Origin: Bacteroidota bacterium
Lineage (GTDB): Bacteria > Bacteroidota > Bacteroidia > 2-12-FULL-35-15
DNA: 55,161 nt
Reading direction: 5' to 3'
Assembly: GCA_043742725.1 (NCBI GenBank)
Contig: JAYTXX010000029.1
Span: 1 to 55,161 of the forward strand
Translations under genes and position numbers: made by a program
The notes under the pieces: generated by a model
Seen by the model: the letters and a program-made list of their open reading frames with translations, nothing else
What the model was told of the DNA's origin: nothing
The model's database searches: none
Shown: one piece after another, positions 1 through 55,161 of the stretch
How positions within the stretch are numbered: position 1 is the first letter of the stretch
Layout of the letters: every line of letters starts with the position of its first letter

Positions 1-359
1 CTTTCTGACATTGCCGACCCAGTAAAAATATGGCGATTAATATCACCTGTTGGGTATCCTGTGATGCCCATTGTTGGTAATGCAGCAATTGCATCGCCAT
101 CTGCTGTTCTAAAATCTGGTTCAGAACCACTTGGTGTTGCATATCCTCCAGTGTGAATATTCACAGGGAAAAATTTTCCTGGGTTTGCATCCATAATTTG
201 TTGAGCAATTTTGTGCCCATCTGGACAGTATTGACAGTGAATTCCCGTAAACTCTTCAAGAATTGCTTTTTTGTTTGAAACAGCTGTACTTACAGGCAAT
301 TGAGCGCTAGCAGTAAGAGCCGCAAAAACAGAAACAGATAAAGTAACTAATTTTTTCAT
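1..359 (-). CDS. Secreted thioredoxin-fold (Omp28-related-like) protein, N-terminal part; gene runs off the window start
   Basis: Absent from the ORF track because it is open at the window edge. Reverse-strand ATG at 359-357 reads MKKLVTLSVSVFAALTASAQ (signal peptide), then AILEEFTGIHCQYCPDGHKIAQQ with a CxxC thioredoxin-like motif. Confidence 0.6.
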   Translation of the reverse strand, partial: MKKLVTLSVSVFAALTASAQLPVSTAVSNKKAILEEFTGIHCQYCPDGHKIAQQIMDANPGKFFPVNIHTGGYATPSGSEPDFRTADGDAIAALPTMGITGYPTGDINRHIFTGSAMSE

Positions 360-566
360 GTTTAATTTGGTTTAGATTTAATTTAATAAATTTTTTTAGG
401 CAACACGAATTTAACAAACATATATCACAAAAACAAAATAAATTTTTGTGTTATTCATTAAATTTATTTTTCAAATGTATGAGTGCCTTGCGCTGAACTC
501 AAACTTATTTGATTTTATAATTAGTATTTGAAAGAACATTTTTTATAAAGTATTCACAAAAATCAA

Positions 567-574
567 TACATTTG
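567..574 (+). promoter_or_regulatory. Candidate Bacteroidota -7 promoter box (TAcaTTTG)
   Basis: Exact match to the TAnnTTTG consensus, 23 nt upstream of the ATG at 598. Confidence 0.4.
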
Positions 575-597
575 GAGCAATATAAATTTAGTTTTCG

Positions 598-2124
598 ATG
601 AAAGCATCTGATAATCTATTTAAGCTCATTAAATCGCTAAACAAGTCTGAAAAAGGCTATTTTAAAAAACATGCAAATTTTCACGTTCGAAACGAACAAA
701 ACAATTATACCCTAATTTTTGATGCTATTGACAAACAAACCGAATACAATGAAAAAAAACTTCTTCAAAAATTTAAGAAGCAACAGTTTGTAAATCAATT
801 TTCGGTAGCAAAAAATTATTTATACGATATGGTTCTAGAAAGCTTGGAAGCATATCACAAAAATTCTACAACAGAAATCCGAAGCCTCTTGAACCGCATT
901 GAAATACTTGTAGATAAAGGATTACACAGCCAAGCAAAAAAACTTTTAAAAAAAACAAAAGAAATGGCGGTGCGTTTTGAAAAGCTAACTTATATTCCTG
1001 AAATAAATTTGATGGAACAAAGTATTTATAGAATGCAATACAATGTTGGTTCAATAAAAGATAATTCAGACAATTTGATTGAGGAAATTGAACAAAGTGC
1101 TATGCAAATAAAAAATTTAGCAGAATATGAAAATTTGAAAAATCGCTTATATGTGCAACGTATGGAAATGGGCGTTTTGAGAAATGAAAAAGAATTTAAA
1201 AGCTACGATTGGTTTTTAAAAACAACATTGCTAAAAAACGAAAAACAAGCACTATCAATAAATGCAAAAATACTTTATTACGAACTTTATGCAAGCTATT
1301 ATAATTATATTGAAGACTCAAAAATGTGCTACGAATTTTCATCAAAATTAATTGCATTGATTGAAGCATATCCACAAGTGATAGAAACGAATGTAAATTT
1401 TCCAACACTTTTCTTATACCGACACAGTATCCAGTGCTATAACATTGGAAAGTACCACGAGGCGCTGGAATATATTTCTAAAATGGAAATTTTAAAACCA
1501 AAAAGCGAAATTCAAAAACTTAATCTTTTGCTGAAAGCATATAACACCAAATTAAATGTTTATTTCAAAATGGGAAACATGAAAAAATGTCTTCAGCTAA
1601 TTCCACAAGTAGAAACATTGCTTGAAAAAAAGCAAGATTCAGATAAGCACTTAAAAGAAATTGTTTATTGGCAAGTTACTTCATTGTTAATGATTGCCGA
1701 AGAATATAAGCAAGCATTGAAATGGCTTGTGAAAGCCAATATTGCCGAAAATTATACTATTAGACAAGATTTGGAATGTATTGGTCGTATTATGGAAATT
1801 GTATTGCATTATGAACTCGAAAAGTTTGATATAATGGAATCTCGAATTAAATCAACGTATCGTTTTTTAGCAAACAAACAAAAACTTTATCGGCTTGAAA
1901 AAATAATATTAATTTCTATCCGAAAACTCATAAACGTAAATTCAAAAGAAGAATCTTTACGGTTTTTTAAAAATTTGAAAAAAGAATTGGAGCCAATAGT
2001 GAAAGATCCTTTGGAAGAAAAATTTTTAATGTATTTTGATATAATGTCTTGGTTGGAAAGCAAAATAGAAAAGAAAAAGTTTTCGGAAATAGTAAAAGGA
2101 AAATTAAAACCCATAAGTATTTAA
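598..2124 (+). CDS. Hypothetical alpha-helical protein, function unknown
   Basis: 508-aa ORF with Lys/Glu-rich helical composition and no catalytic motif I recognise. The overlapping antisense ORFs are short shadows. Confidence 0.7.
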   Translation: MKASDNLFKLIKSLNKSEKGYFKKHANFHVRNEQNNYTLIFDAIDKQTEYNEKKLLQKFKKQQFVNQFSVAKNYLYDMVLESLEAYHKNSTTEIRSLLNRIEILVDKGLHSQAKKLLKKTKEMAVRFEKLTYIPEINLMEQSIYRMQYNVGSIKDNSDNLIEEIEQSAMQIKNLAEYENLKNRLYVQRMEMGVLRNEKEFKSYDWFLKTTLLKNEKQALSINAKILYYELYASYYNYIEDSKMCYEFSSKLIALIEAYPQVIETNVNFPTLFLYRHSIQCYNIGKYHEALEYISKMEILKPKSEIQKLNLLLKAYNTKLNVYFKMGNMKKCLQLIPQVETLLEKKQDSDKHLKEIVYWQVTSLLMIAEEYKQALKWLVKANIAENYTIRQDLECIGRIMEIVLHYELEKFDIMESRIKSTYRFLANKQKLYRLEKIILISIRKLINVNSKEESLRFFKNLKKELEPIVKDPLEEKFLMYFDIMSWLESKIEKKKFSEIVKGKLKPISI

Positions 2125-2180
2125 CTTCATCAAATACTAATAATAAAGTAACAAACATTTTTATTAAATAAAAGAAATTG

Positions 2181-2188
2181 TAAATTTG
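2181..2188 (+). promoter_or_regulatory. Candidate -7 promoter box (TAaaTTTG)
   Basis: TAnnTTTG match 32 nt upstream of the ATG at 2221. It overlaps the GTG start at 2188 given in the ORF track, which favours the 2221 start. Confidence 0.4.
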
Positions 2189-2220
2189 TGAGTAGAATAT
2201 ATCTTATAAAAATAAAAAAC

Positions 2221-2997
2221 ATGAAAAAAACTTTTACTTTAATTTGTCTTGTTGCTATTGCCAAATTTGGATTCTCACAAAGTTTACAATTTTGGGATAA
2301 CACAAATGCTATTGATGTTACAGACGATACCGTTTTAATTCCAGTTCAAGCAAACCAAGGATTTGTAAACGAGTTGGCACTTAAAAACACAACCTCTGAT
2401 ACCATCAACTACCAAATGAACAGAACAATTCTTAACCCACCACTTCCTGCGGGATGTGATGTTTATTTTTGTTCGGGAACGCAATGTTACAATGCTTACA
2501 CCTCCACTTTTTGGGATCCAAGTATTGCAAACCCAAACGACACCGGAGGATTTATAGGTGCAAATGCTAGTTTACCTTCTGGACAAGGAACTTATGGATT
2601 GTCTGCCCATTTCGACCTTTCAAGCATTTGTTCCGATGTTTACGTTTTATATAAAGTATATAATAGATGGGTTGCAAGCGACTCTTCAAGAGTTACGCTA
2701 CACTATAGTTGCACAACGGGAATAAATGACCACACAAGCAGTTTTGGATTTGTTTCTGATGCTTTTCCAAATCCATCAAGTAATTTAATTTATATTAAAT
2801 ATGAGTTAAATGTTATTCCTGAAAAAATAATTTTTTCTGATGTTTTAGGAAAAGTTGTGAAGGAAAATATTATTAATGACAAACAAGGAACTGCAAAAAT
2901 AAATATTTCAGACTTGAACGATGGCTTGTATTTTTATTCATTTGTTTCAGAAAATAAAGTTATTGTAACTAAAAAATTAATTGTTAGCAACAAATAA
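2221..2997 (+). CDS. Secreted protein with a T9SS type-A (Por) C-terminal sorting domain
   Basis: Start moved to MKKTFTLICLVAIAKFGFSQ (signal peptide). The C-terminus FPNPSSNLIYIKYEL...GLYFYSFVSENKVIVTKKLIV fits the Por secretion C-terminal domain pattern. Confidence 0.8.
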   Translation: MKKTFTLICLVAIAKFGFSQSLQFWDNTNAIDVTDDTVLIPVQANQGFVNELALKNTTSDTINYQMNRTILNPPLPAGCDVYFCSGTQCYNAYTSTFWDPSIANPNDTGGFIGANASLPSGQGTYGLSAHFDLSSICSDVYVLYKVYNRWVASDSSRVTLHYSCTTGINDHTSSFGFVSDAFPNPSSNLIYIKYELNVIPEKIIFSDVLGKVVKENIINDKQGTAKINISDLNDGLYFYSFVSENKVIVTKKLIVSNK

Positions 2998-3013
2998 AAA
3001 GCATTGTCACAAA

Positions 3014-3047
3014 TAAAAAAAGCACCTAAAATTAGGTGCTTTTTTTT
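3014..3047. terminator. Bidirectional intrinsic terminator between convergent genes
   Basis: An 8-bp stem AGCACCTA/TAGGTGCT (3021-3028 / 3033-3040) is flanked by an A-run on the left and a T-run on the right. Confidence 0.6.
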
Positions 3048-3079
3048 ATTTGTTTTTTGTGATATGTCTGTCTCTGTTT

Positions 3080-4078
3080 TTACATAAATGGGTTCGCTCC
3101 ACTATCATCGGAAGATCGCCCTCTTGTTAGGTTAATTGCGCCTTTTTGTTCATACTTTTTGCCATCCAATCCTTGTGCGGTAATTATATAAAAATACTCT
3201 CCTTCTGGAGCTTTTTTTCCAGCTTTGGTTGTTCCATCCCAATGCCCATCTTTTCCTTCCCAGTCATAAATTACATTTCCTTTTTTATCAAAAATAATGG
3301 CATTCATTTTCACAATATTTTTACTTTGAAAAACAAAAATATCATTTACTCCATCTCCATTTGGAGAAAATTCTCTTGGAATAGATGCAATAGAAGAATT
3401 TCCTGTTACTTCAACTTTTATTTTGTCTGTTGATGTTTTTCCGTTTTCATCAGTAGAAATTAAAGTAACCGTATATGTTCCTGGCTTTTCAAAAATATGA
3501 ACCAAACTTCTTTCTGTGTTTCCTGTTTTGCCATCACTATAAATCCATTTATTTGTTTTTCCAATCCCTGTGTTAGATAAATTTACTATCAAAGGTACCG
3601 AACCGCCAATTGGGCTAGCCGAAATGGTGGCAATTGGCTTGTCGCTCAAAGAACTAATAACAGAGTTAATTTTTTTCTGATCTTTCTTTATTAACTCTAC
3701 TGTATTTTCTGTTGTTTCAACTTTTTGTGTTTCGGAAGTTGTTTTTAATTCTGAAACGCTATCATCTTCTTTTGAAACAACTGTGGGCTCTTTTTTTGTT
3801 TCAGAAAAAGATGTCTTTGTTGCTTCTTTGGTTGTGTTTTCATTTTTTGAGGAATTCCAATTCATTACTACCACAGTACCCACAACTGCAACAGCAGATG
3901 AGGCAACAGTAATAATAGTGTTAACTCCAATTTTATTAATTAGCAATTTGCCAAAAAGCCCCAAACCAGCACCTTTCATTGCTGTTTGTATGTTTGACCA
4001 AGTGCTCGACTTAACGTCTGCTTCAAATTTTTCAAATGTTTTTTTGAAAACGTCTTCTATGTTATTTTTTTCACTCAT
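3080..4078 (-). CDS. Single-pass membrane protein with a PKD domain and a T9SS type-B (gliding-motility CHU_C) C-terminal domain; possible anti-sigma partner
   Basis: It starts 6 nt after the ECF sigma gene stop. It has a short N-terminal segment, one TM helix (IITVASSAVAVVGTVVVM), a Ser/Thr/Glu-rich linker, a PKD-like region (GTYTVTLISTDENGKTSTDKIKVEV), and REFSPNGDGVNDIFVF...GHWDG...GEYFYII. Confidence 0.75.
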   Translation of the reverse strand: MSEKNNIEDVFKKTFEKFEADVKSSTWSNIQTAMKGAGLGLFGKLLINKIGVNTIITVASSAVAVVGTVVVMNWNSSKNENTTKEATKTSFSETKKEPTVVSKEDDSVSELKTTSETQKVETTENTVELIKKDQKKINSVISSLSDKPIATISASPIGGSVPLIVNLSNTGIGKTNKWIYSDGKTGNTERSLVHIFEKPGTYTVTLISTDENGKTSTDKIKVEVTGNSSIASIPREFSPNGDGVNDIFVFQSKNIVKMNAIIFDKKGNVIYDWEGKDGHWDGTTKAGKKAPEGEYFYIITAQGLDGKKYEQKGAINLTRGRSSDDSGANPFM

Positions 4079-4084
4079 AATATT

Positions 4085-4621
4085 TTATTCTATACGAATT
4101 TGCTTTTGTAAATGTACTTTTGCTCTTGAATATTGTGATTTTGATGTCCCCTCTGAAATATTCAACATTTCTCCAATTTCTTTATGCGAATATCCTTCAA
4201 TTGCATATAAGTTAAAAACTGTTTTAAATCCTAATGGCAAATTTTGAATTACTTTCAATAAATCTTTTGCCGCAAATGTATCGTTCAAATAGTTTGTAGA
4301 AGGAATCATATATTCTACACTTTCTAATTCTACATTTAATTTTAATTTTTTATTTTTTCTAATATTGGTCAATGCCATATTAACCATTATTTTTCTAATC
4401 CAACCTTCCAAAGAACCAGTACCTTTATATGCTTCAATGTTTTTAAAAACATTCACAAAACCATTTTGTAAAACATCTTCCGCCTCTTCTTGATTGTCGC
4501 AATAACGTAAACAAACACCCATCATCTTCCGCGAAAACCTTTCAAATAACTCACGTTGAGCAATTGCATTTTTGTTTATGCAACCCATTACAATTTGCTC
4601 ATCTGTCATTTTGTTTTCCAT
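4085..4621 (-). CDS. ECF-type RNA polymerase sigma-70 family factor
   Basis: 178 aa. Region 2 reads EDVLQNGFVNVFKNIEAYKGTGSLEGWIRKIMVN and the region 4 HTH reads AIEGYSHKEIGEMLNISEGTSKSQYSRAK. Confidence 0.9.
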   Translation of the reverse strand: MENKMTDEQIVMGCINKNAIAQRELFERFSRKMMGVCLRYCDNQEEAEDVLQNGFVNVFKNIEAYKGTGSLEGWIRKIMVNMALTNIRKNKKLKLNVELESVEYMIPSTNYLNDTFAAKDLLKVIQNLPLGFKTVFNLYAIEGYSHKEIGEMLNISEGTSKSQYSRAKVHLQKQIRIE

Positions 4622-4728
4622 TGGTTAGATGCAAAGTTGAAACATTTGGTTGCATTAACAAAACTTTTTTGAGATTTTATTAACAAATCCTTTCTTTTAC
4701 CAATAAACAATAGCACTTTTGATGAACT

Positions 4729-7038
4729 ATGACAAAAAGGTTTAAAAGCAAAAAGGAAGGAAAGAAAAAAAGTTATTTTTTCGAAGAAATATTACGTGTG
4801 TTATCAAAATCGTCAAGCAAAGCACTTAACTACAAACAAATTGCTGCCGAACTAAATGTTACAGACCACTCGCAACGGTTATTAATAAACAACATATTGC
4901 TTGAGCTAAAAGCAAGCGATGCTGTTTCGGAACCCGAACGAGGAAAATTTAAAATCAAAAACACCGATGTTTTTATCACAGGAAAGGTGGATATGACTGG
5001 TTCTGGGAACGCTTATGTGGTTTCAGAAGAATTGGAAAACGATGTTCTTATCATTGCTAAAAAAACAGCAACTGCCATGCATGGCGATTTGGTTAAAGTA
5101 AAACTTTATCAAAAACGAAACGGAAAACAAGAAGGAGAAATTGTTGAAATAATTGAACGTGCTAAATCCGAATTTGTTGGAACCATACAACTCTCTCCAC
5201 GCTTTGCTTTTTTGGTGCCAAGCAACAACCGAATGAATGTGGACATTTACATTCCTCTTGAAAAATTAAATGGCGCAAAAAATGGACAAAAAGCAATTGC
5301 AAAAATTACTCAATATCCCAAAAATGGCGTCAATCCTATTGGAGAAATTATAGAAGTGCTTGGAAATGCAGGAGAAAACAATACCGAAATGCATGCCATA
5401 CTTGCCGAATACGGCTTGCCATATCATTTTCCAAAAGATGTTGAGCGTGCGGCAGATTTAATTCCAATTGAAATTACGAAAGATGAAATTGCCAAAAGGC
5501 GTGATTTCAGAGAAATTACAACTTTTACAATTGACCCGGTAGATGCAAAAGATTTTGATGATGCGCTTTCTATTCAAAAATTAAAAAATGGAAATTGGGA
5601 AATTGGCGTTCACATTGCCGATGTGAGTCATTATGTAAAACCCGAATCAATGATTGATAAAGAAGGTTTTTCTCGTGCAACTTCTGTTTACCTTGTGGAT
5701 AGAGTTGTTCCAATGCTTCCCGAAGTTTTATCAAACAATGTTTGCTCCTTACGACCGAATGAAGAAAAACTATGTTTCTCTGCTGTGTTTGAAATGACAG
5801 ATGATGCAGAGGTGCTTAACGAATGGTTTGGGCGCACAATTATTAATTCCGACAGACGATTTACGTATGAAGAAGCGCAAGAAATTATTGAAACCGAAAA
5901 AGGTGATTTTAAAAATGAGGTTCTAACACTCAATCGTTTGGCAAAAATTTTAAGAGCAAATCGTTTTAAAAAAGGAAGCATTGCTTTTGAAAAAATGGAA
6001 GTGAAATTTCATTTAGATGAAGTTGGAAATCCAACAGGTGTGTATTTTAAAATTGCAAAAGATTCCAATCAATTGATTGAAGATTTTATGTTGTTGGCAA
6101 ATCGTAAAGTAGCTGAATTTATAGGCAACCAAAAAGAAAAAAAGGAAGCTACTCAACAATTAAAAGAAAAAGGAAAAAGAGATTTTGTATATCGTGTTCA
6201 CGACAAACCAAACCCTGATAAACTTGCCAGTTTTGCAGAGTTTGTTGGAAAATTTGGATATAAATTAAATATACAAAACGAAAAAACAGTTGCCAATTCT
6301 ATGAATAATTTACTGAAAGAAGTAAACGAAAAAAAAGAAGCTGGAGTAATTGAGTTGCTTGCTATACGAACAATGGCAAAAGCCGTTTACACCACAAAAA
6401 ATATTGGGCATTATGGATTGGGTTTTGAATACTACACCCATTTTACTTCGCCCATTCGCAGATATCCAGATGTGATGGTTCATCGTTTGTTGCAACATTA
6501 TTTAGATGGTGGAAAAAGCCCCGATGTTGAAAAATTAGAAGAGCAATGCAAACATTCATCAGACATGGAAAAACTTGCGGCTGATGCAGAGCGCTCATCT
6601 ATTAAATATAAACAAGTGCAATTTTTACAAGATAAAATAGGACAAGAATTTGATGGAAAAATTTCGGGAGTTACCGAGTGGGGAATATTTGTGGAAATTA
6701 CAGAGAATCACTGCGAAGGAATGATTCGTTTGCGTGATTTACAAGATGACAATTACTTTTTTGATGAAGACAACTATTGTTTGCGCGGTCGAAAATATGG
6801 AAAAGTACTTACGCTTGGCGATGAAGTGCGCATTGAAGTAAAACGTGCTGATTTAGTAAAAAAACAATTGGATTTTATTTTGATTGAAACAATTGATAAG
6901 TCTGAAAAAAACAAATCCACATCAAAAAAAGAAGAAACAAAAATTTCTCCTAAATCGAGTAAAATTAACAACATGAAAAATTCAAAAAATAATTCTTCAA
7001 ATAAAAATATTGATGAAGAGTGGGGATTTGAAATTTAA
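4729..7038 (+). CDS. rnr: Ribonuclease R
   Basis: 769 aa. RNB catalytic region (TFTIDPVDAKDFDDALS, HIADVSHYV, YLVDRVVPMLP), a C-terminal S1 domain (GKISGVTEWGIFVEI) and a Lys/Ser-rich tail. Confidence 0.95.
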   Translation: MTKRFKSKKEGKKKSYFFEEILRVLSKSSSKALNYKQIAAELNVTDHSQRLLINNILLELKASDAVSEPERGKFKIKNTDVFITGKVDMTGSGNAYVVSEELENDVLIIAKKTATAMHGDLVKVKLYQKRNGKQEGEIVEIIERAKSEFVGTIQLSPRFAFLVPSNNRMNVDIYIPLEKLNGAKNGQKAIAKITQYPKNGVNPIGEIIEVLGNAGENNTEMHAILAEYGLPYHFPKDVERAADLIPIEITKDEIAKRRDFREITTFTIDPVDAKDFDDALSIQKLKNGNWEIGVHIADVSHYVKPESMIDKEGFSRATSVYLVDRVVPMLPEVLSNNVCSLRPNEEKLCFSAVFEMTDDAEVLNEWFGRTIINSDRRFTYEEAQEIIETEKGDFKNEVLTLNRLAKILRANRFKKGSIAFEKMEVKFHLDEVGNPTGVYFKIAKDSNQLIEDFMLLANRKVAEFIGNQKEKKEATQQLKEKGKRDFVYRVHDKPNPDKLASFAEFVGKFGYKLNIQNEKTVANSMNNLLKEVNEKKEAGVIELLAIRTMAKAVYTTKNIGHYGLGFEYYTHFTSPIRRYPDVMVHRLLQHYLDGGKSPDVEKLEEQCKHSSDMEKLAADAERSSIKYKQVQFLQDKIGQEFDGKISGVTEWGIFVEITENHCEGMIRLRDLQDDNYFFDEDNYCLRGRKYGKVLTLGDEVRIEVKRADLVKKQLDFILIETIDKSEKNKSTSKKEETKISPKSSKINNMKNSKNNSSNKNIDEEWGFEI

Positions 7039-7045
7039 TAATTTT

Positions 7046-7216
7046 CTATCCCATTCCTGGAGCCATACGATGTGTAGCTCTTTTACGTTTCATGTGGTCG
7101 CGTTTATTGCCACAAGCTGGTTTAGGACCGCATCCTGTTTCTGAAAGTATGACAAGCGCTGATACGGCAAATGCAATAAAGCTAATTTTTGTTAATCGAG
7201 GAAATAATTTTTTCAT
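7046..7216 (-). CDS. Unlisted 56-aa ORF; possible small lipoprotein or secreted basic peptide
   Basis: Hand translation gives MKKLFPRLTKISFIAFAVSALVILSETGCGPKPACGNKRDHMKRKRATHRMAPGMG. It is below the 60-aa ORF-track cutoff. Its ATG lies 2 nt after the LytTR regulator stop. It has a hydrophobic N-terminus followed by Cys and a strongly basic tail. Confidence 0.4.
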   Translation of the reverse strand: MKKLFPRLTKISFIAFAVSALVILSETGCGPKPACGNKRDHMKRKRATHRMAPGMG

Positions 7217-7218
7217 AA

Positions 7219-7971
7219 TTAAATTAAATTTAATCGTTTCGCCAAATCATCTTTGTACGAGCCGCCAATTGGAATTGTTTTTTTATCGTTTTCTAAAATT
7301 AAATTTGGTTGTTCAATTGCCACAATTTTATCAACTCGAACAATGAACGAACGGTGTACACGAATAAAATCATTTGATGGCAATTTTTTTTCAATGTCTT
7401 TCATTGTAGAATGAATAGTATAACGCGCATTAATTGTATTGATTACAACATAATCTTTCAATGCTTCTACATAAAAAATATCTTCTGTTTTTACTTTTAC
7501 CAAGCGTGAATTTGATTTTACAAAAAGTACATCTTTTGATTCTTTGTTTTCAACTATTGAATATAAAAAATCACGCTCTTTTTTTACATCTGTTTCTTTT
7601 CCATGCTTGTAAATAGCTATCTCTATTGATGTGTGTAAATCTATTTCTTTGAATGGTTTAATAATGTATCCATACGGTTCTGAAATTTTTGCCTTTGTCA
7701 ATGTGCTTTCGTCTGCATAGGCTGTGAGGTAAATAATTGGAATATTCCATTTTTCACGAATGTGTGTAGCTGCTTCTATTCCACTCATATCGCCTTTTAG
7801 CATTATATCCATCAATACCAAGTCGGGTTTTGTTTCTTCGGCAACATTTATTGCATCTTGCCCTGTTGAACAAACTCCAACAACGGTGTATCCAAGTTTT
7901 TTCAAACTTTGTTGAATGTCTTTAGCAACTATGCTTTCGTCTTCAACTATTAGTATGTTTGTTTTTGACAT
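7219..7971 (-). CDS. LytTR-family response regulator
   Basis: Receiver domain (ILIVEDE, DLVLMDIMLKGDMSG, IIYLTAY) plus a C-terminal LytTR domain (IRVHRSFIVRVDKI). Its ATG overlaps the kinase stop by 1 nt (TAATG). Confidence 0.92.
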   Translation of the reverse strand: MSKTNILIVEDESIVAKDIQQSLKKLGYTVVGVCSTGQDAINVAEETKPDLVLMDIMLKGDMSGIEAATHIREKWNIPIIYLTAYADESTLTKAKISEPYGYIIKPFKEIDLHTSIEIAIYKHGKETDVKKERDFLYSIVENKESKDVLFVKSNSRLVKVKTEDIFYVEALKDYVVINTINARYTIHSTMKDIEKKLPSNDFIRVHRSFIVRVDKIVAIEQPNLILENDKKTIPIGGSYKDDLAKRLNLI

Positions 7972-10900
7972 TATATTCTGGTTTTAGCTTGGTTTTTATT
8001 AAACGATATTAAATACATTGTTCCATTTTTTGTATCAATATCAATGATTCCGTTTAGTTGTTCTATTAAGGTTATTACTAACTGCAAACCCAACGATTCT
8101 GTGTTTTTAAAATCTATTTTCTCGGACAAACCCACACCGTTATCGCCAATTTTCAAAAACAACTTCTGTCCCTCTTCTTGCATTTTCACGGAAATAATAT
8201 CTTTTTCTGATTTAGTAACAAAAGCATATTTCAATGCATTTGATATTATTTCGTTGATGATTAATCCACACGGAATTGCAAGGTCTAAATTAAGAAAAAC
8301 ATTTTGAATATCTAAATTTAATTTTACGTTGTGATTAAAACTTGAATACGAATGAATTAGGTTTTGGCAAAGATTAATAACATATTCGGAGAAGTTAATG
8401 CTTGAAAAATCTTTCGTTTGATAAAGGCTTTCGTGAATAAAAGCCATTGATTTAATTCTATTTTGACTTTCTCTTAAAATTCCAAGCGTTGCCTCATCTT
8501 TCACATAAGAAGATTGAAGATTAAGAATACTTGAAATCACTTGTAAATTGTTTTTTACACGATGATGAACTTCTTTTAATAGTATTTCTTTTTCTTTCAA
8601 CGATTGATTTATTTTTTCTTCTGCCAACTTTTTTTCTGTAATATCATGTGCTATTCCCGATATTTCAATCACCTTTCCTGTTGAATCAACTATTGGATTT
8701 AAAAATATTTCTCGCCACACCACTTCATCGTTTTTGTCCACTAATTTTGTTTCAAAATGTTGTGCTTCTCCTGCCAAAGATGCATCGTATTTTTTTTGCC
8801 AAAAACTATTATAGTCTTCCGTGCTTACCATTTTTCCTGCATTCATTTGCAAACCTATGTGCACATCGGTATTGTAATGCCGTTTATGAAATTTTTCAAA
8901 ATTTGTGTTGTACGATGTTACTTTAATATTTCTATCTAATGTCCAAATAATGTGTGAACTGCTTTCAAAAACAGTTTTAAGTTTTGCTGATTGTGAATGC
9001 AATTTTTCTTCTGCTTTTCGTTGCTCTGTAATATCTTCGTAAACCGAAACAAAGTAAAGTGGCTTTCCTTCCAAGTCTTTAATCAACGAAATGGTAATGT
9101 TTGCAATAACAATTTTTTTATCCTTTCGAATATATCTTTTTATTGTTGTTAATTTTTCTATGTTTTTCTCTATAATAAATTCTCTACCTGGTAGTTTTTC
9201 GTGATCTTCGGAATGGGTAATTTCTTCTGTTGTTTTTTGCAACAATTCCTCCTTTGAATAACCCATTATATCACACAAACGATCGTTTACTTGCAAATAT
9301 TTTCCATCCAAATTAACCTGTGCAATTCCAATATATGCTTGATTATATATAGCTTTATATCTTTCTTCGCTTTGCTTTATTTCTTTCGTAATTTGATGGC
9401 TAATGGTTACATCCCTAAAAATTCCTCGTGTAGAAATTATTTTTCCTTGTTCAACTTTACTATTTACATTCCCTTCGCAAGTTACCGCCCTTCCATCTTT
9501 TGCTTTAAATGTTATTTCAATACTTTCTGTTTTTTCGCCTTTCAAAATTCGCGAGAAAAGCCCGAGACAATGCTCTAAACTATCTGGATGAATAAAATCA
9601 AAAATCAAATGATTGTTTATTTCTTCGTCAGAATATCCAAGTACTTTTTTCCAAGCAGTGTTCACATACACTATTTTTCCGTCAGCACCAACGCTTTGAA
9701 TAAGGTCGGTAGCATTTTCAAATAAATCGCGGTATTTTTCTTCGCTATTTCTTAATATTTGTTCTGCCTTTTTTAGTTCTGAAATATCACGGGAAATACC
9801 CATTGAACCTATTATTTCTCCTTGTTCGTTTTTTAATACCGCTGCTGTCAAATAAGTTAAAAATGTTTGCCCATTTTTTTTGACATTAATTATTTCTCCA
9901 CTGTAAACTCCGTTTTCGAGCAGCTGTTTGTTAATTCCTTTTGATTTGTTTGCACTGTCTGCATATAATATACCTGAATGTTTGCCAATAATTTCCTGTT
10001 GAGTGTATCCAAATGTTTTTTGTGCTGCTAAATTAAATTCTGTTACATATCCATTTTTATCCGAAGCACAAATCATATCCAACGAACTTTCTATAATGTT
10101 TTTTATATAGTTCTCCGATTCTGTTAGCTTTATTTGCGCTACTTTTCTTTTCGTAATTTCTTGTTCCAAAAGTTCATTTGTTTCTTCTGCAACTTGAGCT
10201 CTTAATTGTTCCTTTATTAATTTTTTTTCAGTTGATAAATCATGAATAATAACTTGTATTGCTTCTTGATTATTATAATTTATTAAATTGGGATTTGTTT
10301 CTACTTCAACAATGTTGCCCTTTAGTGTTTTAACTTCCATTGTTGTTTTGTTCGGGTTTTTTCCCAACTTAACTTGTTGTATCCGCTCTTTGCATAGTTT
10401 ATGAAAGTGCGGAAGCACAAAATCGAACAAATTATAACCAACAACACTTTTTACTTTTTGTGCTTCAAATATTTTTGCAACACTTTCATTTGCATAAACA
10501 ATTTTTCCATCTATATGAATTAACACGCCATCGGGCGATTCCTCTACTAAATTTTTATAATTTTCTCGACTTTGTTTTAGTTCTAATTCATACTTTTTCT
10601 TGTCGTTAATATCTGCTATAAAACCCTCTAAATATAACAACTTTCCATTTTCATCAAAAACACCTTGTCCTTTTTCCCACACCCATTTTATTTCGTTTTT
10701 GGAATTGATGATTCTATATTCTACTTCAAATATTTTTTTTGCTTTTATTGCTTCTTCTATTTTGTCGTTTCCTCTGTCTTCGGGATGTATAATATCATTA
10801 AATGGAATTTTTTTATTATTAATTAAATCTTGTGGACTGTATCCCGTAAGTTTAAAAAATCCATTACTTAAAAATAACATCGTAAGGTTTTTATCTAACT

Positions 10901-11813
10901 TACAACGATAGGCAATACCTGGAAAATTATTTATTAAAACCGAAAAATTGTTTTCACTTTCTTTTAATTTTTCTTCCGCACTTTTATATGCTGAAATATC
11001 GCGAATGGCTGTAACCCTTGCCAATTGTCCTTTATAAAAAAACTTATTGCCAGAAATTTCTGCCCAAAATTCTTTTTTCCCTTTTTTAAGCATTTTTATC
11101 TGATAGGGATTGGGGTCTTCTTTTTTTACTTTTTCGGCAACAATTGCACGAAAATCGGGATGAACAAAATCAAAAATTGGTCTTCCTACAATTTCTTTTT
11201 CGGAGTATTCAAATGTTTTGCAAGTTGCTTTATTTACTTCAACCACTTTTCCGTTTTGGTGTATCGCTATTCCTTCAAAAGCTGAATCCGAAAGGTTTTT
11301 AAATTTTTCTTCACTTAAGCGTAAGGCATTTTCGGTGTTTACCTTTTGAGTAGAATTTACAATATAAATAACTACAGCTATCGTTTTGTTTTTTTCTTTT
11401 ATTGGAGTTGCTTTGCAAGAATAGTATGCCCACTCATTGTTGTTGTCCAGAGCTTTTGTTTCATACTTTTTTGTTATCCCAGTTTTAAAAACAGAGTTAA
11501 TAATTTTTCGAACTCGCAGTTGTTCTTCTTTCGCAAAAAACCCAGAAGCAGGTGTTCCTATTACATTTTCTTTTTTAAATCCTTTTGCAACTTTGTTGAT
11601 ATCTATAATAGTTCCTTTTTTATCAACAACTATAATCACATTTTCTGAATGTTTAAAAAACGATTCCCATTTAGAATCCTTTTCAAGCAATGTATTCGAG
11701 ATTTTTTGCGATACTGTTTTTTTGTTTTTTTCGAGCAACAAAATTTTGCGCTGAAGTTTTTTTACTTCCGCTTCCAATTGCATTTTTGTTTTTTTTGAAT
11801 TGCTCATCAACAA
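7971..11813 (-). CDS. Multi-PAS sensor histidine kinase (HisKA_2-type H-box)
   Basis: 1280 aa. It has many PAS/PAC-like modules (hand estimate 7-9) joined by coiled-coil linkers, an H-box EVHHRVKNNLQVISSILNLQS, and an ATPase domain (NALKYAF, GDNGVGL, GLQLV). Confidence 0.9.
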   Translation of the reverse strand: MLMSNSKKTKMQLEAEVKKLQRKILLLEKNKKTVSQKISNTLLEKDSKWESFFKHSENVIIVVDKKGTIIDINKVAKGFKKENVIGTPASGFFAKEEQLRVRKIINSVFKTGITKKYETKALDNNNEWAYYSCKATPIKEKNKTIAVVIYIVNSTQKVNTENALRLSEEKFKNLSDSAFEGIAIHQNGKVVEVNKATCKTFEYSEKEIVGRPIFDFVHPDFRAIVAEKVKKEDPNPYQIKMLKKGKKEFWAEISGNKFFYKGQLARVTAIRDISAYKSAEEKLKESENNFSVLINNFPGIAYRCKLDKNLTMLFLSNGFFKLTGYSPQDLINNKKIPFNDIIHPEDRGNDKIEEAIKAKKIFEVEYRIINSKNEIKWVWEKGQGVFDENGKLLYLEGFIADINDKKKYELELKQSRENYKNLVEESPDGVLIHIDGKIVYANESVAKIFEAQKVKSVVGYNLFDFVLPHFHKLCKERIQQVKLGKNPNKTTMEVKTLKGNIVEVETNPNLINYNNQEAIQVIIHDLSTEKKLIKEQLRAQVAEETNELLEQEITKRKVAQIKLTESENYIKNIIESSLDMICASDKNGYVTEFNLAAQKTFGYTQQEIIGKHSGILYADSANKSKGINKQLLENGVYSGEIINVKKNGQTFLTYLTAAVLKNEQGEIIGSMGISRDISELKKAEQILRNSEEKYRDLFENATDLIQSVGADGKIVYVNTAWKKVLGYSDEEINNHLIFDFIHPDSLEHCLGLFSRILKGEKTESIEITFKAKDGRAVTCEGNVNSKVEQGKIISTRGIFRDVTISHQITKEIKQSEERYKAIYNQAYIGIAQVNLDGKYLQVNDRLCDIMGYSKEELLQKTTEEITHSEDHEKLPGREFIIEKNIEKLTTIKRYIRKDKKIVIANITISLIKDLEGKPLYFVSVYEDITEQRKAEEKLHSQSAKLKTVFESSSHIIWTLDRNIKVTSYNTNFEKFHKRHYNTDVHIGLQMNAGKMVSTEDYNSFWQKKYDASLAGEAQHFETKLVDKNDEVVWREIFLNPIVDSTGKVIEISGIAHDITEKKLAEEKINQSLKEKEILLKEVHHRVKNNLQVISSILNLQSSYVKDEATLGILRESQNRIKSMAFIHESLYQTKDFSSINFSEYVINLCQNLIHSYSSFNHNVKLNLDIQNVFLNLDLAIPCGLIINEIISNALKYAFVTKSEKDIISVKMQEEGQKLFLKIGDNGVGLSEKIDFKNTESLGLQLVITLIEQLNGIIDIDTKNGTMYLISFNKNQAKTRI

Positions 11814-11819
11814 TTATTT

Positions 11820-13397
11820 TTATTTTAAACTTGGCTCTGATGTTGGTGTTTCTGGCTCTACTTTTATTCCATCGAAACGAATTTCAATATCATTTTTAAA
11901 TAAAATGGTTAAAAACAAGTAGCCCGATTCATCATAAAATTTCCATTCCCCCTCTTTTGTTCCTCCTGCATATTTTCCTGTTTGTTTTACTTTTCCATTT
12001 GGATAATAAAATGTTTGCTCGCCATCAGGAACACCATCAATAAATTTTCCTACATAACGTAATTTGCCTGTGCTTGTATAATAATGTTTCCATTCGCCAT
12101 CTCGCCTATCGGCTTTGTAATTGCCTTTTTCCAAATAGTCGGGCATTTCCAACATCCACTCGCCTTCTTTAAGTCCATCAATAAATTCACCTTTTGTAAT
12201 TACTTTTCCGCTATCGCCATATTCGGTCATTGTTCCATCTTGCAAATTGTTTCTATAATTTTCTTCACGCAAAATAGTTCCTGTTTCGTAATACCATTTC
12301 CAAGCTCCTTGCGCTTTTCCTTTTTTATCGTATTTGCCTTTCTGTTCAATCTTTCCGTTCGGATGATAAAATACCCACTCGCCAATTCTTTTTCCATTCA
12401 CATATTCTCCTTGCGATTTTATTTGTCCATTCGGATGATATTCTTTCCAAGGTCCTTGTTGTCTTCCTGCTGTATCCAAAATTCCTTCACCTGTTAAAAC
12501 TCCATCTGCATACATTTTTGCGGCAATTACTTTTCCTTCAGGAGAAAATTCTCTGTGAATTCCTTCTGCAACTCCATCTTTGTAAGTACCTGTTGTTTTC
12601 ACTATTCCACCTTCGTAATACTCTGTGCGCACATCAATTTTTGCAAGTTCTGGTGCATTGTTTTGAATTACGCCATTTACATATTTGGTAGTATTCACAA
12701 GGCTTCCTTTGGGAGAATATTCTTTGAAATAACCATTTATTTTATCATCGCTATATGTTGCTTCGTTTTTTATAACACCCGTTGGATAAAACTCTTTCCA
12801 AGTTCCTTGTTTAAGTTTGTTAGCGTCTCTACGATTAATTTTTTCTTCGCGTTGCACAAAACCCATTTTGTATTGTGTAAATGTGATGATGGTACTATCG
12901 GGTGCAAACTCAAGTCCTGCGCCATCTTCCCTCCCATTCAAAAATGGAATGGTTTGTTTCACTTTTCCATCTTTGTAGTAAACAATGGTGTTTCCTTGCT
13001 TCACATCATTTTCATAATTTTCGGCAGTAATTAAAAAACCATCTTTTGTATCGTATGTTTTTTTCAATCCATTTTTTTTGCCTTGTTTGTAATTAAATTC
13101 AAAAGCAAGTTTCCCTACTTCATTATAAAATTTCCAAACACTATCCAATTGAAAAATTTTTCTGTTTCCTTCCGATTTTATAATTCCTGTTTGCGAATAG
13201 GTTTTCCAATATCCATCAGGTTTTCCATCACGCATCATTCCTTCGCTAGAAACTTTTCCGTTTTCGTAATAAAATTTATTGTAACCATTCGGATTTGCTT
13301 CTTGATTTGTTTGTGCAAACAATGTAATGGGTAACAAGAAGAAAATTATTTTAATAATTTTTCGCATATCTATTTTCTTACTCACAAAGCTAAACAT
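11820..13397 (-). CDS. MORN-repeat-variant (YwqK-like) secreted protein
   Basis: Signal peptide followed by more than 15 tandem motifs of the form G-x-W-x-x-Y-Y-x-N-G-K / DG-x-x-x-x-Y. Confidence 0.85.
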   Translation of the reverse strand: MFSFVSKKIDMRKIIKIIFFLLPITLFAQTNQEANPNGYNKFYYENGKVSSEGMMRDGKPDGYWKTYSQTGIIKSEGNRKIFQLDSVWKFYNEVGKLAFEFNYKQGKKNGLKKTYDTKDGFLITAENYENDVKQGNTIVYYKDGKVKQTIPFLNGREDGAGLEFAPDSTIITFTQYKMGFVQREEKINRRDANKLKQGTWKEFYPTGVIKNEATYSDDKINGYFKEYSPKGSLVNTTKYVNGVIQNNAPELAKIDVRTEYYEGGIVKTTGTYKDGVAEGIHREFSPEGKVIAAKMYADGVLTGEGILDTAGRQQGPWKEYHPNGQIKSQGEYVNGKRIGEWVFYHPNGKIEQKGKYDKKGKAQGAWKWYYETGTILREENYRNNLQDGTMTEYGDSGKVITKGEFIDGLKEGEWMLEMPDYLEKGNYKADRRDGEWKHYYTSTGKLRYVGKFIDGVPDGEQTFYYPNGKVKQTGKYAGGTKEGEWKFYDESGYLFLTILFKNDIEIRFDGIKVEPETPTSEPSLK

Positions 13398-13400
13398 TTT

Positions 13401-14642
13401 TTAAGGTTTTTGTTTGTTTCTCAAAACAAAAACCACAACAATTGCCATACATATTAAAAATGGTTCTATCATTATTCGATGGCGCGTTTCCACATAAAAT
13501 ATTGCTTGAAACAAAGAAAGAAAAACAGGAAATGAAAAAATTAAAATTGATTTTTTGCGAAGCAGAAAAACAAATAGCAAACTTAAAATAAAAATTATCG
13601 AATAAATTATTTCATAAACAGGAATCCATTTTTGTATTTGATTAGAATATTCTATTCCCAAGCCACTTCTAAACAGCCAAAAGTTTTTTAGTTTAATAAA
13701 ATACATCTTCACAACTACTAAAAAATTATTGGAACATTCTTGTAAATATTTTTTTTTGAAGTAGTCCGATTGCTCTATTGGCTTTAGTTTTGCTATTTGT
13801 TGCCATTCGCTTTCAGGCAAAAGGTTGTAATAATTTTTTTGGTTTTCAATTGCTGTTGTGCCTTCTGTTTTTTCTTGTACGCCTAACCATAAGTTCAATC
13901 CAACATCGGAATTGATTGAAATTTTTTGGTAAATAAAATAATTGCGCACAAGCCATGTGCTCATAACTAAAATAGAAATTGTAATTAAAAAAAATGTTCG
14001 CTTTAAAATTGTTGAAATTTTTTCTTTCCCAAATTGAAAAATTAAAAACGGTGCAATTACACTAAAATTAGTTGTTCTGCTCAATGTTGCAATTCCAAAA
14101 ACAAATGCAAACAAAACAAAATTTCGTTTTGATTTTGTTTCAAAATATTTTGTCATACAAAACAAGGAAAGAAAAACCAAAAACAAATCCAATGAAAAGG
14201 GGTGAATATTTTTGAGTGCATAATAATTAATCAATGGGTGCAATACAATTGCCATTGACGATAAAAAAGCAATGAGTTGTTTTTGTTTTTCGGAAATGTT
14301 GATTTCCATTTTTGATAAAAACCACAAAAAAATAGGATAGCTCAAAACAACCGCTAATGCTTGAAAAAATAGATTTAAAACAATTCCTGCAAAAGGATGA
14401 ATTCCAAAAATAGAATACACAAAAAATAAACAAATTGGATAAATTGGAAACTGACTATTAAAATTTGTTTGTCCGTTAAAATAATAACTCATTTCGTTTT
14501 TTTGAATCATATTCACAGCAATATTGTGAACTTCAAAAAGGTTAGTTTCCGTAATGTTTAGAAGAATAAATAATTTAAAAACAAACAAAATAATTGTAAT
14601 TCCAAAAAGATATTTTGAATACGGAATATTTTGTGATTTCAT
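13401..14642 (-). CDS. Polytopic membrane protein, ArnT/PMT-like glycosyltransferase candidate
   Basis: 413 aa with roughly 10 hydrophobic helices. The layout resembles GT39/GT83 lipid-linked sugar transferases. Function is assigned by resemblance only. Confidence 0.55.
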   Translation of the reverse strand: MKSQNIPYSKYLFGITIILFVFKLFILLNITETNLFEVHNIAVNMIQKNEMSYYFNGQTNFNSQFPIYPICLFFVYSIFGIHPFAGIVLNLFFQALAVVLSYPIFLWFLSKMEINISEKQKQLIAFLSSMAIVLHPLINYYALKNIHPFSLDLFLVFLSLFCMTKYFETKSKRNFVLFAFVFGIATLSRTTNFSVIAPFLIFQFGKEKISTILKRTFFLITISILVMSTWLVRNYFIYQKISINSDVGLNLWLGVQEKTEGTTAIENQKNYYNLLPESEWQQIAKLKPIEQSDYFKKKYLQECSNNFLVVVKMYFIKLKNFWLFRSGLGIEYSNQIQKWIPVYEIIYSIIFILSLLFVFLLRKKSILIFSFPVFLSLFQAIFYVETRHRIMIEPFLICMAIVVVFVLRNKQKP

Positions 14643-14663
14643 TTTATAGAAATTATTTCCGTT

Positions 14664-16664
14664 TTATTTTTGTGATGAAAAAGAAGAAATAGCAATAATT
14701 TGAATTTTTCTTTCCAGCGCAGCCATTGGGTTGTAGATAGAATTTTTTGTATCGTAATAATCATCGCTCACATTTGGTCGGGCTTTTAATTCGCCAATGT
14801 CTTCATCAAAAAAAGTAATGCTTCCTTCGTTTTCATTCACATTATTTATATAATGCAAAAACACACCATTTTGATATTCTGAAAAATAATTTTTCAAACT
14901 TGAAATTCTTCGTTTTGCTAAATTAATATTGTAATCGGTTGATGCCAGCGGACTACAATATCCTTTTATTGTAATGGTTACTTTTTCTTTGTCTTTTACT
15001 ACTTTCAAAAGCAACTTTGCAAATTGTTCAAGGTCTTGCATTCCTGCATTCACCGAGTCGTCAAACAAATTATCAATTTCATTTTTTGCTCTTTCAACAT
15101 TATCTCCTTTGGCTCCTTTTGAATATTCTTTTTTATACTGTTCTCGCATTGCAGCATAATCTTCATACGTTTTTTTATAATTTTTTGTAGTGGTAATTGC
15201 CAATGTTTTTTTGTCGGGTTCATCGTTGTGAAAATACAATGTAAGCGGAACAAGTAATTTCATTTGCGTTACAAAAACCTTTGTACTATCAATTTTTTTA
15301 GGTGGTTCGTTTATTTTAGGAATATCAAATTTGTAAATATCATTGCAACAACTTTGTTTTTCTTCAAAATAAGAACCGATACGATTAGAAGAAAAAAATG
15401 CGGCATCTTTTTTTGAATTAATTGAAAAATAAATATCGTTATAATTACTATTTATAGGAACTCCCAAATTTTTGGGTTCGCCTAATTCATTGTTTTTATA
15501 TTCACTTTTAAAAATATCAAAACCTCCCAAACCCTTGTGCCAAGTGGAACTAAAAAATAATTCTTGACATGGTTTGCAATAAAAAGGAGTAATGTCATCT
15601 TCTATTGTATTTACTTTTTTTCCTGCATTTGTAGGTTTTCCAAATGTTCCATCTTTATTTATTTTGCTGTACCAAATATCCATTTTGCCTTCTCCTCCTG
15701 CTCTGTTCGATGCAAAAAACAACACCTCTTCTTCTCCCAAAAAGCCTACTGCTGGCTGTGTATTGGTGCTTCCTTTTTGATTAATTTCTGAAGGTGATTT
15801 TTTTAGTTGTTCCCAGTGTCCGTTTTTATAATTTGAAAAATATATTTCGCACATAAATTCTTGTGCATTTTTTTGTTCACAACGCGTGATGTACACTTTT
15901 GTATAATCCGCATTGAATGCGGTGTTTGCATTGTGTATTCCTTTTTTGTTAAAAAGTGTATCCAATTCATTTGCTTTTTGCCACTTCAAACTATCTTGAA
16001 TAGATGTGTAAATTTTATTGTAATTCACATTGTGTTTTTTGTCTTTGTCTTTTTTATCTCGCAACGAAGAAAAATACAAAAGGCTGTCCACCTCTATTGG
16101 CGCATATTCCGAAACTTTACTATTTACTGTACTATCTAAATGAATAATATTAATTGTTTTGTCGGGAGTAGCAATCAACAGTTGTGCGTAATCACAGGCG
16201 GCAGATTCTTGCTCTGCTTTTTTTACCAAATATGTGTTTTTGTTTTTCGCATTTTTCTTTATGTATTTATCAAATAATTTTTTTGCGTCCTTATATTGTC
16301 CTTTGTTTTTCTTGATTGTAGCCAACCAAAACGAACACTCGGGAAATAGTTTTCCTTGCGAATCTTTTTTAAAAACTTTGTTGTACCAACGATTTGCAAT
16401 ATCATAATCATAATTCAAACGACTTGCTTCGGCATATTTATATTGAATATTAATGTCTGATGAGTCCTGTAAAATTGCTTGATTGTAATATGCGGCTGCG
16501 CTAAAAAAATCATTGTTGGCAAATGATTTATCGCCATCTGTAATAAGTGTTTTCAGTTTTTGAGCTGATACAGAAGTGGAAAAAAACAAAAAACAAAAAA
16601 CAAAAAACAAAATATTTTTTGCTTTATTAAAACGGTTTATTTTTTTTCTAATCTCAAAAATCAT
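14664..16664 (-). CDS. OmpA-family protein with TPR-like and TolB-like repeats
   Basis: Signal peptide, repeated SEYAPIE / FFSSNR...GG-DIW/F beta-propeller motifs, and a C-terminal OmpA/MotB domain (GYCSPLASTDYNINLAKRRISSLKNYF). Confidence 0.85.
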   Translation of the reverse strand: MIFEIRKKINRFNKAKNILFFVFCFLFFSTSVSAQKLKTLITDGDKSFANNDFFSAAAYYNQAILQDSSDINIQYKYAEASRLNYDYDIANRWYNKVFKKDSQGKLFPECSFWLATIKKNKGQYKDAKKLFDKYIKKNAKNKNTYLVKKAEQESAACDYAQLLIATPDKTINIIHLDSTVNSKVSEYAPIEVDSLLYFSSLRDKKDKDKKHNVNYNKIYTSIQDSLKWQKANELDTLFNKKGIHNANTAFNADYTKVYITRCEQKNAQEFMCEIYFSNYKNGHWEQLKKSPSEINQKGSTNTQPAVGFLGEEEVLFFASNRAGGEGKMDIWYSKINKDGTFGKPTNAGKKVNTIEDDITPFYCKPCQELFFSSTWHKGLGGFDIFKSEYKNNELGEPKNLGVPINSNYNDIYFSINSKKDAAFFSSNRIGSYFEEKQSCCNDIYKFDIPKINEPPKKIDSTKVFVTQMKLLVPLTLYFHNDEPDKKTLAITTTKNYKKTYEDYAAMREQYKKEYSKGAKGDNVERAKNEIDNLFDDSVNAGMQDLEQFAKLLLKVVKDKEKVTITIKGYCSPLASTDYNINLAKRRISSLKNYFSEYQNGVFLHYINNVNENEGSITFFDEDIGELKARPNVSDDYYDTKNSIYNPMAALERKIQIIAISSFSSQK

Positions 16665-16667
16665 ACG

Positions 16668-17681
16668 CTACATATAAATTGGACAAACACGTTTTTTCGC
16701 AATAAAAGGAACTGGTTTTTTAATAATATAAATCAACGAAATTTCAAATGCTCCATTGGAGTTGCTTGCCGCCATTAGTTTTGACGTGTTGATATCATAA
16801 CTAATTCCAACTGTCATTTTTTTGTAATTCATATTTGCAACAATTATAAACGCATCTTTCAAGCGATAAAAAGCTCCTAATGAAAATGCAGTTTCCATTC
16901 CATCAATTGGTTTTAAATAATATTTTCCGAACAAGCCTAAAAGTGTTTCATGAAATTTTCCTTGTGTTTGATAAAGCACCGATGGCAACACATCTATCTG
17001 TGCAGAGACAGGAAATTGCGCTATTCCGCTAATGTTTGTTTTCACATCCAAACGAATATCGCTGTTGTTAAAAAACGATTGTTTGGGCATATTCAAATGT
17101 AAAAAAGAAATTCCCGCGTTAATTTTTGTTCTATTGTTTTTCCGCCACAAATAAGCCAATCCACCGCCAACATCAAAATAAGTAATTCGTGTTTTTGAAT
17201 ATGTTTCGCCACTTGCAATGGCTGGGTCATAATAATCTCCGTTGTATTGATTATCATAAGTAAGTGCACTTACATCAAAACTTCTGGTTGTTACACCTGG
17301 TTGTAACCCAATAGAAACAAAGTGTGTAGAGTCTTTGTTAAGTTTTTTTATATACGAACCCGAAACAAAAATTTGTGTAGTACTAAATCGCGAATCTCCT
17401 GCAACATCATTATTTACTATTAATCCAACAGATGGAACATCGTTTTCTAATTTTGTTTTTAAACGTGTATCTGCTGAAAGCGAAAATGTTTTATAGGGAA
17501 CAGGTATGGTACTCCACTGACTTCTGTTGTTCAACACAAATCGCCAGTCGCCATTAAATAAGCCTGTTTGAGCAGGGTTTAAATTTTGTGGAGAAGAGTT
17601 GAATTGCGACAAATGAATGTCTTGTGCAAATGAGTATTCGCAAGAAAAAATTAAAAATAATATGTAAATTATTTTTTTCAT
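16668..17681 (-). CDS. T9SS membrane protein of the PorP/SprF family
   Basis: Signal peptide followed by the family signature QDIHLSQFNSSPQNLNPAQTG. The composition is beta-barrel-like. It abuts the upstream cargo gene with a 0-nt gap. Confidence 0.9.
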   Translation of the reverse strand: MKKIIYILFLIFSCEYSFAQDIHLSQFNSSPQNLNPAQTGLFNGDWRFVLNNRSQWSTIPVPYKTFSLSADTRLKTKLENDVPSVGLIVNNDVAGDSRFSTTQIFVSGSYIKKLNKDSTHFVSIGLQPGVTTRSFDVSALTYDNQYNGDYYDPAIASGETYSKTRITYFDVGGGLAYLWRKNNRTKINAGISFLHLNMPKQSFFNNSDIRLDVKTNISGIAQFPVSAQIDVLPSVLYQTQGKFHETLLGLFGKYYLKPIDGMETAFSLGAFYRLKDAFIIVANMNYKKMTVGISYDINTSKLMAASNSNGAFEISLIYIIKKPVPFIAKKRVCPIYM

Positions 17682-20600
17682 TTATCGAATTATCGTTGTA
17701 TTTCCTTTTTTGAAAATTTGATTTCCGTTATAACATTTTGCTTTCAAATACCAAGCAAATACTGCTGGGTCGGCTTTCATTCCATTATAAATTCCATCCC
17801 AACCTTTTTTAATGTCATTGGTTTCAAACACCATTTGTCCCCAACGATTATAAACTGCAAAATATAATTCCATAATACTATTGCTTCGCACATACAACAC
17901 ATCATTTTTTCCATCATCATTTGGTGTAAATGTGTTGGGCACAAAAACATCTCCTTCGTTGCATTCCATTGATATCACATAAATTGTTACGGTTACTATT
18001 TTCTGACAACCACCAGCACCAACAATTGAAAGTGTATAGGTTGTTGTTTTGGTTGGTGTTGCAATTGGATTAAAAGAATTCGGATTGTCCAATCCATCGG
18101 CTGGATTCCACAGCACCGTAAGTGTTGTGTCTGCTATTGCGTGTAGTGTTGTTGATTGTCCTTTTACAAGTGTGTCTTTATCAACTGTTGCGGACACAGA
18201 ATAAACAACAGAACTAAAAACAAAAACAGTTGTAGTTAATGTTCTCACACAAGTATCCACTCCATTAACTGTTGTAATGTTTACCGTATAGGTTGTTGTT
18301 ATTGATGGGTGGGCAATGGGGTTTGAAATATTACTTGCGTTTAAAGACGATGAAGGAATCCATTGATAAGCAATTCCGCCTGTTGCAAAAAGTTGCGCAC
18401 CATCTGATTCTAAACAAATAGAATCAGATGGATTTACAGAAACATTTCCTAAATAATCTATTGGAAGTTGTGTTGTGTCCTTGCAGCCGTTTGCTGTAGA
18501 TACAATTAAAGTTGCATCATAATTTCCTGCGGAAGCGTATGTATGACTGGGGTTTTGAAATGTTGATGTGTCGTTGTCGCCAAAATTCCAAAGCCAAGAA
18601 ACTGGCGCAACTGCCGATGAATCATAAAACGCAACTTGATTAGAACAAGGTGTAGGAATAAAATTAAAGTCTGCAGTTATTGGCGGATAAACAGTTATGT
18701 ATTGGTAAGCAGTATCTGCAACATTGCATCTCGAAGGATCGTTCACAAACAAACGAACAAGATATGTTCCTGGTGTTGTATATATTTTTGTTGGGTTGAG
18801 TTGTGTAGATATTGTATCGTTGTTTCCAAAGTCCCACAAATAACTTCCGCCTGTTGTGCTTTGATTTTGAAATGTTACAAGAAGTGGCGCACAACCTGAA
18901 ATATTATTTACTGTAAAATTTGCTTGTGCCAATGGCACCTGAAAATCCATTTTAAAAACACCGTTGTTACAATTATCCTTTTGTGTATCCATATTTATTC
19001 CTGTAGGATATGGGTTTGAAGGGTCGTAAGGAATATAATTGGGCGATGTATAGGGCCAAGAACCTACTGTTACAGGAAAATCATCAAAACCACCACAACC
19101 AGCACAAACAGATTCGTATATAATTCCTTTTTTATCAAAGCGGCTTGTTCCGCCATCAACGTGCTCTTGGCTTTGTGCTCCACCAAAATAACTTGCATAG
19201 ATAAGTGATGATGCATCTATTGAAAGAACAAACAAATAAAAATTATATCCATCGGGGTTTGTTGATTGGTAAGCATTTGAGGTAAGTGGCATTCCGATAG
19301 TTGGTGGTCCTGTAAGAATATTTCCACCCCAACCTGCAACATAAATATTTCCACAATAATCAACTAAAAATGCAGAAGGAGAAATATTTGGCTTTCCATT
19401 TCCGTTTCCAAAAACAGTTGAAAAAATTATAATTCCTAACGAATTATCAAACTTCGTAATAAATTGTCCACTGTTGGGATTGTTGTAAACACTTGTCGTT
19501 ACAGGCATTGCCCCATCTGTTTGTCCAACCACAAAAACATTTTCATCTTTATCTAATTGCACAAAATAGGTTTGGTCATAAGTAGAGGTTCCCCAATAGG
19601 TTGCTTCTATAATGCTTGTTCCATCGTTTTTTACTTTTGCAATATAACCATCTGCTTTGCCACCATTATATGTTGTTTGAAAAGCCAATGGTGTTGTTGG
19701 AAAGTCCATGCTTCGTGTTCCTCCTGTTACATATACATTTAACGAATCGTCTAACGCAAGTGCATATCCAGCATCGTTGTCGCTTCCTCCCAAATAAGTG
19801 CTCCAAATAATTTGCGAAAAATCGCTGTTCAGTTTCATGACAACTGCGTCTTGTTTGCCACTAAATGTATTATCAAATCCATTTACAATAGGAAAGTTGC
19901 TCGACCGTGAAGAGCTTGATATATAAGCATTTCCATATTTATCTACATTTATTTCTCCGCGATATTGGTCACCATAATTAAATTGCAACGAATCGTATTG
20001 CGATTCATAAACAGGATAGGTTACAGATGTTACGGGGTCTGTAAAATTGAAAAGAAAAATACTATCGTTGTTGTAATTAACGCCATCATTAAGGCTTCCG
20101 CCAATGTAGGTAGAAGCCAAAAGTGCTGTTCCTGTGGAATTGAGTTTTGCTAAATAAATATCGGTGCCATCATAAAAATATGTTCCGTTTCTATAAAAGT
20201 ACATTGGCACTCCTCCGTTAAATGTGTTGTCGTAAGCATTTGCTGTTGTTGGAAAATCGGTTGAACCCGTTGCACCATAAAGCAACAAATTGTTAGAAGC
20301 ATCAACAACTAAACTTGTTACAATTTCAGTTCCTGTAAATCCTCCTATATATGTAGAATATTGCAAAAATATTCCAGACGAATCGTATTTAGTAATCACA
20401 ACATCTGTTCTTCCATATTCGTAGGTAGAAGAGCCATTCCAAGTTACATCAAAAGCTCCTGCTGTTGTTGGATAACCAATTCCAAAAACGGTTCCTCCTG
20501 AATATAAATTTCCTTGTGCATCATAAGTTGCCGTCATTCCAAAATTGTCTGCCAATGAGCCCGATGAACATGCAAAAACCAAAACAGGGTCAATGATTAA

Positions 20601-21371
20601 TTCTTTTGTTTTTTCATATCCTTTTGGAAAATTAAATCTTACAGTTGTGTTTTCTAAAACAAATTCGCAAGGTACTTGCACTCGTTTACCTTCAATCCAT
20701 TGGTATGCAAATGGTCGTTGTTCCACCATTTCATTAATACTTGTTGTAAGTTTTAGCGCTCCTTTTTCAATTGAAATATTTTTTAATCGTTGATAAAAAA
20801 GTTTTATTTCATTGGTGTTTGCCATTGGCGCAACAATAAAATTATATTTCAAACTGTTTTGCATTCCTATTATTTGCAAATCAATTCCTTGATATAAATT
20901 TTTATAATTTACTTCTTTGTAATTTTTTACATTGCCCACCCATTTGTTTTTATCGTTTCCTAAAAAATAATTATTATAATCGTGTGTTGCTTGTTTGGCT
21001 GCTATTTCAACGGAAGGCAATGCATTTTCAAAAGTCATGCGAAATGCATGTGTACGAATTTTGAGTGAGCTTTCGTTTGTAGGTTTGTTGTTTCCAACGT
21101 GATTGTTTCTTACTGTTTCTTTATCATAAAAATTATAGGTAAAGCAATTTTTTTCGAGATATAATTCTCCTCCATCTAATTGGGCGCAAAATTTTATTTT
21201 TTTATCCCATTGATTTTTATTTTCAGTAAACTTTACTGTGTTTTGTGGTTCTGGAGTTTTTACATTTCCTGAAAAAGCCTTTACAAAAAGGGCAAACAAA
21301 AAAATGAACAGGAAATATTTTTTTGTTGGTTGGTTCACAATCGTGTTGAATAAAAAATTATTTATTATCAA
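17682..21371 (-). CDS. Large T9SS type-B sorting-domain cell-surface protein (beta-propeller/SBBP-like repeats, PKD-like domains)
   Basis: 1229 aa. Repeated YSTYIGG / YLGGS...D motifs and PKD-like segments (GCAPLLVTFQNQS, GTYLVRLFV). The C-terminus FVPNTFTPNDDGKNDVLYV...WGQMVFE...GWDG is the gliding-motility C-terminal domain. Confidence 0.9.
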   Translation of the reverse strand: MIINNFLFNTIVNQPTKKYFLFIFLFALFVKAFSGNVKTPEPQNTVKFTENKNQWDKKIKFCAQLDGGELYLEKNCFTYNFYDKETVRNNHVGNNKPTNESSLKIRTHAFRMTFENALPSVEIAAKQATHDYNNYFLGNDKNKWVGNVKNYKEVNYKNLYQGIDLQIIGMQNSLKYNFIVAPMANTNEIKLFYQRLKNISIEKGALKLTTSINEMVEQRPFAYQWIEGKRVQVPCEFVLENTTVRFNFPKGYEKTKELIIDPVLVFACSSGSLADNFGMTATYDAQGNLYSGGTVFGIGYPTTAGAFDVTWNGSSTYEYGRTDVVITKYDSSGIFLQYSTYIGGFTGTEIVTSLVVDASNNLLLYGATGSTDFPTTANAYDNTFNGGVPMYFYRNGTYFYDGTDIYLAKLNSTGTALLASTYIGGSLNDGVNYNNDSIFLFNFTDPVTSVTYPVYESQYDSLQFNYGDQYRGEINVDKYGNAYISSSSRSSNFPIVNGFDNTFSGKQDAVVMKLNSDFSQIIWSTYLGGSDNDAGYALALDDSLNVYVTGGTRSMDFPTTPLAFQTTYNGGKADGYIAKVKNDGTSIIEATYWGTSTYDQTYFVQLDKDENVFVVGQTDGAMPVTTSVYNNPNSGQFITKFDNSLGIIIFSTVFGNGNGKPNISPSAFLVDYCGNIYVAGWGGNILTGPPTIGMPLTSNAYQSTNPDGYNFYLFVLSIDASSLIYASYFGGAQSQEHVDGGTSRFDKKGIIYESVCAGCGGFDDFPVTVGSWPYTSPNYIPYDPSNPYPTGINMDTQKDNCNNGVFKMDFQVPLAQANFTVNNISGCAPLLVTFQNQSTTGGSYLWDFGNNDTISTQLNPTKIYTTPGTYLVRLFVNDPSRCNVADTAYQYITVYPPITADFNFIPTPCSNQVAFYDSSAVAPVSWLWNFGDNDTSTFQNPSHTYASAGNYDATLIVSTANGCKDTTQLPIDYLGNVSVNPSDSICLESDGAQLFATGGIAYQWIPSSSLNASNISNPIAHPSITTTYTVNITTVNGVDTCVRTLTTTVFVFSSVVYSVSATVDKDTLVKGQSTTLHAIADTTLTVLWNPADGLDNPNSFNPIATPTKTTTYTLSIVGAGGCQKIVTVTIYVISMECNEGDVFVPNTFTPNDDGKNDVLYVRSNSIMELYFAVYNRWGQMVFETNDIKKGWDGIYNGMKADPAVFAWYLKAKCYNGNQIFKKGNTTIIR

Positions 21372-21550
21372 ATCAAAGTTACTTATTTTTTTATGCGAAA
21401 CGAAACCTTTTGTGTTTTGTATTTGTTGTGGCTTTCAATTATTCTTTTTGTTCATTTAAACAAATGCTTGTTCATTACTTTATTTTTGAAAATACAAAAA
21501 CCTGTTTTTGTTTTTATAGTTTTATCGAAACAAATTAAAATGTTCTGTAT

Positions 21551-22879
21551 ATGGTGAAAGAGAAAAAGATTTTCGTTCTTGATACTTCTGTTATTATTTA
21601 CGACCACATGGCGGCAAAAAGTTTTAAAGAACACGATGTGGTAATTCCAATTACGGTTCTTGAGGAGCTTGATAATTTTAAAAAAGGAAACGACACCAAA
21701 AATTTTGCTGCTCGTGAATTTACAAGATACATTGATAAAATTTCGAAAGGAAATACATTACAAGACTGGATTAATATAAATGGAAAAGGTCATGGAATGA
21801 TTAAAATTGAAATGAATCAACGCTCAAAAACTGATGCTGAAAAAGTTTTTGGAGAACACAAAGCCGACCATCGAATTTTAAACACTGCTCTTTATGTTTC
21901 GGAAAAATATCCAAAACGAAAAGTGGTGATGGTTACTAAAGATATCAATCTTCGCATTAAAGCAAAGTCATTAAGCTTAAATGCCGAAGATTATGAAACT
22001 GGGAAAATAAAAGATGTTAGTGAATTATATACTGGAAGAAGTGAAATGGAAAAAGTTTCTTCTGAAGTAATCAATGAAATTTATGAGAAAGGGTTTTGCA
22101 AACCAAGTGCTGTATTAAAAAAACAAAAACCACTTTCAAATCATTTTTATATTTTACGAAACGGTGCCAAATCGGTGCTGACATCTTATAGCGCAAGTAA
22201 AGACACTATTGAGCGCGTGAAAAAAGTAACAGCATTTGGTATCAATCCACAAAATGCAGAACAAGCTTTTGCATTGGATGCTATTCTTAATCCGGATATT
22301 AAATTGGTTTCGATACAAGGTGTGGCAGGAACAGGAAAAACATTGTTATCGCTTGCAGGAGCATTGGAGCAACGCAGAAATTTTCATCAAATATATTTGG
22401 CTCGTCCGGTGGTTCCGTTAAGCAACAAAGACATTGGTTATTTGCCTGGCGATATAAAATCAAAACTCAATCCTTACATGGAACCGTTGTGGGATAATTT
22501 GAAATACATTAAAAGTCAATTCAATGAAAAAGACCGTGAATTCAAGCAAATAAACGAAATGGTGGAAAATGAAAAGTTAGTTGTTTGTCCTTTGGCATAC
22601 ATTCGTGGACGAAGTTTATCCAATGTGTTTTTTATTGTGGATGAAGCGCAAAATTTAACACCACACGAAGTAAAAACAATTATTTCGAGAGCTGGAGAAA
22701 ATACAAAAATGATTTTTACTGGAGATATTTATCAAATTGATACGCCTTATTTGGATACACAAAGTAATGGTTTGTCGTACTTGATTGATAAACTGAAAAA
22801 TCAAGCATTGTATGCACACATTACACTTGAAAAAGGGGAACGCTCGGAATTAGCAAATCTTGCAAATTCGTTTTTGTAG
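21551..22879 (+). CDS. PIN-domain / PhoH-like ATPase
   Basis: N-terminal PIN (IFVLDTSVIIYD), Walker A GVAGTGKT, Walker B FFIVDEAQN, and C-terminal GDIYQID. Confidence 0.92.
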   Translation: MVKEKKIFVLDTSVIIYDHMAAKSFKEHDVVIPITVLEELDNFKKGNDTKNFAAREFTRYIDKISKGNTLQDWININGKGHGMIKIEMNQRSKTDAEKVFGEHKADHRILNTALYVSEKYPKRKVVMVTKDINLRIKAKSLSLNAEDYETGKIKDVSELYTGRSEMEKVSSEVINEIYEKGFCKPSAVLKKQKPLSNHFYILRNGAKSVLTSYSASKDTIERVKKVTAFGINPQNAEQAFALDAILNPDIKLVSIQGVAGTGKTLLSLAGALEQRRNFHQIYLARPVVPLSNKDIGYLPGDIKSKLNPYMEPLWDNLKYIKSQFNEKDREFKQINEMVENEKLVVCPLAYIRGRSLSNVFFIVDEAQNLTPHEVKTIISRAGENTKMIFTGDIYQIDTPYLDTQSNGLSYLIDKLKNQALYAHITLEKGERSELANLANSFL

Positions 22880-22890
22880 AAATACGGATT

Positions 22891-22970
22891 GGGTTGTTTT
22901 GTTGTTAAAAGCAAACTGCTTATAAATAATTGTCGCTTGTAAGAACACCAACAACAGCGAGTAGCGCCTT
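22891..22970 (+). repeat. Island repeat copy R1
   Basis: GGGTTGTTTTGTTGTTAAAAGCAAACTGCTTATAAATAATTGTCGCTTGTAAGAACACCAACAACAGCGAG aligns by eye with copies R2-R7. Confidence 0.7.
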
Positions 22971-23009
22971 GCAACATAAAATTAAAAAAACATTTGTTAA
23001 AAAAACAAA

Positions 23010-23210
23010 ATGGCGAAGCCGCTTATTGTTTGGATAATACTCTTTGTGCTAACAGTGCTGTCAATACTGCTTTTTAGTAAAAAAGACATTGAAAAAATAA
23101 CAGGCAAAAATGTAAAGGATAAAACAAACTCCTACAGACTTATAATAGTAACAAGTTTTTTTCTTTCAACCGTTTTAGCCTTAATAATAAAATATATTAT
23201 GAAGTGGTAA
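23010..23210 (+). CDS. Small 2-TM membrane protein (66 aa)
   Basis: Two hydrophobic helices (LIVWIILFVLTVLSILLF and LIIVTSFFLSTVLALII). It is bracketed by repeat copies R1 and R2. Coding status is uncertain. Confidence 0.45.
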   Translation: MAKPLIVWIILFVLTVLSILLFSKKDIEKITGKNVKDKTNSYRLIIVTSFFLSTVLALIIKYIMKW

Positions 23211-23212
23211 TT

Positions 23213-23297
23213 GGTTTCCCGCGCCCTAAGCTGACGGAAAAAAGCAAGATGCTTATAAATAAGTGTCGCTGGTGCTCACCAGCGACTGCGGGAAAAA
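23213..23297 (+). repeat. Island repeat copy R2 (full copy preceded by an inverted partial copy)
   Basis: AAGCAAGATGCTTATAAATAAGTGTCGCTGGTGCTCACCAGCGACTGCGGGAAA with a perfect 10-bp dyad GTCGCTGGTG/CACCAGCGAC. The upstream TTTCCCGC (23215-23222) is the reverse complement of GCGGGAAA (23288-23295). Confidence 0.8.
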
Positions 23298-23441
23298 TTA
23301 ATGCGATTTATCAAAGCATTATAGTAATATCCCATTCCTTTTATAAAAAATCAAGAAATGCTCGAACAGTAAACAAAGAAAATCTGTAAAACATGTAATT
23401 CTTTTGTAGAATCGTGTAACGCTGTAAGATTATAAGTGCTG

Positions 23442-23449
23442 TATCTTTG
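23442..23449 (+). promoter_or_regulatory. Candidate -7 promoter box (TAtcTTTG)
   Basis: TAnnTTTG match 38 nt upstream of the ATG at 23488. Confidence 0.4.
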
Positions 23450-23487
23450 TATTGTACAAATTAATTAACAATTTAAATTTATAAAAA

Positions 23488-24021
23488 ATGAAAAAAAATA
23501 AAATTTCAACATGGGTAGCTTTATCCTTTATTGCTTTATGTATAATATCTATAAATGCATGTGAAAAAAGCGGCAAGACTTCTACTTTGCAAGTAAGGCT
23601 AACCGATGGACCGACAAACTTACGAGAAGTTAATGTGGATATACAACAAGTAATGGTTAAATTTGACAATGATACTTCAAATTTAAACAATGGTTGGGTA
23701 TCATTGCCTACTAACGCTAGAGTGTATAATTTACTTAGCCTTCAAAATGGTATTGATACAGTACTTGCTACAGGACCAATACAACAAGATGTAGTAAAAC
23801 AAGTACGGTTTATATTAGGTTCTAATAATACTGTTATGGATACACTTGGTGTAGTCTATCCGCTTTCGATACCAAGTGGTAGCGAAAGTGGCCTCAAAAT
23901 TAAAGTATCTAAAAAACTTAGTCTTACTTTAGAAACCTTAGTAATAGATTTTGATGCTGAATTATCTATTAAGCAGGAAACTGATGGTTACAAACTTCGT
24001 CCTGTTTTAAAAATCAAATAG
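23488..24021 (+). CDS. DUF4382-like lipoprotein
   Basis: Lipoprotein-type signal ending SINAC. The pattern LQVRLTDGP...VNVDIQQV...YNLLSLQNG...SGSESGLKIKV is one I recognise from DUF4382 proteins. Confidence 0.75.
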   Translation: MKKNKISTWVALSFIALCIISINACEKSGKTSTLQVRLTDGPTNLREVNVDIQQVMVKFDNDTSNLNNGWVSLPTNARVYNLLSLQNGIDTVLATGPIQQDVVKQVRFILGSNNTVMDTLGVVYPLSIPSGSESGLKIKVSKKLSLTLETLVIDFDAELSIKQETDGYKLRPVLKIK

Positions 24022-24040
24022 TAAACAATTATTTAAATAA

Positions 24041-24072
24041 AAAAGCAACACTTCTTAAGGTGTTGCTTTTTT
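24041..24072 (+). terminator. Intrinsic terminator after the DUF4382 gene
   Basis: Stem GCAACAC/GTGTTGC (24045-24051 / 24060-24066) followed by TTTTTT. Confidence 0.7.
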
Positions 24073-24075
24073 ATT

Positions 24076-24114
24076 GCAAGATGCTTATGACATTGCACGA
24101 GCGACTGCGGGAAA
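24076..24114 (+). repeat. Island repeat copy R3 (degenerate; left arm of the hairpin missing)
   Basis: GCAAGATGCTTATGACATTGCACGAGCGACTGCGGGAAA keeps both conserved ends of the repeat. Confidence 0.55.
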
Positions 24115-24216
24115 CACCTACTAAAATATACCAACACCAGCATACCACAAAATTGGATAAATAAAATTAATTCCAAACTGGTGTTTGAACAAATAACCAA
24201 ATTGGTAACTTTTTTC

Positions 24217-24224
24217 TATCTTTG
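24217..24224 (+). promoter_or_regulatory. Candidate -7 promoter box (TAtcTTTG)
   Basis: TAnnTTTG match 22 nt upstream of the higB ATG. Confidence 0.4.
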
Positions 24225-24246
24225 CAGAAGTATATAACAATACAAC

Positions 24247-24564
24247 ATGAACATATATAACAGAAGTAGTATTGTAGATTATTATAATAGGCATCCCGAT
24301 TGTAAACAAACATTGGAAAAATGGTATAATGATGTTTTAACGAAGGAATGGAAAAAGCCAACTAATGTTATCGTAGATTTCAACAAAGCAAGAACAATAA
24401 AAAACAACAGAGCTATATTTGAAATTAATGGTAATGATTATAGACTGATAGTAGAATTAAATTATGAAAAGGGGTGGATTTTTATAAAGTTTATCGGCAC
24501 TCACGCTGAATATGATAAGGTAGATGCTGAAACAATAGATTTGTATAGAAAGAAGAAAAAATAA
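24247..24564 (+). CDS. higB: Type II toxin HigB (RelE-fold mRNA interferase)
   Basis: 105 aa. HPDCKQTLEKWYNDV...W.KP..V...F.KARTIKNNRAIFEINGNDYRLIVELNYEKGWIFIKFIGTHAEYDK matches the HigB_toxin family pattern. Confidence 0.9.
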   Translation: MNIYNRSSIVDYYNRHPDCKQTLEKWYNDVLTKEWKKPTNVIVDFNKARTIKNNRAIFEINGNDYRLIVELNYEKGWIFIKFIGTHAEYDKVDAETIDLYRKKKK

Positions 24565-24592
24565 GAGTGGAAAAGTGTAAAAAAAATCGGTA

Positions 24593-24949
24593 ATGGAACT
24601 TAAAATTATTAAAACAAAAAAAGACTATCACGCAGCTTTAGAAAGATTTGAAGAACTATTTTCTGCAAAAAAAGGAACGAAAGATAGCAATGAAGCGGAT
24701 GTTTTGGCTTTATTAATTCAAAACTATGAAGACAAACATTTTGTTATTGATGCTCCCAACCCAATAGAAGCTATAAAATACCGAATGGAGCAACAAGGTT
24801 TGACTAACCAAGATTTGGCTACTATACTGGGTTATAAAAGCAGAGTAAGTGATATTTTTCATAACACAAGAAAGCTGAATTTAAAAATGATTCGTAAGTT
24901 ATATGAAACATTACACATTCCATTAGAAACTTTAATGAAGGAATATTAA
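24593..24949 (+). CDS. higA: HigA-type HTH antitoxin
   Basis: 118 aa, 28 nt downstream of higB. The N-terminal helix IKTKKDYHAALERFEELF and the HTH GLTNQDLATILGYKSRVSDIF are typical of HigB partners. Confidence 0.85.
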   Translation: MELKIIKTKKDYHAALERFEELFSAKKGTKDSNEADVLALLIQNYEDKHFVIDAPNPIEAIKYRMEQQGLTNQDLATILGYKSRVSDIFHNTRKLNLKMIRKLYETLHIPLETLMKEY

Positions 24950-24950
24950 T

Positions 24951-25018
24951 TTTGTTGAACCGTAAAAAACAAGATGCTTATAAATAATTATCGTTGGTAA
25001 GAACACCAGCGACTGGAG
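24951..25018 (+). repeat. Island repeat copy R4
   Basis: TTTTGTTGAACCGTAAAAAACAAGATGCTTATAAATAATTATCGTTGGTAAGAACACCAGCGACTGGAG; stem TCGTTGGT/ACCAGCGA. Confidence 0.7.
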
Positions 25019-25027
25019 TTGAAAACA

Positions 25028-27361
25028 ATGAAAAAACTAAAAAAACCTATTCTTATTGGCATTACCATCATCATCGTTTTTGTGGTATTGGTAATTGCCT
25101 TCGTTTCTCCCATCACCAAATATCTTGTTGAAAAATATGATGTGAAAATTCTTGGTAGAGAAATTACATCGGACTGGATGTATGTAAATCCTTTTACTGG
25201 CTATGTTCATATAGGCAACCTTAAAATATACGAAGAGAAAAGTGATAGTATATTTGTTTCAGCCCAAAGTGTGAGCGCAAATTTCACAACAAGCAAACTG
25301 TTTTCGAAGACGATTGATATAAGTGAAATAACACTTTACCATCCTCGAGGTATGATACTTTACAATGATAAAACGCTAAACTTCCAGGATATTATTGATA
25401 GGTTTTCAAGAGGTAAATCAAAGAAAAAAGTAAAGAAAAAATCAAGTTTTCACTTTAATATTTTTAAAATAAAAATTGTTGATGGAGAATTTCATTATAG
25501 GGAAAACATTACTCCTGTAAATTATTTTGTAAAGCATGTGAATATTGAAAGCAATGGAAAACGATATGATGTGGATACTATGGAGGCTACCGTTTCACTT
25601 GTTTCGGGTATTGGCAAAGGCGATTTGAGTGGGCACATATCAACTAATTTCAATACACTCGATTATCGTTTCAATGCACTTGTTCATCAATTCGATGCAA
25701 AAATTATTACGCAATATGTAAAAGCATTAATTAACTATGGTAGCTTTAAAGCAAGTGTAGGTGGGGATATAAAAGTTACAGGCAATTTTAAAAGTAAAGA
25801 GAATGTGGTGTTGAAAGGATTGATAACTATTAATGATTGTCATTTGAGCAAAAATTCGGTAGAAGATTATTCATCGTTTGAAAAATTTACTTTGTTTATT
25901 AATGAAATAAGCCCTTCAAAACATGTGTATCTTATCGATTCGGCTTCGATAATTCATCCCTATTTTAAGTTTGAATTATACGATAATCATTGGGATAATA
26001 TTCAAGAAATGTTTGGCAGAGAAGGAGCAAATATAAAAGCGGCAAATGCCAATTCGGGAAATTACAATTGGCTTATTGAATTTGCAAAATATATTAAAGT
26101 GCTATCAAAAAACTTTTTCAAAAGCAATTATAAAATCAACCGACTGGCTATATATAACGGACATTTTAGATATAGTGATTATACATTGAGTGAAAAGTTT
26201 TCGGTGGATGTAGGTCCTATTAATGCAATAGCTGATTCAATAAATAAAAATGGGCAATGGGCAAAAGCTATTTTTAAAACAGGAATTAACCCTTCTGGAA
26301 GTGCTTTTGTGGCAGTAAAAATAAATCCAAAAGACAGTTCGGATTTTGATGTTAATTATACTATTAAAAATATTCCTTTAACTCTTTCAAATCCTTATTT
26401 AATAAAATATACTTCCTTTCCTGTTGATAGAGGAACGGTGGAACTCAATGGAAGTTGGACTGTAAGAAATAACATTATAAACAGTAATAATCATTTACTG
26501 GTAATAGACCCAAGAATAAACAACAAAATGAGGAACCACAACAATAGCTGGATTCCGATGAGGTTTTTAATGTTTTTTGCCCGCAAACAAGCCAATGTAA
26601 TTGATTATGAAATTCCAATTACAGGAAACTTGAAAGACCCCAAGTTTCATTTGAAGGATGTTATTTTCGATGCGCTTACCAATGTTTTTGTGAAACCAGC
26701 AACAGCAGTATATAGAACAAATGTAAAAACTACTGAAAAGGAAATAGAGAAATCAATATCATTAAGTTGGGAAATGAATGGTAGTGATTTGGGAAAGGAA
26801 CAGATACGATTTATAAATAAAACAGCTGATTTTTTAAAAGATAATCCAACTGCTACCATTACAATTCATCCAATTATTTTTGAAGAAAAAGAAAAGGAAT
26901 ACATTGCATTGTATGAAGCAAGAAAAAAATATTATATGCTAAATGTAAAAAACAACCATGAGTTTACAGAAGAAGACTCAATAGCAATAAATAAACTATC
27001 AATAAAAGATGCCTTGTTTGTTAAATATCTTAATCAGCAAACAAAAGATTCAATGTTATTTACCGTTCAAGATAAATGCATTCGGTTAATTGGTTCTAAT
27101 ACAATCAATGCAAAATTTACTCAACTTAATAATGAAAGAGAAAAGCAATTTCGTTCTGCTTTTTCTGAAAACGGCATTGATAAACAGTTGAATTTTTCAA
27201 GCCAAGAAAACACAATTCCATATAATGGATTTTCGTTTTACAAATTAGATTACACAGGTGTGTTTCCTGAAGAACTATTGAAAGCTTATGAACGAATGAG
27301 TGAATTTAATTCTGAAGAACCGCGAGAGGAATATAAAAAGGAAAGAGTAAGAAAAGAGTGA
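25028..27361 (+). CDS. DUF748/AsmA-like membrane-anchored protein
   Basis: N-terminal TM helix (ILIGITIIIVFVVLVIAFV) and recurring G-x-F-x-Y motifs (KIVDGEFHYRE, IYNGHFRYSD). The TTG at 25019 abuts the end of repeat R4 (25018), so ATG 25028 is preferred. Confidence 0.65.
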   Translation: MKKLKKPILIGITIIIVFVVLVIAFVSPITKYLVEKYDVKILGREITSDWMYVNPFTGYVHIGNLKIYEEKSDSIFVSAQSVSANFTTSKLFSKTIDISEITLYHPRGMILYNDKTLNFQDIIDRFSRGKSKKKVKKKSSFHFNIFKIKIVDGEFHYRENITPVNYFVKHVNIESNGKRYDVDTMEATVSLVSGIGKGDLSGHISTNFNTLDYRFNALVHQFDAKIITQYVKALINYGSFKASVGGDIKVTGNFKSKENVVLKGLITINDCHLSKNSVEDYSSFEKFTLFINEISPSKHVYLIDSASIIHPYFKFELYDNHWDNIQEMFGREGANIKAANANSGNYNWLIEFAKYIKVLSKNFFKSNYKINRLAIYNGHFRYSDYTLSEKFSVDVGPINAIADSINKNGQWAKAIFKTGINPSGSAFVAVKINPKDSSDFDVNYTIKNIPLTLSNPYLIKYTSFPVDRGTVELNGSWTVRNNIINSNNHLLVIDPRINNKMRNHNNSWIPMRFLMFFARKQANVIDYEIPITGNLKDPKFHLKDVIFDALTNVFVKPATAVYRTNVKTTEKEIEKSISLSWEMNGSDLGKEQIRFINKTADFLKDNPTATITIHPIIFEEKEKEYIALYEARKKYYMLNVKNNHEFTEEDSIAINKLSIKDALFVKYLNQQTKDSMLFTVQDKCIRLIGSNTINAKFTQLNNEREKQFRSAFSENGIDKQLNFSSQENTIPYNGFSFYKLDYTGVFPEELLKAYERMSEFNSEEPREEYKKERVRKE

Positions 27362-27444
27362 TTTGTTTTTTTGTTGTTGAGCTATTGAAAGCAAGATGCT
27401 TATAAATAAGTATCGCTGGTGAGGACAGCAGCGACTGCGGGAAA
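27362..27444 (+). repeat. Island repeat copy R5 (best-preserved full copy)
   Basis: TTTGTTTTTTTGTTGTTGAGCTATTGAAAGCAAGATGCTTATAAATAAGTATCGCTGGTGAGGACAGCAGCGACTGCGGGAAA. Confidence 0.85.
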
Positions 27445-27471
27445 TTTTTGACCACAATAAACATTTTTTTG

Positions 27472-27479
27472 TAACTTTG
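27472..27479 (+). promoter_or_regulatory. Candidate -7 promoter box (TAacTTTG)
   Basis: TAnnTTTG match only 8 nt before the ATG at 27488, which implies a leaderless or near-leaderless transcript. Confidence 0.35.
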
Positions 27480-27487
27480 GTATTACA

Positions 27488-27953
27488 ATGAAACAACGAA
27501 TTTATATCGACACATCCGTTTTCGGAGGACACTTTGACGAAGACGTTTGCAGAACACACTATTCCGTTGTTTGACAGGCTTAAAAACGATGAATTCACTT
27601 TGCTTTTTTCGACAGTTACACAAGATGAATTAACAAATGCACCAGAAAACATCAGAGGACTTGTGAAGAGTATTAAGGTAGAAAACACAGAATTTATAGA
27701 GACAACACCCGAAGCTATTGACCTTGCATCAGAATACATTTCGGAAAAAGTAGTTGGACAAACAAGTTTTGCCGACTGCCTACATATTGCCTTAGCAACA
27801 ATTAACCGTTCTGACTTCTTGATTAGCTGGAATTTTAAACACATTGTAAATGTTCAAAGAATTTGTGGCTATAATTCGATTAACATTAAAAATGGTTACA
27901 AACAATTAGAAATACGTTCACCCAGAGAATTTGAAAAATATGAAGACGATTGA
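27488..27953 (+). pseudogene. PIN-domain (VapC-like) toxin gene interrupted by a +1 frameshift near 27545
   Basis: ATG 27488 reads MKQRIYIDTSVFGGHFDED and stops at 27572-27574. The next frame continues FAEHTIPLFDRLKNDEFTLLFSTVTQDEL...ADCLHIALA...SWNFKH to 27953. Removing one nt near G27545 gives a continuous PIN protein with the expected acidic residues. Confidence 0.7.
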
Positions 27954-28092
27954 AAAAAAATTTGACGCTGTAAATTTTATGCGTCAACAACGAGACGATT
28001 TAAGCAAAAAGTTGTCGAAGATGACGAAAGCTGAAATATTGGAATACTTTAAGAATCGTAAAACGGAGACGACAATAAAGCCCTGTGCATAA
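27940..28092 (+). CDS. 50-aa partner ORF of the PIN gene (possible antitoxin)
   Basis: Hand translation gives MKTIEKKFDAVNFMRQQRDDLSKKLSKMTKAEILEYFKNRKTETTIKPCA. It overlaps the end of the PIN gene by 14 nt and is below the ORF-track cutoff. Confidence 0.5.
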   Translation: MKTIEKKFDAVNFMRQQRDDLSKKLSKMTKAEILEYFKNRKTETTIKPCA

Positions 28093-28107
28093 AAGCACCC
28101 AGAAGTA

Positions 28108-28182
28108 ATTTGTTTGTTTTTGTTGTTGAGCTATTGAAAGCAGGATGCTTGTCGCTGGTGAGGACATCAGCGAATGCGGGTA
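28108..28182 (+). repeat. Island repeat copy R6 (internal deletion of the ATAAATAAGTA segment)
   Basis: ATTTGTTTGTTTTTGTTGTTGAGCTATTGAAAGCAGGATGCTTGTCGCTGGTGAGGACATCAGCGAATGCGGGTA. Confidence 0.8.
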
Positions 28183-29079
28183 TTAATTCAATATAGATAA
28201 CATTCTATCATACATGTTTTTGAAAATATTGAAGTTGTAACTATCTTGTTCACCAAATGATACTATTCCCATAAATGTATCCATGCTTAAATTATTATTA
28301 GATAAAGTATGTATTGGGACTTGAAGTAAAACGATAAAACCTATTGTTCTGTTATCCTTATTAAATCGATCAAATTCTTTTATGTTTTGTTGTATCCATT
28401 CTGTCGTTTGTTGTTGAAGAATATTTTTCCGAGTTAATACATCGTTTACAACAATTGTACTATGTAATGAATTTATTAGTTTTCCAATTGAAAATGCAAT
28501 TATTCCTCTACCCTTTTCATCCGATTCATAACGTGATTTTAGTTGAGAATGCGCTTTTTCAATATTTCTAACAATTTGCTTCACACTAGAAGGTCTTTTA
28601 CATTCAATATAAAAATTTCCATTATTTGTTTTATATTCTAAATCTCCTTCATCATTAAAAATAATATCGTATCCGCCACGAATAAGTCGAGAACCTATTA
28701 TTAATTCAAATCCAATATCTCTTGGTTGATTAGAATTTTTTGATGGATTTTCTTCATCAATATTTATTGGTCCTTCAATATATCTGCCTACTCTTTTTAT
28801 TAATTCATCGTTAACCTGAATTTTCATTAACCCTTGAGTAATTTCTATAAATTCTGTTAAGTCAAAAAAAGAATTTGAATATTCTCTGTACTCATCAGTC
28901 CCCTTTAATTTATTTAACTGTCCAACTTCAATTATTTTTATGTAATTCTCTAATTTTTTCTGATAGGAATTAATCCTATTATATGAATTAATTCCATTTT
29001 GATTTAACCATACTATCCCACTTTTAGAATCATTAAGTTGTTTATATAACCCTTCTAGCTCTTCGTTATTTATTTCCAT
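28183..29079 (-). CDS. Hypothetical protein with a PD-(D/E)xK nuclease-like motif
   Basis: 298 aa. DIGFELIIGSRL...GDLEYKTNNGNFYIECKRP fits the E...D...ExK restriction-endonuclease-fold signature. This is motif-level evidence only. Confidence 0.65.
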   Translation of the reverse strand: MEINNEELEGLYKQLNDSKSGIVWLNQNGINSYNRINSYQKKLENYIKIIEVGQLNKLKGTDEYREYSNSFFDLTEFIEITQGLMKIQVNDELIKRVGRYIEGPINIDEENPSKNSNQPRDIGFELIIGSRLIRGGYDIIFNDEGDLEYKTNNGNFYIECKRPSSVKQIVRNIEKAHSQLKSRYESDEKGRGIIAFSIGKLINSLHSTIVVNDVLTRKNILQQQTTEWIQQNIKEFDRFNKDNRTIGFIVLLQVPIHTLSNNNLSMDTFMGIVSFGEQDSYNFNIFKNMYDRMLSILN

Positions 29080-29130
29080 TTTCGCTTATTTAATTGAATA
29101 AAATATACCACAAAAAGAATATAACTATAA

Positions 29131-29215
29131 TCACCCAGCAGCAGCCTGGTGTCCTCACCCACAACAACTATTTACAAGCGCTTTGCTTGTTATAATTCTA
29201 AAACAAATTTGAATT
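29131..29215 (-). repeat. Island repeat copy R7 (inverted orientation, diverged)
   Basis: The reverse complement reads AAATTTGTTTTAGAATTATAACAAGCAAAGCGCTTGTAAATAGTTGTTGTGGGTGAGGACACCAGGCTGCTGCTGGGTGA and is colinear with R5/R6, including the GTGAGGACA loop. Confidence 0.65.
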
Positions 29216-29225
29216 TTTATTGGTT

Positions 29226-29441
29226 TTATCCTTTACCAATTTTTTCTAGTTCCATTCCGCAAACAGGGCAGTTGCCTGGTTTATCATACGTTTTTCCATC
29301 GCATTTCATAGGGCATTCATAAGCATCTGCTTTTGTTTCTGTGGGAGTTTGTTCTTGTTTTTTTTCTTCGCCTCCACAGCTTGTAATTGTTACTGTTGAG
29401 AATAAAAGTAATGCGCTAAATATAATCGTTGCTTTTTTCAT
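29226..29441 (-). CDS. Small lipoprotein with a heavy-metal-binding zinc-ribbon-like domain
   Basis: Start moved to MKKATIIFSALLLFSTVTITSCGG (lipobox). The C-terminus reads YECPMKCDGKTYDKPGNCPVCGMELEK (CPxxC...CPxCGMxL). Confidence 0.7.
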   Translation of the reverse strand: MKKATIIFSALLLFSTVTITSCGGEEKKQEQTPTETKADAYECPMKCDGKTYDKPGNCPVCGMELEKIGKG

Positions 29442-29559
29442 AGTGTTTTTTTGTTGCACCAATTTACAACTTTTATAAATGTGTTTTATGAATTTTACTT
29501 TCAATTATTTTATTTTACCGTTCAACACAATTTTAATTTGCTTGTTATTTTTTACTTAC

Positions 29560-29567
29560 TATATTTG
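29560..29567 (+). promoter_or_regulatory. Candidate -7 promoter box (TAtaTTTG)
   Basis: TAnnTTTG match 38 nt upstream of the ATG at 29606. Confidence 0.4.
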
Positions 29568-29605
29568 ATACAAACAAATTTCAATATCACAAAAACCACA
29601 ACACT

Positions 29606-30313
29606 ATGAACAAATCAAAAATAGCATTGCTTCTTCTTTTTGTTGGAGCATCGTTCAGCGCATCATCACAAACAGTTGATGAAATTGTAAACAAACATAT
29701 TGAAGCCATTGGCGGAAAAGACAATTGGGCAAAAGTTAAAAGTGTTCGCACCGAAATGAGTATGAAAGCAAATGGCGCAGATATAAAAATGACACAAACA
29801 CAAATTGATAAAAAATGTATGCGTATGGATATTGCTGTTATGGGAATGACAGGCTATCAAATTCTTACAAACACAGATGGTTGGATGTTTATGCCATTTC
29901 AAGGACAAACAAAACCAGAGCCACTTACAGCAGATGATGTGAAAACCGGACAAGATGAATTAGATATAAATGATGAATTTATTACCTACAAAAGTTTAGG
30001 AAAAAAATTAGAATACATTGGCAAAGATGATGTGGACGGAACAGAATGTTTTAAACTAAAAATGACAGATAAAGATGCGCAAGAAACTACTTTTTATATT
30101 GACCCAAGCAACTATTATGTAATAAAAGAAACACGCAAAATAAAAGCAAACGGAAAAGAAGTTGAGTCATCTACAATGTATGCCAATTACAAAAAATTAG
30201 ATTCGGGAATTGTTTATCCAATGTCTATAAATGGCGACAATGGCGATATTGAAGTAACCAAAGTAGAAATAAACCCAACCATTGACGAGAGTATTTTTAA
30301 AGTTGCAAAATAA
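29606..30313 (+). CDS. LolA-fold outer-membrane lipoprotein-sorting-like protein
   Basis: Signal peptide followed by VDEIVNKHIEAIGGKDNWAKVKS...DGTECFKLKMTDKD..TFYIDPSNYY, typical of this secreted family. Confidence 0.6.
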   Translation: MNKSKIALLLLFVGASFSASSQTVDEIVNKHIEAIGGKDNWAKVKSVRTEMSMKANGADIKMTQTQIDKKCMRMDIAVMGMTGYQILTNTDGWMFMPFQGQTKPEPLTADDVKTGQDELDINDEFITYKSLGKKLEYIGKDDVDGTECFKLKMTDKDAQETTFYIDPSNYYVIKETRKIKANGKEVESSTMYANYKKLDSGIVYPMSINGDNGDIEVTKVEINPTIDESIFKVAK

Positions 30314-30395
30314 ACACAATACACCACTAAGGCACAAAGAACACAAGTACCACTTAGTGAAATTTTATTTCTTTAGTAATAAAAAATTTCATCCT

Positions 30396-33300
30396 ATGAA
30401 AAAATCTATTCTTCTTATCTTCATGCTGAACTTGTTTCAGCATCACAACTTAAATGCACAATCGCCAGTAACATCAGCAATGTTTGGAACAATGGAAGCT
30501 CGCCAACTTGGACCAGGAACAATGAGTGGTCGCATTACAGCCATAGAAGGCGTTAACAGCGATGAAGGAAAAACCATTTATATTGGCACAGCTGGTGGAG
30601 GTGTTTGGAAATCTACAAGTGCTGGAGCATCCTATAAATCATTGTTCGATAAATATTGCCAATCAATTGGAGCGTTGGCTATCAATCAAAAAAATCCCAC
30701 AACCATTTATGTTGGAACAGGAGAAAGTAATATGCGAAATTCTGTTTCTATTGGAAATGGTATGTATAAAACTACTGATGGTGGCGACAACTGGAAAATG
30801 ATTGGTTTAGATAGCACAGAGCATATTTCAAAAATTGTTCTAAACCCCGAAAACCCAGATATTATTTATGTTTCTGTTCCCGGACCATTGTGGAGCAACA
30901 GCAAAAATAGAGGCTTGTACAAATCAACCAACGCAGGAGAAACATGGGAAAAAATATTATACATAGATGACCAAACTGGTTGTGCCGATATTTTAATAGA
31001 CCCGAGCAATCCAAACATTTTATTTGCATCTATGTGGCAATTTAGAAGAATGCCTTACAGTTTTAATTCGGGCGGAAAAACAAGTGGGCTCTACAAAAGC
31101 ACCGATGCTGGAAAAACATGGAAAGAAATTAAAAATGGTTTACCCGAAAAGCCTTTCGGAAGAATAGCAATGACACTTGCGCCAAGCGACCCTAAAAAAA
31201 TGTGGGCAATTGTTGAAAGCAACAAAACCGGATTATATATTTCTGATGATGCAGGAGAAACATGGAAAAACCAAAGCGCAACAATGAATGTGGTTGCTCG
31301 TCCTTTTTATTTCAGCACCATTGTGGTTGATCCAAAAGACCCGAAACGAGTGTATCGTCCTGCATTTCAATTTTCATATAGTAGTGATGGTGGCTATTCA
31401 TTTACCGAAGCAAGTAGTGATGGTGGCTGGGTTCACAGCGATATGCATGCATTATGGATTAATCCAACAAACACAAGTGTAATGTATGTGGGAACAGATG
31501 GTGGTATTTATATGAGTGTTGATAAAGGCATTACATGGCAATTTAATCACGGTTTGCCTGTTGGACAATTTTACCATGTTGCAATTGATAACAAAGAACC
31601 TTACAATGTGTATGGCGGTTTGCAAGACAATGGAAGCTGGAAAGCGCCAAGTGCAGCACCAGGCGGAGTAAACAATGCACGTTGGGAAAATGTTGGTGGT
31701 GGCGATGGTTTTTGGGTTCAACCAGATATTGATGGTAAAACAGTTTATTCCGAATCACAAGGAGGAAACGTAAATCGTACCGATATGACAACAATGAAAT
31801 CGGAGTTTATTCAGCCTCAAAAAACAAGCAAAGAAGACGCTAAAAAACTGCGCTGGAATTGGAATACACCAATTGTAATTGGAGCAAAAAATCCACATAA
31901 TTTATATATTGCATGTCAATATTTATATAAATCAACAGACCAAGGTCGCAACTGGAAGCGCATTTCGCCCGACTTAACAACCAACGATAAAAAGAAACAA
32001 GAACAAGAAGATAGCGGAGGATTAAGTGCTGATAATACTTCGGCAGAAAACCATTGCACCATATTTACAATTGCAGAATCTTCACTTGATGAAAATATTA
32101 TTTGGGTTGGTACCGATGATGGAAACTTGCAATACACAACAGATGCAGGAACAACATGGACAAATGTTTCGATGAATGTAACAAAATGTGGAATTGCAAA
32201 ACAAGCATGGGTAAGCAGCATTCAGCCTTCTGTGTTTGATAAAAACACAGTGTATGCAACTTTTGAAAATCACATGTATGGCGACCACCAAACTTATCTT
32301 GGAAAAACCACCGATATGGGAAAAACATGGACAAGAATTACAAGCAAAGAATTTACAGGTTTTGCTCATAAAATAAAAGAAGATTTGGTAAACAAAAATT
32401 TATTGTTTCTTGGAACAGAAATGGGATTATTTGCAACCGTTGATGGTGGCAACACATGGTTTCGTATGAAAAACAATATTCCTGAATACGCATTGGTGCG
32501 CGACATTCAAATCAATCCAACAACTCACGATTTAGTTGTTGCAACTCACGGAAGAGGAATTTTTATTTTAGATGATATTCGTGCAATAAGAAATTTAACA
32601 AAAGATATTTGGGAACAAGAAGTTTATTTATTTCCAACTCCAGATATAACATTAAACAATGGAAAGTATGGTTGGGGCGGACCTGAAGTTTCTGGAGGTT
32701 GGGGTACAGGAAATCCTCCATCAACGCCATCAATTGACTATTATTTAAAACAACGATTGGGTTCGGGAAAAGCATCTGTAGAAATTTATGATGACCAAGG
32801 GAATTTAGTACAAACCATTCCTGGCGGTATTCGTAGAGGTATTAACAAAGTATATTGGAACTTGCGAAGCACACCTCCTCGTGTTGCAAAAGGAAGCACA
32901 AAAATAGATGGTGCTGGATTTACCGCACCAATGGTGCCTCCAGGAACATATACTATAAAACTAAAACTGAAAGACAAAGAATATACTAGCAAAGTAAATT
33001 GTGTGCATGATAATGAAAATAAAGACTTGTCTTTAGAAGATAGAAAAATGGTGTATGAAAATGCAATGCGCTTGCAAGGATTGTATAATAATGTAAATAA
33101 TTTAATTGATTCGGTGAATACATATCAAGGTGATTTGAAAAAAGATTCTGTTGCTTTCTCGAAAAACAAAAACAACAAATTGTTTTATGACGAGCTTGAA
33201 AAAACAAGAGGAGCTTTAATGGCAACAAAGAAAACATCCATATTTGCTGATGAAGAACGCATCAGAGAAAAAATTTCTTCGCTTTACGGAACCTTTTCAT

Positions 33301-33428
33301 ATATGGAAGCAAAGCCAAACTCAACACAACTCGAAGCAATTGAAGTGTTGATAAACGAATACAAAGCACAAGAAGAAACATTCAGAAAAACGCTGAAAAA
33401 GTACAAAACAACAAAAATTGCGATGTAG
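30396..33428 (+). CDS. Secreted BNR/Asp-box (sortilin/VPS10-like) beta-propeller protein
   Basis: Start moved to MKKSILLIFMLNLF. At least 9 Asp-box motifs are present (TTDGGDNW, STNAGETW, STDAGKTW, SDDAGETW, STDQGRNW, TTDAGTTW, TTDMGKTW, TVDGGNTW and others). Confidence 0.85.
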   Translation: MKKSILLIFMLNLFQHHNLNAQSPVTSAMFGTMEARQLGPGTMSGRITAIEGVNSDEGKTIYIGTAGGGVWKSTSAGASYKSLFDKYCQSIGALAINQKNPTTIYVGTGESNMRNSVSIGNGMYKTTDGGDNWKMIGLDSTEHISKIVLNPENPDIIYVSVPGPLWSNSKNRGLYKSTNAGETWEKILYIDDQTGCADILIDPSNPNILFASMWQFRRMPYSFNSGGKTSGLYKSTDAGKTWKEIKNGLPEKPFGRIAMTLAPSDPKKMWAIVESNKTGLYISDDAGETWKNQSATMNVVARPFYFSTIVVDPKDPKRVYRPAFQFSYSSDGGYSFTEASSDGGWVHSDMHALWINPTNTSVMYVGTDGGIYMSVDKGITWQFNHGLPVGQFYHVAIDNKEPYNVYGGLQDNGSWKAPSAAPGGVNNARWENVGGGDGFWVQPDIDGKTVYSESQGGNVNRTDMTTMKSEFIQPQKTSKEDAKKLRWNWNTPIVIGAKNPHNLYIACQYLYKSTDQGRNWKRISPDLTTNDKKKQEQEDSGGLSADNTSAENHCTIFTIAESSLDENIIWVGTDDGNLQYTTDAGTTWTNVSMNVTKCGIAKQAWVSSIQPSVFDKNTVYATFENHMYGDHQTYLGKTTDMGKTWTRITSKEFTGFAHKIKEDLVNKNLLFLGTEMGLFATVDGGNTWFRMKNNIPEYALVRDIQINPTTHDLVVATHGRGIFILDDIRAIRNLTKDIWEQEVYLFPTPDITLNNGKYGWGGPEVSGGWGTGNPPSTPSIDYYLKQRLGSGKASVEIYDDQGNLVQTIPGGIRRGINKVYWNLRSTPPRVAKGSTKIDGAGFTAPMVPPGTYTIKLKLKDKEYTSKVNCVHDNENKDLSLEDRKMVYENAMRLQGLYNNVNNLIDSVNTYQGDLKKDSVAFSKNKNNKLFYDELEKTRGALMATKKTSIFADEERIREKISSLYGTFSYMEAKPNSTQLEAIEVLINEYKAQEETFRKTLKKYKTTKIAM

Positions 33429-33436
33429 CAAAACAA

Positions 33437-34429
33437 ATGAAATTTCATTTAGAGTTTCCAATTGCTTCTTTTGCTGAAAAAATAAATTACGCACATTCGC
33501 TTTTTTTTGTTGGCTCTTGTTTTGCCGAAAACATTGGCGAAATAATGCAGCATTACAAATTTCGCACAACCATAAATCCACACGGTGTGCTGTATAATCC
33601 AGCAAGTATTGCCATTGCTTTACGCAGATATATTGAAAACAAAGAGATGCAAGAAGGTGAATTGTTTTTTGCAAACGATTGTTGGCACTCGCCAGAACAC
33701 CACAGTAGATTCTCAAACACTAATAAACAAAGCTGTTTAGGGGGCATCAATAAAAGTATTTCTGAAGCACATCACACATTAAAAAATGCAGACTGGTTGT
33801 TCGTAACACTTGGCTCTGCTTATGTTTACAAACAAAAAGAAAAAAATACCATCGTTGGTAATTGCCATAAATTGCCACAAAAAGAATTTACAAAACAGTT
33901 GTTAAGTGCTGAAGAAATTACAAACGATTACACTGCGCTTTTACAAGAATTAAAACAGTTTAATAACAAACTAAAAATTATTTTCACAATCAGTCCTGTG
34001 CGTTATATTCGTGATGGCGTTGTTGAAAACAACATTAGCAAAGCTCAATTAATACAAGCTGTTCACGAGCTCGTAAAACAAAACAATAACACATTTTATT
34101 TTCCTGCTTACGAATTAATTATTGATGATTTGCGTGATTATCGTTTTTATAAAACCGATTTGGTTCACCCAAACGAACAAGCAATTGAATATGTTTTTGA
34201 TAAATTAAAAACAGCAACATTTGATGAAGAAACAAATTTACTTTTTGAGAAAGTAAGAGACATTGTTGTAGCACTTTCACATCGTCCATTTAATAAAAAC
34301 AGCGAATCACATCAAAAATTCAAAGCAACATATTTAGAGCGTTGCAAACAACTACAAAAACAATATTCGTTTTTAGATTTTAGCGATGTATTAAGTTCAT
34401 TTGTTTCCAAACAAAAAAACAGTCCTTAA
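33437..34429 (+). CDS. GSCFA-family protein
   Basis: 330 aa containing the eponymous motif FFVGSCFAENIG and a later DLVHPNEQAIEY. Confidence 0.88.
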   Translation: MKFHLEFPIASFAEKINYAHSLFFVGSCFAENIGEIMQHYKFRTTINPHGVLYNPASIAIALRRYIENKEMQEGELFFANDCWHSPEHHSRFSNTNKQSCLGGINKSISEAHHTLKNADWLFVTLGSAYVYKQKEKNTIVGNCHKLPQKEFTKQLLSAEEITNDYTALLQELKQFNNKLKIIFTISPVRYIRDGVVENNISKAQLIQAVHELVKQNNNTFYFPAYELIIDDLRDYRFYKTDLVHPNEQAIEYVFDKLKTATFDEETNLLFEKVRDIVVALSHRPFNKNSESHQKFKATYLERCKQLQKQYSFLDFSDVLSSFVSKQKNSP

Positions 34430-34576
34430 TTCAGAACTGTTTTTTATTTAACAAAAACCCACCTAATCTTTGTTTCTACAAATACTTTTAATTTTCTCAT
34501 GTTTCCATTTTTCGTACCTCCATTTCTATTTTAAAATGTTTTTTTAATTCTCCCTTCACTCCTTCTGTACTACCTC

Positions 34577-34620
34577 CCCCTCTCCTCGAATGAAGGAGAG
34601 GGGTTAGGGGTGAGGTCTAA
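34577..34620 (-). repeat. GC-rich REP-like hairpin element (same family as 52712-52749)
   Basis: A 10-bp stem CCCCTCTCCT/AGGAGAGGGG (34577-34586 / 34595-34604) is followed by GTTAGGGGTGAGG. The reverse complement matches CCTCACCCCT..CCCCTCTCC-loop-GGAGAGGGG at 52712. Confidence 0.7.
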
Positions 34621-34696
34621 ATGTTCGTGCTTGATTTTTTTGTTACTTTTTTTTATCAAGAAAAAAAGTAAACATTAAATTTTGAAACCTGCAACC

Positions 34697-35494
34697 TTAA
34701 AACACATTCTGAATTTTCAAACTGTTCTCACTTGCCAACAAATAATAATTTCCATTCAACAGTTGAAAAAATTCTATTCCTACACAACCTATTAATCCTG
34801 CTGTTGCAACCATTGTTGGCGAACCCGCAATTGTTGCTGTTACAGTCGTTACACCACCAACCATGCCACCAATAGCAATGTAATTACTATACACCACTTT
34901 AGTTTTTCCATTGATAGTAGCATTTACAGGAAAGTAACTCTTTTTAGAAATGCTATAAGCATAGTCCGACAAAATACTTGCAGTATTCACAAATCGAAAG
35001 TGTGTTGCACCTTCTGGAGCACTTACAAAATCTGAAGTATTAAAATCAGGAACACTCAACACAGTTTCATTTCTTCCCGCATTAGCTGTATAAGTAAAAA
35101 TCGAATTAAAAACAGAACCAAACATTACACCAAACGTAATGTTATAGTCATTCAAAACTCCTGCATTGTTTACTATCTCTATCCCTCTTGCGCCACGCAC
35201 TCCTGCTCCATTTTCACATACTGCTCTAAACAATTTTGTCAATCGTGCCACAACATTTCTTCCTCCAAAAATTGTTATCAACTCCGCTATGCAAACACGA
35301 AAAGCTTTTGCCACATGTGCACTTCCTCCAAACTCCGACATGTTTTCACGTGTCCGTTTAAATGCTGGATCTTTTTCTATTTTTTCTTTCGATACTCCGC
35401 TTGGGGTTTTAACCAAGTCTTTTCCATTGTTTTCGTAAAAACTTAATCCGCCAACTTTTCCTTTGATACGGATTATTCCTTTTTGATAAGCCAT
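34697..35494 (-). CDS. Hypothetical 265-aa protein, compositionally atypical
   Basis: MAYQKGIIRIKGKVGGLSFYENNGKDLVKTPSGVSKEKI... with a Gly/Ala/Val/Thr-rich C-terminal half. It has no signal peptide and no motif I can name. G+C is clearly above that of its neighbours. Confidence 0.7.
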   Translation of the reverse strand: MAYQKGIIRIKGKVGGLSFYENNGKDLVKTPSGVSKEKIEKDPAFKRTRENMSEFGGSAHVAKAFRVCIAELITIFGGRNVVARLTKLFRAVCENGAGVRGARGIEIVNNAGVLNDYNITFGVMFGSVFNSIFTYTANAGRNETVLSVPDFNTSDFVSAPEGATHFRFVNTASILSDYAYSISKKSYFPVNATINGKTKVVYSNYIAIGGMVGGVTTVTATIAGSPTMVATAGLIGCVGIEFFQLLNGNYYLLASENSLKIQNVF

Positions 35495-35862
35495 AATTTC
35501 TAGTTATTAAATTGTTAATACTTATTTTATTTACAATTACACTCGTTTTTTAAACGCGTATCAAAATCAAGTGTAAATTTTTTGGGGGATGTTTTCGAAA
35601 CAGACGGTGGGTCTTTCCTATTTGCAACTTATAACGTAAGAAATCTATTTTGGTTATACTTTTTTTATTCCTTTTTTCAACAATTAACTAACAGCATGCA
35701 ATACCCCACATCAAAACGCCCAATTTTAAAGGCTTTCGAGGCTTCTGTAATTTGCTCATTATTTTAAATTCTCGACTGTAATGTGTTTTGATTCTTCTCA
35801 TTTTGTAAAGTTTACGCAGGGGGGCTTAGCTTTTTTATACTTTAGATTTTCGCAAATAATTA

Positions 35863-36069
35863 TTAAGAAATATTAATCCCATTCTCTCTTAAATTTTGTT
35901 TCAGATCATCTATTTCCCTTTCAAGTTGTCGTATGCGCTCAACTTGTCTTTCATTTGTTTTTCTTGGGATGAAAATTTCATTGCCGTACCTTCTTTCAAT
36001 TTCCGTATCTAAATTTTGTGCATCTGTTAAAAACTGTATATATTCTTCTTCTGTCGTATTTGCTATTGT
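35863..36069 (-). other. Start-less 68-codon open frame directly in frame after the T9SS gene stop (possible gene remnant)
   Basis: Reads TIANTTEEEYIQFLTDAQNLDTEIERRYGNEIFIPRKTNERQVERIRQLEREIDDLKQNLRENGINIS with no ATG/GTG/TTG in frame. Confidence 0.25.
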
Positions 36070-38118
36070 TTAGTGGTTTATGATAATTTTTTTTGATACA
36101 ATTCCTTGTTCGGTTTTTATTTGTATGAAATAAATACCATTGGGCTGATTGCTTAAATCAATTTCTGATTTTTGATTTCTGATTTTTTTAGAAAATATTT
36201 TTTCACCAGTAGAGCTAATGATGCTGTATTCATATTCTTTCTTTATTGTCGCGATTGTAACTATTCCAGATGTTGGATTAGGGAAAATAATATCTTTTTC
36301 TTCTTTATTAACTTCAGCTACATTAGTGACACTTAAACCAATTAACGAACGCTTTGCTACAGCAAAGTAAGTGGCTGCAAAAATGTAGGAACCTTGCATT
36401 GCCATTGCTACAACCGTCTTATTCAGTCCATCAGACACCCACGTGCTTCCATAATTTTCAGACAGAAACAGACCAGATTCTGTTCCCGCAAAAATATTCG
36501 AACCGTATATGAGTAAAGATCGGACAGCGCCACCAGAGAGTCCCAATAGTGTCCAACTTAAACCATTATTATCAGATAAAAAAAGCCCCCCTTGAGTTCC
36601 AGCAAAAATATTTGTTCCGTCCACAACGATTGAATAGATTTTAAAATTTGTTAACCCAGAAGTATTAAGTGGTGTCCAATTGAGTCCCGAATCAGTTGAT
36701 AAAAAAATCCCACCTCCATCTGTTCCTGCAAAAATATTTGATCCGCTAACAGCCAAAGACCGAACGTAGAGAGAGTTGCCAGACAAGCCATTATTTATTG
36801 CTGTCCAGGAGGATCCCAAATTGTTTGAAAAAAAAATTCCAAGACCACCAGTGCCGGCATAAATAGAAGTACCGACTGTTGCCAATGAAAATACATTAGA
36901 TGCTATACCATTGTTTACGTCTATCCAACTATTTCCTCCGTTCGTGGACAAGGCGACACCAGATTCTGTTCCCGCAAAAATATTTCCCCCATTTGTAGTT
37001 AAGGAATAGATAGAATGAAGGTATCCTAAATTTGATAAGCCAGAATTAATTGTGTGCCAACTTATTGCTGTATCATTTGACGAACCTATACCATTATAAA
37101 GAGTTCCCGCAAGAATATTTGTTCCAAAAGTAGCCAAAGACGTTATAAAATTATCGACAAAACCTGTTCCAGCAGAAGACCAAGTATTTCCTGTGTCTTT
37201 AGATACATAAACACTATTATTAATAGCGTTCGTTGGTACTGCAAAAACAGTTGTTCCGTTTGTACCTAACGAACCTATTCGCATATCTAGCAAACCTGTG
37301 TTAGCTGCTTGCCAGTTGCCACCATTATTATTCGATAAATATATACCGCCCCCATTGGTACCAGCAAAAATATTTGAACCAATAGTAGTAAGAGAGTATA
37401 TGTCATTATTGTTTAACCCATTGTTAACAGGTGTCCAAGTTGTCCCATTGTTGGATACATAAACACCACCTTGTGTTCCAGCAAAAATATTTGCACCATT
37501 TATTACAATACTTCTAACATCGTGATTAGTTAATCCCGAATTAACTTGTGTCCATAAAGTACCATTATTATATGATACATAAATGCCACTACCATTGTTG
37601 CCTGCAAAAATGCTTGATCCTCCTGCAGCCAAACAATTAATTGCTGTAGCCCCAAGTCCATTATTCACCCCCAACCAACTGGTTCCGTTATTAGTAGATA
37701 AAAAAACACCCGAGGAGGAGGTTCCTGCAAAAATGTTTGAGCCATTAATAGCAAGTGATGTTACATAGAGATTTGTTAAACCGATGTTCACTGCCACCCA
37801 ACTTGCACCATTGTTACTTGAGAAAAATACGCCTCCTCCTCCCGTTCCCACAAAAATGTTTGAGCCACTAGTAGCTATTGCAGTAACAGTTAAATTAGTT
37901 AAACCATTATTTACAATGGCCCAGTATTCACCATTATCGTCAGTTCGAAAAACACCATTACCATATGAACCTATAAAGGTACTTGTACTATTAGATGCCG
38001 TTGAATAATAATTTAAACAACAAGGAGGTAAACTTGTTGTTGCGGTCGTCCATTGAGCATTTAAATTAATTGAAAAAAATGTTACAGCAATAAGGCACAA
38101 TATTTTTTTAGATTTCAT
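36070..38118 (-). CDS. Secreted Asp-box-like beta-propeller repeat protein with a T9SS type-A C-terminal sorting domain
   Basis: Signal peptide, then about 12 repeats of GSNIFAGT.GGG.F.S.N.G.SW..VN.GL.N. The C-terminus reads IIFPNPTSGIVTIAT...NGIYFIQIKTEQGIVSKKIIINH. Confidence 0.85.
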   Translation of the reverse strand: MKSKKILCLIAVTFFSINLNAQWTTATTSLPPCCLNYYSTASNSTSTFIGSYGNGVFRTDDNGEYWAIVNNGLTNLTVTAIATSGSNIFVGTGGGGVFFSSNNGASWVAVNIGLTNLYVTSLAINGSNIFAGTSSSGVFLSTNNGTSWLGVNNGLGATAINCLAAGGSSIFAGNNGSGIYVSYNNGTLWTQVNSGLTNHDVRSIVINGANIFAGTQGGVYVSNNGTTWTPVNNGLNNNDIYSLTTIGSNIFAGTNGGGIYLSNNNGGNWQAANTGLLDMRIGSLGTNGTTVFAVPTNAINNSVYVSKDTGNTWSSAGTGFVDNFITSLATFGTNILAGTLYNGIGSSNDTAISWHTINSGLSNLGYLHSIYSLTTNGGNIFAGTESGVALSTNGGNSWIDVNNGIASNVFSLATVGTSIYAGTGGLGIFFSNNLGSSWTAINNGLSGNSLYVRSLAVSGSNIFAGTDGGGIFLSTDSGLNWTPLNTSGLTNFKIYSIVVDGTNIFAGTQGGLFLSDNNGLSWTLLGLSGGAVRSLLIYGSNIFAGTESGLFLSENYGSTWVSDGLNKTVVAMAMQGSYIFAATYFAVAKRSLIGLSVTNVAEVNKEEKDIIFPNPTSGIVTIATIKKEYEYSIISSTGEKIFSKKIRNQKSEIDLSNQPNGIYFIQIKTEQGIVSKKIIINH

Positions 38119-38145
38119 AGATTTAAAATTTTGTAATTGATTAAT

Positions 38146-38643
38146 TTATTTTTTCGTTTTGTTATAACATTCGAATTTCTTAAATAGTTTTTTGAATATT
38201 TTAACTGAAATCCTTATACTTCCTTTCTCTATGTCCATTGCTCTTTTAAATTCCTCTATTTCTATTTTATAAGCTTCTTTAATATTAAAATATTCATCAT
38301 ATTCTATCCAAATTAATATATCCCATTCGCAATTTTTGATGGAAGGTATTCTTGTAATTTTTGAATTGGTTCGTCCGCTTGGTCGGCAGGCTTTAATCTG
38401 ATAATACATGTTATTGAAAAAAAAATCGTATCCTTTTTTGACAACACTATTTTTTTTCATATCTGTGCAAAATGCTTCATCACTCATGCCTACAATTTTT
38501 TTAGCGGCATCTAATTCGGCAAGGTATCCTGTTATAGTTGGAGCATTGCCAATGTTTTTTTGACAGGTCAAAGCAAGTGTAACTAATTCATTTCTTAATT
38601 CAGCCAAAGATTTGGTTGGATATTTTGATAAGTCTATTCCCAT
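38146..38643 (-). CDS. Small hypothetical protein with a PD-(D/E)xK-like core
   Basis: 165 aa. KKGYDFFFNNMYYQIKACR (D...QxK) is preceded by a helical segment containing acidic residues. Assignment is motif-level only. Confidence 0.6.
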   Translation of the reverse strand: MGIDLSKYPTKSLAELRNELVTLALTCQKNIGNAPTITGYLAELDAAKKIVGMSDEAFCTDMKKNSVVKKGYDFFFNNMYYQIKACRPSGRTNSKITRIPSIKNCEWDILIWIEYDEYFNIKEAYKIEIEEFKRAMDIEKGSIRISVKIFKKLFKKFECYNKTKK

Positions 38644-38667
38644 AATTTTTTAGATCTTAATTTTCCA

Positions 38668-38675
38668 CAAACATA
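38668..38675 (-). promoter_or_regulatory. Candidate -7 promoter box (reverse complement TAtgTTTG)
   Basis: CAAACATA on the + strand, 24 nt upstream of the minus-strand ATG at 38643. Confidence 0.4.
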
Positions 38676-38750
38676 TTTTCTCCATACATCATTTCCTAAA
38701 ACCCTTTCATTCCTTTTTTTAATTTTGGCTTAAAAATGCAGACGAAACAA

Positions 38751-38758
38751 TACATTTG
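38751..38758 (+). promoter_or_regulatory. Candidate -7 promoter box (TAcaTTTG)
   Basis: TAnnTTTG match 39 nt upstream of ATG 38798. It overlaps the TTG start at 38756 given in the ORF track, so that start is unlikely. Confidence 0.4.
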
Positions 38759-38797
38759 TTCTATCAAACCAACAACCCTATACTGTATTTAGTAAAT

Positions 38798-41206
38798 ATG
38801 ATTAATAAACTATTAGCCAAAACGAAAAAAACATATTCGTTTCCAATTCAATATTCAAAAGATTGTGAAACACTATCACACGCTATTTTTAATAGGACCA
38901 ATTGCTCCATCAGCCCAACTACTTTAAAAAGATTATATGGCTTTGCTAAAGTGAAAGACAAACCTTCAAAATTTACTCTTAACACACTTTCAACTTATTG
39001 TGGGTATGCTGATTGGACAGATTTTATTACAAATAGCGTTAATAAAAATGCTTCTAAAAAGAAACCGTTAAGTAAATGGGATGAACTAAAAACAAATTCT
39101 AAAACAACAAGTAATTATACATTAGATGCGTTAAAAAGTAATTCAGGATTGGCTTACAATCAAACTATAAAAAGAAAATTTGTTTATTCTTTTATTGATG
39201 AATTTCTTGAATCAAAAGCCCTGGCCACTTGTTTAATTGCAAATGGAGGGATGGGTAAATCAATTTCAATAGCCCAGGTTGTTGATGACTACTGGCTTTC
39301 AACCTCACCAAAGCATAAAGATGATATTGTTTGGTTTATTTCCGGAACAAATTTAAGAGCCTTGTTCGCCAAACAGCTTGATTTAGATAGTTGGTTTCTT
39401 GAACTCTTTTCGCTTACCAAAGGATTAGACTATAGAAATTATTTTACCAACAACCCTAAAGAAAGAAAAGGTCGAATTCTATTGATTATAGATGCACTCG
39501 ATGAATTGGTAATTAAATCGGATAATCTGGACGATCTGTTCAGAAAATTAATAGAACTTATTGGTTCGAATACAGATACACCTTGGTTCAAAGTAATACT
39601 TACAACAAGAACTTCAACATTTGAACGGTTGATTCACATTATTAAAGATTACCCGGGAATAACTAAACACTTCTACGGAGTTAACTTTGACAATTTAATT
39701 GGATCACCAAGCAACGTACCCCTTTTAAATGATGAAGAAATACTTCAAATTATTGGTATAATTAATTCTACCCCTGAATTTGTTTCATCAACTATTGATT
39801 TCGCATCTTTAAACCCATCACTCCGGCTTCAAATAGCGCATCCATATTATTTGCAATTGTTTATTCAATCTTTTATTGACAAAACAAATAATATACATTC
39901 ACATCACGATATTCTGAATGAATTTATGGCTCACCGTATTTACAAAGGAAAATATGGTTTTGAAAAAACAGAGATATTCAACGCCTTGCTTGTAAATACT
40001 GACTATGGTAGAAAAGCAACTACTACTAAAAAATCTGAAATTGCAGATTTAGTTAATCAGTACAGTAGGGCTTATAAGGAATTGCTATCATTTGGTATTC
40101 TTAAAGAAAGCTACATTCCTAATAAATTTAAGGTATATCAAACATTCGTAAAATTTGGCCACGACACACTATTTGAGTTTTTGATAGCCAAACATTGGAT
40201 AATGGAATTCAAAACCTTTAGCCATGCGCTACTATTAAATGTAACAAAAGCATATTCAGGAAATGAAAAACGAATTGATATTGTTAAACACATTGCGTTA
40301 ATGGGATTAGAAGAAGGTAAGTTTGATGAATTACAACACATTTATGAATTGAAGCTTGAAGAATACGAGTTAAACAGATTATCACATGTTTTAGGAATAC
40401 AGCTTCGTGAAAATAGAAATGCCCAAAAAATACTTATGCCGTTGTGGGCTAAAAACAAATCTGCACAGATCTACTTTTTTGAACGGTTTGTTGATCTCGA
40501 TAATCTAAGCGGTTATTATGGCAAAGCCATTTCTATTTATTTGAAAAATAAAAACAAAAAAGAGGCGCAGATTTTTGGCAGTTGTTTATTGTTTATGAAG
40601 GCTTTTCTCACAAAGGATGAATTGTTATTTAGTACAATGGTTACAAAACTAAGTACGTTTCCATTTGATCTTACCATTCACCCTTTTCCGTTGGGCAGAC
40701 AGATGGCTTGTCAAATCATAGCTTACGAGAAATTTCATCAAAGGAGGTTGGGTGCTAACATTAAAAATCAAATTCTAAGAATCGCTAAATCGGTGGCACA
40801 TAAAAAGGATTTTGTAACGGGTTTCCCTGTCGGTTACCATTTTCATGTGATGGAAGGTTTGTTTTTTGTTGATCAATACGATTTGATAATTATTCTATTT
40901 GAATCAATAGAAGCCGATTTTCCAGAAATAGACGATTACAAACAAACTTGGTTATACAAAATGATGCAGGTTTATTATAGCGTGGCACTCAAAATGGTTG
41001 GCCAGAAAGTAAAAGGAACTAATTTATTTAAAACTGTAAATTTTGAACATGTGTTTAAAGATGTTCCTTGGTATAAAAACTATTTCTTGCTTCAGTATCT
41101 CAAAGCAAAACATATTATAGTTGCTGATGCCAGAGAAAAAACAACGGTAAAAAAACAAATGGGTACGATATCCGAAAAACTTGGATTTTATTTTGGTGAA
41201 AATTAA
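38798..41206 (+). CDS. HTH-like N-terminal domain + NACHT/STAND P-loop NTPase + C-terminal helical repeat region
   Basis: N-terminus reads SISPTTLKRLYGFAK...LNTLSTYCGYADWTDFI. Walker A is LIANGGMGKSISIAQV ([AG]x4GKS). Walker B is RILLIIDALDEL (NACHT-type hhhhDxLDE). It is followed by about 500 aa of helical sequence. Confidence 0.85.
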   Translation: MINKLLAKTKKTYSFPIQYSKDCETLSHAIFNRTNCSISPTTLKRLYGFAKVKDKPSKFTLNTLSTYCGYADWTDFITNSVNKNASKKKPLSKWDELKTNSKTTSNYTLDALKSNSGLAYNQTIKRKFVYSFIDEFLESKALATCLIANGGMGKSISIAQVVDDYWLSTSPKHKDDIVWFISGTNLRALFAKQLDLDSWFLELFSLTKGLDYRNYFTNNPKERKGRILLIIDALDELVIKSDNLDDLFRKLIELIGSNTDTPWFKVILTTRTSTFERLIHIIKDYPGITKHFYGVNFDNLIGSPSNVPLLNDEEILQIIGIINSTPEFVSSTIDFASLNPSLRLQIAHPYYLQLFIQSFIDKTNNIHSHHDILNEFMAHRIYKGKYGFEKTEIFNALLVNTDYGRKATTTKKSEIADLVNQYSRAYKELLSFGILKESYIPNKFKVYQTFVKFGHDTLFEFLIAKHWIMEFKTFSHALLLNVTKAYSGNEKRIDIVKHIALMGLEEGKFDELQHIYELKLEEYELNRLSHVLGIQLRENRNAQKILMPLWAKNKSAQIYFFERFVDLDNLSGYYGKAISIYLKNKNKKEAQIFGSCLLFMKAFLTKDELLFSTMVTKLSTFPFDLTIHPFPLGRQMACQIIAYEKFHQRRLGANIKNQILRIAKSVAHKKDFVTGFPVGYHFHVMEGLFFVDQYDLIIILFESIEADFPEIDDYKQTWLYKMMQVYYSVALKMVGQKVKGTNLFKTVNFEHVFKDVPWYKNYFLLQYLKAKHIIVADAREKTTVKKQMGTISEKLGFYFGEN

Positions 41207-41528
41207 ATAATCGCAGTTAAAAGCGGAAGTCAATAGTATAAAATAAATATTTGGTTGAAGCTATAAACATGTTATACAAACTATTATTTGTTAATTAATC
41301 TGTAGCTTATTAATATTCAAATCTGTTACGTATTGTATGTCCCAGCATCAATAACACAACCTTATATTACTTCAGTGCGGCTGACGTGCACAAAAAGAGC
41401 AGGGCAGAGCGTCAATAAAAAGTACTGTGTACTTTTTTAGCGATGAGCCAGTCTGCTGGGCAAGCGTTTTACAGCCCTGAAGCGTAAGCATTTTGCGGGA
41501 AAAGCAAAAGCTTGGCGTTGGTTTTTGT

Positions 41529-41578
41529 GCTTGAGCCTCCACACATACTGGCTCAAATGTGTACCACACATTTGCCCT
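41529..41578. repeat. Type-II structured module, copy 1
   Basis: GCTTGAGCCTCCACACATACTGGCTCAAATGTGTACCACACATTTGCCCT, identical at 49 of 50 positions to 42137-42186. Contains the stem TTGAGCC/GGCTCAA and an ATGTGT segment that can pair with either of two ACACAT segments. Confidence 0.75.
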
Positions 41579-41696
41579 ATTTCTTTTGTTTCAAGACAGG
41601 ACAAACATCCTGTGGATGTTTGAGCCAGACCGAGCGAATGCTTTCTATTATTCCAATAGAAAAGAAAAACATCAAAACACATCAAAGAATAAAATT

Positions 41697-41810
41697 AAAT
41701 TGAATAACAGGCGCGTAAGCCTGAAAAGGTTGCGGGGGCTTGCCAGCTTGTGCGTTAGCCGATGACCTTTTCTTGAATTTTTGTTTCTTTTGTTTCAAGA
41801 CAAAAGAAAA
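41697..41810. repeat. Type-I structured module, copy A
   Basis: AAATTGAATAAC, hairpin CAGGC-GCGTAA-GCCTG, helix GAAAAGGT...ACCTTTTC enclosing a GC-rich insert, then CTTGAA...TTCAAG / TTCTTTTGT...ACAAAAGAA. Confidence 0.75.
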
Positions 41811-41904
41811 CAGATCGTTTTCGTGTTCGATTTTTTCTAACTTTTTTATCAAAAAAGTAAGTTTCAAAAGAAAAATATTATTTCCAACAACAAAGAACAA
41901 AACT

Positions 41905-42017
41905 AAATTGAATAACAGGCGCGTAAGCCTGAAAGCATACGGAGCAGCGTCCGCCTGTGTGTTGACCGATTATGCTTTCTTGAATTTTTGATTCTTTTGT
42001 TTCAAGACAAAAGAAAA
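41905..42017. repeat. Type-I structured module, copy B (diverged, with compensated helix)
   Basis: Same hairpin CAGGC-GCGTAA-GCCTG. The second helix is replaced by GAAAGCATA...TATGCTTTC. The terminal CTTGAATTTTTGATTCTTTTGTTTCAAGACAAAAGAAAA is the same as in copy A. Confidence 0.7.
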
Positions 42018-42045
42018 AAGAATTACTATTACAAACCACAAATAT

Positions 42046-42186
42046 AAATTGAATAGTGGGCGCATTAGCCCAAAGCGGTAGCCCGTGCTGAACTTGCCGA
42101 AGCAGAGAAACGCTAACCTGTGCCCCGACCAATCATGCTTGAGCCTCCACACATGCTGGCTCAAATGTGTACCACACATTTGCCCT
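42046..42186. repeat. Hybrid module C (type-I head with compensated hairpin, type-II tail = copy 2)
   Basis: AAATTGAATAG, then hairpin TGGGC-GCATTA-GCCCA, then an insert homologous to copy B (CCTGTGCCCCGACCAATCATGCTT), then the type-II core at 42137-42186. Confidence 0.7.
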
Positions 42187-42307
42187 GTTTATTTCTTCAT
42201 CAAGAAAAGGCAAAAACACATTACTTGTTCTCGATACATTTTTCTGAAAAAGAAAAACACTCGAACAGACAAAGCACAAAAACATTTTAATTTAAAAGCA
42301 CAAAACC

Positions 42308-42425
42308 AAATTGAATAACGGGCGCGTAAGCCTGAAAAGGTAGCGGGGGCTTGCCTGCTTGTGCGTTAGCCGATGACCTTTTCTTGAATTTTTGTTTCTT
42401 TTGTTTCAAGACAAAAGAAAAAGAA
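42308..42425. repeat. Type-I structured module, copy D
   Basis: Differs from copy A at 3 positions over the conserved core 42308-42420 (by eye). These are CAGGC to CGGGC (giving a G-T wobble) and a paired T-to-A / A-to-T change in GGTTGC...GCCAGC versus GGTAGC...GCCTGC. Confidence 0.75.
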
Positions 42426-42550
42426 AAACCTTTCATAAAGAAAAAAAGTTATTTGATTTTCTGCTTGAGCCTTCACAACTTGAAACCTGAAATATGAAAC
42501 TTGAAACTCTTCATTCCTAATTAATTTTTCCTTCATCGCTTACCCTACTT

Positions 42551-42591
42551 TTAAGGCACGCTTAAGGCACTCTACTCCCAGTCTACTCCCA
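42551..42591. repeat. Two adjacent short tandem direct repeats
   Basis: TTAAGGCAC occurs twice (42551-42559 and 42562-42570), immediately followed by TCTACTCCCA twice (42571-42580 and 42582-42591). Confidence 0.6.
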
Positions 42592-42656
42592 CTCTGTTAG
42601 TACAATGTTAATAACCCAAAATCACTAACTACAAACTATTAATTATTCATTCTTAA

Positions 42657-43823
42657 TTATCCATTTTCCATTCCCGTTAGTGCTTGCTCCAAATCAGCAA
42701 TCAACAAATCAGCATCTTCCAAACCAATATAAAGCCTAATCATATTCCATGGCAAAGGATTTTCAAAACTTTTACTTGCAGCCAAAGCACATAGCGGAAA
42801 CGCTAATGATTCATAACTACCCCAAGAGGTCGCCATCAAAAAGCGTTTCAGCGAATTACAAAAGCGTTCAACCTCCTCCACATCTTTAGCATCTAATACA
42901 ATCGAAAGCAAGCCACCGCCCTGTTTCATTTGTTTTCTTGCCAAATCCAATTGAGTATTCCTTGATGAAAAAGGATAATACACTTGTTTTATTTTAAGGT
43001 GTTTTTCTGCAAAATCAGCCACTTTCTTTGCCGACTCCGCACTTCTATTCACTCGTAGCTCAAGTGTTCTCAATCCCCTCAAAACCATTGCCGCATCCAT
43101 TGCCGAAACACAACCACCTATTGTCATATATTCTTCTGCCATCATTTTCATAATACGTTCTCTCTTTCCACACACCACACCACATACCACATCGCTGTGT
43201 CCGTTTAAATATTTTGTACCCGAATGTAGCACTAAGTCCGCACCCAACAGTATTGGACTTTGGTTCAGTGGCGAGTTGTAGCTATTGTCCACAATCGTTA
43301 CAATACCTTTTTGCCTTGCCAACTTCGTTATTGCTTCAATATCTTGTAGCTCAAAAGTCAATGAATTTGGGCTTTCCAAGTATATCAACTTTGTATTTGT
43401 CTGTATCGCTTTTTCAAAATTACTTGCCTCTCCCCCATCTACAAATGTGTGCGTAACACCATATTTTACAAGGTATTTGCTTAAAAGATTGTTCGTCCAG
43501 CTATATGGTTTTTGTACACACACAACGTGGTCTCCCGCCTTCACAACACTCATCACAGCAGCAGCCACAGCCCCACTTCCACTCGAAAACACAAGCGCGT
43601 CTTCCGCCCCTTCAAGTGCTGCCAATTTCTTTCGAAGTATTGCCACTGTTGGATTGTAGCCTCTTGTATAAAAGGGTGTTTCAAGCTCTCTGGTTAATTT
43701 TTCGCGCATCTCTGCAACCGTTTTAAAGCAATAATTGCTCGACTGAAAAATGGGTGGAGATACCGAACCATAGTATTCTTCACGCTCTTCGCCAAGATGA
43801 TTTAAAATGTATGAAATATCCAT
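42657..43823 (-). CDS. Cys/Met-metabolism PLP-dependent enzyme (cystathionine beta-lyase / gamma-synthase family)
   Basis: 388 aa. YTRGYNPT, VFSSGSGA, and the PLP-lysine context HSGTKYLNGHSDVVCG. Confidence 0.9.
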   Translation of the reverse strand: MDISYILNHLGEEREEYYGSVSPPIFQSSNYCFKTVAEMREKLTRELETPFYTRGYNPTVAILRKKLAALEGAEDALVFSSGSGAVAAAVMSVVKAGDHVVCVQKPYSWTNNLLSKYLVKYGVTHTFVDGGEASNFEKAIQTNTKLIYLESPNSLTFELQDIEAITKLARQKGIVTIVDNSYNSPLNQSPILLGADLVLHSGTKYLNGHSDVVCGVVCGKRERIMKMMAEEYMTIGGCVSAMDAAMVLRGLRTLELRVNRSAESAKKVADFAEKHLKIKQVYYPFSSRNTQLDLARKQMKQGGGLLSIVLDAKDVEEVERFCNSLKRFLMATSWGSYESLAFPLCALAASKSFENPLPWNMIRLYIGLEDADLLIADLEQALTGMENG

Positions 43824-43874
43824 TGTGTAAGTATTTATATGTTTATTTTGTGAGTGAAATATATTCGCATTAAT

Positions 43875-44243
43875 TTATTTTTTAAAGATAAAATATACTG
43901 CTAACATCAAGAACAAAAAGCCAAGCAGATGATTCCACTTTAGTGTTTCGTCTTTAAAAAATAGCATTGTAAAAGCAACAAACACAATGAGTGTTATCGC
44001 TTCTTGAATAACCTTCAGTTGCAACAAAGAAAAGGGACCGCCATTATCCTTAAATCCAATCCTATTTGCTGGTACCTGAAAAGCATATTCAAATAGAGCT
44101 ATAGCCCAACTCACCAACACAATTGCAACAATGCCAAGGTTTTCAAACCACTTCATTTCCTTAAATTTTAAGTGTCCGTACCAAGCCAATGTCATAAACA
44201 CATTAGAAATAACAAGCATGATAATCGTATAAAATCCGCGCAT
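43875..44243 (-). CDS. Small DMT-superfamily membrane protein (DUF486-like)
   Basis: 122 aa with 4 hydrophobic helices. The N-terminus is IMLVISNVFMTLAWYGHLKF. Confidence 0.75.
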   Translation of the reverse strand: MRGFYTIIMLVISNVFMTLAWYGHLKFKEMKWFENLGIVAIVLVSWAIALFEYAFQVPANRIGFKDNGGPFSLLQLKVIQEAITLIVFVAFTMLFFKDETLKWNHLLGFLFLMLAVYFIFKK

Positions 44244-44487
44244 AATCTTTTTAATTTAGCTCCCCAAAAGTATAATTCGGCAAGCAATTTTCATTGCTTT
44301 TCGCATTATTTTTCTTTGGCTGGCAACACTTCGCCCCGAAACATCAGTAAAATAAAGCACTACAGAGCCCAACCATAAAAATAAGTTTTAAGCAATCTTC
44401 TTTGCTTTTTGATGTTGTGCTGCTTTGGGAGGATAAAAACGAAGTTGTGGCTACAAAATGGTGTTTCTGTAATGTTTTTGGGTGGTA

Positions 44488-45369
44488 CTACTTGCGAATA
44501 ATGTATATTTGACTGGAATAGGTTTTGCCGGTTCGGGCGCCAGCCACATTTGAACGAAATCCGTTCCACAGCGATTTAATAATATTCGTTTTGCCTGTCT
44601 TTATCTTTTCGCTCAACATCGAAACATAAAAAGAATCAAATACCATTGGTAAAATTTGTACTGTTTTTAACCCGTGTTTCTTAAAAATAGACTCGATATC
44701 TTTTGGAGTAAAATGATATAAATGTCTTGGCACATCATAAGCTGCCCATTGCTCTTTATATGTTTTTGCATCCAAAGAATTGCAATTAGGAACAGCAATA
44801 ATTATAATTCCATTCGTCTTTATTAATCGTTTTAGGTCTTCTATTCTTTCGTTTAATTTAGGAACATGCTCTAACACATGCCACATTGTAATTACATCAA
44901 ATCTTTCGCTTTCAAGATTCTTAATTTCTAGCTCTTCTCTTACATCTAAACCATAATTTTCTGTTGCCATTTTTCGAGCTTCGGGACTTGGCTCAACTCC
45001 TAATGTATTCCATTTTGCTATTTTACAAGTGTTCAAAAACTCGCCTGTTCCACAGCCAATATCCAATATTTTTCCTGTTTTAAAGTGCTTCGAAATAAGT
45101 TGAAGTTTCTTAAGTAATGTATATTTTCTAACCAATTGGTAGGTAGAATTAACAAATCCTTTCTTTGTATTTGAGTGAGAAACATACTCTTCCGATTTAT
45201 AATATTCGCCCAACTTACTTTCTTCTGGTCTAGGATTGGTAAACCTAAAGTCACAAGAATTACACTGAACAATATCAAATGTTTCACGTGAAACAGTGTG
45301 ATCAACACAAGACAAAAAGAGTTTTGTTTCGGTTGAGTTACATATTGGACAATTTTTAAGTGTTTCCAT
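44488..45369 (-). CDS. Class I SAM-dependent methyltransferase with an N-terminal Cys4 zinc ribbon
   Basis: CPICNS...CNSCDF followed by SAM motif I ILDIGCGTGEF and post-I/II motifs (FDVITMWHVLEHV). Confidence 0.85.
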   Translation of the reverse strand: METLKNCPICNSTETKLFLSCVDHTVSRETFDIVQCNSCDFRFTNPRPEESKLGEYYKSEEYVSHSNTKKGFVNSTYQLVRKYTLLKKLQLISKHFKTGKILDIGCGTGEFLNTCKIAKWNTLGVEPSPEARKMATENYGLDVREELEIKNLESERFDVITMWHVLEHVPKLNERIEDLKRLIKTNGIIIIAVPNCNSLDAKTYKEQWAAYDVPRHLYHFTPKDIESIFKKHGLKTVQILPMVFDSFYVSMLSEKIKTGKTNIIKSLWNGFRSNVAGARTGKTYSSQIYIIRK

Positions 45370-45395
45370 AAATTGTGTTTCTGTTCCACGTGGAA

Positions 45396-47300
45396 CTATC
45401 TTCCCAAATATACCATTAAAATAGAAATGTCAGACGGAGTTATGCCAGAGATTCTTGATGCCTGACCAATGGTTTTGGGCTTTATTTTTGTTAGTTTTTC
45501 TCTTGCCTCTTTTGACAAAGATGTTAGTCTTAAATAATCAAAATCATCATGAAGAACAAGGTCTTCTAATCTGGTTTGTTTTTCAGCAAGCTCATATTCT
45601 TTTGAAATATATCCTTCGTATTTCATCAATATTTCTGCTTGCTCAATGCTTTCTATATCATAATTAGAAATAAACGATTTAACTTTGGGAGAGCTTATTG
45701 CAAAGTCTAAAAGTGTGATTGTTGGCCTGGTTAAAACACCAAACATCTTTACCTTTTGTGTGATTGGAGCAGATCCAATAATTTCTAAACATGAGTTTAT
45801 TTCGGCTGGCTCTATACTTTCTGTTTTGAAATACTTTATAATTTCTTGTGTTTGTTTTTGTTTCAAATTTACCCTTTCCAGGCGTTCTTTTGATGCTAAA
45901 CCCAACTCATACGATTTTGGTGTCAACCGAATATCTGCATTATCCTGGCGCAACAAAATACGATATTCTGCGCGAGAAGTAAACATTCGGTATGGCTCTT
46001 CGGTTCCTTTGGTAACTAAATCATCTATTAAAACTCCAATATATGCTTCCGAACGCTGAAGAATAAATGGCGCCCTATTATTTATTTTTAAGTGTGCATT
46101 TATTCCTGCCATTAGTCCTTGACAAGCTGCTTCTTCATATCCTGTTGTTCCATTGATTTGCCCTGCGAAATAAAGATTTTTTACAAGCTTTGTTTCAAGT
46201 GTAAGATCTAGTTGTTGAGGAGGAAAATAATCATATTCTATAGCGTATCCTGGACGGAACATTTTCACGTTTTCAAAGCCTGGTATTTTTTTAAGTGCCT
46301 TATACTGAACATCTTCTGGCAAAGAAGTGGAAAAGCCGTTTACATAAATTTCCACCGTATTCCAGCCTTCGGGCTCAACAAATATTTGGTGACGATTGCG
46401 CTCCGCAAAGCGAGTAATTTTATCCTCAATACTTGGACAATACCTTGGTCCTAAGCCTTGAATACGACCAGAAAACATTGGCGATTTCTCGAAACCTGTT
46501 CTTAAAATATCGTGAACCTCATCATTTGTATAAGTTATAAAGCAAGGAATTTGACCTGATGGACCATTTGTAAAAGCGTCTTTTCTTTTGGTTTTAAATG
46601 CAAATTGTTCTACATCTAAATAGGAAAATTTGCTGGGATTTTCATCTCCATGTTGCACTTCCATTTTCGAATAATCCAAAGAACGACCATCAATACGTGG
46701 TGGAGTTCCTGTTTTCATTCGCCCTGCTTCAAAACCTAATTGAACGAGCTGTTCGGTAATTCCGGTGCTCGCTTTTTCGCCTGCTCTTCCGCCACCATAT
46801 TGTTTTTCGCCCAAATGTATTAATCCATTTAAAAAAGTACCATTGGTTAAAACGACTGATTTTGCTCGTATTTCAATATCCATTCCTGTAATTACACCGC
46901 AAGCTTTTCCGTCTTCTACAATTAAACCCTTAACCATATCTTGCCAAAAATCAAGGTTGGGAGTCGCTTCCAGCATTAAACGCCATTCTTCTGCAAACTT
47001 CCATCTATCGCTTTGTGCTCTGGGGCTCCACATTGCCGGTCCTTTTGAGCGATTAAGCATACGAAACTGAACAGCTGTTTTGTCTGTAATAATTCCTGAA
47101 TAACCACCCATTGCATCAATCTCTCTCACAATCTGACCTTTTGCAATGCCTCCCATTGCTGGATTACAGCTCATTTGCGCAATGGTTTGCATGTTCATTG
47201 TAATAAGTAGGGTAGAAGAGCCCATGTTTGCTGCAGCAGCTGCTGCTTCGCAACCAGCATGACCAGCACCTACTACTATTACATCGTATTCCTTAAACAT
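45396..47300 (-). CDS. mnmG: tRNA uridine 5-carboxymethylaminomethyl modification enzyme MnmG (GidA)
   Basis: 634 aa. The FAD motif [16 protein letters not shown] and [21 protein letters not shown] are highly characteristic. Confidence 0.97.
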
Positions 47301-47320
47301 TGTTTTGTTTTAATGGATTG

Positions 47321-47328
47321 CAAAAGTA
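47321..47328 (-). promoter_or_regulatory. Candidate -7 promoter box for mnmG (reverse complement TActTTTG)
   Basis: CAAAAGTA on the + strand, 20 nt upstream of the minus-strand ATG at 47300. Confidence 0.4.
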
Positions 47329-47410
47329 CTGCTTTTTTGTAGAATTATTTTCTTATACATTCGAAAATGGAGCGCTGTATTTTTCTTTACATAAAAATAA
47401 ATATTAAAAG

Positions 47411-47418
47411 TATTTTTG
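47411..47418 (+). promoter_or_regulatory. Candidate -7 promoter box (TAttTTTG)
   Basis: TAnnTTTG match 20 nt upstream of the ATG at 47439. Confidence 0.4.
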
Positions 47419-47438
47419 TTTTTATAAAATCCGCTTAA

Positions 47439-48389
47439 ATGAAAACACATGCCCATTTTTTAACAACGATTCTTTTTCTAATTATTTTTTCGAACATAGA
47501 AGCGCAAGAAGAAAACCTAGTTTTAAAAACAGCTACTGGCGATATTTATGGCACATTAACATTGCCTGATGATAAAAAAAACATTCCGATTGTATTGATT
47601 ATTGCTGGCTCTGGACCAACAGACAGAAATGGAAATAATGAATCTATGGAAAATAATTCGTTGAAATTTTTGGCTGAAGAATTAAGAAAAAATGGTTTTG
47701 CATCATTGCGTTATGATAAAAGAGGTATTGCAAAAAGCCAAGAGGCTGGAGGTGAAGAAATAAATTTACGTTTTGATAATTATATAAATGATGTTAAAGA
47801 TTGGGTTGAATTATTATCAAATGATAAGCGTTTTTCTAAAATAATAATTGCAGGACATAGCGAAGGGTCTTTGCTCGGAATTGTTGCTTCGGTAAACAAC
47901 AAAAAAGTAAATGCTTTAATTTCTATTGCTGGTGCTGGTCGTCCAGCTGATGAAATATTAAAAGAACAATTGGACAAAACGCCACAATCGGTCAAAGATG
48001 TTGTATTTCCAATGATTGACACACTTAAACAAGGTGATACAATAGGAAATGTTCCTGTTATTTTTTATGCTCTATTTCGCCCAAGTGTACAACCTTATAT
48101 GATTTCTTGGTTTAAATATAATCCTCAAATAGAAATTAAAAAACTAACTATTCCTATTTTAATTTTACAAGGTAATACTGATATTCAAGTTAAAGAAACA
48201 GACGCAAATTTATTAGCAACAGCACAACCTACAGCAGAATTAAAACTGATTAAAAATATGAATCATGTTTTAAAAGATTGCGACACTACGGATAAAGAAA
48301 AACAATTGCCAATTTATTCTAACCCTGATTTGCCTTTGAATAAAGAGTTTGTAGAGGTGTTAGTTGGTTTTGTTAAAAAGATAAAATAA
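47439..48389 (+). CDS. Secreted alpha/beta-fold hydrolase
   Basis: Signal peptide, nucleophile elbow GHSEGS, and a late NMNHVLKD (catalytic His context). Confidence 0.85.
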   Translation: MKTHAHFLTTILFLIIFSNIEAQEENLVLKTATGDIYGTLTLPDDKKNIPIVLIIAGSGPTDRNGNNESMENNSLKFLAEELRKNGFASLRYDKRGIAKSQEAGGEEINLRFDNYINDVKDWVELLSNDKRFSKIIIAGHSEGSLLGIVASVNNKKVNALISIAGAGRPADEILKEQLDKTPQSVKDVVFPMIDTLKQGDTIGNVPVIFYALFRPSVQPYMISWFKYNPQIEIKKLTIPILILQGNTDIQVKETDANLLATAQPTAELKLIKNMNHVLKDCDTTDKEKQLPIYSNPDLPLNKEFVEVLVGFVKKIK

Positions 48390-48404
48390 GCTTTTCTATT
48401 TATT

Positions 48405-48412
48405 TAGATTTG
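48405..48412 (+). promoter_or_regulatory. Candidate -7 promoter box (TAgaTTTG)
   Basis: TAnnTTTG match 17 nt upstream of the ATG at 48430. Confidence 0.4.
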
Positions 48413-48429
48413 TGTTCAACTTAATTTGA

Positions 48430-49236
48430 ATGAATAAAACGATTTTTTATATTTCTTTCTTTTCTTGTTTTTCTTTGAGCTTTGTTTCTCGTGGACAAAT
48501 AATAAACATTGATAAAACAGATACATCGAAGTATGATAAAAAAACTGTTATAAAATTAAATTTTGGAAGCGGTTTAGAAATTGATAAACAAAAAAACACC
48601 GTTTACGATGCAAGTAATGCTCTTGATTTGTCTCTGCAAAAATCAAAAGAATTATTGGTATTAGCAACCGGTTTTAGATTTACTTATAATGGACCTGAAG
48701 ATATTTTAAATACAGGTTTTGTTCATTTGCGTTATCGGCACGACTATAATAATAAAATTCATCCCGAAGCTTTTGTTCAATACCAATGGGATACTAAAAG
48801 AGGAATAGAATACAGAACTTTGGGTGGTGCAAATATTCGTTGGAATAATTACTTACATCCAAAATTTAATTTAATACTTGCAACAGGATTAATGTATGAA
48901 CAAGAACGCTGGAACTATACAGCAGTTGTTGATTCGGTAGATATTCCTACTAATACTAAAACAGTAGAAACAAAATATATTAAATCAAATTCATATATGA
49001 AATTTGAAATAAAAGTGAGTGATAATAGTGATTTATTTTTTACCACATTTATTCAAACCCGACCCGATAAATTTTTTATTTATCCACGCATTGCAAATGT
49101 TTTGAAATGGAATGTAAACGTAACAAAACACGTTGCTATTGAATTAAATTTTAATAGCATTTATGATACACGACCAACGGTTGCTATTTCAAAATTTTAC
49201 TTTAGTTTTTCAGATATGATAACTGTAAAATTTTAA
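48430..49236 (+). CDS. Putative outer-membrane beta-barrel protein
   Basis: Signal peptide, alternating hydrophobic pattern, and a C-terminal ...ITVKF ending in Phe as in many OMP barrels. Confidence 0.55.
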   Translation: MNKTIFYISFFSCFSLSFVSRGQIINIDKTDTSKYDKKTVIKLNFGSGLEIDKQKNTVYDASNALDLSLQKSKELLVLATGFRFTYNGPEDILNTGFVHLRYRHDYNNKIHPEAFVQYQWDTKRGIEYRTLGGANIRWNNYLHPKFNLILATGLMYEQERWNYTAVVDSVDIPTNTKTVETKYIKSNSYMKFEIKVSDNSDLFFTTFIQTRPDKFFIYPRIANVLKWNVNVTKHVAIELNFNSIYDTRPTVAISKFYFSFSDMITVKF

Positions 49237-49247
49237 TATTATAAAAT

Positions 49248-50234
49248 TTACAATCCAAATTGAGCAGACAATTCTAACATTTTTATAATTGGCTTTTTTG
49301 CTTCACGAATTAAATTTTCTGATAAAATAATTTCGGGTTGTTCGTATTTAAGGCAATTATAAAGCTTTTCAAGCGTATTTAATTTCATGTGAGGACAATC
49401 ATTACAAGCACAAGAATTATTTGGTGGAGCTGGTATAAATACCTTTGTTGGATTTAATTTTTGCATCTGATGAATTATTCCAGATTCTGTTGCAACTATA
49501 AATTCTGTTGCATCCGATTTTTTTGAATAATTTAATATACCTGTTGTGCTTCCAATATAATCAGCTATTTCAAGTAAGTTTGCTTCACATTCAGGATGTG
49601 CTAATAATTTAGCATTCGGATGTTGATTTTTAAGTTTAGTAATTTTTTCTAACGAAAATATTTCGTGAACCATACAAGCTCCATCCCATAAAACCATATT
49701 TCTGCCTGTTTTTTTATTAATATAAGCACCTAAATTTTTATCAGGCGCAAATATTATTTTTTGGTCTTTAGGTAAACTTTCAACTATTTGAACTGCGTTG
49801 GTAGAAGTACAAACAATATCGGTTAATGTTTTTAATTCGGCAGTACAATTGATGTATGAAATTACTAAATGATCGGGATGAAGTTTTTTAAATGCAGCAA
49901 ATTTTTCAGCAGGACAAGAATCCGCTAATGAACAACCAGCTCGTAAATCAGGTAATAAAACTTTTTTGGATGGTGATAAAATTTTTGCTGTTTCAGCCAT
50001 AAAATGAACTCCTGCAAAAACAATAATATCGGCAGTTGTTTTAGCTGCTTCTTGCGATAATCCCAAACTATCGCCAATATAATCGGCAATATCCTGTATG
50101 TCGGCATCTTGGTAGTAATGGGCAAGAATAATGGCATTTTTTTCTTTTTTTAGTTTGTTTATTTCGGTGAACAAATCTAATGATAAATCTATTGGAATAT
50201 CCAGAAAACCTTTTTGTTTCAAATCATCAACCAT
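49248..50234 (-). CDS. nadA: Quinolinate synthase
   Basis: 328 aa. [25 protein letters not shown] and three Cys ligand contexts ([20 protein letters not shown]). Confidence 0.95.
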
Positions 50235-50735
50235 ATCAATAATATATTTTAATATTTAAATATAAATAAAAATTGTTGTTGTTATTGGTCTGTTAGTAAT
50301 GTGTATAAAATTATCTAAAAAAATTGCTTTTAAGGGTTCTTACACTTCACCAACAGTAATAAAAAAGTTACATTTATATAATGTGTTGAAAAGCAGAAGA
50401 ATTGTGCTTTATCAACAATGTGTTAGTAACGTTATTAGATGATAACTTTCATACAAAAATACTGTTAATTATGTAATAAACTTGTTGATGGTTTACTTAA
50501 AGTTGTAATAAAAAAATGTAGGATTATAAAAAAATTAAGTCAAGGAATATTGTATTTCAACAAAGCAAGAAAAATCTTCAACTGTTTTACAACACAATAA
50601 ATTCTTATGAACACATTTTGTGTTGATAAAAATAAAAATATAGCCTTAATTATCAATGCTTTATTTTTCAACTTTACAAACGTGTTAATTGTGGTTAATA
50701 AGTACAAAAAACAGTAATAAATCAATATTTAAACT

Positions 50736-51170
50736 ATGAAAATAGCAATAGGTTGCGACCATGCGGCATTTCAATTAAAAGAAAAACTAAAACCCTATTT
50801 ACTTTCAAAAGGGTTCGATATAAAAGATTTTGGTTGTTATTCCGAAGAACGAGCAGATTACCCAGATTATGCACATCCTGTTGCAAATGCAGTAGAAAAT
50901 AAAGAATTTGATTTTGGTTTATTAATGTGTGGAAGTGGAAACGGAATAAACATGACCGCAAACAAACACAAAGAAATTCGTTCGGCACTTTGTTGGAATG
51001 CCGAAATAGCAGAGCTTGCACGTTTACACAACGATGCAAATATTTTGACATTACCAGCAAGATATATTACTGAAGAGGAAGCAAAAAAATGTATTGATGT
51101 TTTTTATTCAACAACATTTGAAGGAGGAAGACATGCGGATAGAGTAAAAAAAATAAATGAAGGATGTTAA
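50736..51170 (+). CDS. rpiB: Ribose-5-phosphate isomerase B
   Basis: 144 aa. MKIAIGCDHAAFQLKE, CGSGNGINMTANK, RLHNDANILTLPAR. Confidence 0.93.
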   Translation: MKIAIGCDHAAFQLKEKLKPYLLSKGFDIKDFGCYSEERADYPDYAHPVANAVENKEFDFGLLMCGSGNGINMTANKHKEIRSALCWNAEIAELARLHNDANILTLPARYITEEEAKKCIDVFYSTTFEGGRHADRVKKINEGC

Positions 51171-52711
51171 ATAAAACTAGAATATTAATAACCCTATTGT
51201 TTCCTACAATTATTTTTGCACAGGAAAAAGATACTGTTGCAATGCGCTATTCTAAAAATGTTACAGCAGCAGGAATGAGCAAGAATTTACATGTGTTGGC
51301 ATCGGACGAATATGAAGGAAGAGAAACAGGAAAGAAGGGACAAAAAATGGCAGCAGAATATATTGCTAATCAATTTAAGCAAGCAGGAATTCCGCCATAC
51401 AAAGAAAACACCTATTACCAACAATTTCCGTTGATGTTAATTTTACCAAGCCCCGCAGAAGTTTCAATCAACGAAAAAAAATACCAAGCAAATAAAGATT
51501 ATTATAATTTTTCGGGACTGTCCGAAGGAACAGTAACAACAGACAAAATTTTATTTTTAGGTTATGGTATTGATGAAGAAAAATATAGCGACTATAAAAA
51601 TGTGGATGTAAAAAATCGTGAAGTAATGATTTTGGAAGATGAACCATATTCAAAAGATTCTACATCGTTGATTACAGGAAAAAAATCAGCATCTATGTGG
51701 TCAACATATTATAGAACAAAAATAGAAAAGGCAAAAGAAAAAGGAATTAGTACTCTATTAATAATAGTAAAAAACATTGAAAGCAACATTGCCGAGAACA
51801 AACATCGTTTGGAATCTTCATCAATGAAATTGGAATTGAACAAAGATGAAATGCGTGTGATTTATATTTCGGAAGAAATGGCAAATGCACTATTGAAAAA
51901 ACAAAACGTAACGAAAATAAAAAACAAAATTTCCAAAACAGGTTTGCCACAAAACAAAGAAGCAAAAACAAATTTGCAAATAATAATTAAAAATAATGTT
52001 CAAAAAATAAATTCCGAAAACGTATTGGGATATATTGAAGGAACAGATTTAAAAAACGAACTAATTGTTGTTACTGCCCATTATGACCATTTGGGAAAAG
52101 ATGGAGATATTGTTTTTAATGGAGCAGATGATGATGGTTCTGGAACGGTTGCTGTTATTGAGCTTGCGCAAGCATTTGCAAAAGCAAAGCAAGAAGGAAA
52201 AGCACCAAGAAGAAGCATGTTGTTTATGACAGTTGCTGGAGAAGAAAAAGGATTATTGGGTTCATCATATTATGTTGATCATCCCGAATTTCCATTAAAA
52301 AATACGGTTTGCGATTTGAATATTGATATGATTGGAAGGCTTGATGAAAAACATGCAAACAATTCAAACTATGTGTATTTAATAGGTTCCGACAAGTTGA
52401 GTTCGCAACTTCACAACATTAGCGAAAGCGCAAATAAATTATATACAAACATTGATTTGGATTATATTTATAATGATGAAAAAGATAAAAACCGTTTTTA
52501 TTATCGTTCCGACCACTATAATTTTGCAAAGAGCGGAATCCCTGTAATCTTCTATTTTAATGGTGTTCATAAAGATTATCACAAAGAAACCGATGAAGTA
52601 GAAAAAATAGATTTTAATAAAATGGAAAAAATTACACGCTTGGTTTTTTTCACAGCTTGGGAAGTAGCAAACAGAAACGAACGAATTGTAGTAGATTCAA
52701 ACAAAAAATAA
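51164..52711 (+). CDS. M28-family metallopeptidase (aminopeptidase)
   Basis: Signal peptide; NVLGYIEG, VTAHYDHLG, GADDDGSGTVAVIE, GEEKGLLGS. Its start overlaps the rpiB stop by 7 nt. Confidence 0.9.
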   Translation: MLNKTRILITLLFPTIIFAQEKDTVAMRYSKNVTAAGMSKNLHVLASDEYEGRETGKKGQKMAAEYIANQFKQAGIPPYKENTYYQQFPLMLILPSPAEVSINEKKYQANKDYYNFSGLSEGTVTTDKILFLGYGIDEEKYSDYKNVDVKNREVMILEDEPYSKDSTSLITGKKSASMWSTYYRTKIEKAKEKGISTLLIIVKNIESNIAENKHRLESSSMKLELNKDEMRVIYISEEMANALLKKQNVTKIKNKISKTGLPQNKEAKTNLQIIIKNNVQKINSENVLGYIEGTDLKNELIVVTAHYDHLGKDGDIVFNGADDDGSGTVAVIELAQAFAKAKQEGKAPRRSMLFMTVAGEEKGLLGSSYYVDHPEFPLKNTVCDLNIDMIGRLDEKHANNSNYVYLIGSDKLSSQLHNISESANKLYTNIDLDYIYNDEKDKNRFYYRSDHYNFAKSGIPVIFYFNGVHKDYHKETDEVEKIDFNKMEKITRLVFFTAWEVANRNERIVVDSNKK

Positions 52712-52749
52712 GCCTCACCCCTTTATCCCCTCTCCAAAAGGAGAGGGGG
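52712..52749 (+). repeat. GC-rich REP-like hairpin element (same family as 34577-34620, opposite orientation)
   Basis: CCTCACCCCTTTATCCCCTCTCC-AAAA-GGAGAGGGGG with a 9-bp stem (52727-52735 / 52740-52748), right after the M28 gene stop. Confidence 0.7.
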
Positions 52750-52774
52750 CGAACGGTGTTAAAGAAAGAGAAGT

Positions 52775-54157
52775 ATGTCAACAGTATTAGAAATATTTTT
52801 AGAAGCATCAGAAAAAAAAGCATTTGATGTTGAGCATCGCAAAACCATAAAAACCAATATTGCGAAATACGATGCAAAAGTTTTGGAAGGAAAAGAACAA
52901 TTCTCAAACCTTGAATTAGCAAGAACAAGAGCGGCTTCGCTTAAACAAAAATCGGTTGATAATTTAGAAAAATATTTAGTAGAATTTGAAGCAGCATTTA
53001 TTAAGCGTGGCGGAAAAGTAATATGGGCGCAAGATGCGGAAGAAGCACTAAAAGAATCGCTTCAAATAATGAAACGCGCAAATGCAAAAACGGTGGTGAA
53101 AGCAAAATCAATGACTACCGAAGAAGTGCATTTTAATAGCGCTTTGCAAGCCGAAGGAATTGAAAGCATTGAAACCGATTTGGGCGAATACATTGTACAG
53201 CTTCGCAACGAAGCGCCTTACCATATTGTAACACCAGCAATGCACCTTTCTAAAGAAGATGTAGCAATAACATTCAACGAGAAAAAAGGAACACCAAAAG
53301 AATTTACGCCCGAACAAATTACAAATTATGTTCGCCTGGAATTACGCGAAAAATATAGCAAAGCCGAAGTTGGTGTAAGCGGAGCAAATTTTTTAATTGC
53401 CGATGTTGGAGCCATTGCTGTTACTGAAAATGAAGGAAACGGATTAATGTCGTCAGCATTTCCGAAAGTACAAATTGCTATTGTTGGATTGGAAAAAATA
53501 ATTCCTTCTATTGCCGATTTAGATTTGTTTTGGTCGCTACTTGCAACACACGGAACAGGACAACAACTTACGGTTTATAACACCATTTATACAGGACCAA
53601 AACAAGCAGGAGAAATAGATGGTCCAGAAGAAATGTATGTGATTTTGTTAGATAATGGTCGCACTACATTATTAGCCGAAACAGCGCAGCGCAGAGCACT
53701 TTCGTGCATACGCTGTGGAGCTTGTTTAAATGCTTGTCCTGTATATCAAACCATTGGTGGGCACTCTTACGGAACAACTTATAGTGGACCAATCGGCTCT
53801 GTTATAACGCCTTATTTACAAGGCATTGACGAGTTTAAACATTTGAGTTATGCTTCAACATTGTGTGGAAAATGCACCGATGTTTGTCCTGTAAAAATTG
53901 ATATTCATAAGCTTTTGTTATTGAACAGAAGCGATGCTGTTAAAAAAGGATTTACTACAAAAACAGAAAATTGGGTTTGGTTTTTTTGGAAAGGAGCAAT
54001 GCTCAAGCGTAGTAAAATGGATAAAGGTGGAGCAAAACTAAAAAACTTTATGATTAAACAATTCTTTAAAAAACAATGGGGCGAACGAAGAGAGCTGCCA
54101 CAAGTTGCACAAAAATCATTTAACCAAATTTGGAGAGAACGAAAAGGAATGAAGTAG
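52775..54157 (+). CDS. lutB: LutB/LldF-type L-lactate utilisation iron-sulfur protein
   Basis: 460 aa. A DUF162/LUD region is followed by two 4Fe-4S motifs, CIRCGACLNACPVY and CGKCTDVCPV. Confidence 0.9.
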   Translation: MSTVLEIFLEASEKKAFDVEHRKTIKTNIAKYDAKVLEGKEQFSNLELARTRAASLKQKSVDNLEKYLVEFEAAFIKRGGKVIWAQDAEEALKESLQIMKRANAKTVVKAKSMTTEEVHFNSALQAEGIESIETDLGEYIVQLRNEAPYHIVTPAMHLSKEDVAITFNEKKGTPKEFTPEQITNYVRLELREKYSKAEVGVSGANFLIADVGAIAVTENEGNGLMSSAFPKVQIAIVGLEKIIPSIADLDLFWSLLATHGTGQQLTVYNTIYTGPKQAGEIDGPEEMYVILLDNGRTTLLAETAQRRALSCIRCGACLNACPVYQTIGGHSYGTTYSGPIGSVITPYLQGIDEFKHLSYASTLCGKCTDVCPVKIDIHKLLLLNRSDAVKKGFTTKTENWVWFFWKGAMLKRSKMDKGGAKLKNFMIKQFFKKQWGERRELPQVAQKSFNQIWRERKGMK

Positions 54158-54166
54158 AATTGCCCT

Positions 54167-54232
54167 CATTGCGAGGAACGAAGCAATCTCTACGCAAAGT
54201 GTTATTTGTGGATTGCTTCGTTCCTCGCAATG
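54167..54232. repeat. Perfect 22-bp inverted repeat (REP/terminator-like) after lutB
   Basis: CATTGCGAGGAACGAAGCAATC (54167-54188) and GATTGCTTCGTTCCTCGCAATG (54211-54232) are exact reverse complements, separated by a 22-nt loop. Confidence 0.85.
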
Positions 54233-54352
54233 ACCCACACAACAAAACTTGTAAATTAAATAAAATGTGGTAATTTTGGTTGAAGCATTAAATAAAAAAA
54301 CCCCCCAACCATTCTTTTGTTTTATACGTAATTATTAAAAATACACAATCAC

Positions 54353-55161
54353 ATGAAAACAAATCTCTTAAAAATAATTGTACTTGCTTTTCTTTTTTCT
54401 TTTGTATGCTTTCAAAATAAAGCAAAAGCTTGTCATTTAGCAACCGTAACAATAGTTGGAAAAAGTAATTTGGGTGGAGGCGTTTATGAATACACAGTAG
54501 AAATTTGTACGGGTACAGGAGGAAGCGCAATGGGTTTGCTTTGTGCAACAGGAGCGACAGGAAACACACAAGATTTTTCTATTAGTGCTTCAGGAGGAAC
54601 ATTCACAGGAATTAATAATTCGGGTTTTACACCAACAGTAATAAGCGCATTTAATTCTGTAGTTTCAATAGGCGTTGTTTCTGGAGGGGTTCTTACTTAT
54701 ACTGCACCCTCTCCAATATATCAGATTCCTGCAACGGGCGACCCATGTACTTTATATGGTGCAATAACGCAATGGTGTTGGAATGTTACTTTTCAAACAA
54801 CAGGTGAGCCAACAGACATTATAGTTAATGGAATTGAAGGTGTAGAAACAGGCCAAAATTCCACTCCTTGTATTTTATCAACAGGAAACCCATCTTACAC
54901 TTCAGCTATAGCACCTCCTATTTGTTTAGTAACGGTTGATAGCGCAGGGCTTAACAATCAAATTATTTGGGAAAAAACACCCCCATCTACTATTGATAGT
55001 TTTATTGTTTATCGTTATAGCCCCGTTGCATTAAGTTATTTACGAATTGGAGTGGTTTCAAACGACTCTTTAAGTTTGTTTGTTGATACTGCAAGAAGCG
55101 TTGGAGGACCAAATGGAGGCGACCCACAATATACAAGCTATCAATACGAATTAGCGGCTCG
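54353..55161 (+). CDS. Secreted hypothetical protein, N-terminal part; runs off the window end
   Basis: ATG at 54353 reads MKTNLLKIIVLAFLFSFVCF (signal peptide). Hand translation is open to 55161. The sequence is Cys/Gly/Thr-rich, followed by an Ig/FN3-like stretch (NQIIWEKTPPSTIDSFIVYRYSP). Confidence 0.6.
   Translation, partial: MKTNLLKIIVLAFLFSFVCFQNKAKACHLATVTIVGKSNLGGGVYEYTVEICTGTGGSAMGLLCATGATGNTQDFSISASGGTFTGINNSGFTPTVISAFNSVVSIGVVSGGVLTYTAPSPIYQIPATGDPCTLYGAITQWCWNVTFQTTGEPTDIIVNGIEGVETGQNSTPCILSTGNPSYTSAIAPPICLVTVDSAGLNNQIIWEKTPPSTIDSFIVYRYSPVALSYLRIGVVSNDSLSLFVDTARSVGGPNGGDPQYTSYQYELAA

Follow-up and report, generated by a model that had tools for sequence, protein, structure and literature searches.

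Gene content of the block between phoH2 and the HMBD gene

In the window analysed here, a 55-kb stretch of DNA from an uncultured Bacteroidia bacterium, a 6.3-kb block of unrelated small gene modules lies between phoH2, which ends at 22879, and the gene of a small lipoprotein with a heavy-metal-binding domain (HMBD; 3' end at 29226). Both are core genes that are normally adjacent, and here they flank an islet. A repeat of ~80 nt, termed R, occurs as six full copies and one partial copy in the seven consecutive gene gaps from phoH2 to the HMBD gene. Copies were located by profile (nhmmer) and covariance-model (CM) searches. Along the window the features are:

21551-22879, + strand: PIN-PhoH (PhoH2) ATPase, left flanking core gene (Pfam PhoH 1.9e-48, PIN_4 2.5e-35)
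22882-22966, + strand: R1, directly 3' of phoH (CM 78.3 bits, nhmmer 2.2e-18)
23010-23210, + strand: module 1, orf66, a 66-aa hydrophobic ORF with two hydrophobic stretches (ORF list)
23210-23297, + strand: R2 (CM 70.1 bits; fold -20.7 kcal/mol, z -4.8)
23442-24072, + strand: module 2, TATCTTTG box at 23442 and DUF4382 lipoprotein gene at 23488-24021 (Pfam DUF4382 4.4e-25)
24073-24114, + strand: R3, partial copy with part of hairpin 1 and the 3' tail AGCGACTGCGGGAAA (motif match, alignment)
24217-24949, + strand: module 3, TATCTTTG box at 24217, higB at 24247-24564 and higA at 24593-24949 (Pfam HigB_toxin 2e-27, HTH_3)
24943-25023, + strand: R4, overlapping the higA stop codon (CM 81.9 bits)
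25028-27361, + strand: module 4, DUF748/AsmA-like membrane protein, 777 aa (Pfam DUF748 1.3e-58)
27358-27445, + strand: R5, best copy, overlapping the DUF748 stop codon (CM 97.4 bits; hairpins 1 and 2 fold, z -3.1)
27448-28092, + strand: module 5, promoter TAACTTTG at 27472, frameshifted PIN toxin gene at 27489-27953 and 50-aa antitoxin at 27940-28092
28103-28184, + strand: R6, between convergent genes, 3' end abutting the orf298 stop codon (CM 71.5 bits)
28183-29079, - strand: module 6, orf298, a rare protein with the PD-(D/E)xK-type motif E125...D146...E159-x-K161
29134-29215, - strand: R7, most divergent copy, directly 3' of the HMBD gene and 5' of orf298 (CM 74.1 bits)
29226-29444, - strand: HMBD small lipoprotein gene, right flanking core gene (Pfam HMBD 2.7e-11)

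The gene calls of the initial annotation for PIN-PhoH, DUF4382, HigB, the HTH antitoxin, DUF748/AsmA and HMBD were all confirmed by Pfam. PhoH2 shares 91% identity with many Bacteroidia homologues. The product of orf66 forms a singleton cluster, has no Pfam, NCBIfam or PADLOC match, and its gene carries no TAnnTTTG box of its own. Such boxes belong to three modules (23442, 24217, 27472), as had been noted, and the DUF4382 module also ends in a canonical terminator hairpin (24040-24072, by folding). The higBA pair matches the PADLOC models PD-Lambda-2_A (8e-33) and PD-Lambda-2_B (2e-40, N-terminal 120 positions only). The DUF748 protein, likewise a singleton cluster that is also present on a Logan contig, starts 6 nt past R4 and lacks its own promoter box; by chance the 5' edge of R4, TAATTTTG, makes a TAnnTTTG box 81 nt ahead of the start codon. 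The PIN gene is indeed frameshifted, by a 1-nt insertion relative to its 154-aa homologues. For orf298 only 3 homologues were found among 5.8 billion proteins, and in these the motif residues are invariant. Its AF2 model (pLDDT 85) had no significant match in the PDB; weak matches were mostly to PD-(D/E)xK nucleases.

In the relative L004/L005 phoH and the HMBD gene are 47 nt apart and the block is absent, while in L002 a single gene lies between them. The site is thus variable and the 6.3 kb is an insertion, with the limit that these 'empty site' relatives are distant (HMBD 44-49% identical). Judged by gene order, the block between phoH2 and the HMBD gene is accessory, as had been proposed. 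Independent Logan assemblies of two samples match with 100% identity across R4-R5 and across R7, and the layout is therefore not an artefact of binning or assembly.

Structure and placement of R

R consists of a T/G-rich 5' arm, followed by two hairpins and a CTGCGGGAAA tail. The repeat seen in the initial annotation is real and lies where it had been placed: profile and covariance-model searches recover R1, R2 and R4-R7, and the copy quoted there as the best one (27374-27444) is R5, which has the top CM score. The six full copies score 70-97 bits, and the next best match in 341 kb reaches at most 20 bits. Matches to R motifs numbered 4 and 5, with 0.07 expected by chance. R3, already described as degenerate, retains GCAAGATGCTTAT and a tail that agrees with the tail motif at 15/16 positions. 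The copies are old and decayed. Pairwise likeness among them is only 51-80%; R1 carries 6 extra nt in its second hairpin and diverges in the tail, R6 has a 10-nt internal deletion, and the second hairpin of R7 is degenerate. R7 is a weak copy, 59-69% identical to the others and 71% complementary to R5 over 62 nt. Only in R2 do the ends pair (TAATTGGTTTCCCGC / GCGGGAAAAATTA).

R makes up nearly the entire spacer at the seams. At 6/7 seams its start falls in the range from 5 nt inside to 10 nt past the upstream stop codon, and its first bases GTAATTGG, GTGATTTG and TTAATTTTG form the stop codons of orf66 (at R2), DUF748 and higA. Each of the seven seams between modules holds one copy, as the initial annotation had stated, and the two gaps inside the higBA and PIN/antitoxin operons hold none. 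The window has 29 intergenic gaps that measure 10 nt or more; the 7 with R are consecutive and the other 22 are without it, which has a probability of ~1.5e-5 under random placement. Profile and covariance-model searches found no further copies in the 55 kb.

The copies on the + strand, R1-R6, are all direct, one per seam. In 6/6 gaps between co-directional genes the orientation of R follows transcription; R6, between convergent genes, is uninformative. It had been suggested that the whole R1...R7 block is bracketed by inverted copies like a composite element, which as a mobile element would have moved as a unit. R1 and R7 are indeed in opposite orientation, each 3-10 nt from the stop codon of the flanking core gene. 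However, R7 is inverted because the orf298-HMBD pair lies on the - strand, and the strand of the flanking genes fully explains its orientation. Moreover, R1 and R7 are only 65% alike, five further copies lie inside the block, no target-site duplication is visible and no transposase is encoded within. We therefore drop the bracket, which we regard as very improbable; that each copy points as its flanking genes are transcribed explains the arrangement better.

Comparison with known repeats and cassette systems

R is not an attC, a dif site, a MITE or a classical REP. An attC carries a 5' R'' box (RYYYAAC) and a 3' R' box (GTTRRRY) and forms an imperfect palindrome along the whole site. In an integron cassette, the bases at the start that follow G|TT are the complement of R'' in the cassette's attC, a relation displayed by the control locus L061 (GTTATGCACAAGGC / GCCCTGTGCATAAC; GTTAGCT / AGCTAAC). 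The statement that R is not a canonical attC is borne out: the alignments contain no AAC/GTT termini, and R has two local hairpins instead of a whole-site palindrome. The layout does resemble integron arrays and CALINs, chiefly sedentary chromosomal integrons, in that short modules each carry one structured site in direct orientation (R1-R6; R7 is inverted with its flanking genes), the modules are small toxin-antitoxin pairs or orphans, stop codons overlap the repeat at its 5' edge and the repeat sequence is lineage-specific.

One explanation is accordingly a decayed array of the CALIN type, in which R would be an aberrant lineage-specific attC or would specifically have replaced attC. R2, which folds with its ends paired around a branched centre, would suit this, and past the antitoxin stop codon there is a possible 12-nt remnant (GCATAA-AAGCAC) of the attC that borders the PIN module elsewhere (see below). 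Against it, end-to-end pairing is absent in 6/7 copies, and around no R copy are the following bases complementary to the 5' edge of the next, unlike in L061. IntI and attI are absent from the window, with no Phage_integrase or other recombinase domain in its ORFs of 100 aa or more, although a CALIN does not require intI with attI and Pc next to the array. In addition, one copy is inverted, three modules have their own promoter and one of them its own terminator as well. We consider this explanation improbable.

Two further candidates were rejected. R has no terminal inverted repeats (complementary ends occur in R2 only) and no duplicated flank at any copy, as a MITE would. Each Xer-dependent module (pdif) is bounded by 28-bp XerC-spacer-XerD sites that alternate in orientation; R copies are direct, not alternating, and have no 11-6-11 dif-like palindrome, the only palindrome in the R core being CTTAT-AA-ATAAG.

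The main alternative, which is quite possible, is that R is a selfish or regulatory intergenic repeat of the REP/BIME/ERIC type. The islet would then have been assembled by other means, and R would have colonised its short 3' spacers secondarily. Its spread would be due to a transposase, Y1 (RAYT-like) or other, whose gene lies elsewhere, or it would be kept as a 3'-UTR RNA element. RAYT-associated REP/BIME sequences are imperfect palindromes of 20-40 nt that have a conserved tetranucleotide head at the 5' end and frequently come as inverted pairs, and many REPs of E. coli sit within a few nt of stop codons. R shares with REP/BIME, REPIN and ERIC that it is short, structured, noncoding and often just past stop codons, with any mobilising enzyme in trans. 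Its co-orientation with transcription in all informative gaps fits a role at the RNA level, its copies are diverged and partly decayed, the R2 5' arm resembles the remnant of an inverted partner copy, and other hairpin repeat families occur in the host genome and in a related contig. As had been stated, the window encodes no recombinase: domain searches of all ORFs with 100 aa or more found no recombinase, integrase or transposase domain and no Y1 (RAYT) gene, which also agrees with a REP-like origin. In contrast to these families, R is ~80 nt long with two unlike hairpins, asymmetric arms and no GTAG-type head, and occurs as single units, never as inverted doublets, strictly co-oriented with transcription. 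REP/BIME sequences occur in many copies dispersed over the intergenic DNA of a whole genome; within the 55 kb analysed, 7/7 copies of R are clustered in one 6.3-kb block. Colonisation would require seven independent insertions in seven consecutive gaps and none in the other 22.

Short repeats also mark the seams of mosaic, strain-variable blocks between conserved genes in Neisseria, where dRS3/RS elements and 'minimal mobile elements' are thought to exchange through the repeats or the flanks. Their sequences are unrelated to R, from another phylum and of another repeat anatomy, and the islet is known from one locus. In the Bacteroidales rAID-1 clusters (Ross et al., preprint 10.1101/471110), two or more genes lie downstream in the same orientation and the sequences between them are repetitive, as in the islet. 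Compared with that description, the islet has phoH2 as its upstream gene, no recombinase in the window, and a cargo of toxin-antitoxin pairs, orphans and a nuclease-like gene; the likeness is at the level of layout, the rAID-1 motif being published as a figure only (10.1101/471110).

A mobile PIN module and the assembly of the islet

The cargo had been called cassette-like, and for one module this could be substantiated. Copies of the PIN toxin-antitoxin module occur in at least four other contexts with 82-83% DNA identity over exactly 27448/27465-28092, i.e. from 3-20 nt past R5 to the stop codon ahead of R6; the PIN 90% protein cluster has 84 members. In the Bacteroidia contigs L061, L058, L059 and L063 the module is a true attC-flanked integron cassette. 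In the islet, R occupies the place of the cassette's attC and of the first 45-65 nt of its leader. Going by this recurrence and these sharp borders, at least one module, the PIN toxin-antitoxin pair, is independently mobile as a discrete unit. As it is an attC cassette elsewhere and has R in place of attC here, modules of foreign origin appear to have been re-seamed with R. This finding counts in favour of a CALIN as well; a REP-like origin leaves unexplained why only R remains between modules of different origin and why attC and leader are missing exactly at R.

We favour a cassette-like accretion in which the repeats mark the seams of recombination, a reading to which we assign a probability of roughly 0.45. 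On this reading R, a lineage-private DNA element with two hairpins and an asymmetric build, would line the seams of an accessory islet of mosaic make-up that arose where the convergent genes phoH2 and HMBD meet. Stepwise accretion is most likely, with unrelated modules joined through recombination at R, so that n modules would be separated and flanked by n+1 co-oriented copies. We infer that R itself is the recombination substrate and, likewise, the kind of recombination: joining would be by an enzyme encoded elsewhere or through homology between R copies. Direct orientation of all + strand copies is expected from serial insertion at one kind of site. Further support is provided by the complete and exclusive occupancy of the seams (7/7, against 0/22 other gaps and 0/2 operon gaps), by spacers that consist of little but R, by the variable phoH/HMBD site, by the recurrence, borders and lost attC of the PIN module, and by the agreement of the two Logan assemblies. 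On the other hand, one would expect stronger conservation of a site in active use than the decayed copies of R show, and no compensatory changes were found in the hairpins; both count against recombination at the seams. So do the lack of recombinase domains in the window ORFs of 100 aa or more, the failure to find R a second time in the collections searched (see below), and the distance of the relatives that have the 'empty site'.

A more specific proposal, which we regard as rather unlikely, is that an undescribed cassette system of uncultured Bacteroidia, independent of integrons, uses R as its recombination site. Downstream of core genes, an enzyme encoded in trans would insert modules at R, each running from promoter to stop codon, and the system could take over modules that circulate elsewhere as attC cassettes. 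Searches of JGI metagenomes, IMG/VR, plasmids, phages and 185,579 species genomes gave no second instance of R; among these, the exact-pattern scans of the JGI metagenomes and GTDB species genomes did not return even the contig from which R comes.

To our knowledge, the stacking of single-gene modules behind one recombination site is well understood for integrons only. The rAID-1 clusters hint at the same stacking in other phyla with other sites and enzymes. The Bacteroidia islet has a non-attC repeat at every seam, and one of its modules, an integron cassette elsewhere, has lost its attC here. If R is a recombination site, this would point to a second mechanism of cassette capture and to exchange between cassette pools. 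If R is a REP-like coloniser, the locus would be an ordinary accessory hot spot that carries a new repeat family. Families of intergenic repeats may simply be common in Bacteroidia, which counts against the reading of R as recombination seams.

Two minor observations concern other repeats. The same window contains a second family of structured repeats, unrelated to R, and a different hairpin repeat lies between the small ORFs of another Bacteroidia contig.

The layout of the islet and repeat R

The window is an NCBI MAG contig of an uncultured Bacteroidia bacterium. The islet (22880-29225) holds six gene modules between the PIN-PhoH gene and the HMBD lipoprotein gene. Six full copies of R, a private two-hairpin repeat of about 80 nt, were recovered alike by direct-repeat search, by alignment and with models of two kinds (nucleotide profile and covariance model). 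The repeat noticed in the initial annotation is therefore real and lies where it had been placed.

Features of the islet and its flanks, in order
21551-22879 (+), PIN-PhoH gene, flank
22882-22966 (+), R1, full copy
66-aa hydrophobic ORF (orf66)
23210-23297 (+), R2, full copy
DUF4382 lipoprotein gene, preceded by its own TAnnTTTG box and followed by a canonical terminator
24073-24114, R3, partial copy (part of hairpin 1 and the 3' tail)
24247-24949, higB-higA with its own TAnnTTTG box
24943-25023 (+), R4, full copy
DUF748/AsmA-like gene, 777 aa
27358-27445 (+), R5, full copy
PIN toxin gene (27489-27953) and 50-aa antitoxin, with their own TAnnTTTG box
28103-28184 (+), R6, full copy
28183-29079 (-), orf298, 298 aa
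29134-29215 (-), R7, full copy
29226-29444 (-), HMBD lipoprotein gene, flank

The six full copies scored 70-97 bits, and nothing else in 341 kb (window and relatives' loci) exceeded 20 bits. Two core motifs of R were observed 4 and 5 times versus 0.07 expected. Of the window's 29 intergenic gaps with a length of 10 nt or more, R was found in seven, all of them consecutive (~1.5e-5 under random placement). One copy is present in every gap between modules and in both gaps adjoining the flanking genes; the gaps within the two operons (higB/higA and PIN/antitoxin) are free of R. The claim of one repeat between every gene module was thus borne out, as were the TAnnTTTG boxes ascribed to three modules (DUF4382, higBA and PIN-antitoxin). 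The layout is not an assembly artefact: over R4-R5 and over R7 the window is matched with 100% identity by two Logan assemblies, one from sample SRR22198267 and one from SRR23617268.

R consists of a T/G-rich 5' arm starting with R-T-R-A-T-T-K-G, hairpin 1 (AAGCA-NNN-TGCTT), an A/T-rich spacer (ATAAATAAKT), hairpin 2 (TCGCTGGTG-NNNN-CACCAGCGA) and the tail CTGCGGGAAA. Three genes, orf66, higA and DUF748, take their stop codons from the bases that open the 5' arm. The start of R ranges from 5 nt inside to 10 nt past the upstream stop codon, except in one of the seven seams, that of R3, where the copy comes after a terminator. Pairwise identity among copies is 51-80%. In the predicted hairpins 89% of cells pair, with zero compensatory changes, a pattern that speaks neither for nor against the structure. 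The 5' edge of R4 (TAATTTTG, 24947-24954) is a Bacteroidetes-type TAnnTTTG box, 81 nt upstream of the DUF748 start, and R4 could supply the promoter of this otherwise promoter-less gene.

Wherever the two neighbouring genes share a direction (six gaps), R is aligned with their transcription; R6, whose neighbours are convergent, carries no information on the rule. Since R7 and both its flanking genes are on the minus strand, this single rule accounts for the orientation of every copy. The inverted R1 and R7 had been likened to the bracket of a composite element spanning the block. Such an element is hardly credible, because the orientation of R7 is already explained by the strand of its neighbours and the two copies are just 65% alike.

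Comparison of R with known elements

As had been stated before, R is not a canonical attC site. It lacks the AAC...GTT boxes and the start/end complementarity found in the metagenomic contig L061, and six of seven copies lack the whole-site palindrome. (A home-made AAC...GTT hairpin scan missed the known attC sites of L061, and its result was discarded.) In its layout the islet works like a CALIN or the cassette array of an integron, yet R fails the attC tests; a decayed or aberrant attC array is an improbable reading of the islet. R is neither a dif-type site nor a MITE: it shows no 11-6-11 palindrome, terminal inverted repeats were seen in R2 only, the one copy with complementary ends, and no target duplication was visible. 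Nor is R a classical REP, given its length of ~80 nt and its two unlike hairpins, and it never forms inverted doublets. A role as terminator was rejected as well: the sense strand has no T tract after the second hairpin, and the antisense T tract is present in R2 and R5 and lost from R6, the sole convergent-facing copy.

Among window ORFs of at least 100 aa, no recombinase, integrase or transposase domain was detected, in line with the earlier remark that no recombinase lies in the window. The rAID-1 clusters of Bacteroidales (Ross et al., preprint 10.1101/471110) differ in this respect, as their defining recombinase is missing here. The window contains no tRNA.

Searches with exact and degenerate patterns of TGCTTATAAATAANTNTCGYTKGT gave 0 matches in 185,579 GTDB species genomes or in JGI metagenomes and IMG/VR. 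As these scans missed even the source contig, neither the species genomes nor the JGI metagenomes include the source genome. The stem pattern AAGCANNNTGCTTN{0,14}TCGYTKGTN{3,14}CAGCGA yielded 4 GC-rich chance matches in metagenomes and 0 in IMG/VR. Plasmids and phages, searched by blastn with R5, yielded no match, and nothing scored when concatenated R translations were compared with a 5.8-billion-protein collection for spurious ORFs over other copies. In Rfam, no family matched R at its gathering score, and relaxed E-values brought up nothing but noise. By its sequence R is a new repeat family; the locus belongs to the 'repeat-seamed accessory array' kind.

The phoH-HMBD junction and the origin of the modules

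The phoH-HMBD junction is variable. In GCA_965187525.1 (loci L004/L005) the two genes are convergent neighbours with 47 nt between them, and in locus L002 they are separated by a single T9SS-sorted gene. The block is thus accessory, as proposed; the relatives are distant (PhoH 91%, HMBD 44-49% identical), so that recent gain is not implied. Neither nhmmer nor the covariance model detected an R copy in the relatives' loci. An origin of R from the ancestral spacer was rejected, since local alignments to the relatives' spacers were no better than shuffles. A search for closer strains returned only Logan contigs, 100% identical to the window, and clustering at 90% identity left every islet protein but PIN a singleton.

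The 90% cluster of the PIN protein has 84 members, all of 154 aa. At 82-83% DNA identity the PIN-antitoxin unit was found elsewhere adjoining rplT/rpmI and adjoining uvrB; two more settings are beside T9SS-sorted genes or a 185-aa ORF. In the window the homology begins at 27448-27465, 3-20 nt past R5, and ends at 28092-28095, at the stop codon ahead of R6. The other PIN-antitoxin loci contain no R, as judged by profile and covariance model. Read from these sequences, at least one module of the islet is mobile in its own right, with borders that fall at R. The frameshift annotated in the PIN gene stems from one inserted nucleotide (GAAGACGTTTGC; intact homologues read GAAGAGTTTGC) and is real, since an independent Logan contig reproduces it; the antitoxin is intact.

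In L061, L058, L059 and L063 the unit carries integron-cassette hallmarks. On its 5' side lies AGCTAAC-[stem-loop]-GGAAC-GTTATGC and on its 3' side GCATAAC-[long imperfect hairpin]-GGAAC-GTTAGCG. The cassette starts with GTTATGCACAAGGC, and its own 3' end carries the reverse complement, GCCCTGTGCATAAC; the preceding cassette has an equivalent complementarity (GTTAGCT / AGCTAAC). By these hallmarks, the PIN toxin-antitoxin unit is a true integron cassette there. All four are metagenomic Bacteroidia contigs with a textbook cassette array, in which the start of each cassette is complementary to its own R''. In L061 (1-1579) three attC 3' halves (...GGAAC|GTTAGC or GTTATGC) were located at 36-55, 721-740 and 1522-1541. 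These short contigs carry no integrase.

The window lacks both the attC and the initial 45-65 nt of this cassette, and R occupies their place; only a 12-nt stretch following the antitoxin stop codon is a possible remnant. This true integron cassette re-seamed with R is one solid support for a cassette reading of the islet. We tentatively favour a cassette-like accretion of modules joined by recombination at R (probability roughly 0.45). Each acquisition would leave one R, which would explain the consecutive occupied gaps, the spacers made of R only, the attC missing at the position of R, and the n+1 direct copies. Against this accretion, no enzyme is present nearby, the R copies are old and partly decayed, and hairpin repeats between genes seem to be common in such genomes. 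Attractive as the cassette reading is, it rests on a single locus with neither an enzyme nor population variation, such as polymorphism of single modules, behind it.

The main rival, a REP-like element that colonised the gaps of the islet, is possible though somewhat doubtful. The window's second repeat family at 41.5-42.45 kb and a different one in L048, another contig with the PIN module, speak for it. However, it needs seven independent insertions, in seven consecutive gaps and in none of 22 others. It also leaves unexplained the R-only spacers between modules of different origin and the cassette attC missing exactly at the position of R. On the whole, the observations of the initial annotation were confirmed, and its interpretation in terms of cassettes is partly supported.

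Cargo proteins and further repeat families

HigB matches PADLOC PD-Lambda-2_A (8e-33), and HigA matches PD-Lambda-2_B (2e-40) over the first, N-terminal 120 of 402 positions. By these matches the pair resembles the front part of the PD-Lambda-2 candidate defence system, lacking the remainder. The family of orf298 is very rare: 3 homologues (29-43% identity) were found among 5.8 billion proteins, with E125, D146, E159 and K161 invariant (E...D...ExK motif). Its AlphaFold2 model is confident (pLDDT 85) but gave no significant PDB match, and the weak matches are mostly PD-(D/E)xK nucleases. The annotation as PD-(D/E)xK-like is thus plausible from motif and model, but not established.

For an 816-aa protein (38756-41206) the match to NACHT/STAND NTPases is weak, falling short of the Pfam cut-off, and PADLOC gives none. 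Its gene lies directly upstream of a second repeat-rich region, a 1.4-kb non-coding stretch (41500-42450 region) reaching to a Cys/Met PLP enzyme gene. Three structured units of ~127 nt, unrelated to R and 64-94% alike, are located there at 41686, 41893 and 42297. Each ends in a terminator-like hairpin, TTTCTTTTGTTTCAAGACAAAAGAAA, and their inner stem shows compensatory differences (AAAAGG/CCTTTT versus AAAGCATA/TATGCTTT). The family has no Rfam match; the units may be tandem small-RNA genes. The same stretch contains a 59-nt unit twice (95% identity). In L048, five copies of the hairpin repeat CCGCAGGATTTGCAATCCTGTGG lie in both orientations between small ORFs (1453-1642 and 2756-2897), together with an 83%-identical 59-nt unit, a separate case of small modules divided by a private repeat.

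Follow-up and report, generated by a model that had tools for sequence, protein, structure and literature searches.

Layout of the locus

The window, that is, the whole stretch of 55,161 nucleotides that was analysed, contains two divergent genes whose start codons lie 154 bp apart. Both ORFs and the gap between them were found where a first-pass annotation had placed them, and the strings quoted there from the two translations are present (SISPTTLKRLYGFAK...YCGYADWTDFI, LIANGGMGKS and LLIIDALDEL in the larger protein, GYDF...YQIKACR in the smaller one). The features considered here are the following:

38146–38643, minus strand: gene of the predicted PD-QxK nuclease, an ORF encoding 165 aa
38644–38702, no strand: intergenic part absent from the closest NACHT relative, containing the likely -7 box of the nuclease gene
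38668–38675, minus strand: likely -7 box of the nuclease gene, TATGTTTG (consensus match only)
38699–38713, plus strand: degenerate repeat copy AACCC-TTTC-ATTCC, a candidate operator (alignment of four upstream regions)
38703–41215, plus strand: NACHT cassette (promoter region and gene), the sole stretch of the window homologous to locus L001
38751–38758, plus strand: candidate -7 box of the NACHT gene, TACATTTG, with the ATG 40 nt further on
38798–41206, plus strand: gene of the NACHT protein, within ORF 38756–41206; 802 aa counted from the ATG at 38798
38798–39070, plus strand: conserved all-alpha N-terminal domain, residues 1–91 (conservation gradient and AF2 model)
39173–39697, plus strand: NACHT nucleotide-binding domain, residues 126–300 (Pfam NACHT, E = 2.6e-4; motifs read directly)
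40145–41206, plus strand: variable helical TPR-like C-terminus, residues about 450–802, the presumed sensor (fall in conservation and weak TPR matches)

The ATG at 38798 is supported as the start of the NACHT protein because its homologues begin with MI(N/D/E)KLL. A TAnnTTTG promoter box had been proposed on each strand of the gap. Such strings do occur there, with a further one on the plus strand at 38720–38727, and relatives keep TAnnTTT(G/A) at the box of the NACHT gene (38751–38758). However, TAnnTTTG is not enriched in the window as a whole (105 occurrences versus 103 expected), and the boxes, although plausibly placed, provide no evidence by themselves.

Beside the nuclease gene, a 682-aa T9SS-secreted BNR protein is encoded on the minus strand (36070–38118). 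The repeat cluster described downstream of the NACHT gene is real (about 41500–42500), and a Rfam search over 38000–43000 returned no match. A flanking DMT protein has a 100% identical copy in another assembly of this organism. No empty-site comparison was found, because the contig of that assembly ends inside the repeat cluster.

The 165-aa protein is predicted to be a PD-QxK nuclease

Judging from its structural model, the small protein is a nuclease of the PD-QxK kind with a BisI/PvuII-like fold. Residues E43, D73, Q82 and K84 are invariant across 68 sequences of its family, Q82-I-K84 forming the QxK motif. In the AF2 model (pLDDT 87.8), E43 lies on helix 38–51, D73 at the start of strand 74–76, and Q82 and K84 within strand 79–86. 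The best Foldseek matches of this model were NhoI (E = 7e-6), Eco15I (1.2e-5) and PvuII (1.1e-4), all at probability 1.0, with E values of the top matches ranging from 7e-6 to 1e-3. The PADLOC model mREase_II matched residues 61–129 only (E = 1.3e-6), and the profile of the nuclease matched Eco15I at E = 0.008, with the QIK and the WD-ILIWI strand aligned; no Pfam or NCBIfam model matched the protein. The D...QxK core and PD-(D/E)xK-type fold proposed earlier for the small protein are thus confirmed by the agreement of invariant residues, profile match, and AF2 and Foldseek results.

BisI-family enzymes are defined by cleavage only of 5mC- or 5hmC-modified GCNGC-type sites. Like BisI, Eco15I and NhoI, the nuclease is a small, single-domain protein of about 140–170 aa, with weak sequence similarity to the family at the profile level and, as in that family, no cognate methyltransferase gene. 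The order of a glutamate on a helix, an aspartate at a strand start and Q-(I/V)-K is common to the nuclease and to BisI-family and PvuII enzymes, and the active site of NhoI and Eco15I has been described as E / D / Q(V/I)K (PMC11347163). As in BisI-family enzymes, a separate modification-sensor domain is lacking (PMC11347163). The nuclease differs from the BisI/PvuII set by an extra N-terminal helix (residues 13–31) and a C-terminal tail, and sits in its own large, uncharacterised family of more than 2,200 members. Because the similarity to BisI is remote (TM of about 0.44–0.49 and identity of 17–24% with NhoI/Eco15I/PvuII-type structures), a BisI-like specificity or modification dependence of the nuclease is tentative.

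Genes next to members of the nuclease family are heterogeneous and include no conserved partner: one of 104 immediate neighbours encodes a DNA methyltransferase, and none encodes a NACHT protein. No phage homologue was found, and the sole plasmid homologue, a "hypothetical protein" of Segatella copri, is surrounded by transposases. As it has no partner methyltransferase, the protein most likely cuts modified (e.g. methylated) foreign DNA alone. It would then act as a homodimer, being a solitary PD-QxK endonuclease that is structurally of the PvuII/BisI type and probably a modification-dependent restriction enzyme, the modification dependence being suggested by analogy with BisI.

The 802-aa protein has the motifs of a NACHT/STAND ATPase

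By its motifs, the 802-aa protein is a NACHT/STAND ATPase. The Walker A motif ANGGMGKS (39239–39262, residues 148–155, within LIANGGMGKS at 146–155) satisfies the P-loop pattern GxxxxGK[ST], and its G153 and K154 do not vary across 57 homologues. The Walker B motif ILLIIDALDE (39476–39505; LLIIDALDEL, residues 228–237) has the family consensus LIIDGxDE, and residues 228–236 (LLIIDALDE) fit hhhhD[GAS]hDE, where D[GAS]hDE is the Walker B signature defined for NACHT proteins (bioRxiv 10.1101/2022.07.19.500537). The domain also contains R271, within TTRTST. The protein itself scored 21.3 bits with Pfam NACHT (PF05729), against a curated cut-off of 26.7, and had no NCBIfam match; 39 of 57 family members matched Pfam NACHT at E ≤ 0.01 (best 1.5e-6), and six have a precomputed PF05729 match. 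The best Pfam matches of the family are NACHT, NPHP3_N and nSTAND. The earlier assignment as a NACHT/STAND NTPase with a NACHT-style Walker B is borne out by these motifs and family matches. The family is large, with 2,304 clusters at 50% identity (E ≤ 1e-10), and is found mainly in Bacteroidota.

Conservation is highest in the N-terminal domain, with 39% identity to distant relatives versus 12% at the C-terminal end. Residues 1–125 were modelled by AF2 with six helices (pLDDT 82). Among the top Foldseek matches with a name were DdrO, TP901-1 CI, EspR, Stl and HTH_XRE proteins, at E values that are not significant (best 1.9 in PDB and 0.8 in BFVD). No Pfam HTH domain was detected in 34 N-terminal fragments beyond scattered noise, an hhalign comparison with six XRE repressors gave a probability of 1.7%, and a profile search of PDB with this domain returned nothing meaningful. 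The HTH-like character claimed for the N-terminus is plausible given the XRE/cI repressors among the named structural matches, but Pfam, hhalign and Foldseek gave no significant match; the domain, proposed as a DNA-binding output domain, is possibly an XRE-like HTH to which its model bears a loose resemblance.

Identity to distant relatives falls to 12–19% in the C-terminal region. The first-pass annotation had read about 500 aa of helical repeats here, and these are weakly suggested by TPR matches in Pfam (5 of 57 family members) and by weak PDB matches of the protein's profile to IFIT3 and the TPR sensor PH0952.

A tandem repeat is associated with the NACHT family

A tandem repeat, GTTC(A/C)-N4-GTTC(A/C), is present upstream of the NACHT gene in 55 of 85 loci. 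The strict motif has 85 matches on the plus strand within 500 nt upstream of NACHT genes, versus 0.44 expected, and only 22 in the other 2.09 Mb; these matches are not independent, because most come from syntenic Chitinophaga loci. The repeat is found at positions -77 to -96 in four genomic contexts (L001/L170/L173, L169, L002 and Chitinophaga) and moves together with the NACHT gene on mobile elements, and the strict motif is absent from the Mucilaginibacter loci and from L010. In the window, the copy has one good half-site left, ATTCC, 66 nt from the start of the nuclease gene, whereas relatives have GTTCC-N4-GTTCC; the first half-site has disappeared where the homology breaks off. In the rest of the window, a loose form of the motif occurs no more often than chance predicts (3 matches versus 3.1 expected), so that no local regulon came to light. 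The repeat could also be bound by another protein, or be a promoter element.

The two genes do not travel together

The two genes had been proposed to form a defence module of sensor and nuclease, together with the downstream repeats. The co-occurrence check suggested with that proposal was run, and the pair was absent from relatives. None of 86 loci of NACHT relatives (about 1.07 Mb) contained a nuclease homologue; these loci include L001, L002, L009, L010, L169, L170, L173 and 80 genome loci, and a 13-sequence alignment was used in the search for related loci. Conversely, no NACHT homologue was found in 80 loci of the nuclease family (0.44 Mb). A blastn comparison of the window with L001, whose NACHT protein is 88% identical, found a single common stretch, of 2517 nt at 83% identity. 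On one side this homology stops at the promoter region of the NACHT gene and on the other at the stop codon of that gene, and it excludes the nuclease. With neither co-occurrence nor shared homology, the two-gene module is largely refuted.

Elsewhere, the NACHT gene is accompanied by a gene for a 313-aa protein (L001, L170 and L173) or for a WG-repeat lipoprotein (L169), and in L009 no nuclease homologue lies beside it. Divergent neighbours of 313, 131 and 142 aa were also considered as alternative, swappable effectors. This idea was rejected because these proteins have no Pfam or PADLOC match and are common only to related mobile elements.

Genomic context of the NACHT family

In Chitinophaga the NACHT family behaves as a core gene: at least 63 genomes have it in a single, conserved chromosomal setting, beside genes for a giant adhesin and a transglutaminase-like membrane protein. 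It is also spread as a self-contained cassette by mobile elements, and the closest relatives of the NACHT protein are carried by elements that encode an integrase and FtsK. In both Chitinophaga and Mucilaginibacter, members of the family are divergent to genes of the cell surface, namely that of a giant adhesin and those for Wzc/EPS. Recurrent neighbours in the 80 genome loci are an adhesin, the transglutaminase-like protein, a ClC channel, KefF/KefC, Wzc and SusC. Neither the window nor the close relatives contain the transglutaminase-like partner of Chitinophaga. Carriage on integrase/FtsK elements and the fast diversification of the C-terminus would also fit an antiviral role.

The 802-aa protein had no PADLOC match, and five of its relatives gave weak local matches only (PDC-M54A in two of them and one spurious Cas9). 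Among 10 flanking ORFs, covering about 10 kb upstream and about 7 kb downstream, no known defence model was matched, with the exception of one generic methyltransferase-domain match.

Interpretation of the locus

We favour, with a probability of roughly 55%, the joint reading that the two genes are functionally independent and stand back to back by chance, one encoding the solitary nuclease described above and the other a self-contained, autoregulated DNA-binding NACHT switch comparable to AfsR, GutR and MalT. The switch is favoured because the repeat is enriched upstream of NACHT genes. In such a switch, the variable TPR-like C-terminus would sense a ligand, the NACHT module would oligomerise in an NTP-dependent manner and so gather the N-terminal helical, HTH-like domains, and the gathered domains would bind the tandem repeats that travel with the gene, leading to autoregulation and probably to control of other promoters. 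A STAND-type transcription regulator had been offered by the first-pass annotation as a fallback. It is now the better-supported reading of the protein, since the tandem repeat is conserved upstream of family genes, but the HTH that it invoked at the N-terminus found no significant match.

MalT boxes are a similar case of repeated sites. The domain order is that of AfsR and GutR, namely a candidate DNA-binding N-terminus, a nucleotide-binding oligomerisation domain and TPR-like repeats. AfsR, whose DNA-binding domain is N-terminal and is combined with a NOD and TPRs, binds two direct repeats in the afs box (PMC10936776), and the NACHT gene likewise has a tandem direct-repeat element upstream. 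However, the NTPase of its protein belongs to the NACHT clade and not to those of MalT or AP-ATPase/NB-ARC, and the N-terminal domain shows no sequence relationship with the SARP/OmpR or LuxR domains of STAND activators; Pfam found no MalT, NB-ARC, LuxR or SARP match in the protein or its family. The likeness to these regulators is thus one of proposed function and not of family membership.

A different role for the NACHT protein, unlikely but the most serious of the alternatives, is that of a stand-alone antiphage NLR-like protein of the bNACHT type, unrelated to the nuclease, whose C-terminal repeats would sense a phage protein and trigger oligomerisation and growth arrest or defence, the N-terminus acting as an adaptor or effector without specific DNA binding. 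It shares with bNACHT proteins (Kibby et al., "Bacterial NLR-related proteins protect against phage") the Walker A motif, the D[GAS]hDE Walker B and a tripartite build in which the NACHT module stands between an N-terminal output part and C-terminal repeats, and that survey includes N-terminal HTH or transcription-regulatory "adaptor" domains. The fast-evolving C-terminus, the carriage of the closest relatives on integrase/FtsK elements and the great diversity of the family point in the same direction. Unlike bNACHT proteins, however, it has no PADLOC match (the weak PDC-M54A matches of two members aside) and no enzymatic effector, its N-terminus being a helical domain of 90 aa, and the core-like synteny in Chitinophaga is unlike the sporadic distribution of defence genes. 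Moreover, the flanking ORFs include no defence genes, only 198 of 589 STAND clades are defence-associated by criteria of this sort (PMC13581612), and the gene-linked tandem repeat would be left unexplained. No phage test of any member of the family was found in the literature searched.

Two further explanations would tie the genes together. It is improbable that the inserted NACHT regulator controls, in this genome only, a divergent operon of the nuclease and the T9SS-secreted BNR protein through the common intergenic region: the arrangement is divergent, as it is towards cell-surface genes in Chitinophaga and Mucilaginibacter, and ATTCC remains close to the nuclease start, but the other half-site was destroyed at the junction and the loose motif occurs at chance level elsewhere in the window. 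Very improbable is a NACHT protein that senses infection and activates the divergent nuclease as a separate effector. Absence of co-occurrence on both sides, other neighbours in the five NACHT relatives that are closest among those whose flanks could be read, a homology to L001 that begins at 38703 and leaves out the nuclease and its promoter, and a nuclease family with no conserved partner all weigh against it, despite the adjacency of the genes across 154 bp, the confirmed nuclease fold and a divergent 40-aa gene fragment, possibly a NACHT N-terminus, 106 bp upstream of P0096, the nearest relative of the nuclease (65% identical).

As the proposed module is largely refuted, the locus should stay out of defence-system catalogues as a pair. 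The unannotated nuclease family may yield new modification-dependent restriction enzymes useful as epigenetic tools. For the NACHT family, the gene-linked motif offers a direct route to ask whether bacterial NACHT proteins act as transcription factors and not as immune executioners. More tentatively, and with the odds somewhat against it, this family of more than 2,300 clusters (50% identity), mainly from Bacteroidota, could consist of true NACHT (NLR-type) ATPases that act as ligand-gated, sequence-specific transcription factors through a previously undescribed HTH-like domain binding gene-linked tandem repeats. If this is true, bacteria would have their own counterpart to the CIITA-like "transcriptional NLRs".

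Organization of the locus

The first-pass annotation had proposed a divergent gene pair, with the repeats that follow it, as a candidate defence or signalling unit, with a NACHT protein as sensor and a small nuclease as effector. The features concerned, and the gene next to them, are as follows.

36070-38118, minus strand: 682-aa BNR/sortilin-like repeat protein with a T9SS C-terminal sorting domain
38146-38643, minus strand: 165-aa ORF, the small nuclease
38798-41206, plus strand: long ORF, the 802-aa NACHT protein
41500-42500: non-coding cluster (1.3 kb) of same-strand repeats, with flanks at 41275-41296 and 42630-42651

The motifs quoted in that annotation were all found. The 802 aa are counted from the ATG at 38798, which is taken as the true start in preference to a TTG at 38756 because homologues open with MI(N/D/E)KLL. 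The two genes are 154 bp apart, and the TAnnTTTG boxes reported for this gap are indeed present on both strands, although they carry no statistical weight, since the window holds 105 occurrences against 103 expected. The BNR gene follows the nuclease gene on the same strand after 28 bp. As P0096, the nearest relative of the nuclease (65% identical), is likewise followed, after 58 bp, by a same-strand gene (>407 aa), nuclease and BNR gene may be co-transcribed.

The surroundings are ordinary chromosome (T9SS BNR proteins, a cystathionine-type lyase, DMT, MnmG), and no defence match was detected around the pair in the window except one generic methyltransferase domain. Across 33 window ORFs, the PADLOC models PD-Lambda-2_B (E=2.4e-40), Nhi, AbiO and SduA were matched once each. 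All four matches lie at a distance of over 10 kb from the pair and probably reflect generic domains, as Pfam domains of the same ORFs include PhoH, PIN_4 and RNB. ORFs of 265 aa (34697-35494, minus strand) and 298 aa (28183-29079, minus strand) matched nothing in Pfam or PADLOC.

A solitary nuclease resembling BisI-family enzymes

The small protein has no match in Pfam or NCBIfam, and its residues 61-129 match the PADLOC model "Type II methyl-directed restriction enzyme" (E=1.3e-6). An initial search gave 8 relatives, and a profile built from these retrieved more than 2,200, mostly of 140-145 aa. E43, D73, Q82 and K84 are invariant among 68 aligned sequences of the family. The AlphaFold model (pLDDT 87.8) places E43 in a helix (38-51), D73 where a strand (74-76) begins and Q82-x-K84 in another strand (79-86). 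Foldseek against the PDB matched it to NhoI (E=7e-6), Eco15I (1.2e-5) and then PvuII (1.1e-4), with a probability of 1.0 each and a TM of only about 0.45-0.49. Eco15I was found again in a profile search of PDB sequences (E=0.008), with YQIKA aligned to VQIKA. NhoI and Eco15I are BisI-family enzymes, whose active site combines a glutamate on a helix with a (W/A)D aspartate and the triplet Q(V/I)K; the family lacks a separate methyl-sensor domain, and its closest classical enzyme is PvuII (PMC11347163). The active site described there is exactly that of the small protein. Because invariant residues, model, fold matches and published active site agree, the proposal of a D...QxK nuclease core proved correct. 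The nuclease would work like BisI-family enzymes and PvuII, as a probably distant relative and only a putative full member.

The nuclease family is without a conserved neighbour. At most 8 of 77 loci share a neighbour cluster, and these are near-identical contigs; among 104 immediate neighbours there was one DNA methyltransferase and no NACHT protein. Since this restriction-type gene is solitary, the nuclease would be expected to be modification-dependent. On six metagenome contigs (L003-L008, about 6001-6459) a 44% identical homologue has neighbours that include genes for an N6/N4 DNA methyltransferase, a Schlafen AlbA_2 protein, a 1,192-aa TPR-OmpA-CHAT protein, two DUF5677 proteins and one PLD-family protein, a context that looks like a defence island.

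A large NACHT family of constant architecture

The large protein scored 21.3 bits against Pfam NACHT, just under the 26.7-bit threshold, and the same model matches 39 of 57 family members. Its Walker A is ANGGMGKS and its Walker B IIDALDE, in agreement with the signature D[GAS]hDE given in the bNACHT survey, and by these sequence features it is a member of the NACHT clade. Conservation drops from N- to C-terminus: residues 1-80 are 39% identical to distant relatives, the NTPase 30% and the final 180 residues 12%; for the helical repeats proposed at the C-terminus, only weak TPR signals were obtained. The N-terminal domain follows the pattern DCxxLSxxIxxxTxxxxSxTTLKRxxGFAxxxxxPSxxTLxTLxxYCGYxxWxxF and is predicted to be a helical bundle (pLDDT 82). 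Neither Pfam, hhalign nor Foldseek gave a significant HTH match to it, but its named top Foldseek matches, all non-significant, are mostly XRE/cI-type repressors (DdrO, TP901-1 CI, EspR, Stl); the label "HTH-like" is reasonable but unproven. A profile of this domain retrieved 4,015 representative proteins at E<=0.001, 2,304 of them at E<=1e-10. Among the best 150 matches, nearly all full-length proteins are 780-870 aa long and carry the domain at their N-terminal end; the family is large and its architecture constant.

Nuclease and NACHT gene do not co-occur at other loci examined

DNA homology between the window and its closest NACHT relative, L001 (88% identical), is limited to 38703-41215, that is, the NACHT gene with 95 bp upstream and 9 bp downstream. 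The divergent neighbour in L001, L173 (66%) and L170 (64%) is a conserved gene for a 313-aa protein, and L001 and L173 share a 131-aa gene downstream; neither product has a Pfam or PADLOC match.

L001, 6911-7852: 313-aa divergent gene
L001, 10424-10819: 131-aa downstream gene
L173, 2-211: 313-aa divergent gene
L173, 2765-3160: 131-aa downstream gene
L170, 239-1209: 313-aa divergent gene, split

The neighbourhood of these three loci is a mobile-element context, with integrase and AAA ATPase genes in L001 and FtsK-type genes in L001 and L170. In the window neither gene flanks the NACHT copy, which has lost both neighbours. Elsewhere the divergent neighbour is a WG-repeat lipoprotein (L169, 69%), or the neighbours are cytochrome c and rpoBC (L002, 34%).

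A scan of one genome per species gave 277 NACHT relatives, nearly all from Chitinophaga and Mucilaginibacter. The Chitinophaga context is constant: a giant adhesin-like gene (>1,700 aa) lies divergently upstream in 66 of 80 loci, and a same-strand gene for a 302-aa transglutaminase-like membrane protein with a cysteine-protease core (PF01841, E=2e-5) lies downstream in 63 of 80 (L011-L074), 22-113 bp away in most of the 63 (median 34 bp), followed by ClC, KefF(-like) and KefC(-like) genes. Within Chitinophaga, the gene for this protein, which the window lacks, may belong to a conserved operon with the NACHT gene.

No homologue of the small protein is encoded at any NACHT relative's locus examined, and a NACHT relative occurs at none of 80 small-protein loci, a count that leaves out contig ERZ27297570, which carries P0096. 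With no co-occurrence in either direction and homology to L001 confined to the NACHT gene and its edges, the data do not support a module of nuclease and NACHT gene.

Nor is the downstream repeat cluster, proposed as a further part of the unit, present at NACHT relatives. It contains three copies of a ~127-nt unit, two copies of a 59-nt unit that includes the palindrome CAAATGTGTACCACACATTTG, and AT-rich hairpins TTTCTTTTGTTTCAAGACAAAAGAAA, of which there are four to five. The entire cluster lies between the copies of a 22-nt direct repeat (86% identical), which suggests an insertion. There was no Rfam match, its folds are only modestly better than those of shuffles, and its motifs do not recur elsewhere in the window. 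In another assembly of this organism, a break falls within the cluster.

A tandem repeat linked to the NACHT gene

Alignment of the window with L001, L169 and L170 revealed a single conserved island, GTTCCTTTCGTTCC, in otherwise diverged upstream DNA. The copy in L173 is GTTCCTTTTGTTCC; that in L002, a relative with high GC whose context differs, is GTTCAAATAGTTCA, at -93; and Chitinophaga loci carry GTTCATTTTGTTCA, which often forms two clusters, one around -100 and one around -370. In the window the copy is AACCCTTTCATTCC (AACCC-TTTC-ATTCC, 38699-38713). Its first half-site is gone exactly at the homology junction, and it may therefore have altered regulation.

Within 500 nt upstream of the NACHT gene, the coding strand has 85 occurrences of the strict form, GTTC(A/C)-N4-GTTC(A/C), at 55 of 85 loci, against an expectation of 0.44 from only 22 occurrences in the other 2.09 Mb; as the Chitinophaga loci are related by descent, these represent only about three to four independent lineages. 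Its generality is further limited by its absence from Mucilaginibacter loci and L010. The motif travels with the NACHT gene on mobile elements, and its position is kept at -77 to -97 across unrelated genomic contexts. The simplest reading of these sequences is that the repeat is a candidate operator for the NACHT protein's own conserved N-terminal domain.

The large protein belongs to none of the catalogued antiphage STAND families. A recent STAND census relied on defence neighbours or defence effectors, by which 198 of 589 clades qualify (PMC13581612); judged in this way, the protein would belong to a non-defence clade. Its domain order and its repeat element recall AfsR, GutR and MalT, AfsR being a SARP-NOD-TPR protein that binds two direct repeats (PMC10936776), but it has no homology to their DNA-binding or NTPase clades. 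Its architecture is of a known kind, since the bNACHT survey includes bacterial NACHT proteins whose N-terminal "adaptors" are of HTH or transcription-regulatory type.

In summary, the original observation is confirmed and its domain interpretation was largely right, whereas support for the module interpretation is lacking. At this locus a solitary BisI/PvuII-like nuclease gene lies beside a NACHT cassette that is self-contained and orphaned, and the non-coding repeat cluster that comes after the cassette is unrelated. What remains of greatest interest is the NACHT family with its linked motif, which may represent a transcriptional NLR.

Follow-up and report, generated by a model that had tools for sequence, protein, structure and literature searches.

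A candidate modular structured intergenic repeat in tandem array at a Bacteroidota locus, with relatives in metagenomes and phages

Modular structured intergenic repeats are known from phyla other than Bacteroidota, including the pneumococcal BOX element (boxA-boxB-boxC), the enterobacterial ERIC/IRU sequences, and the Correia elements of Neisseria. The REPs found in E. coli and Pseudomonas are single palindromes of 20–40 nt that carry a GTAG/CGTC head and alternate in orientation within BIMEs, while ToxI-like RNAs of type III toxin-antitoxin systems consist of near-identical 34–36 nt tandem repeats directly upstream of toxN/abiQ. Structured motifs have also been described in Bacteroidota: matches to the Flavo-1 RNA motif (RF01705) lie sense to, antisense to, or outside transcripts (PMC9723704), and Bacteroides encode multicopy small RNA families, with FopS, reported as deposited in Rfam, displaying a single-stranded seed followed by a terminator hairpin (PMC11697453). 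Finally, dCas12f guide RNAs combine a stem-loop scaffold with a 3′ guide, are sometimes arranged in tandem in Bacteroidota, and in published cases are located immediately downstream of dcas12f (PMC13472631). Here we analyzed an intergenic gap within a 55,161-nt stretch of a Bacteroidota contig (the window), in which a small folded DNA/RNA repeat is present in five or six copies arranged head to tail. With moderate confidence, we interpret this gap as holding a same-strand tandem array of a modular structured intergenic repeat with wide occurrence among Bacteroidota and their phages, although the taxonomy of most matches derives from contig names and T9SS domains rather than from classified genomes.

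Each copy can be read as a GC-rich core that varies and comprises one to three hairpins (here helix 1 and helix 2), followed by a near-invariant 3′ module. This module, CTTGAA-TTTTTG-N-TTCTTTTGT-TTCAAG-ACAAAAGAA-N′, is 36 nt long and pseudoknot-like, comprising a 6-nt box, a U-rich linker of ~6 nt, and a 10-bp A/U hairpin (H3) with a 6-nt loop complementary to the box. The H3-module repeat family was defined by two models built in the present analysis, R1 and R2, and L numbers denote the contigs and loci compared. The features of the window are:

34606–34673, + strand: second, diverged family member (R2 28 bits, E = 4.7e-5, filters off), with box CTTGAT (34630–34635), U-rich linker, and hairpin TTACTTTTTT/AAAAAAGTAA with loop ATCAAG (34655–34660)
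38756–41206, + strand: left flank gene, 816 aa, whose NACHT (STAND) match is weak (E = 2.7e-4) and falls short of the Pfam cut-off
41373–41607, + strand: unit U, a degenerate upstream copy (R2 on the H3 part only 14.7 bits)
41373–41391, + strand: 5′ module of unit U, CAGTGCGGCTGACGTGCAC, resembling L178 (TAGTGCGGCAGACGTGGAC)
41458–41477, + strand: helix-1-like hairpin of unit U, GGGC..GCCC
41529–41577, + strand: nested “type-II” double hairpin of unit U
41530–41535, + strand: box-like CTTGAG of unit U
41580–41605, + strand: disrupted H3 of unit U
41697–41809, + strand: unit A (R2 68.7 bits), with AAATTGAATA (41697–41706), helix 1 (41708–41723, CAGGC/GCCTG), helix 2 (41724–41731 with 41764–41771, AAAAGGTT/GACCTTTT), box CTTGAA (41772–41777), linker TTTTTG, and H3 (41784–41809) with loop TTCAAG (41794–41799)
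41905–42016, + strand: unit B (R2 64.4 bits), with helix 1 (41916–41931), helix 2 (41932–41939 with 41971–41978, AAAGCATA/TATGCTTT), box (41979–41984), and H3 (41991–42016), the closing pair N:N′ being an A.A mismatch
42046–42210, + strand: unit C (R1 55.7 bits; 3′ module undetected by R2), with AAATTGAATA (42046–42055), helix 1 (42057–42072, TGGGC/GCCCA), a long core, box-like CTTGAG (42138–42143), nested “type-II” double hairpin (42137–42185), and a degenerate terminal hairpin (~42192–42210) containing ATCAAG
42308–42420, + strand: unit D (R2 70.3 bits), with helix 1 (42319–42334, G.T wobble at the second pair), helix 2 (42335–42342 with 42375–42382), box (42383–42388), and H3 (42395–42420)
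42452–42480, + strand: downstream relic, the start of a truncated “type-II” module (CTGCTTGAGCCTTCACAAC), assigned from repeat family D5 and sequence
42657–43823, − strand: right flank gene, a Cys/Met-metabolism PLP enzyme, convergent on the cluster

The array thus reads U, A, B, C, D, relic on the + strand, with same-strand units of ~110 nt (about 113 nt) spaced 140–260 nt apart by unequal, A-rich spacers. Both flanking genes lie outside the element, and the STAND gene is co-oriented with the units. The initial annotation had reported four units and a related upstream one, and we recovered AAATTGAATA as exact matches at 41697, 41905, 42046, and 42308, along with the degenerate unit U. The pattern AAATTGAATANNNGGCGCNTNAGCC is likewise exact at these four positions on the + strand and nowhere else in the 55 kb, for a chance expectation of 0.01, and the AT-rich hairpin TTCTTTTGTTTCAAGACAAAAGAA is found at 41785, 41992, and 42396, and with three mismatches at 41581. 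Units A, B, and D carry a clear 3′ module (R2 64–70 bits), and those of U and C are degenerate. In A, B, and D the 3′ arm of helix 2 ends one base before the box, and a core stem abutting the box is also present in L169, L128, L093, L178, and class 2; the inner core of unit B resembles the L169 copies more closely than it does A or D. The “type-II” module, at 41529 and 42137 with a partial third copy at 42452–42477, would represent a separate small palindrome that is nested in the stretch between the box and H3, and other palindromes are nested at the same spot within copies elsewhere. The copy at 34606–34673, located between convergent genes and adjoining a REP-like palindrome (34570–34617), preserves both box-loop pairing and stem despite base changes.

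The gap had been described as lacking a credible ORF, and this holds: all its ORFs are short (≤84 aa), and their concatenated translations, used also as bait for further copies, had no match among 5.8 billion proteins. A coding relic was considered at AAATTGAATAR, where stops in two frames suggested the 3′ end of a gene; it was rejected because the upstream peptides are unconserved, and it is also contradicted by a stop immediately before AAATTGAATAR in unit A.

Aligning A, B, and D with the 5′ part of C shows 93.8% pairing over the three helices (39–58% in slid controls) and six pairs changed on both sides, compared to 2.7 ± 1.1 in shuffles, with six reached in 5 of 500. These comprise two pairs of helix 1 in unit C, where unit D has a G.T wobble, and four pairs of helix 2 in unit B relative to A and D, i.e., the compensatory changes that the initial annotation had proposed for both helices. 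It had also noted three differences between A and D, two of them able to form one base pair. The three differences are real (41709 A>G, 41731 T>A, and 41747 A>T), but positions 41731 and 41747 are unpaired with each other in predicted folds, where each change extends a small inner hairpin in D. Four window copies by themselves cannot provide statistical proof, so the proof of structure comes from the wider family.

The exact H3 24-mer was detected in at least 120 metagenome contigs, from human gut and other sources, and in 13 viral stretches, nearly always after CTTGAAYTTTTGN and diverse GC-rich hairpin cores; since most copies were collected by exact H3 match, H3 variation is hidden and the apparent invariance of the module inflated. 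L169 includes two full-length homologues of the window units, with 84% mean column identity. Of 119 copies, 106 have a Watson-Crick closing pair N:N′ (40 expected) and a further 8 have G.T; all four pair types are represented. Box and loop covary as CTTGAC/GTCAAG (3 copies), CTTGAT/ATCAAG, CGTGCC/GGCAAG, and CGTGCC/GGCAGG, indicating a pseudoknot or an alternative helix. When the pseudoknot was written in, 98.4% of cells were paired versus 91.9% in shuffles (a level reached by 0 of 500), and 23 cells were doubly changed versus 6.8, while slid controls were 52–60% paired. Covariation extends to the H3 stem, for which compensated variants include TTCTTTCGT/ACGAAAGAA, TCC../..GGA, L169 copy 2, and 34606–34673 in the window, and to helix 2, which varies in sequence yet stays paired among A/D, B, L169, L128, L093, and L178. 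A helix-2-type stem of at least 7 bp abuts the box in 46% of copies versus 28% of shuffles, a moderate enrichment. The structure-preserving divergence first suspected from the window units is therefore seen in ~100 related copies elsewhere, including the CTTGAA...TTCAAG box-loop pairing.

Conservation stops sharply after N′, with variable sequence beyond, and pairing at offsets 2–8 past N:N′ was not clearly above expectation for an extended H3. Wobble pairs were considered for strand assignment and set aside: the signal is clear on N:N′ alone (8 G.T versus 1 C.A) and weaker with all pairs (12 G.T-type versus 6 A.C-type), a weak asymmetry. H3-like A/U hairpins, considered as a generic feature, were also discarded (44 versus 44 in a mirrored control). 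The 5′ half of the units (AAATTGAATANNNGGCGCNTNAGCC), scanned as an exact pattern, had 0 matches in the genome, metagenome, and viral collections, and by this sequence measure it is lineage-specific. Similarly, blastn of the gap and of a class-1 element against plasmids and cultured-phage records yielded nothing meaningful.

At the genome scale, the element is dispersed and prone to tandem arrangement. A block conserved in relatives has its edge at the PLP gene; across 80 related genomes, the STAND and PLP genes are never syntenic, and the element is absent from the syntenic site. A search for the GC-rich cores in these 80 syntenic relatives (blastn and model R1) matched L033 alone, via its 3′ module, and only one clear copy was found in 1.3 Mb of DNA from relatives. 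Elsewhere, same-strand arrays with spacings of 176–409 nt occur in at least seven other loci, and two related phages, their identity backed by portal and terminase matches, carry the element at the same site in opposite orientation. The initial suggestion of a discrete, locus-specific RNA family is not supported, the copies being dispersed, found in phages and in either orientation, and missing at the syntenic site of relatives. Nor is a possible tie to STAND or nuclease genes: the neighbors of 130 non-redundant copies fall into 186 Pfam families, none seen more than twice, and the copies sit among unrelated housekeeping and phage genes with no recurrent protein neighbor found. One copy, from a gut Bacteroides or Phocaeicola, is located between genes for a polyphosphate kinase and a PHO4 transporter. 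No transposase, TnpB, Cas12f, IscB-like, Y1/HUH, RAYT, or integrase gene was identified in the 55-kb window, and no mobilizing or effector enzyme recurs within 2.5 kb of the 130 copies.

The orientation of the copies hints at an RNA-level role. Between co-directional genes, the element is sense in 29 cases versus antisense in 12 (p = 0.012), convergent contexts outnumber divergent ones 25 to 4 (p = 1e-4), consistent with avoidance of divergent promoter regions, and a canonical terminator follows H3 in some copies (L091, L187, and L200). The twelve antisense copies and the inverted phage copy, however, argue against a strictly sense-strand role, and the folded form may be RNA or single-stranded DNA.

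Comparisons with described families agreed with the initial impression that the units belong to no named RNA family. Rfam 15 at gathering threshold (including FopS, GibS, HEARO, IS605-orfB, and ribozymes) gave 0 matches across the whole window and nothing matching the elements in 33 other element-bearing loci, and FopS and Bacteroides-2 were rejected as identities of the units. The best window match to Flavo-1 scored 18.1 bits (E = 1.4; minus strand, 41964–42047; threshold 42 bits), and Flavo-1 had no match in 13 element-rich loci. A genuine Flavo-1 lies beside a family member in L091. Our survey of literature on the sequence, on Bacteroidota REP/MITE families, and on multicopy ncRNAs found no account of the element. 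A dispersed repeat comes close to the REP cluster offered initially as the conservative alternative, and to the outcome under which the RNA proposal was to be abandoned; however, the units are ~113 nt with three helices and a conserved 36-nt module with a covarying contact, no GTAG/CGTC head precedes any stem, all units lie on the + strand in direct arrays rather than in alternating orientation, and no RAYT (Y1 transposase) Pfam match was found among the ORFs of the 55 kb. The ends speak against a MITE: neither GAGTGAAGCTAAGGCC.. (5′ end of class 1) nor AAATTGAATA (5′ end in the window) is an inverted complement of the 3′ terminus, and the L203 and L213 flanks, the two insertion contexts compared, showed no target-site duplication. 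A dCas12f-sigmaE guide RNA array would be expected directly behind a dcas12f-rpoE operon, but no window ORF has a Cas12f or TnpB domain; the sole ECF sigma gene of the window (4085–4621) is 37 kb off, beside an RNase R gene. Integron attC/CALIN sites do not fit, as the only GTT-type site, GTTAGCC, fails RRR and has no RYYYAAC partner, and neither does a ToxI-like RNA, as units are ~113 nt with unequal spacers and the downstream gene is the convergent PLP enzyme. Intrinsic terminators do not fit either, H3 being A/U-rich with no U tract after it, and a terminator scan of the window returned only the two type-II hairpins, not above chance.

Several other explanations could account for parts of these observations. 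The element may be a single-stranded DNA substrate for recombination or transposition, whose fold a trans-acting HUH or tyrosine enzyme would recognize on a single DNA strand, RNA roles being at most incidental, much like IS200/IS605-derived palindrome-associated elements, REP/RAYT sites, or integron attC. This would fit a core conserved in structure and not in sequence, the sharp 3′ boundary right after the hairpin, the lack of terminal inverted repeats and target duplications, the opposite orientations at one phage site, the nested small palindromes, the direct arrays, and a wobble asymmetry too weak to favor RNA. We nonetheless consider it unlikely, given that no candidate enzyme is encoded in the window or recurrent near the 130 copies, that REP heads (GTAG/CGTC) and attC boxes (RYYYAAC/GTTRRRY) are missing, and that the 29:12 sense bias and avoidance of divergent regions suit transcription better. 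It is more doubtful still that the units are sibling small RNAs comparable to LhrC1-5, Qrr, or FopS, with their own promoters in the A-rich spacers and trans base pairing. The tandem, same-strand ~110-nt units, their 140–260 nt spacing and conserved folds, and the existence of multicopy sRNA families in Bacteroides (PMC11697453) are all compatible with this scenario, yet a conserved single-stranded seed is missing, conservation being highest in the paired 3′ module, and the window scan found no intrinsic terminator after H3. Copies also lie in phage structural-gene regions in either orientation, nested with other repeats, their syntenic positions are not conserved in relatives, and FopS, GibS, and all Rfam families are unmatched.

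Scaffold-plus-guide RNAs of the TnpB omega-RNA or dCas12f-sigmaE type, in which the module would be the 3′ end of the scaffold and the post-H3 sequence the guide, would explain why conservation ends abruptly after N′ and gives way to variable sequence, and dCas12f guide RNAs are similarly built and sometimes tandem in Bacteroidota (PMC13472631). We judge this very unlikely, however: published guide RNAs lie directly downstream of dcas12f, while no Cas12f, TnpB, or IscB-like ORF is present in the 55 kb or recurrent near the 130 copies. Within the L181 and L130 arrays, moreover, post-H3 sequences are nearly identical among copies, the post-H3 16 nt of A, B, D, and the 34.6-kb copy have no guide-like target in the window, and the HEARO and IS605-orfB models are unmatched. 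A broader version, to which we give little credence, would see the 3′ pseudoknot as the handle of an RNA-working trans machine, either such an omega-RNA-like scaffold, its flanking sequence guiding an effector with a gene located elsewhere, or the 3′ recognition structure of a SINE-like reverse-transcribed element. The SINE-like form would account for the constancy of the 3′ ends and their sharp boundaries, the variability of the 5′ cores, the lack of inverted repeats and of duplications, and the spread to phages, and either form, if true, would constitute a new class of bacterial RNA element. Finally, local duplicates may have decayed neutrally, with apparent compensation arising through hairpin-templated mutation (template switching) or chance. 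The window holds only four copies, related sequences can exceed shuffles without structure, and a single template switch could have produced the multi-base swap seen in unit B's helix 2, but this hardly credible option is already largely refuted by the family-wide counts (98.4% of cells paired versus 52–60% for slid partners). The same helices are formed by different sequences in independent copies on unrelated contigs, namely L169, L128, L093, L178, L215, L217, L218, L206, and the window copy at 34606–34673, and the box-loop contact is no simple inverted repeat of adjacent arms.

The reading we favor is a copy-number-variable structured intergenic repeat that is probably active in transcripts. 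Such an element would multiply as DNA, being duplicated locally and entering gene-end regions by insertion or recombination; at this locus, that would have happened at a synteny break beside a variable STAND gene. Maintenance of the fold may reflect action in single-stranded form, most probably as RNA within the 3′ UTR of the co-oriented upstream transcript; the 3′ module would either form a pseudoknot or toggle between two hairpins. Possible roles include a 3′-end protecting or insulating structure, or a handle for a putative host factor; a near-constant 36-nt module across very different contigs, with a covarying loop-upstream contact, implies a conserved partner or mechanism. If as widespread as these scans suggest, the element would rank among the most common conserved non-coding structures of Bacteroidota (human-gut species included) and of their phages, despite its absence from Rfam. 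In practice, it breaks short-read assemblies (L001, the public contig of the locus, ends within H3 of unit D) and gives rise to spurious ORFs, and it may be of use as a marker tying phages to Bacteroidota hosts. It also represents a tractable test case for intergenic repeats selected as RNA or DNA, as mutations can be made that disrupt the pseudoknot and then rebuild it.

Among described systems, dCas12f-sigmaE guide RNAs and TnpB omega-RNAs share a structured scaffold, a sharp 3′ end followed by variable sequence, and, in Flavobacteriia, a tandem arrangement, but adjoin an effector gene, whereas none lies in the window or recurs near the other copies. FopS and GibS are likewise multi-copy non-coding Bacteroidota families, also found in a phage, although no Rfam family matches the units. 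Flavo-1 is another multi-copy structured Bacteroidota motif with no function assigned, and shares an A/U-rich apical stem and the words UUAGCC and GUAGC; it consists, however, of a single long, irregular hairpin that lacks the box, the linker, and H3, and its window match arises through the A/U hairpin alone, on the opposite strand. With REP/BIME the element shares an extragenic location, hairpins, mosaics with other repeats, enrichment between convergent genes, and potentially the known action of these repeats in RNA as 3′-end stabilizers, but it is headless, forms one-orientation arrays, and combines several helices with a pseudoknot-type contact, with no RAYT gene seen. In overall design the element also resembles BOX, ERIC/IRU, and Correia elements, which are likewise 100–200 nt, non-coding, multi-copy, and found at gene ends, with a modular make-up of conserved end modules around a variable middle, a stable fold, co-transcription with neighbors, and presence that differs between strains. 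Those families are bounded by terminal inverted repeats, restricted to a species or genus, and unrelated in sequence, whereas the present element lacks terminal inverted repeats, forms direct arrays, and carries a 36-nt module whose covarying hairpin-loop contact recurs across human-gut and other metagenomes and phages.

The cluster occupies a 1.45-kb gap between two convergent genes:

38756–41206, + strand: weak-NACHT (STAND) gene, left flank of the gap
42657–43823, − strand: Cys/Met-metabolism PLP-dependent enzyme gene, right flank, convergent on the gap

Four gap units, all on the + strand, open with AAATTGAATA (at 41697, 41905, 42046, and 42308), which occurs nowhere else in the window and would be expected there 0.01 times by chance. 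Units A, B, and D terminate in an AT-rich hairpin, H3 (TTCTTTTGT-TTCAAG-ACAAAAGAA), as does the upstream unit U in a degenerate form, and a “type-II” double hairpin is found in units U and C, with an incomplete third at 42452–42477. ORFs in the gap reach at most 84 aa, and a search of 5.8 billion proteins returned no relative of them, consistent with the initial annotation, which saw no credible ORF here. On the unit alignment, helices 1–3 were 93.8% paired, with six pairs altered on both sides, compared to 2.7 ± 1.1 doubly changed pairs in shuffles and 39–58% pairing in slid controls. Given these positions, pairing levels, and double changes, the original observation of repeated units with compensated helices stands, except in one detail: the T>A and A>T changes that distinguish D from A, proposed to form one base pair, are not partners in predicted folds, where each lengthens a small inner hairpin of D. 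The whole non-coding gap is bracketed by a 22-nt direct repeat, 86% identical (41275–41296 and 42630–42651; TACAAACTATTATTTGTTAATT / TACAAACTATTAATTATTCATT), which could be the mark of an inserted segment or a chance AT-rich match. Between the last relic and the PLP-gene stop (42480–42610) lie short tandem duplications (CTTGAAAC/ATGAAACTTGAAAC, TTAAGGCAC ×2, TCTACTCCCA ×2).

The 3′ module of these units, i.e., a box, a U-rich linker, and H3 with a loop complementary to the box, is found far beyond the window. Among the matches listed, the exact H3 24-mer occurs in >120 metagenome contigs, among them assemblies whose names mark them as human-gut metagenomes and numerous further JGI and ENA contigs, and also in 13 viral-contig stretches. 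Nearly all of these matches share with units A, B, and D a CTTGAAYTTTTGN ahead of H3; farther 5′, the GC-rich hairpin cores fall into several distinct classes. Contig L169 contains a pair of full-length window-unit homologues spaced 280 nt apart (84% mean column identity), whose inner core is nearer to unit B than A is to B. Taken together, the widespread module behind diverse cores and the L169 homologues show that the window units are local representatives of a large family that combines a variable core with a constant 3′ module; most of its copies were picked up by exact matching to H3. In L169, a microsatellite-like (GAAGAAGAGAAAAA)n follows the second copy (2390–2470), beginning within the H3 3′ arm of that copy.

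We evaluated the fold of the constant module across these copies. The bases immediately before and after H3 covary, forming Watson–Crick pairs in 106 of 119 non-identical copies (T-A 53, G-C 31, C-G 20, A-T 2) and G.T in 8, against a Watson–Crick expectation of 40/119 from base frequencies. The 6-nt box and the H3 loop likewise covary, with CTTGAA/TTCAAG in most copies; the variants are CTTGAC/GTCAAG (L215 once, L217 twice), CTTGAT/ATCAAG (L218 and one gut class), and CGTGCC/GGCAAG or GGCAGG (L188, L206, L219). When both helices were scored as a pseudoknot in a 28-sequence alignment, 98.4% of cells were paired vs 91.9% in shuffles (reached by 0/500), with 23 doubly changed cells vs 6.8, while sliding the partners by 1–3 columns left 52–60% paired. 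Where the H3 stem varies, which is rare, the changes are likewise compensated (TTCTTTCGT/ACGAAAGAA; TCC../..GGA; the top two pairs of L169 copy 2), and a diverged second copy in the window, between convergent genes 7 kb away from the cluster, retains the two helices despite altered bases:

34606–34673: box CTTGAT, loop ATCAAG, stem TTACTTTTTT/AAAAAAGTAA; 28 bits with covariance model R2

The structure-preserving divergence initially noted among the units extends to ~100 copies beyond the window. Because the module segments run a-b-a′-b′ without a spacer around the loop, the box–loop helix and H3 would form either a strained pseudoknot or two alternating helices, with predicted stabilities of about −8 kcal/mol for H3 alone and −4 kcal/mol for the box–loop hairpin; the U-rich linker opposite an A-rich strand might accommodate major-groove triples. 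A stem with its 3′ arm abutting the box is a general but imperfect feature, a helix-2-type stem of ≥7 bp being present in 46% of copies vs 28% of shuffles.

For the locus itself, we compared 80 uncultured Bacteroidota genomes with PLP-gene homologues (≤84% amino-acid identity). The region right of the gap (42657–54157) is syntenic in ~50 of these, while none shows synteny with the PLP gene on the left: the STAND gene, a 165-aa ORF without Pfam match (38146–38643), and genes further left are never beside the PLP gene. In these genomes, spacing after the PLP stop codon is mostly 0–200 nt, and the GC-rich cores were not found in the 80 relatives by blastn or the unit covariance model R1; their 1.3 Mb held one clear family copy (L033, 50.9 bits). 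The missing left-hand synteny and cores make the PLP gene 3′ end a synteny breakpoint, where a cluster specific to this lineage sits. The only public contig encoding an identical PLP protein (Logan SRR23617268_3650848, short-read) stops within the unit D hairpin H3, at window ~42393. Assemblies typically break at repeats in this way, and since short-read assemblies do so here, draft genomes and MAGs probably undercount the family.

R2 and a module HMM revealed additional diverged copies beside exact ones. Same-strand neighbors 176–409 nt apart occur in at least seven other loci (L205, L163, L093, L181 with three copies, L131, L130, and L169), and the direct array in the window is therefore typical of the family. 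After removal of duplicates, 25 copies lay between convergent genes vs 4 between divergent genes (p = 1e-4), and between co-directional genes 29 were sense vs 12 antisense (p = 0.012). The 361 ORFs ≤2.5 kb from copies formed 278 clusters, of which 130 representatives matched 186 Pfam families, each at most twice; the suggested tie to STAND or nuclease genes was thus not borne out, the neighbors being unrelated. Elsewhere in the window, and unrelated to this finding, are a PIN-PhoH fusion protein gene (21551–22879) and an ECF sigma factor gene (4085–4621, −) adjoining an RNase R gene (4729–7038, +).

Two related contigs, whose phage identity is supported by a portal and a terminase match, have flanking genes 90% and 75% identical and share one intergenic site occupied by the ~180-nt element, which points one way in the first contig and the other way in the second and is surrounded by a mosaic of CCCCTCTCC..GGAGAGGGG palindromes; element ends were compared in two insertion contexts. 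In several copies, small GC-rich palindromes are nested within loops or between box and H3, and the simplest reading of the window “type-II” module is such a nested palindrome. Separate REP-like palindromes (CCTCACCCCTAACCCCTCTCC-GAAG-GAGAGGGG) are intergenic in the window (34570–34617 and 52711–52758), recur at L203:5300–5990, L213:1745–2570, and in L204, L206, and L207, and repeatedly adjoin H3-module elements to form mosaics, phage contigs included. Seven human-gut contigs (L096, L104, L134, L136, L146, L172, L194) each hold two oppositely oriented family members ~660 nt apart; the first type has the standard H3 and the other TTCTTTCGT/ACGAAAGAA, box CTTGAT, and loop ATCAAG, and both are crossed by spurious ORFs of ~106 aa.

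Overall, the family to which the units belong is dispersed, forms arrays, varies in copy number, shows real covariation in three or more helices, and has no fixed gene partner. The element may spread as DNA into gene-end regions, and its fold may be preserved because it acts as a single strand. We modestly favor RNA in 3′ untranslated regions as this form, given that copies tend to lie in sense, avoid promoter regions, and in some cases have a canonical terminator after H3. However, antisense copies run counter to a strictly sense role, and wobble pairs (12 vs 6) give no clear strand assignment. The leading alternative is that the element serves some recombinase as a single-stranded-DNA substrate; no transposase, TnpB, integrase, or reverse transcriptase gene recurred among the ORFs ≤2.5 kb from copies. 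Sibling sRNAs and neutral decay are less likely. Guide-RNA scaffolds are also less likely: the dCas12f-sigmaE guide RNAs of Flavobacteriia do combine a scaffold with a 3′ guide, sometimes in tandem, but they directly follow dcas12f (PMC13472631), and the 55-kb window has no Cas12f- or TnpB-like ORF.

The initial view that this is no named RNA family was supported by the proposed Rfam search, run on Rfam 15, which at gathering thresholds gave no match in the window, nor on the elements of 33 other element-bearing loci. Text searches of the literature returned no description of the element's sequence, and checks for the hallmarks of REP/BIME, MITE, attC, ToxI, and intrinsic terminators found none of them in the units. 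The only named near-miss was Flavo-1 (18 bits vs a 42-bit threshold), on the wrong strand and over the A/U stem alone. A genuine Flavo-1 RNA (70.8 bits) adjoins an H3-module copy in a small contig, L091, that also holds a SAM-II long-loop riboswitch (63.1 bits):

L091:159–262, − strand: Flavo-1 RNA
L091:1794–1853, − strand: SAM-II long-loop riboswitch

Flavo-1 has been reported sense, antisense, or outside transcripts (PMC9723704). FopS, deposited in Rfam according to its describing paper, has an architecture unlike that of the repeat family (PMC11697453).
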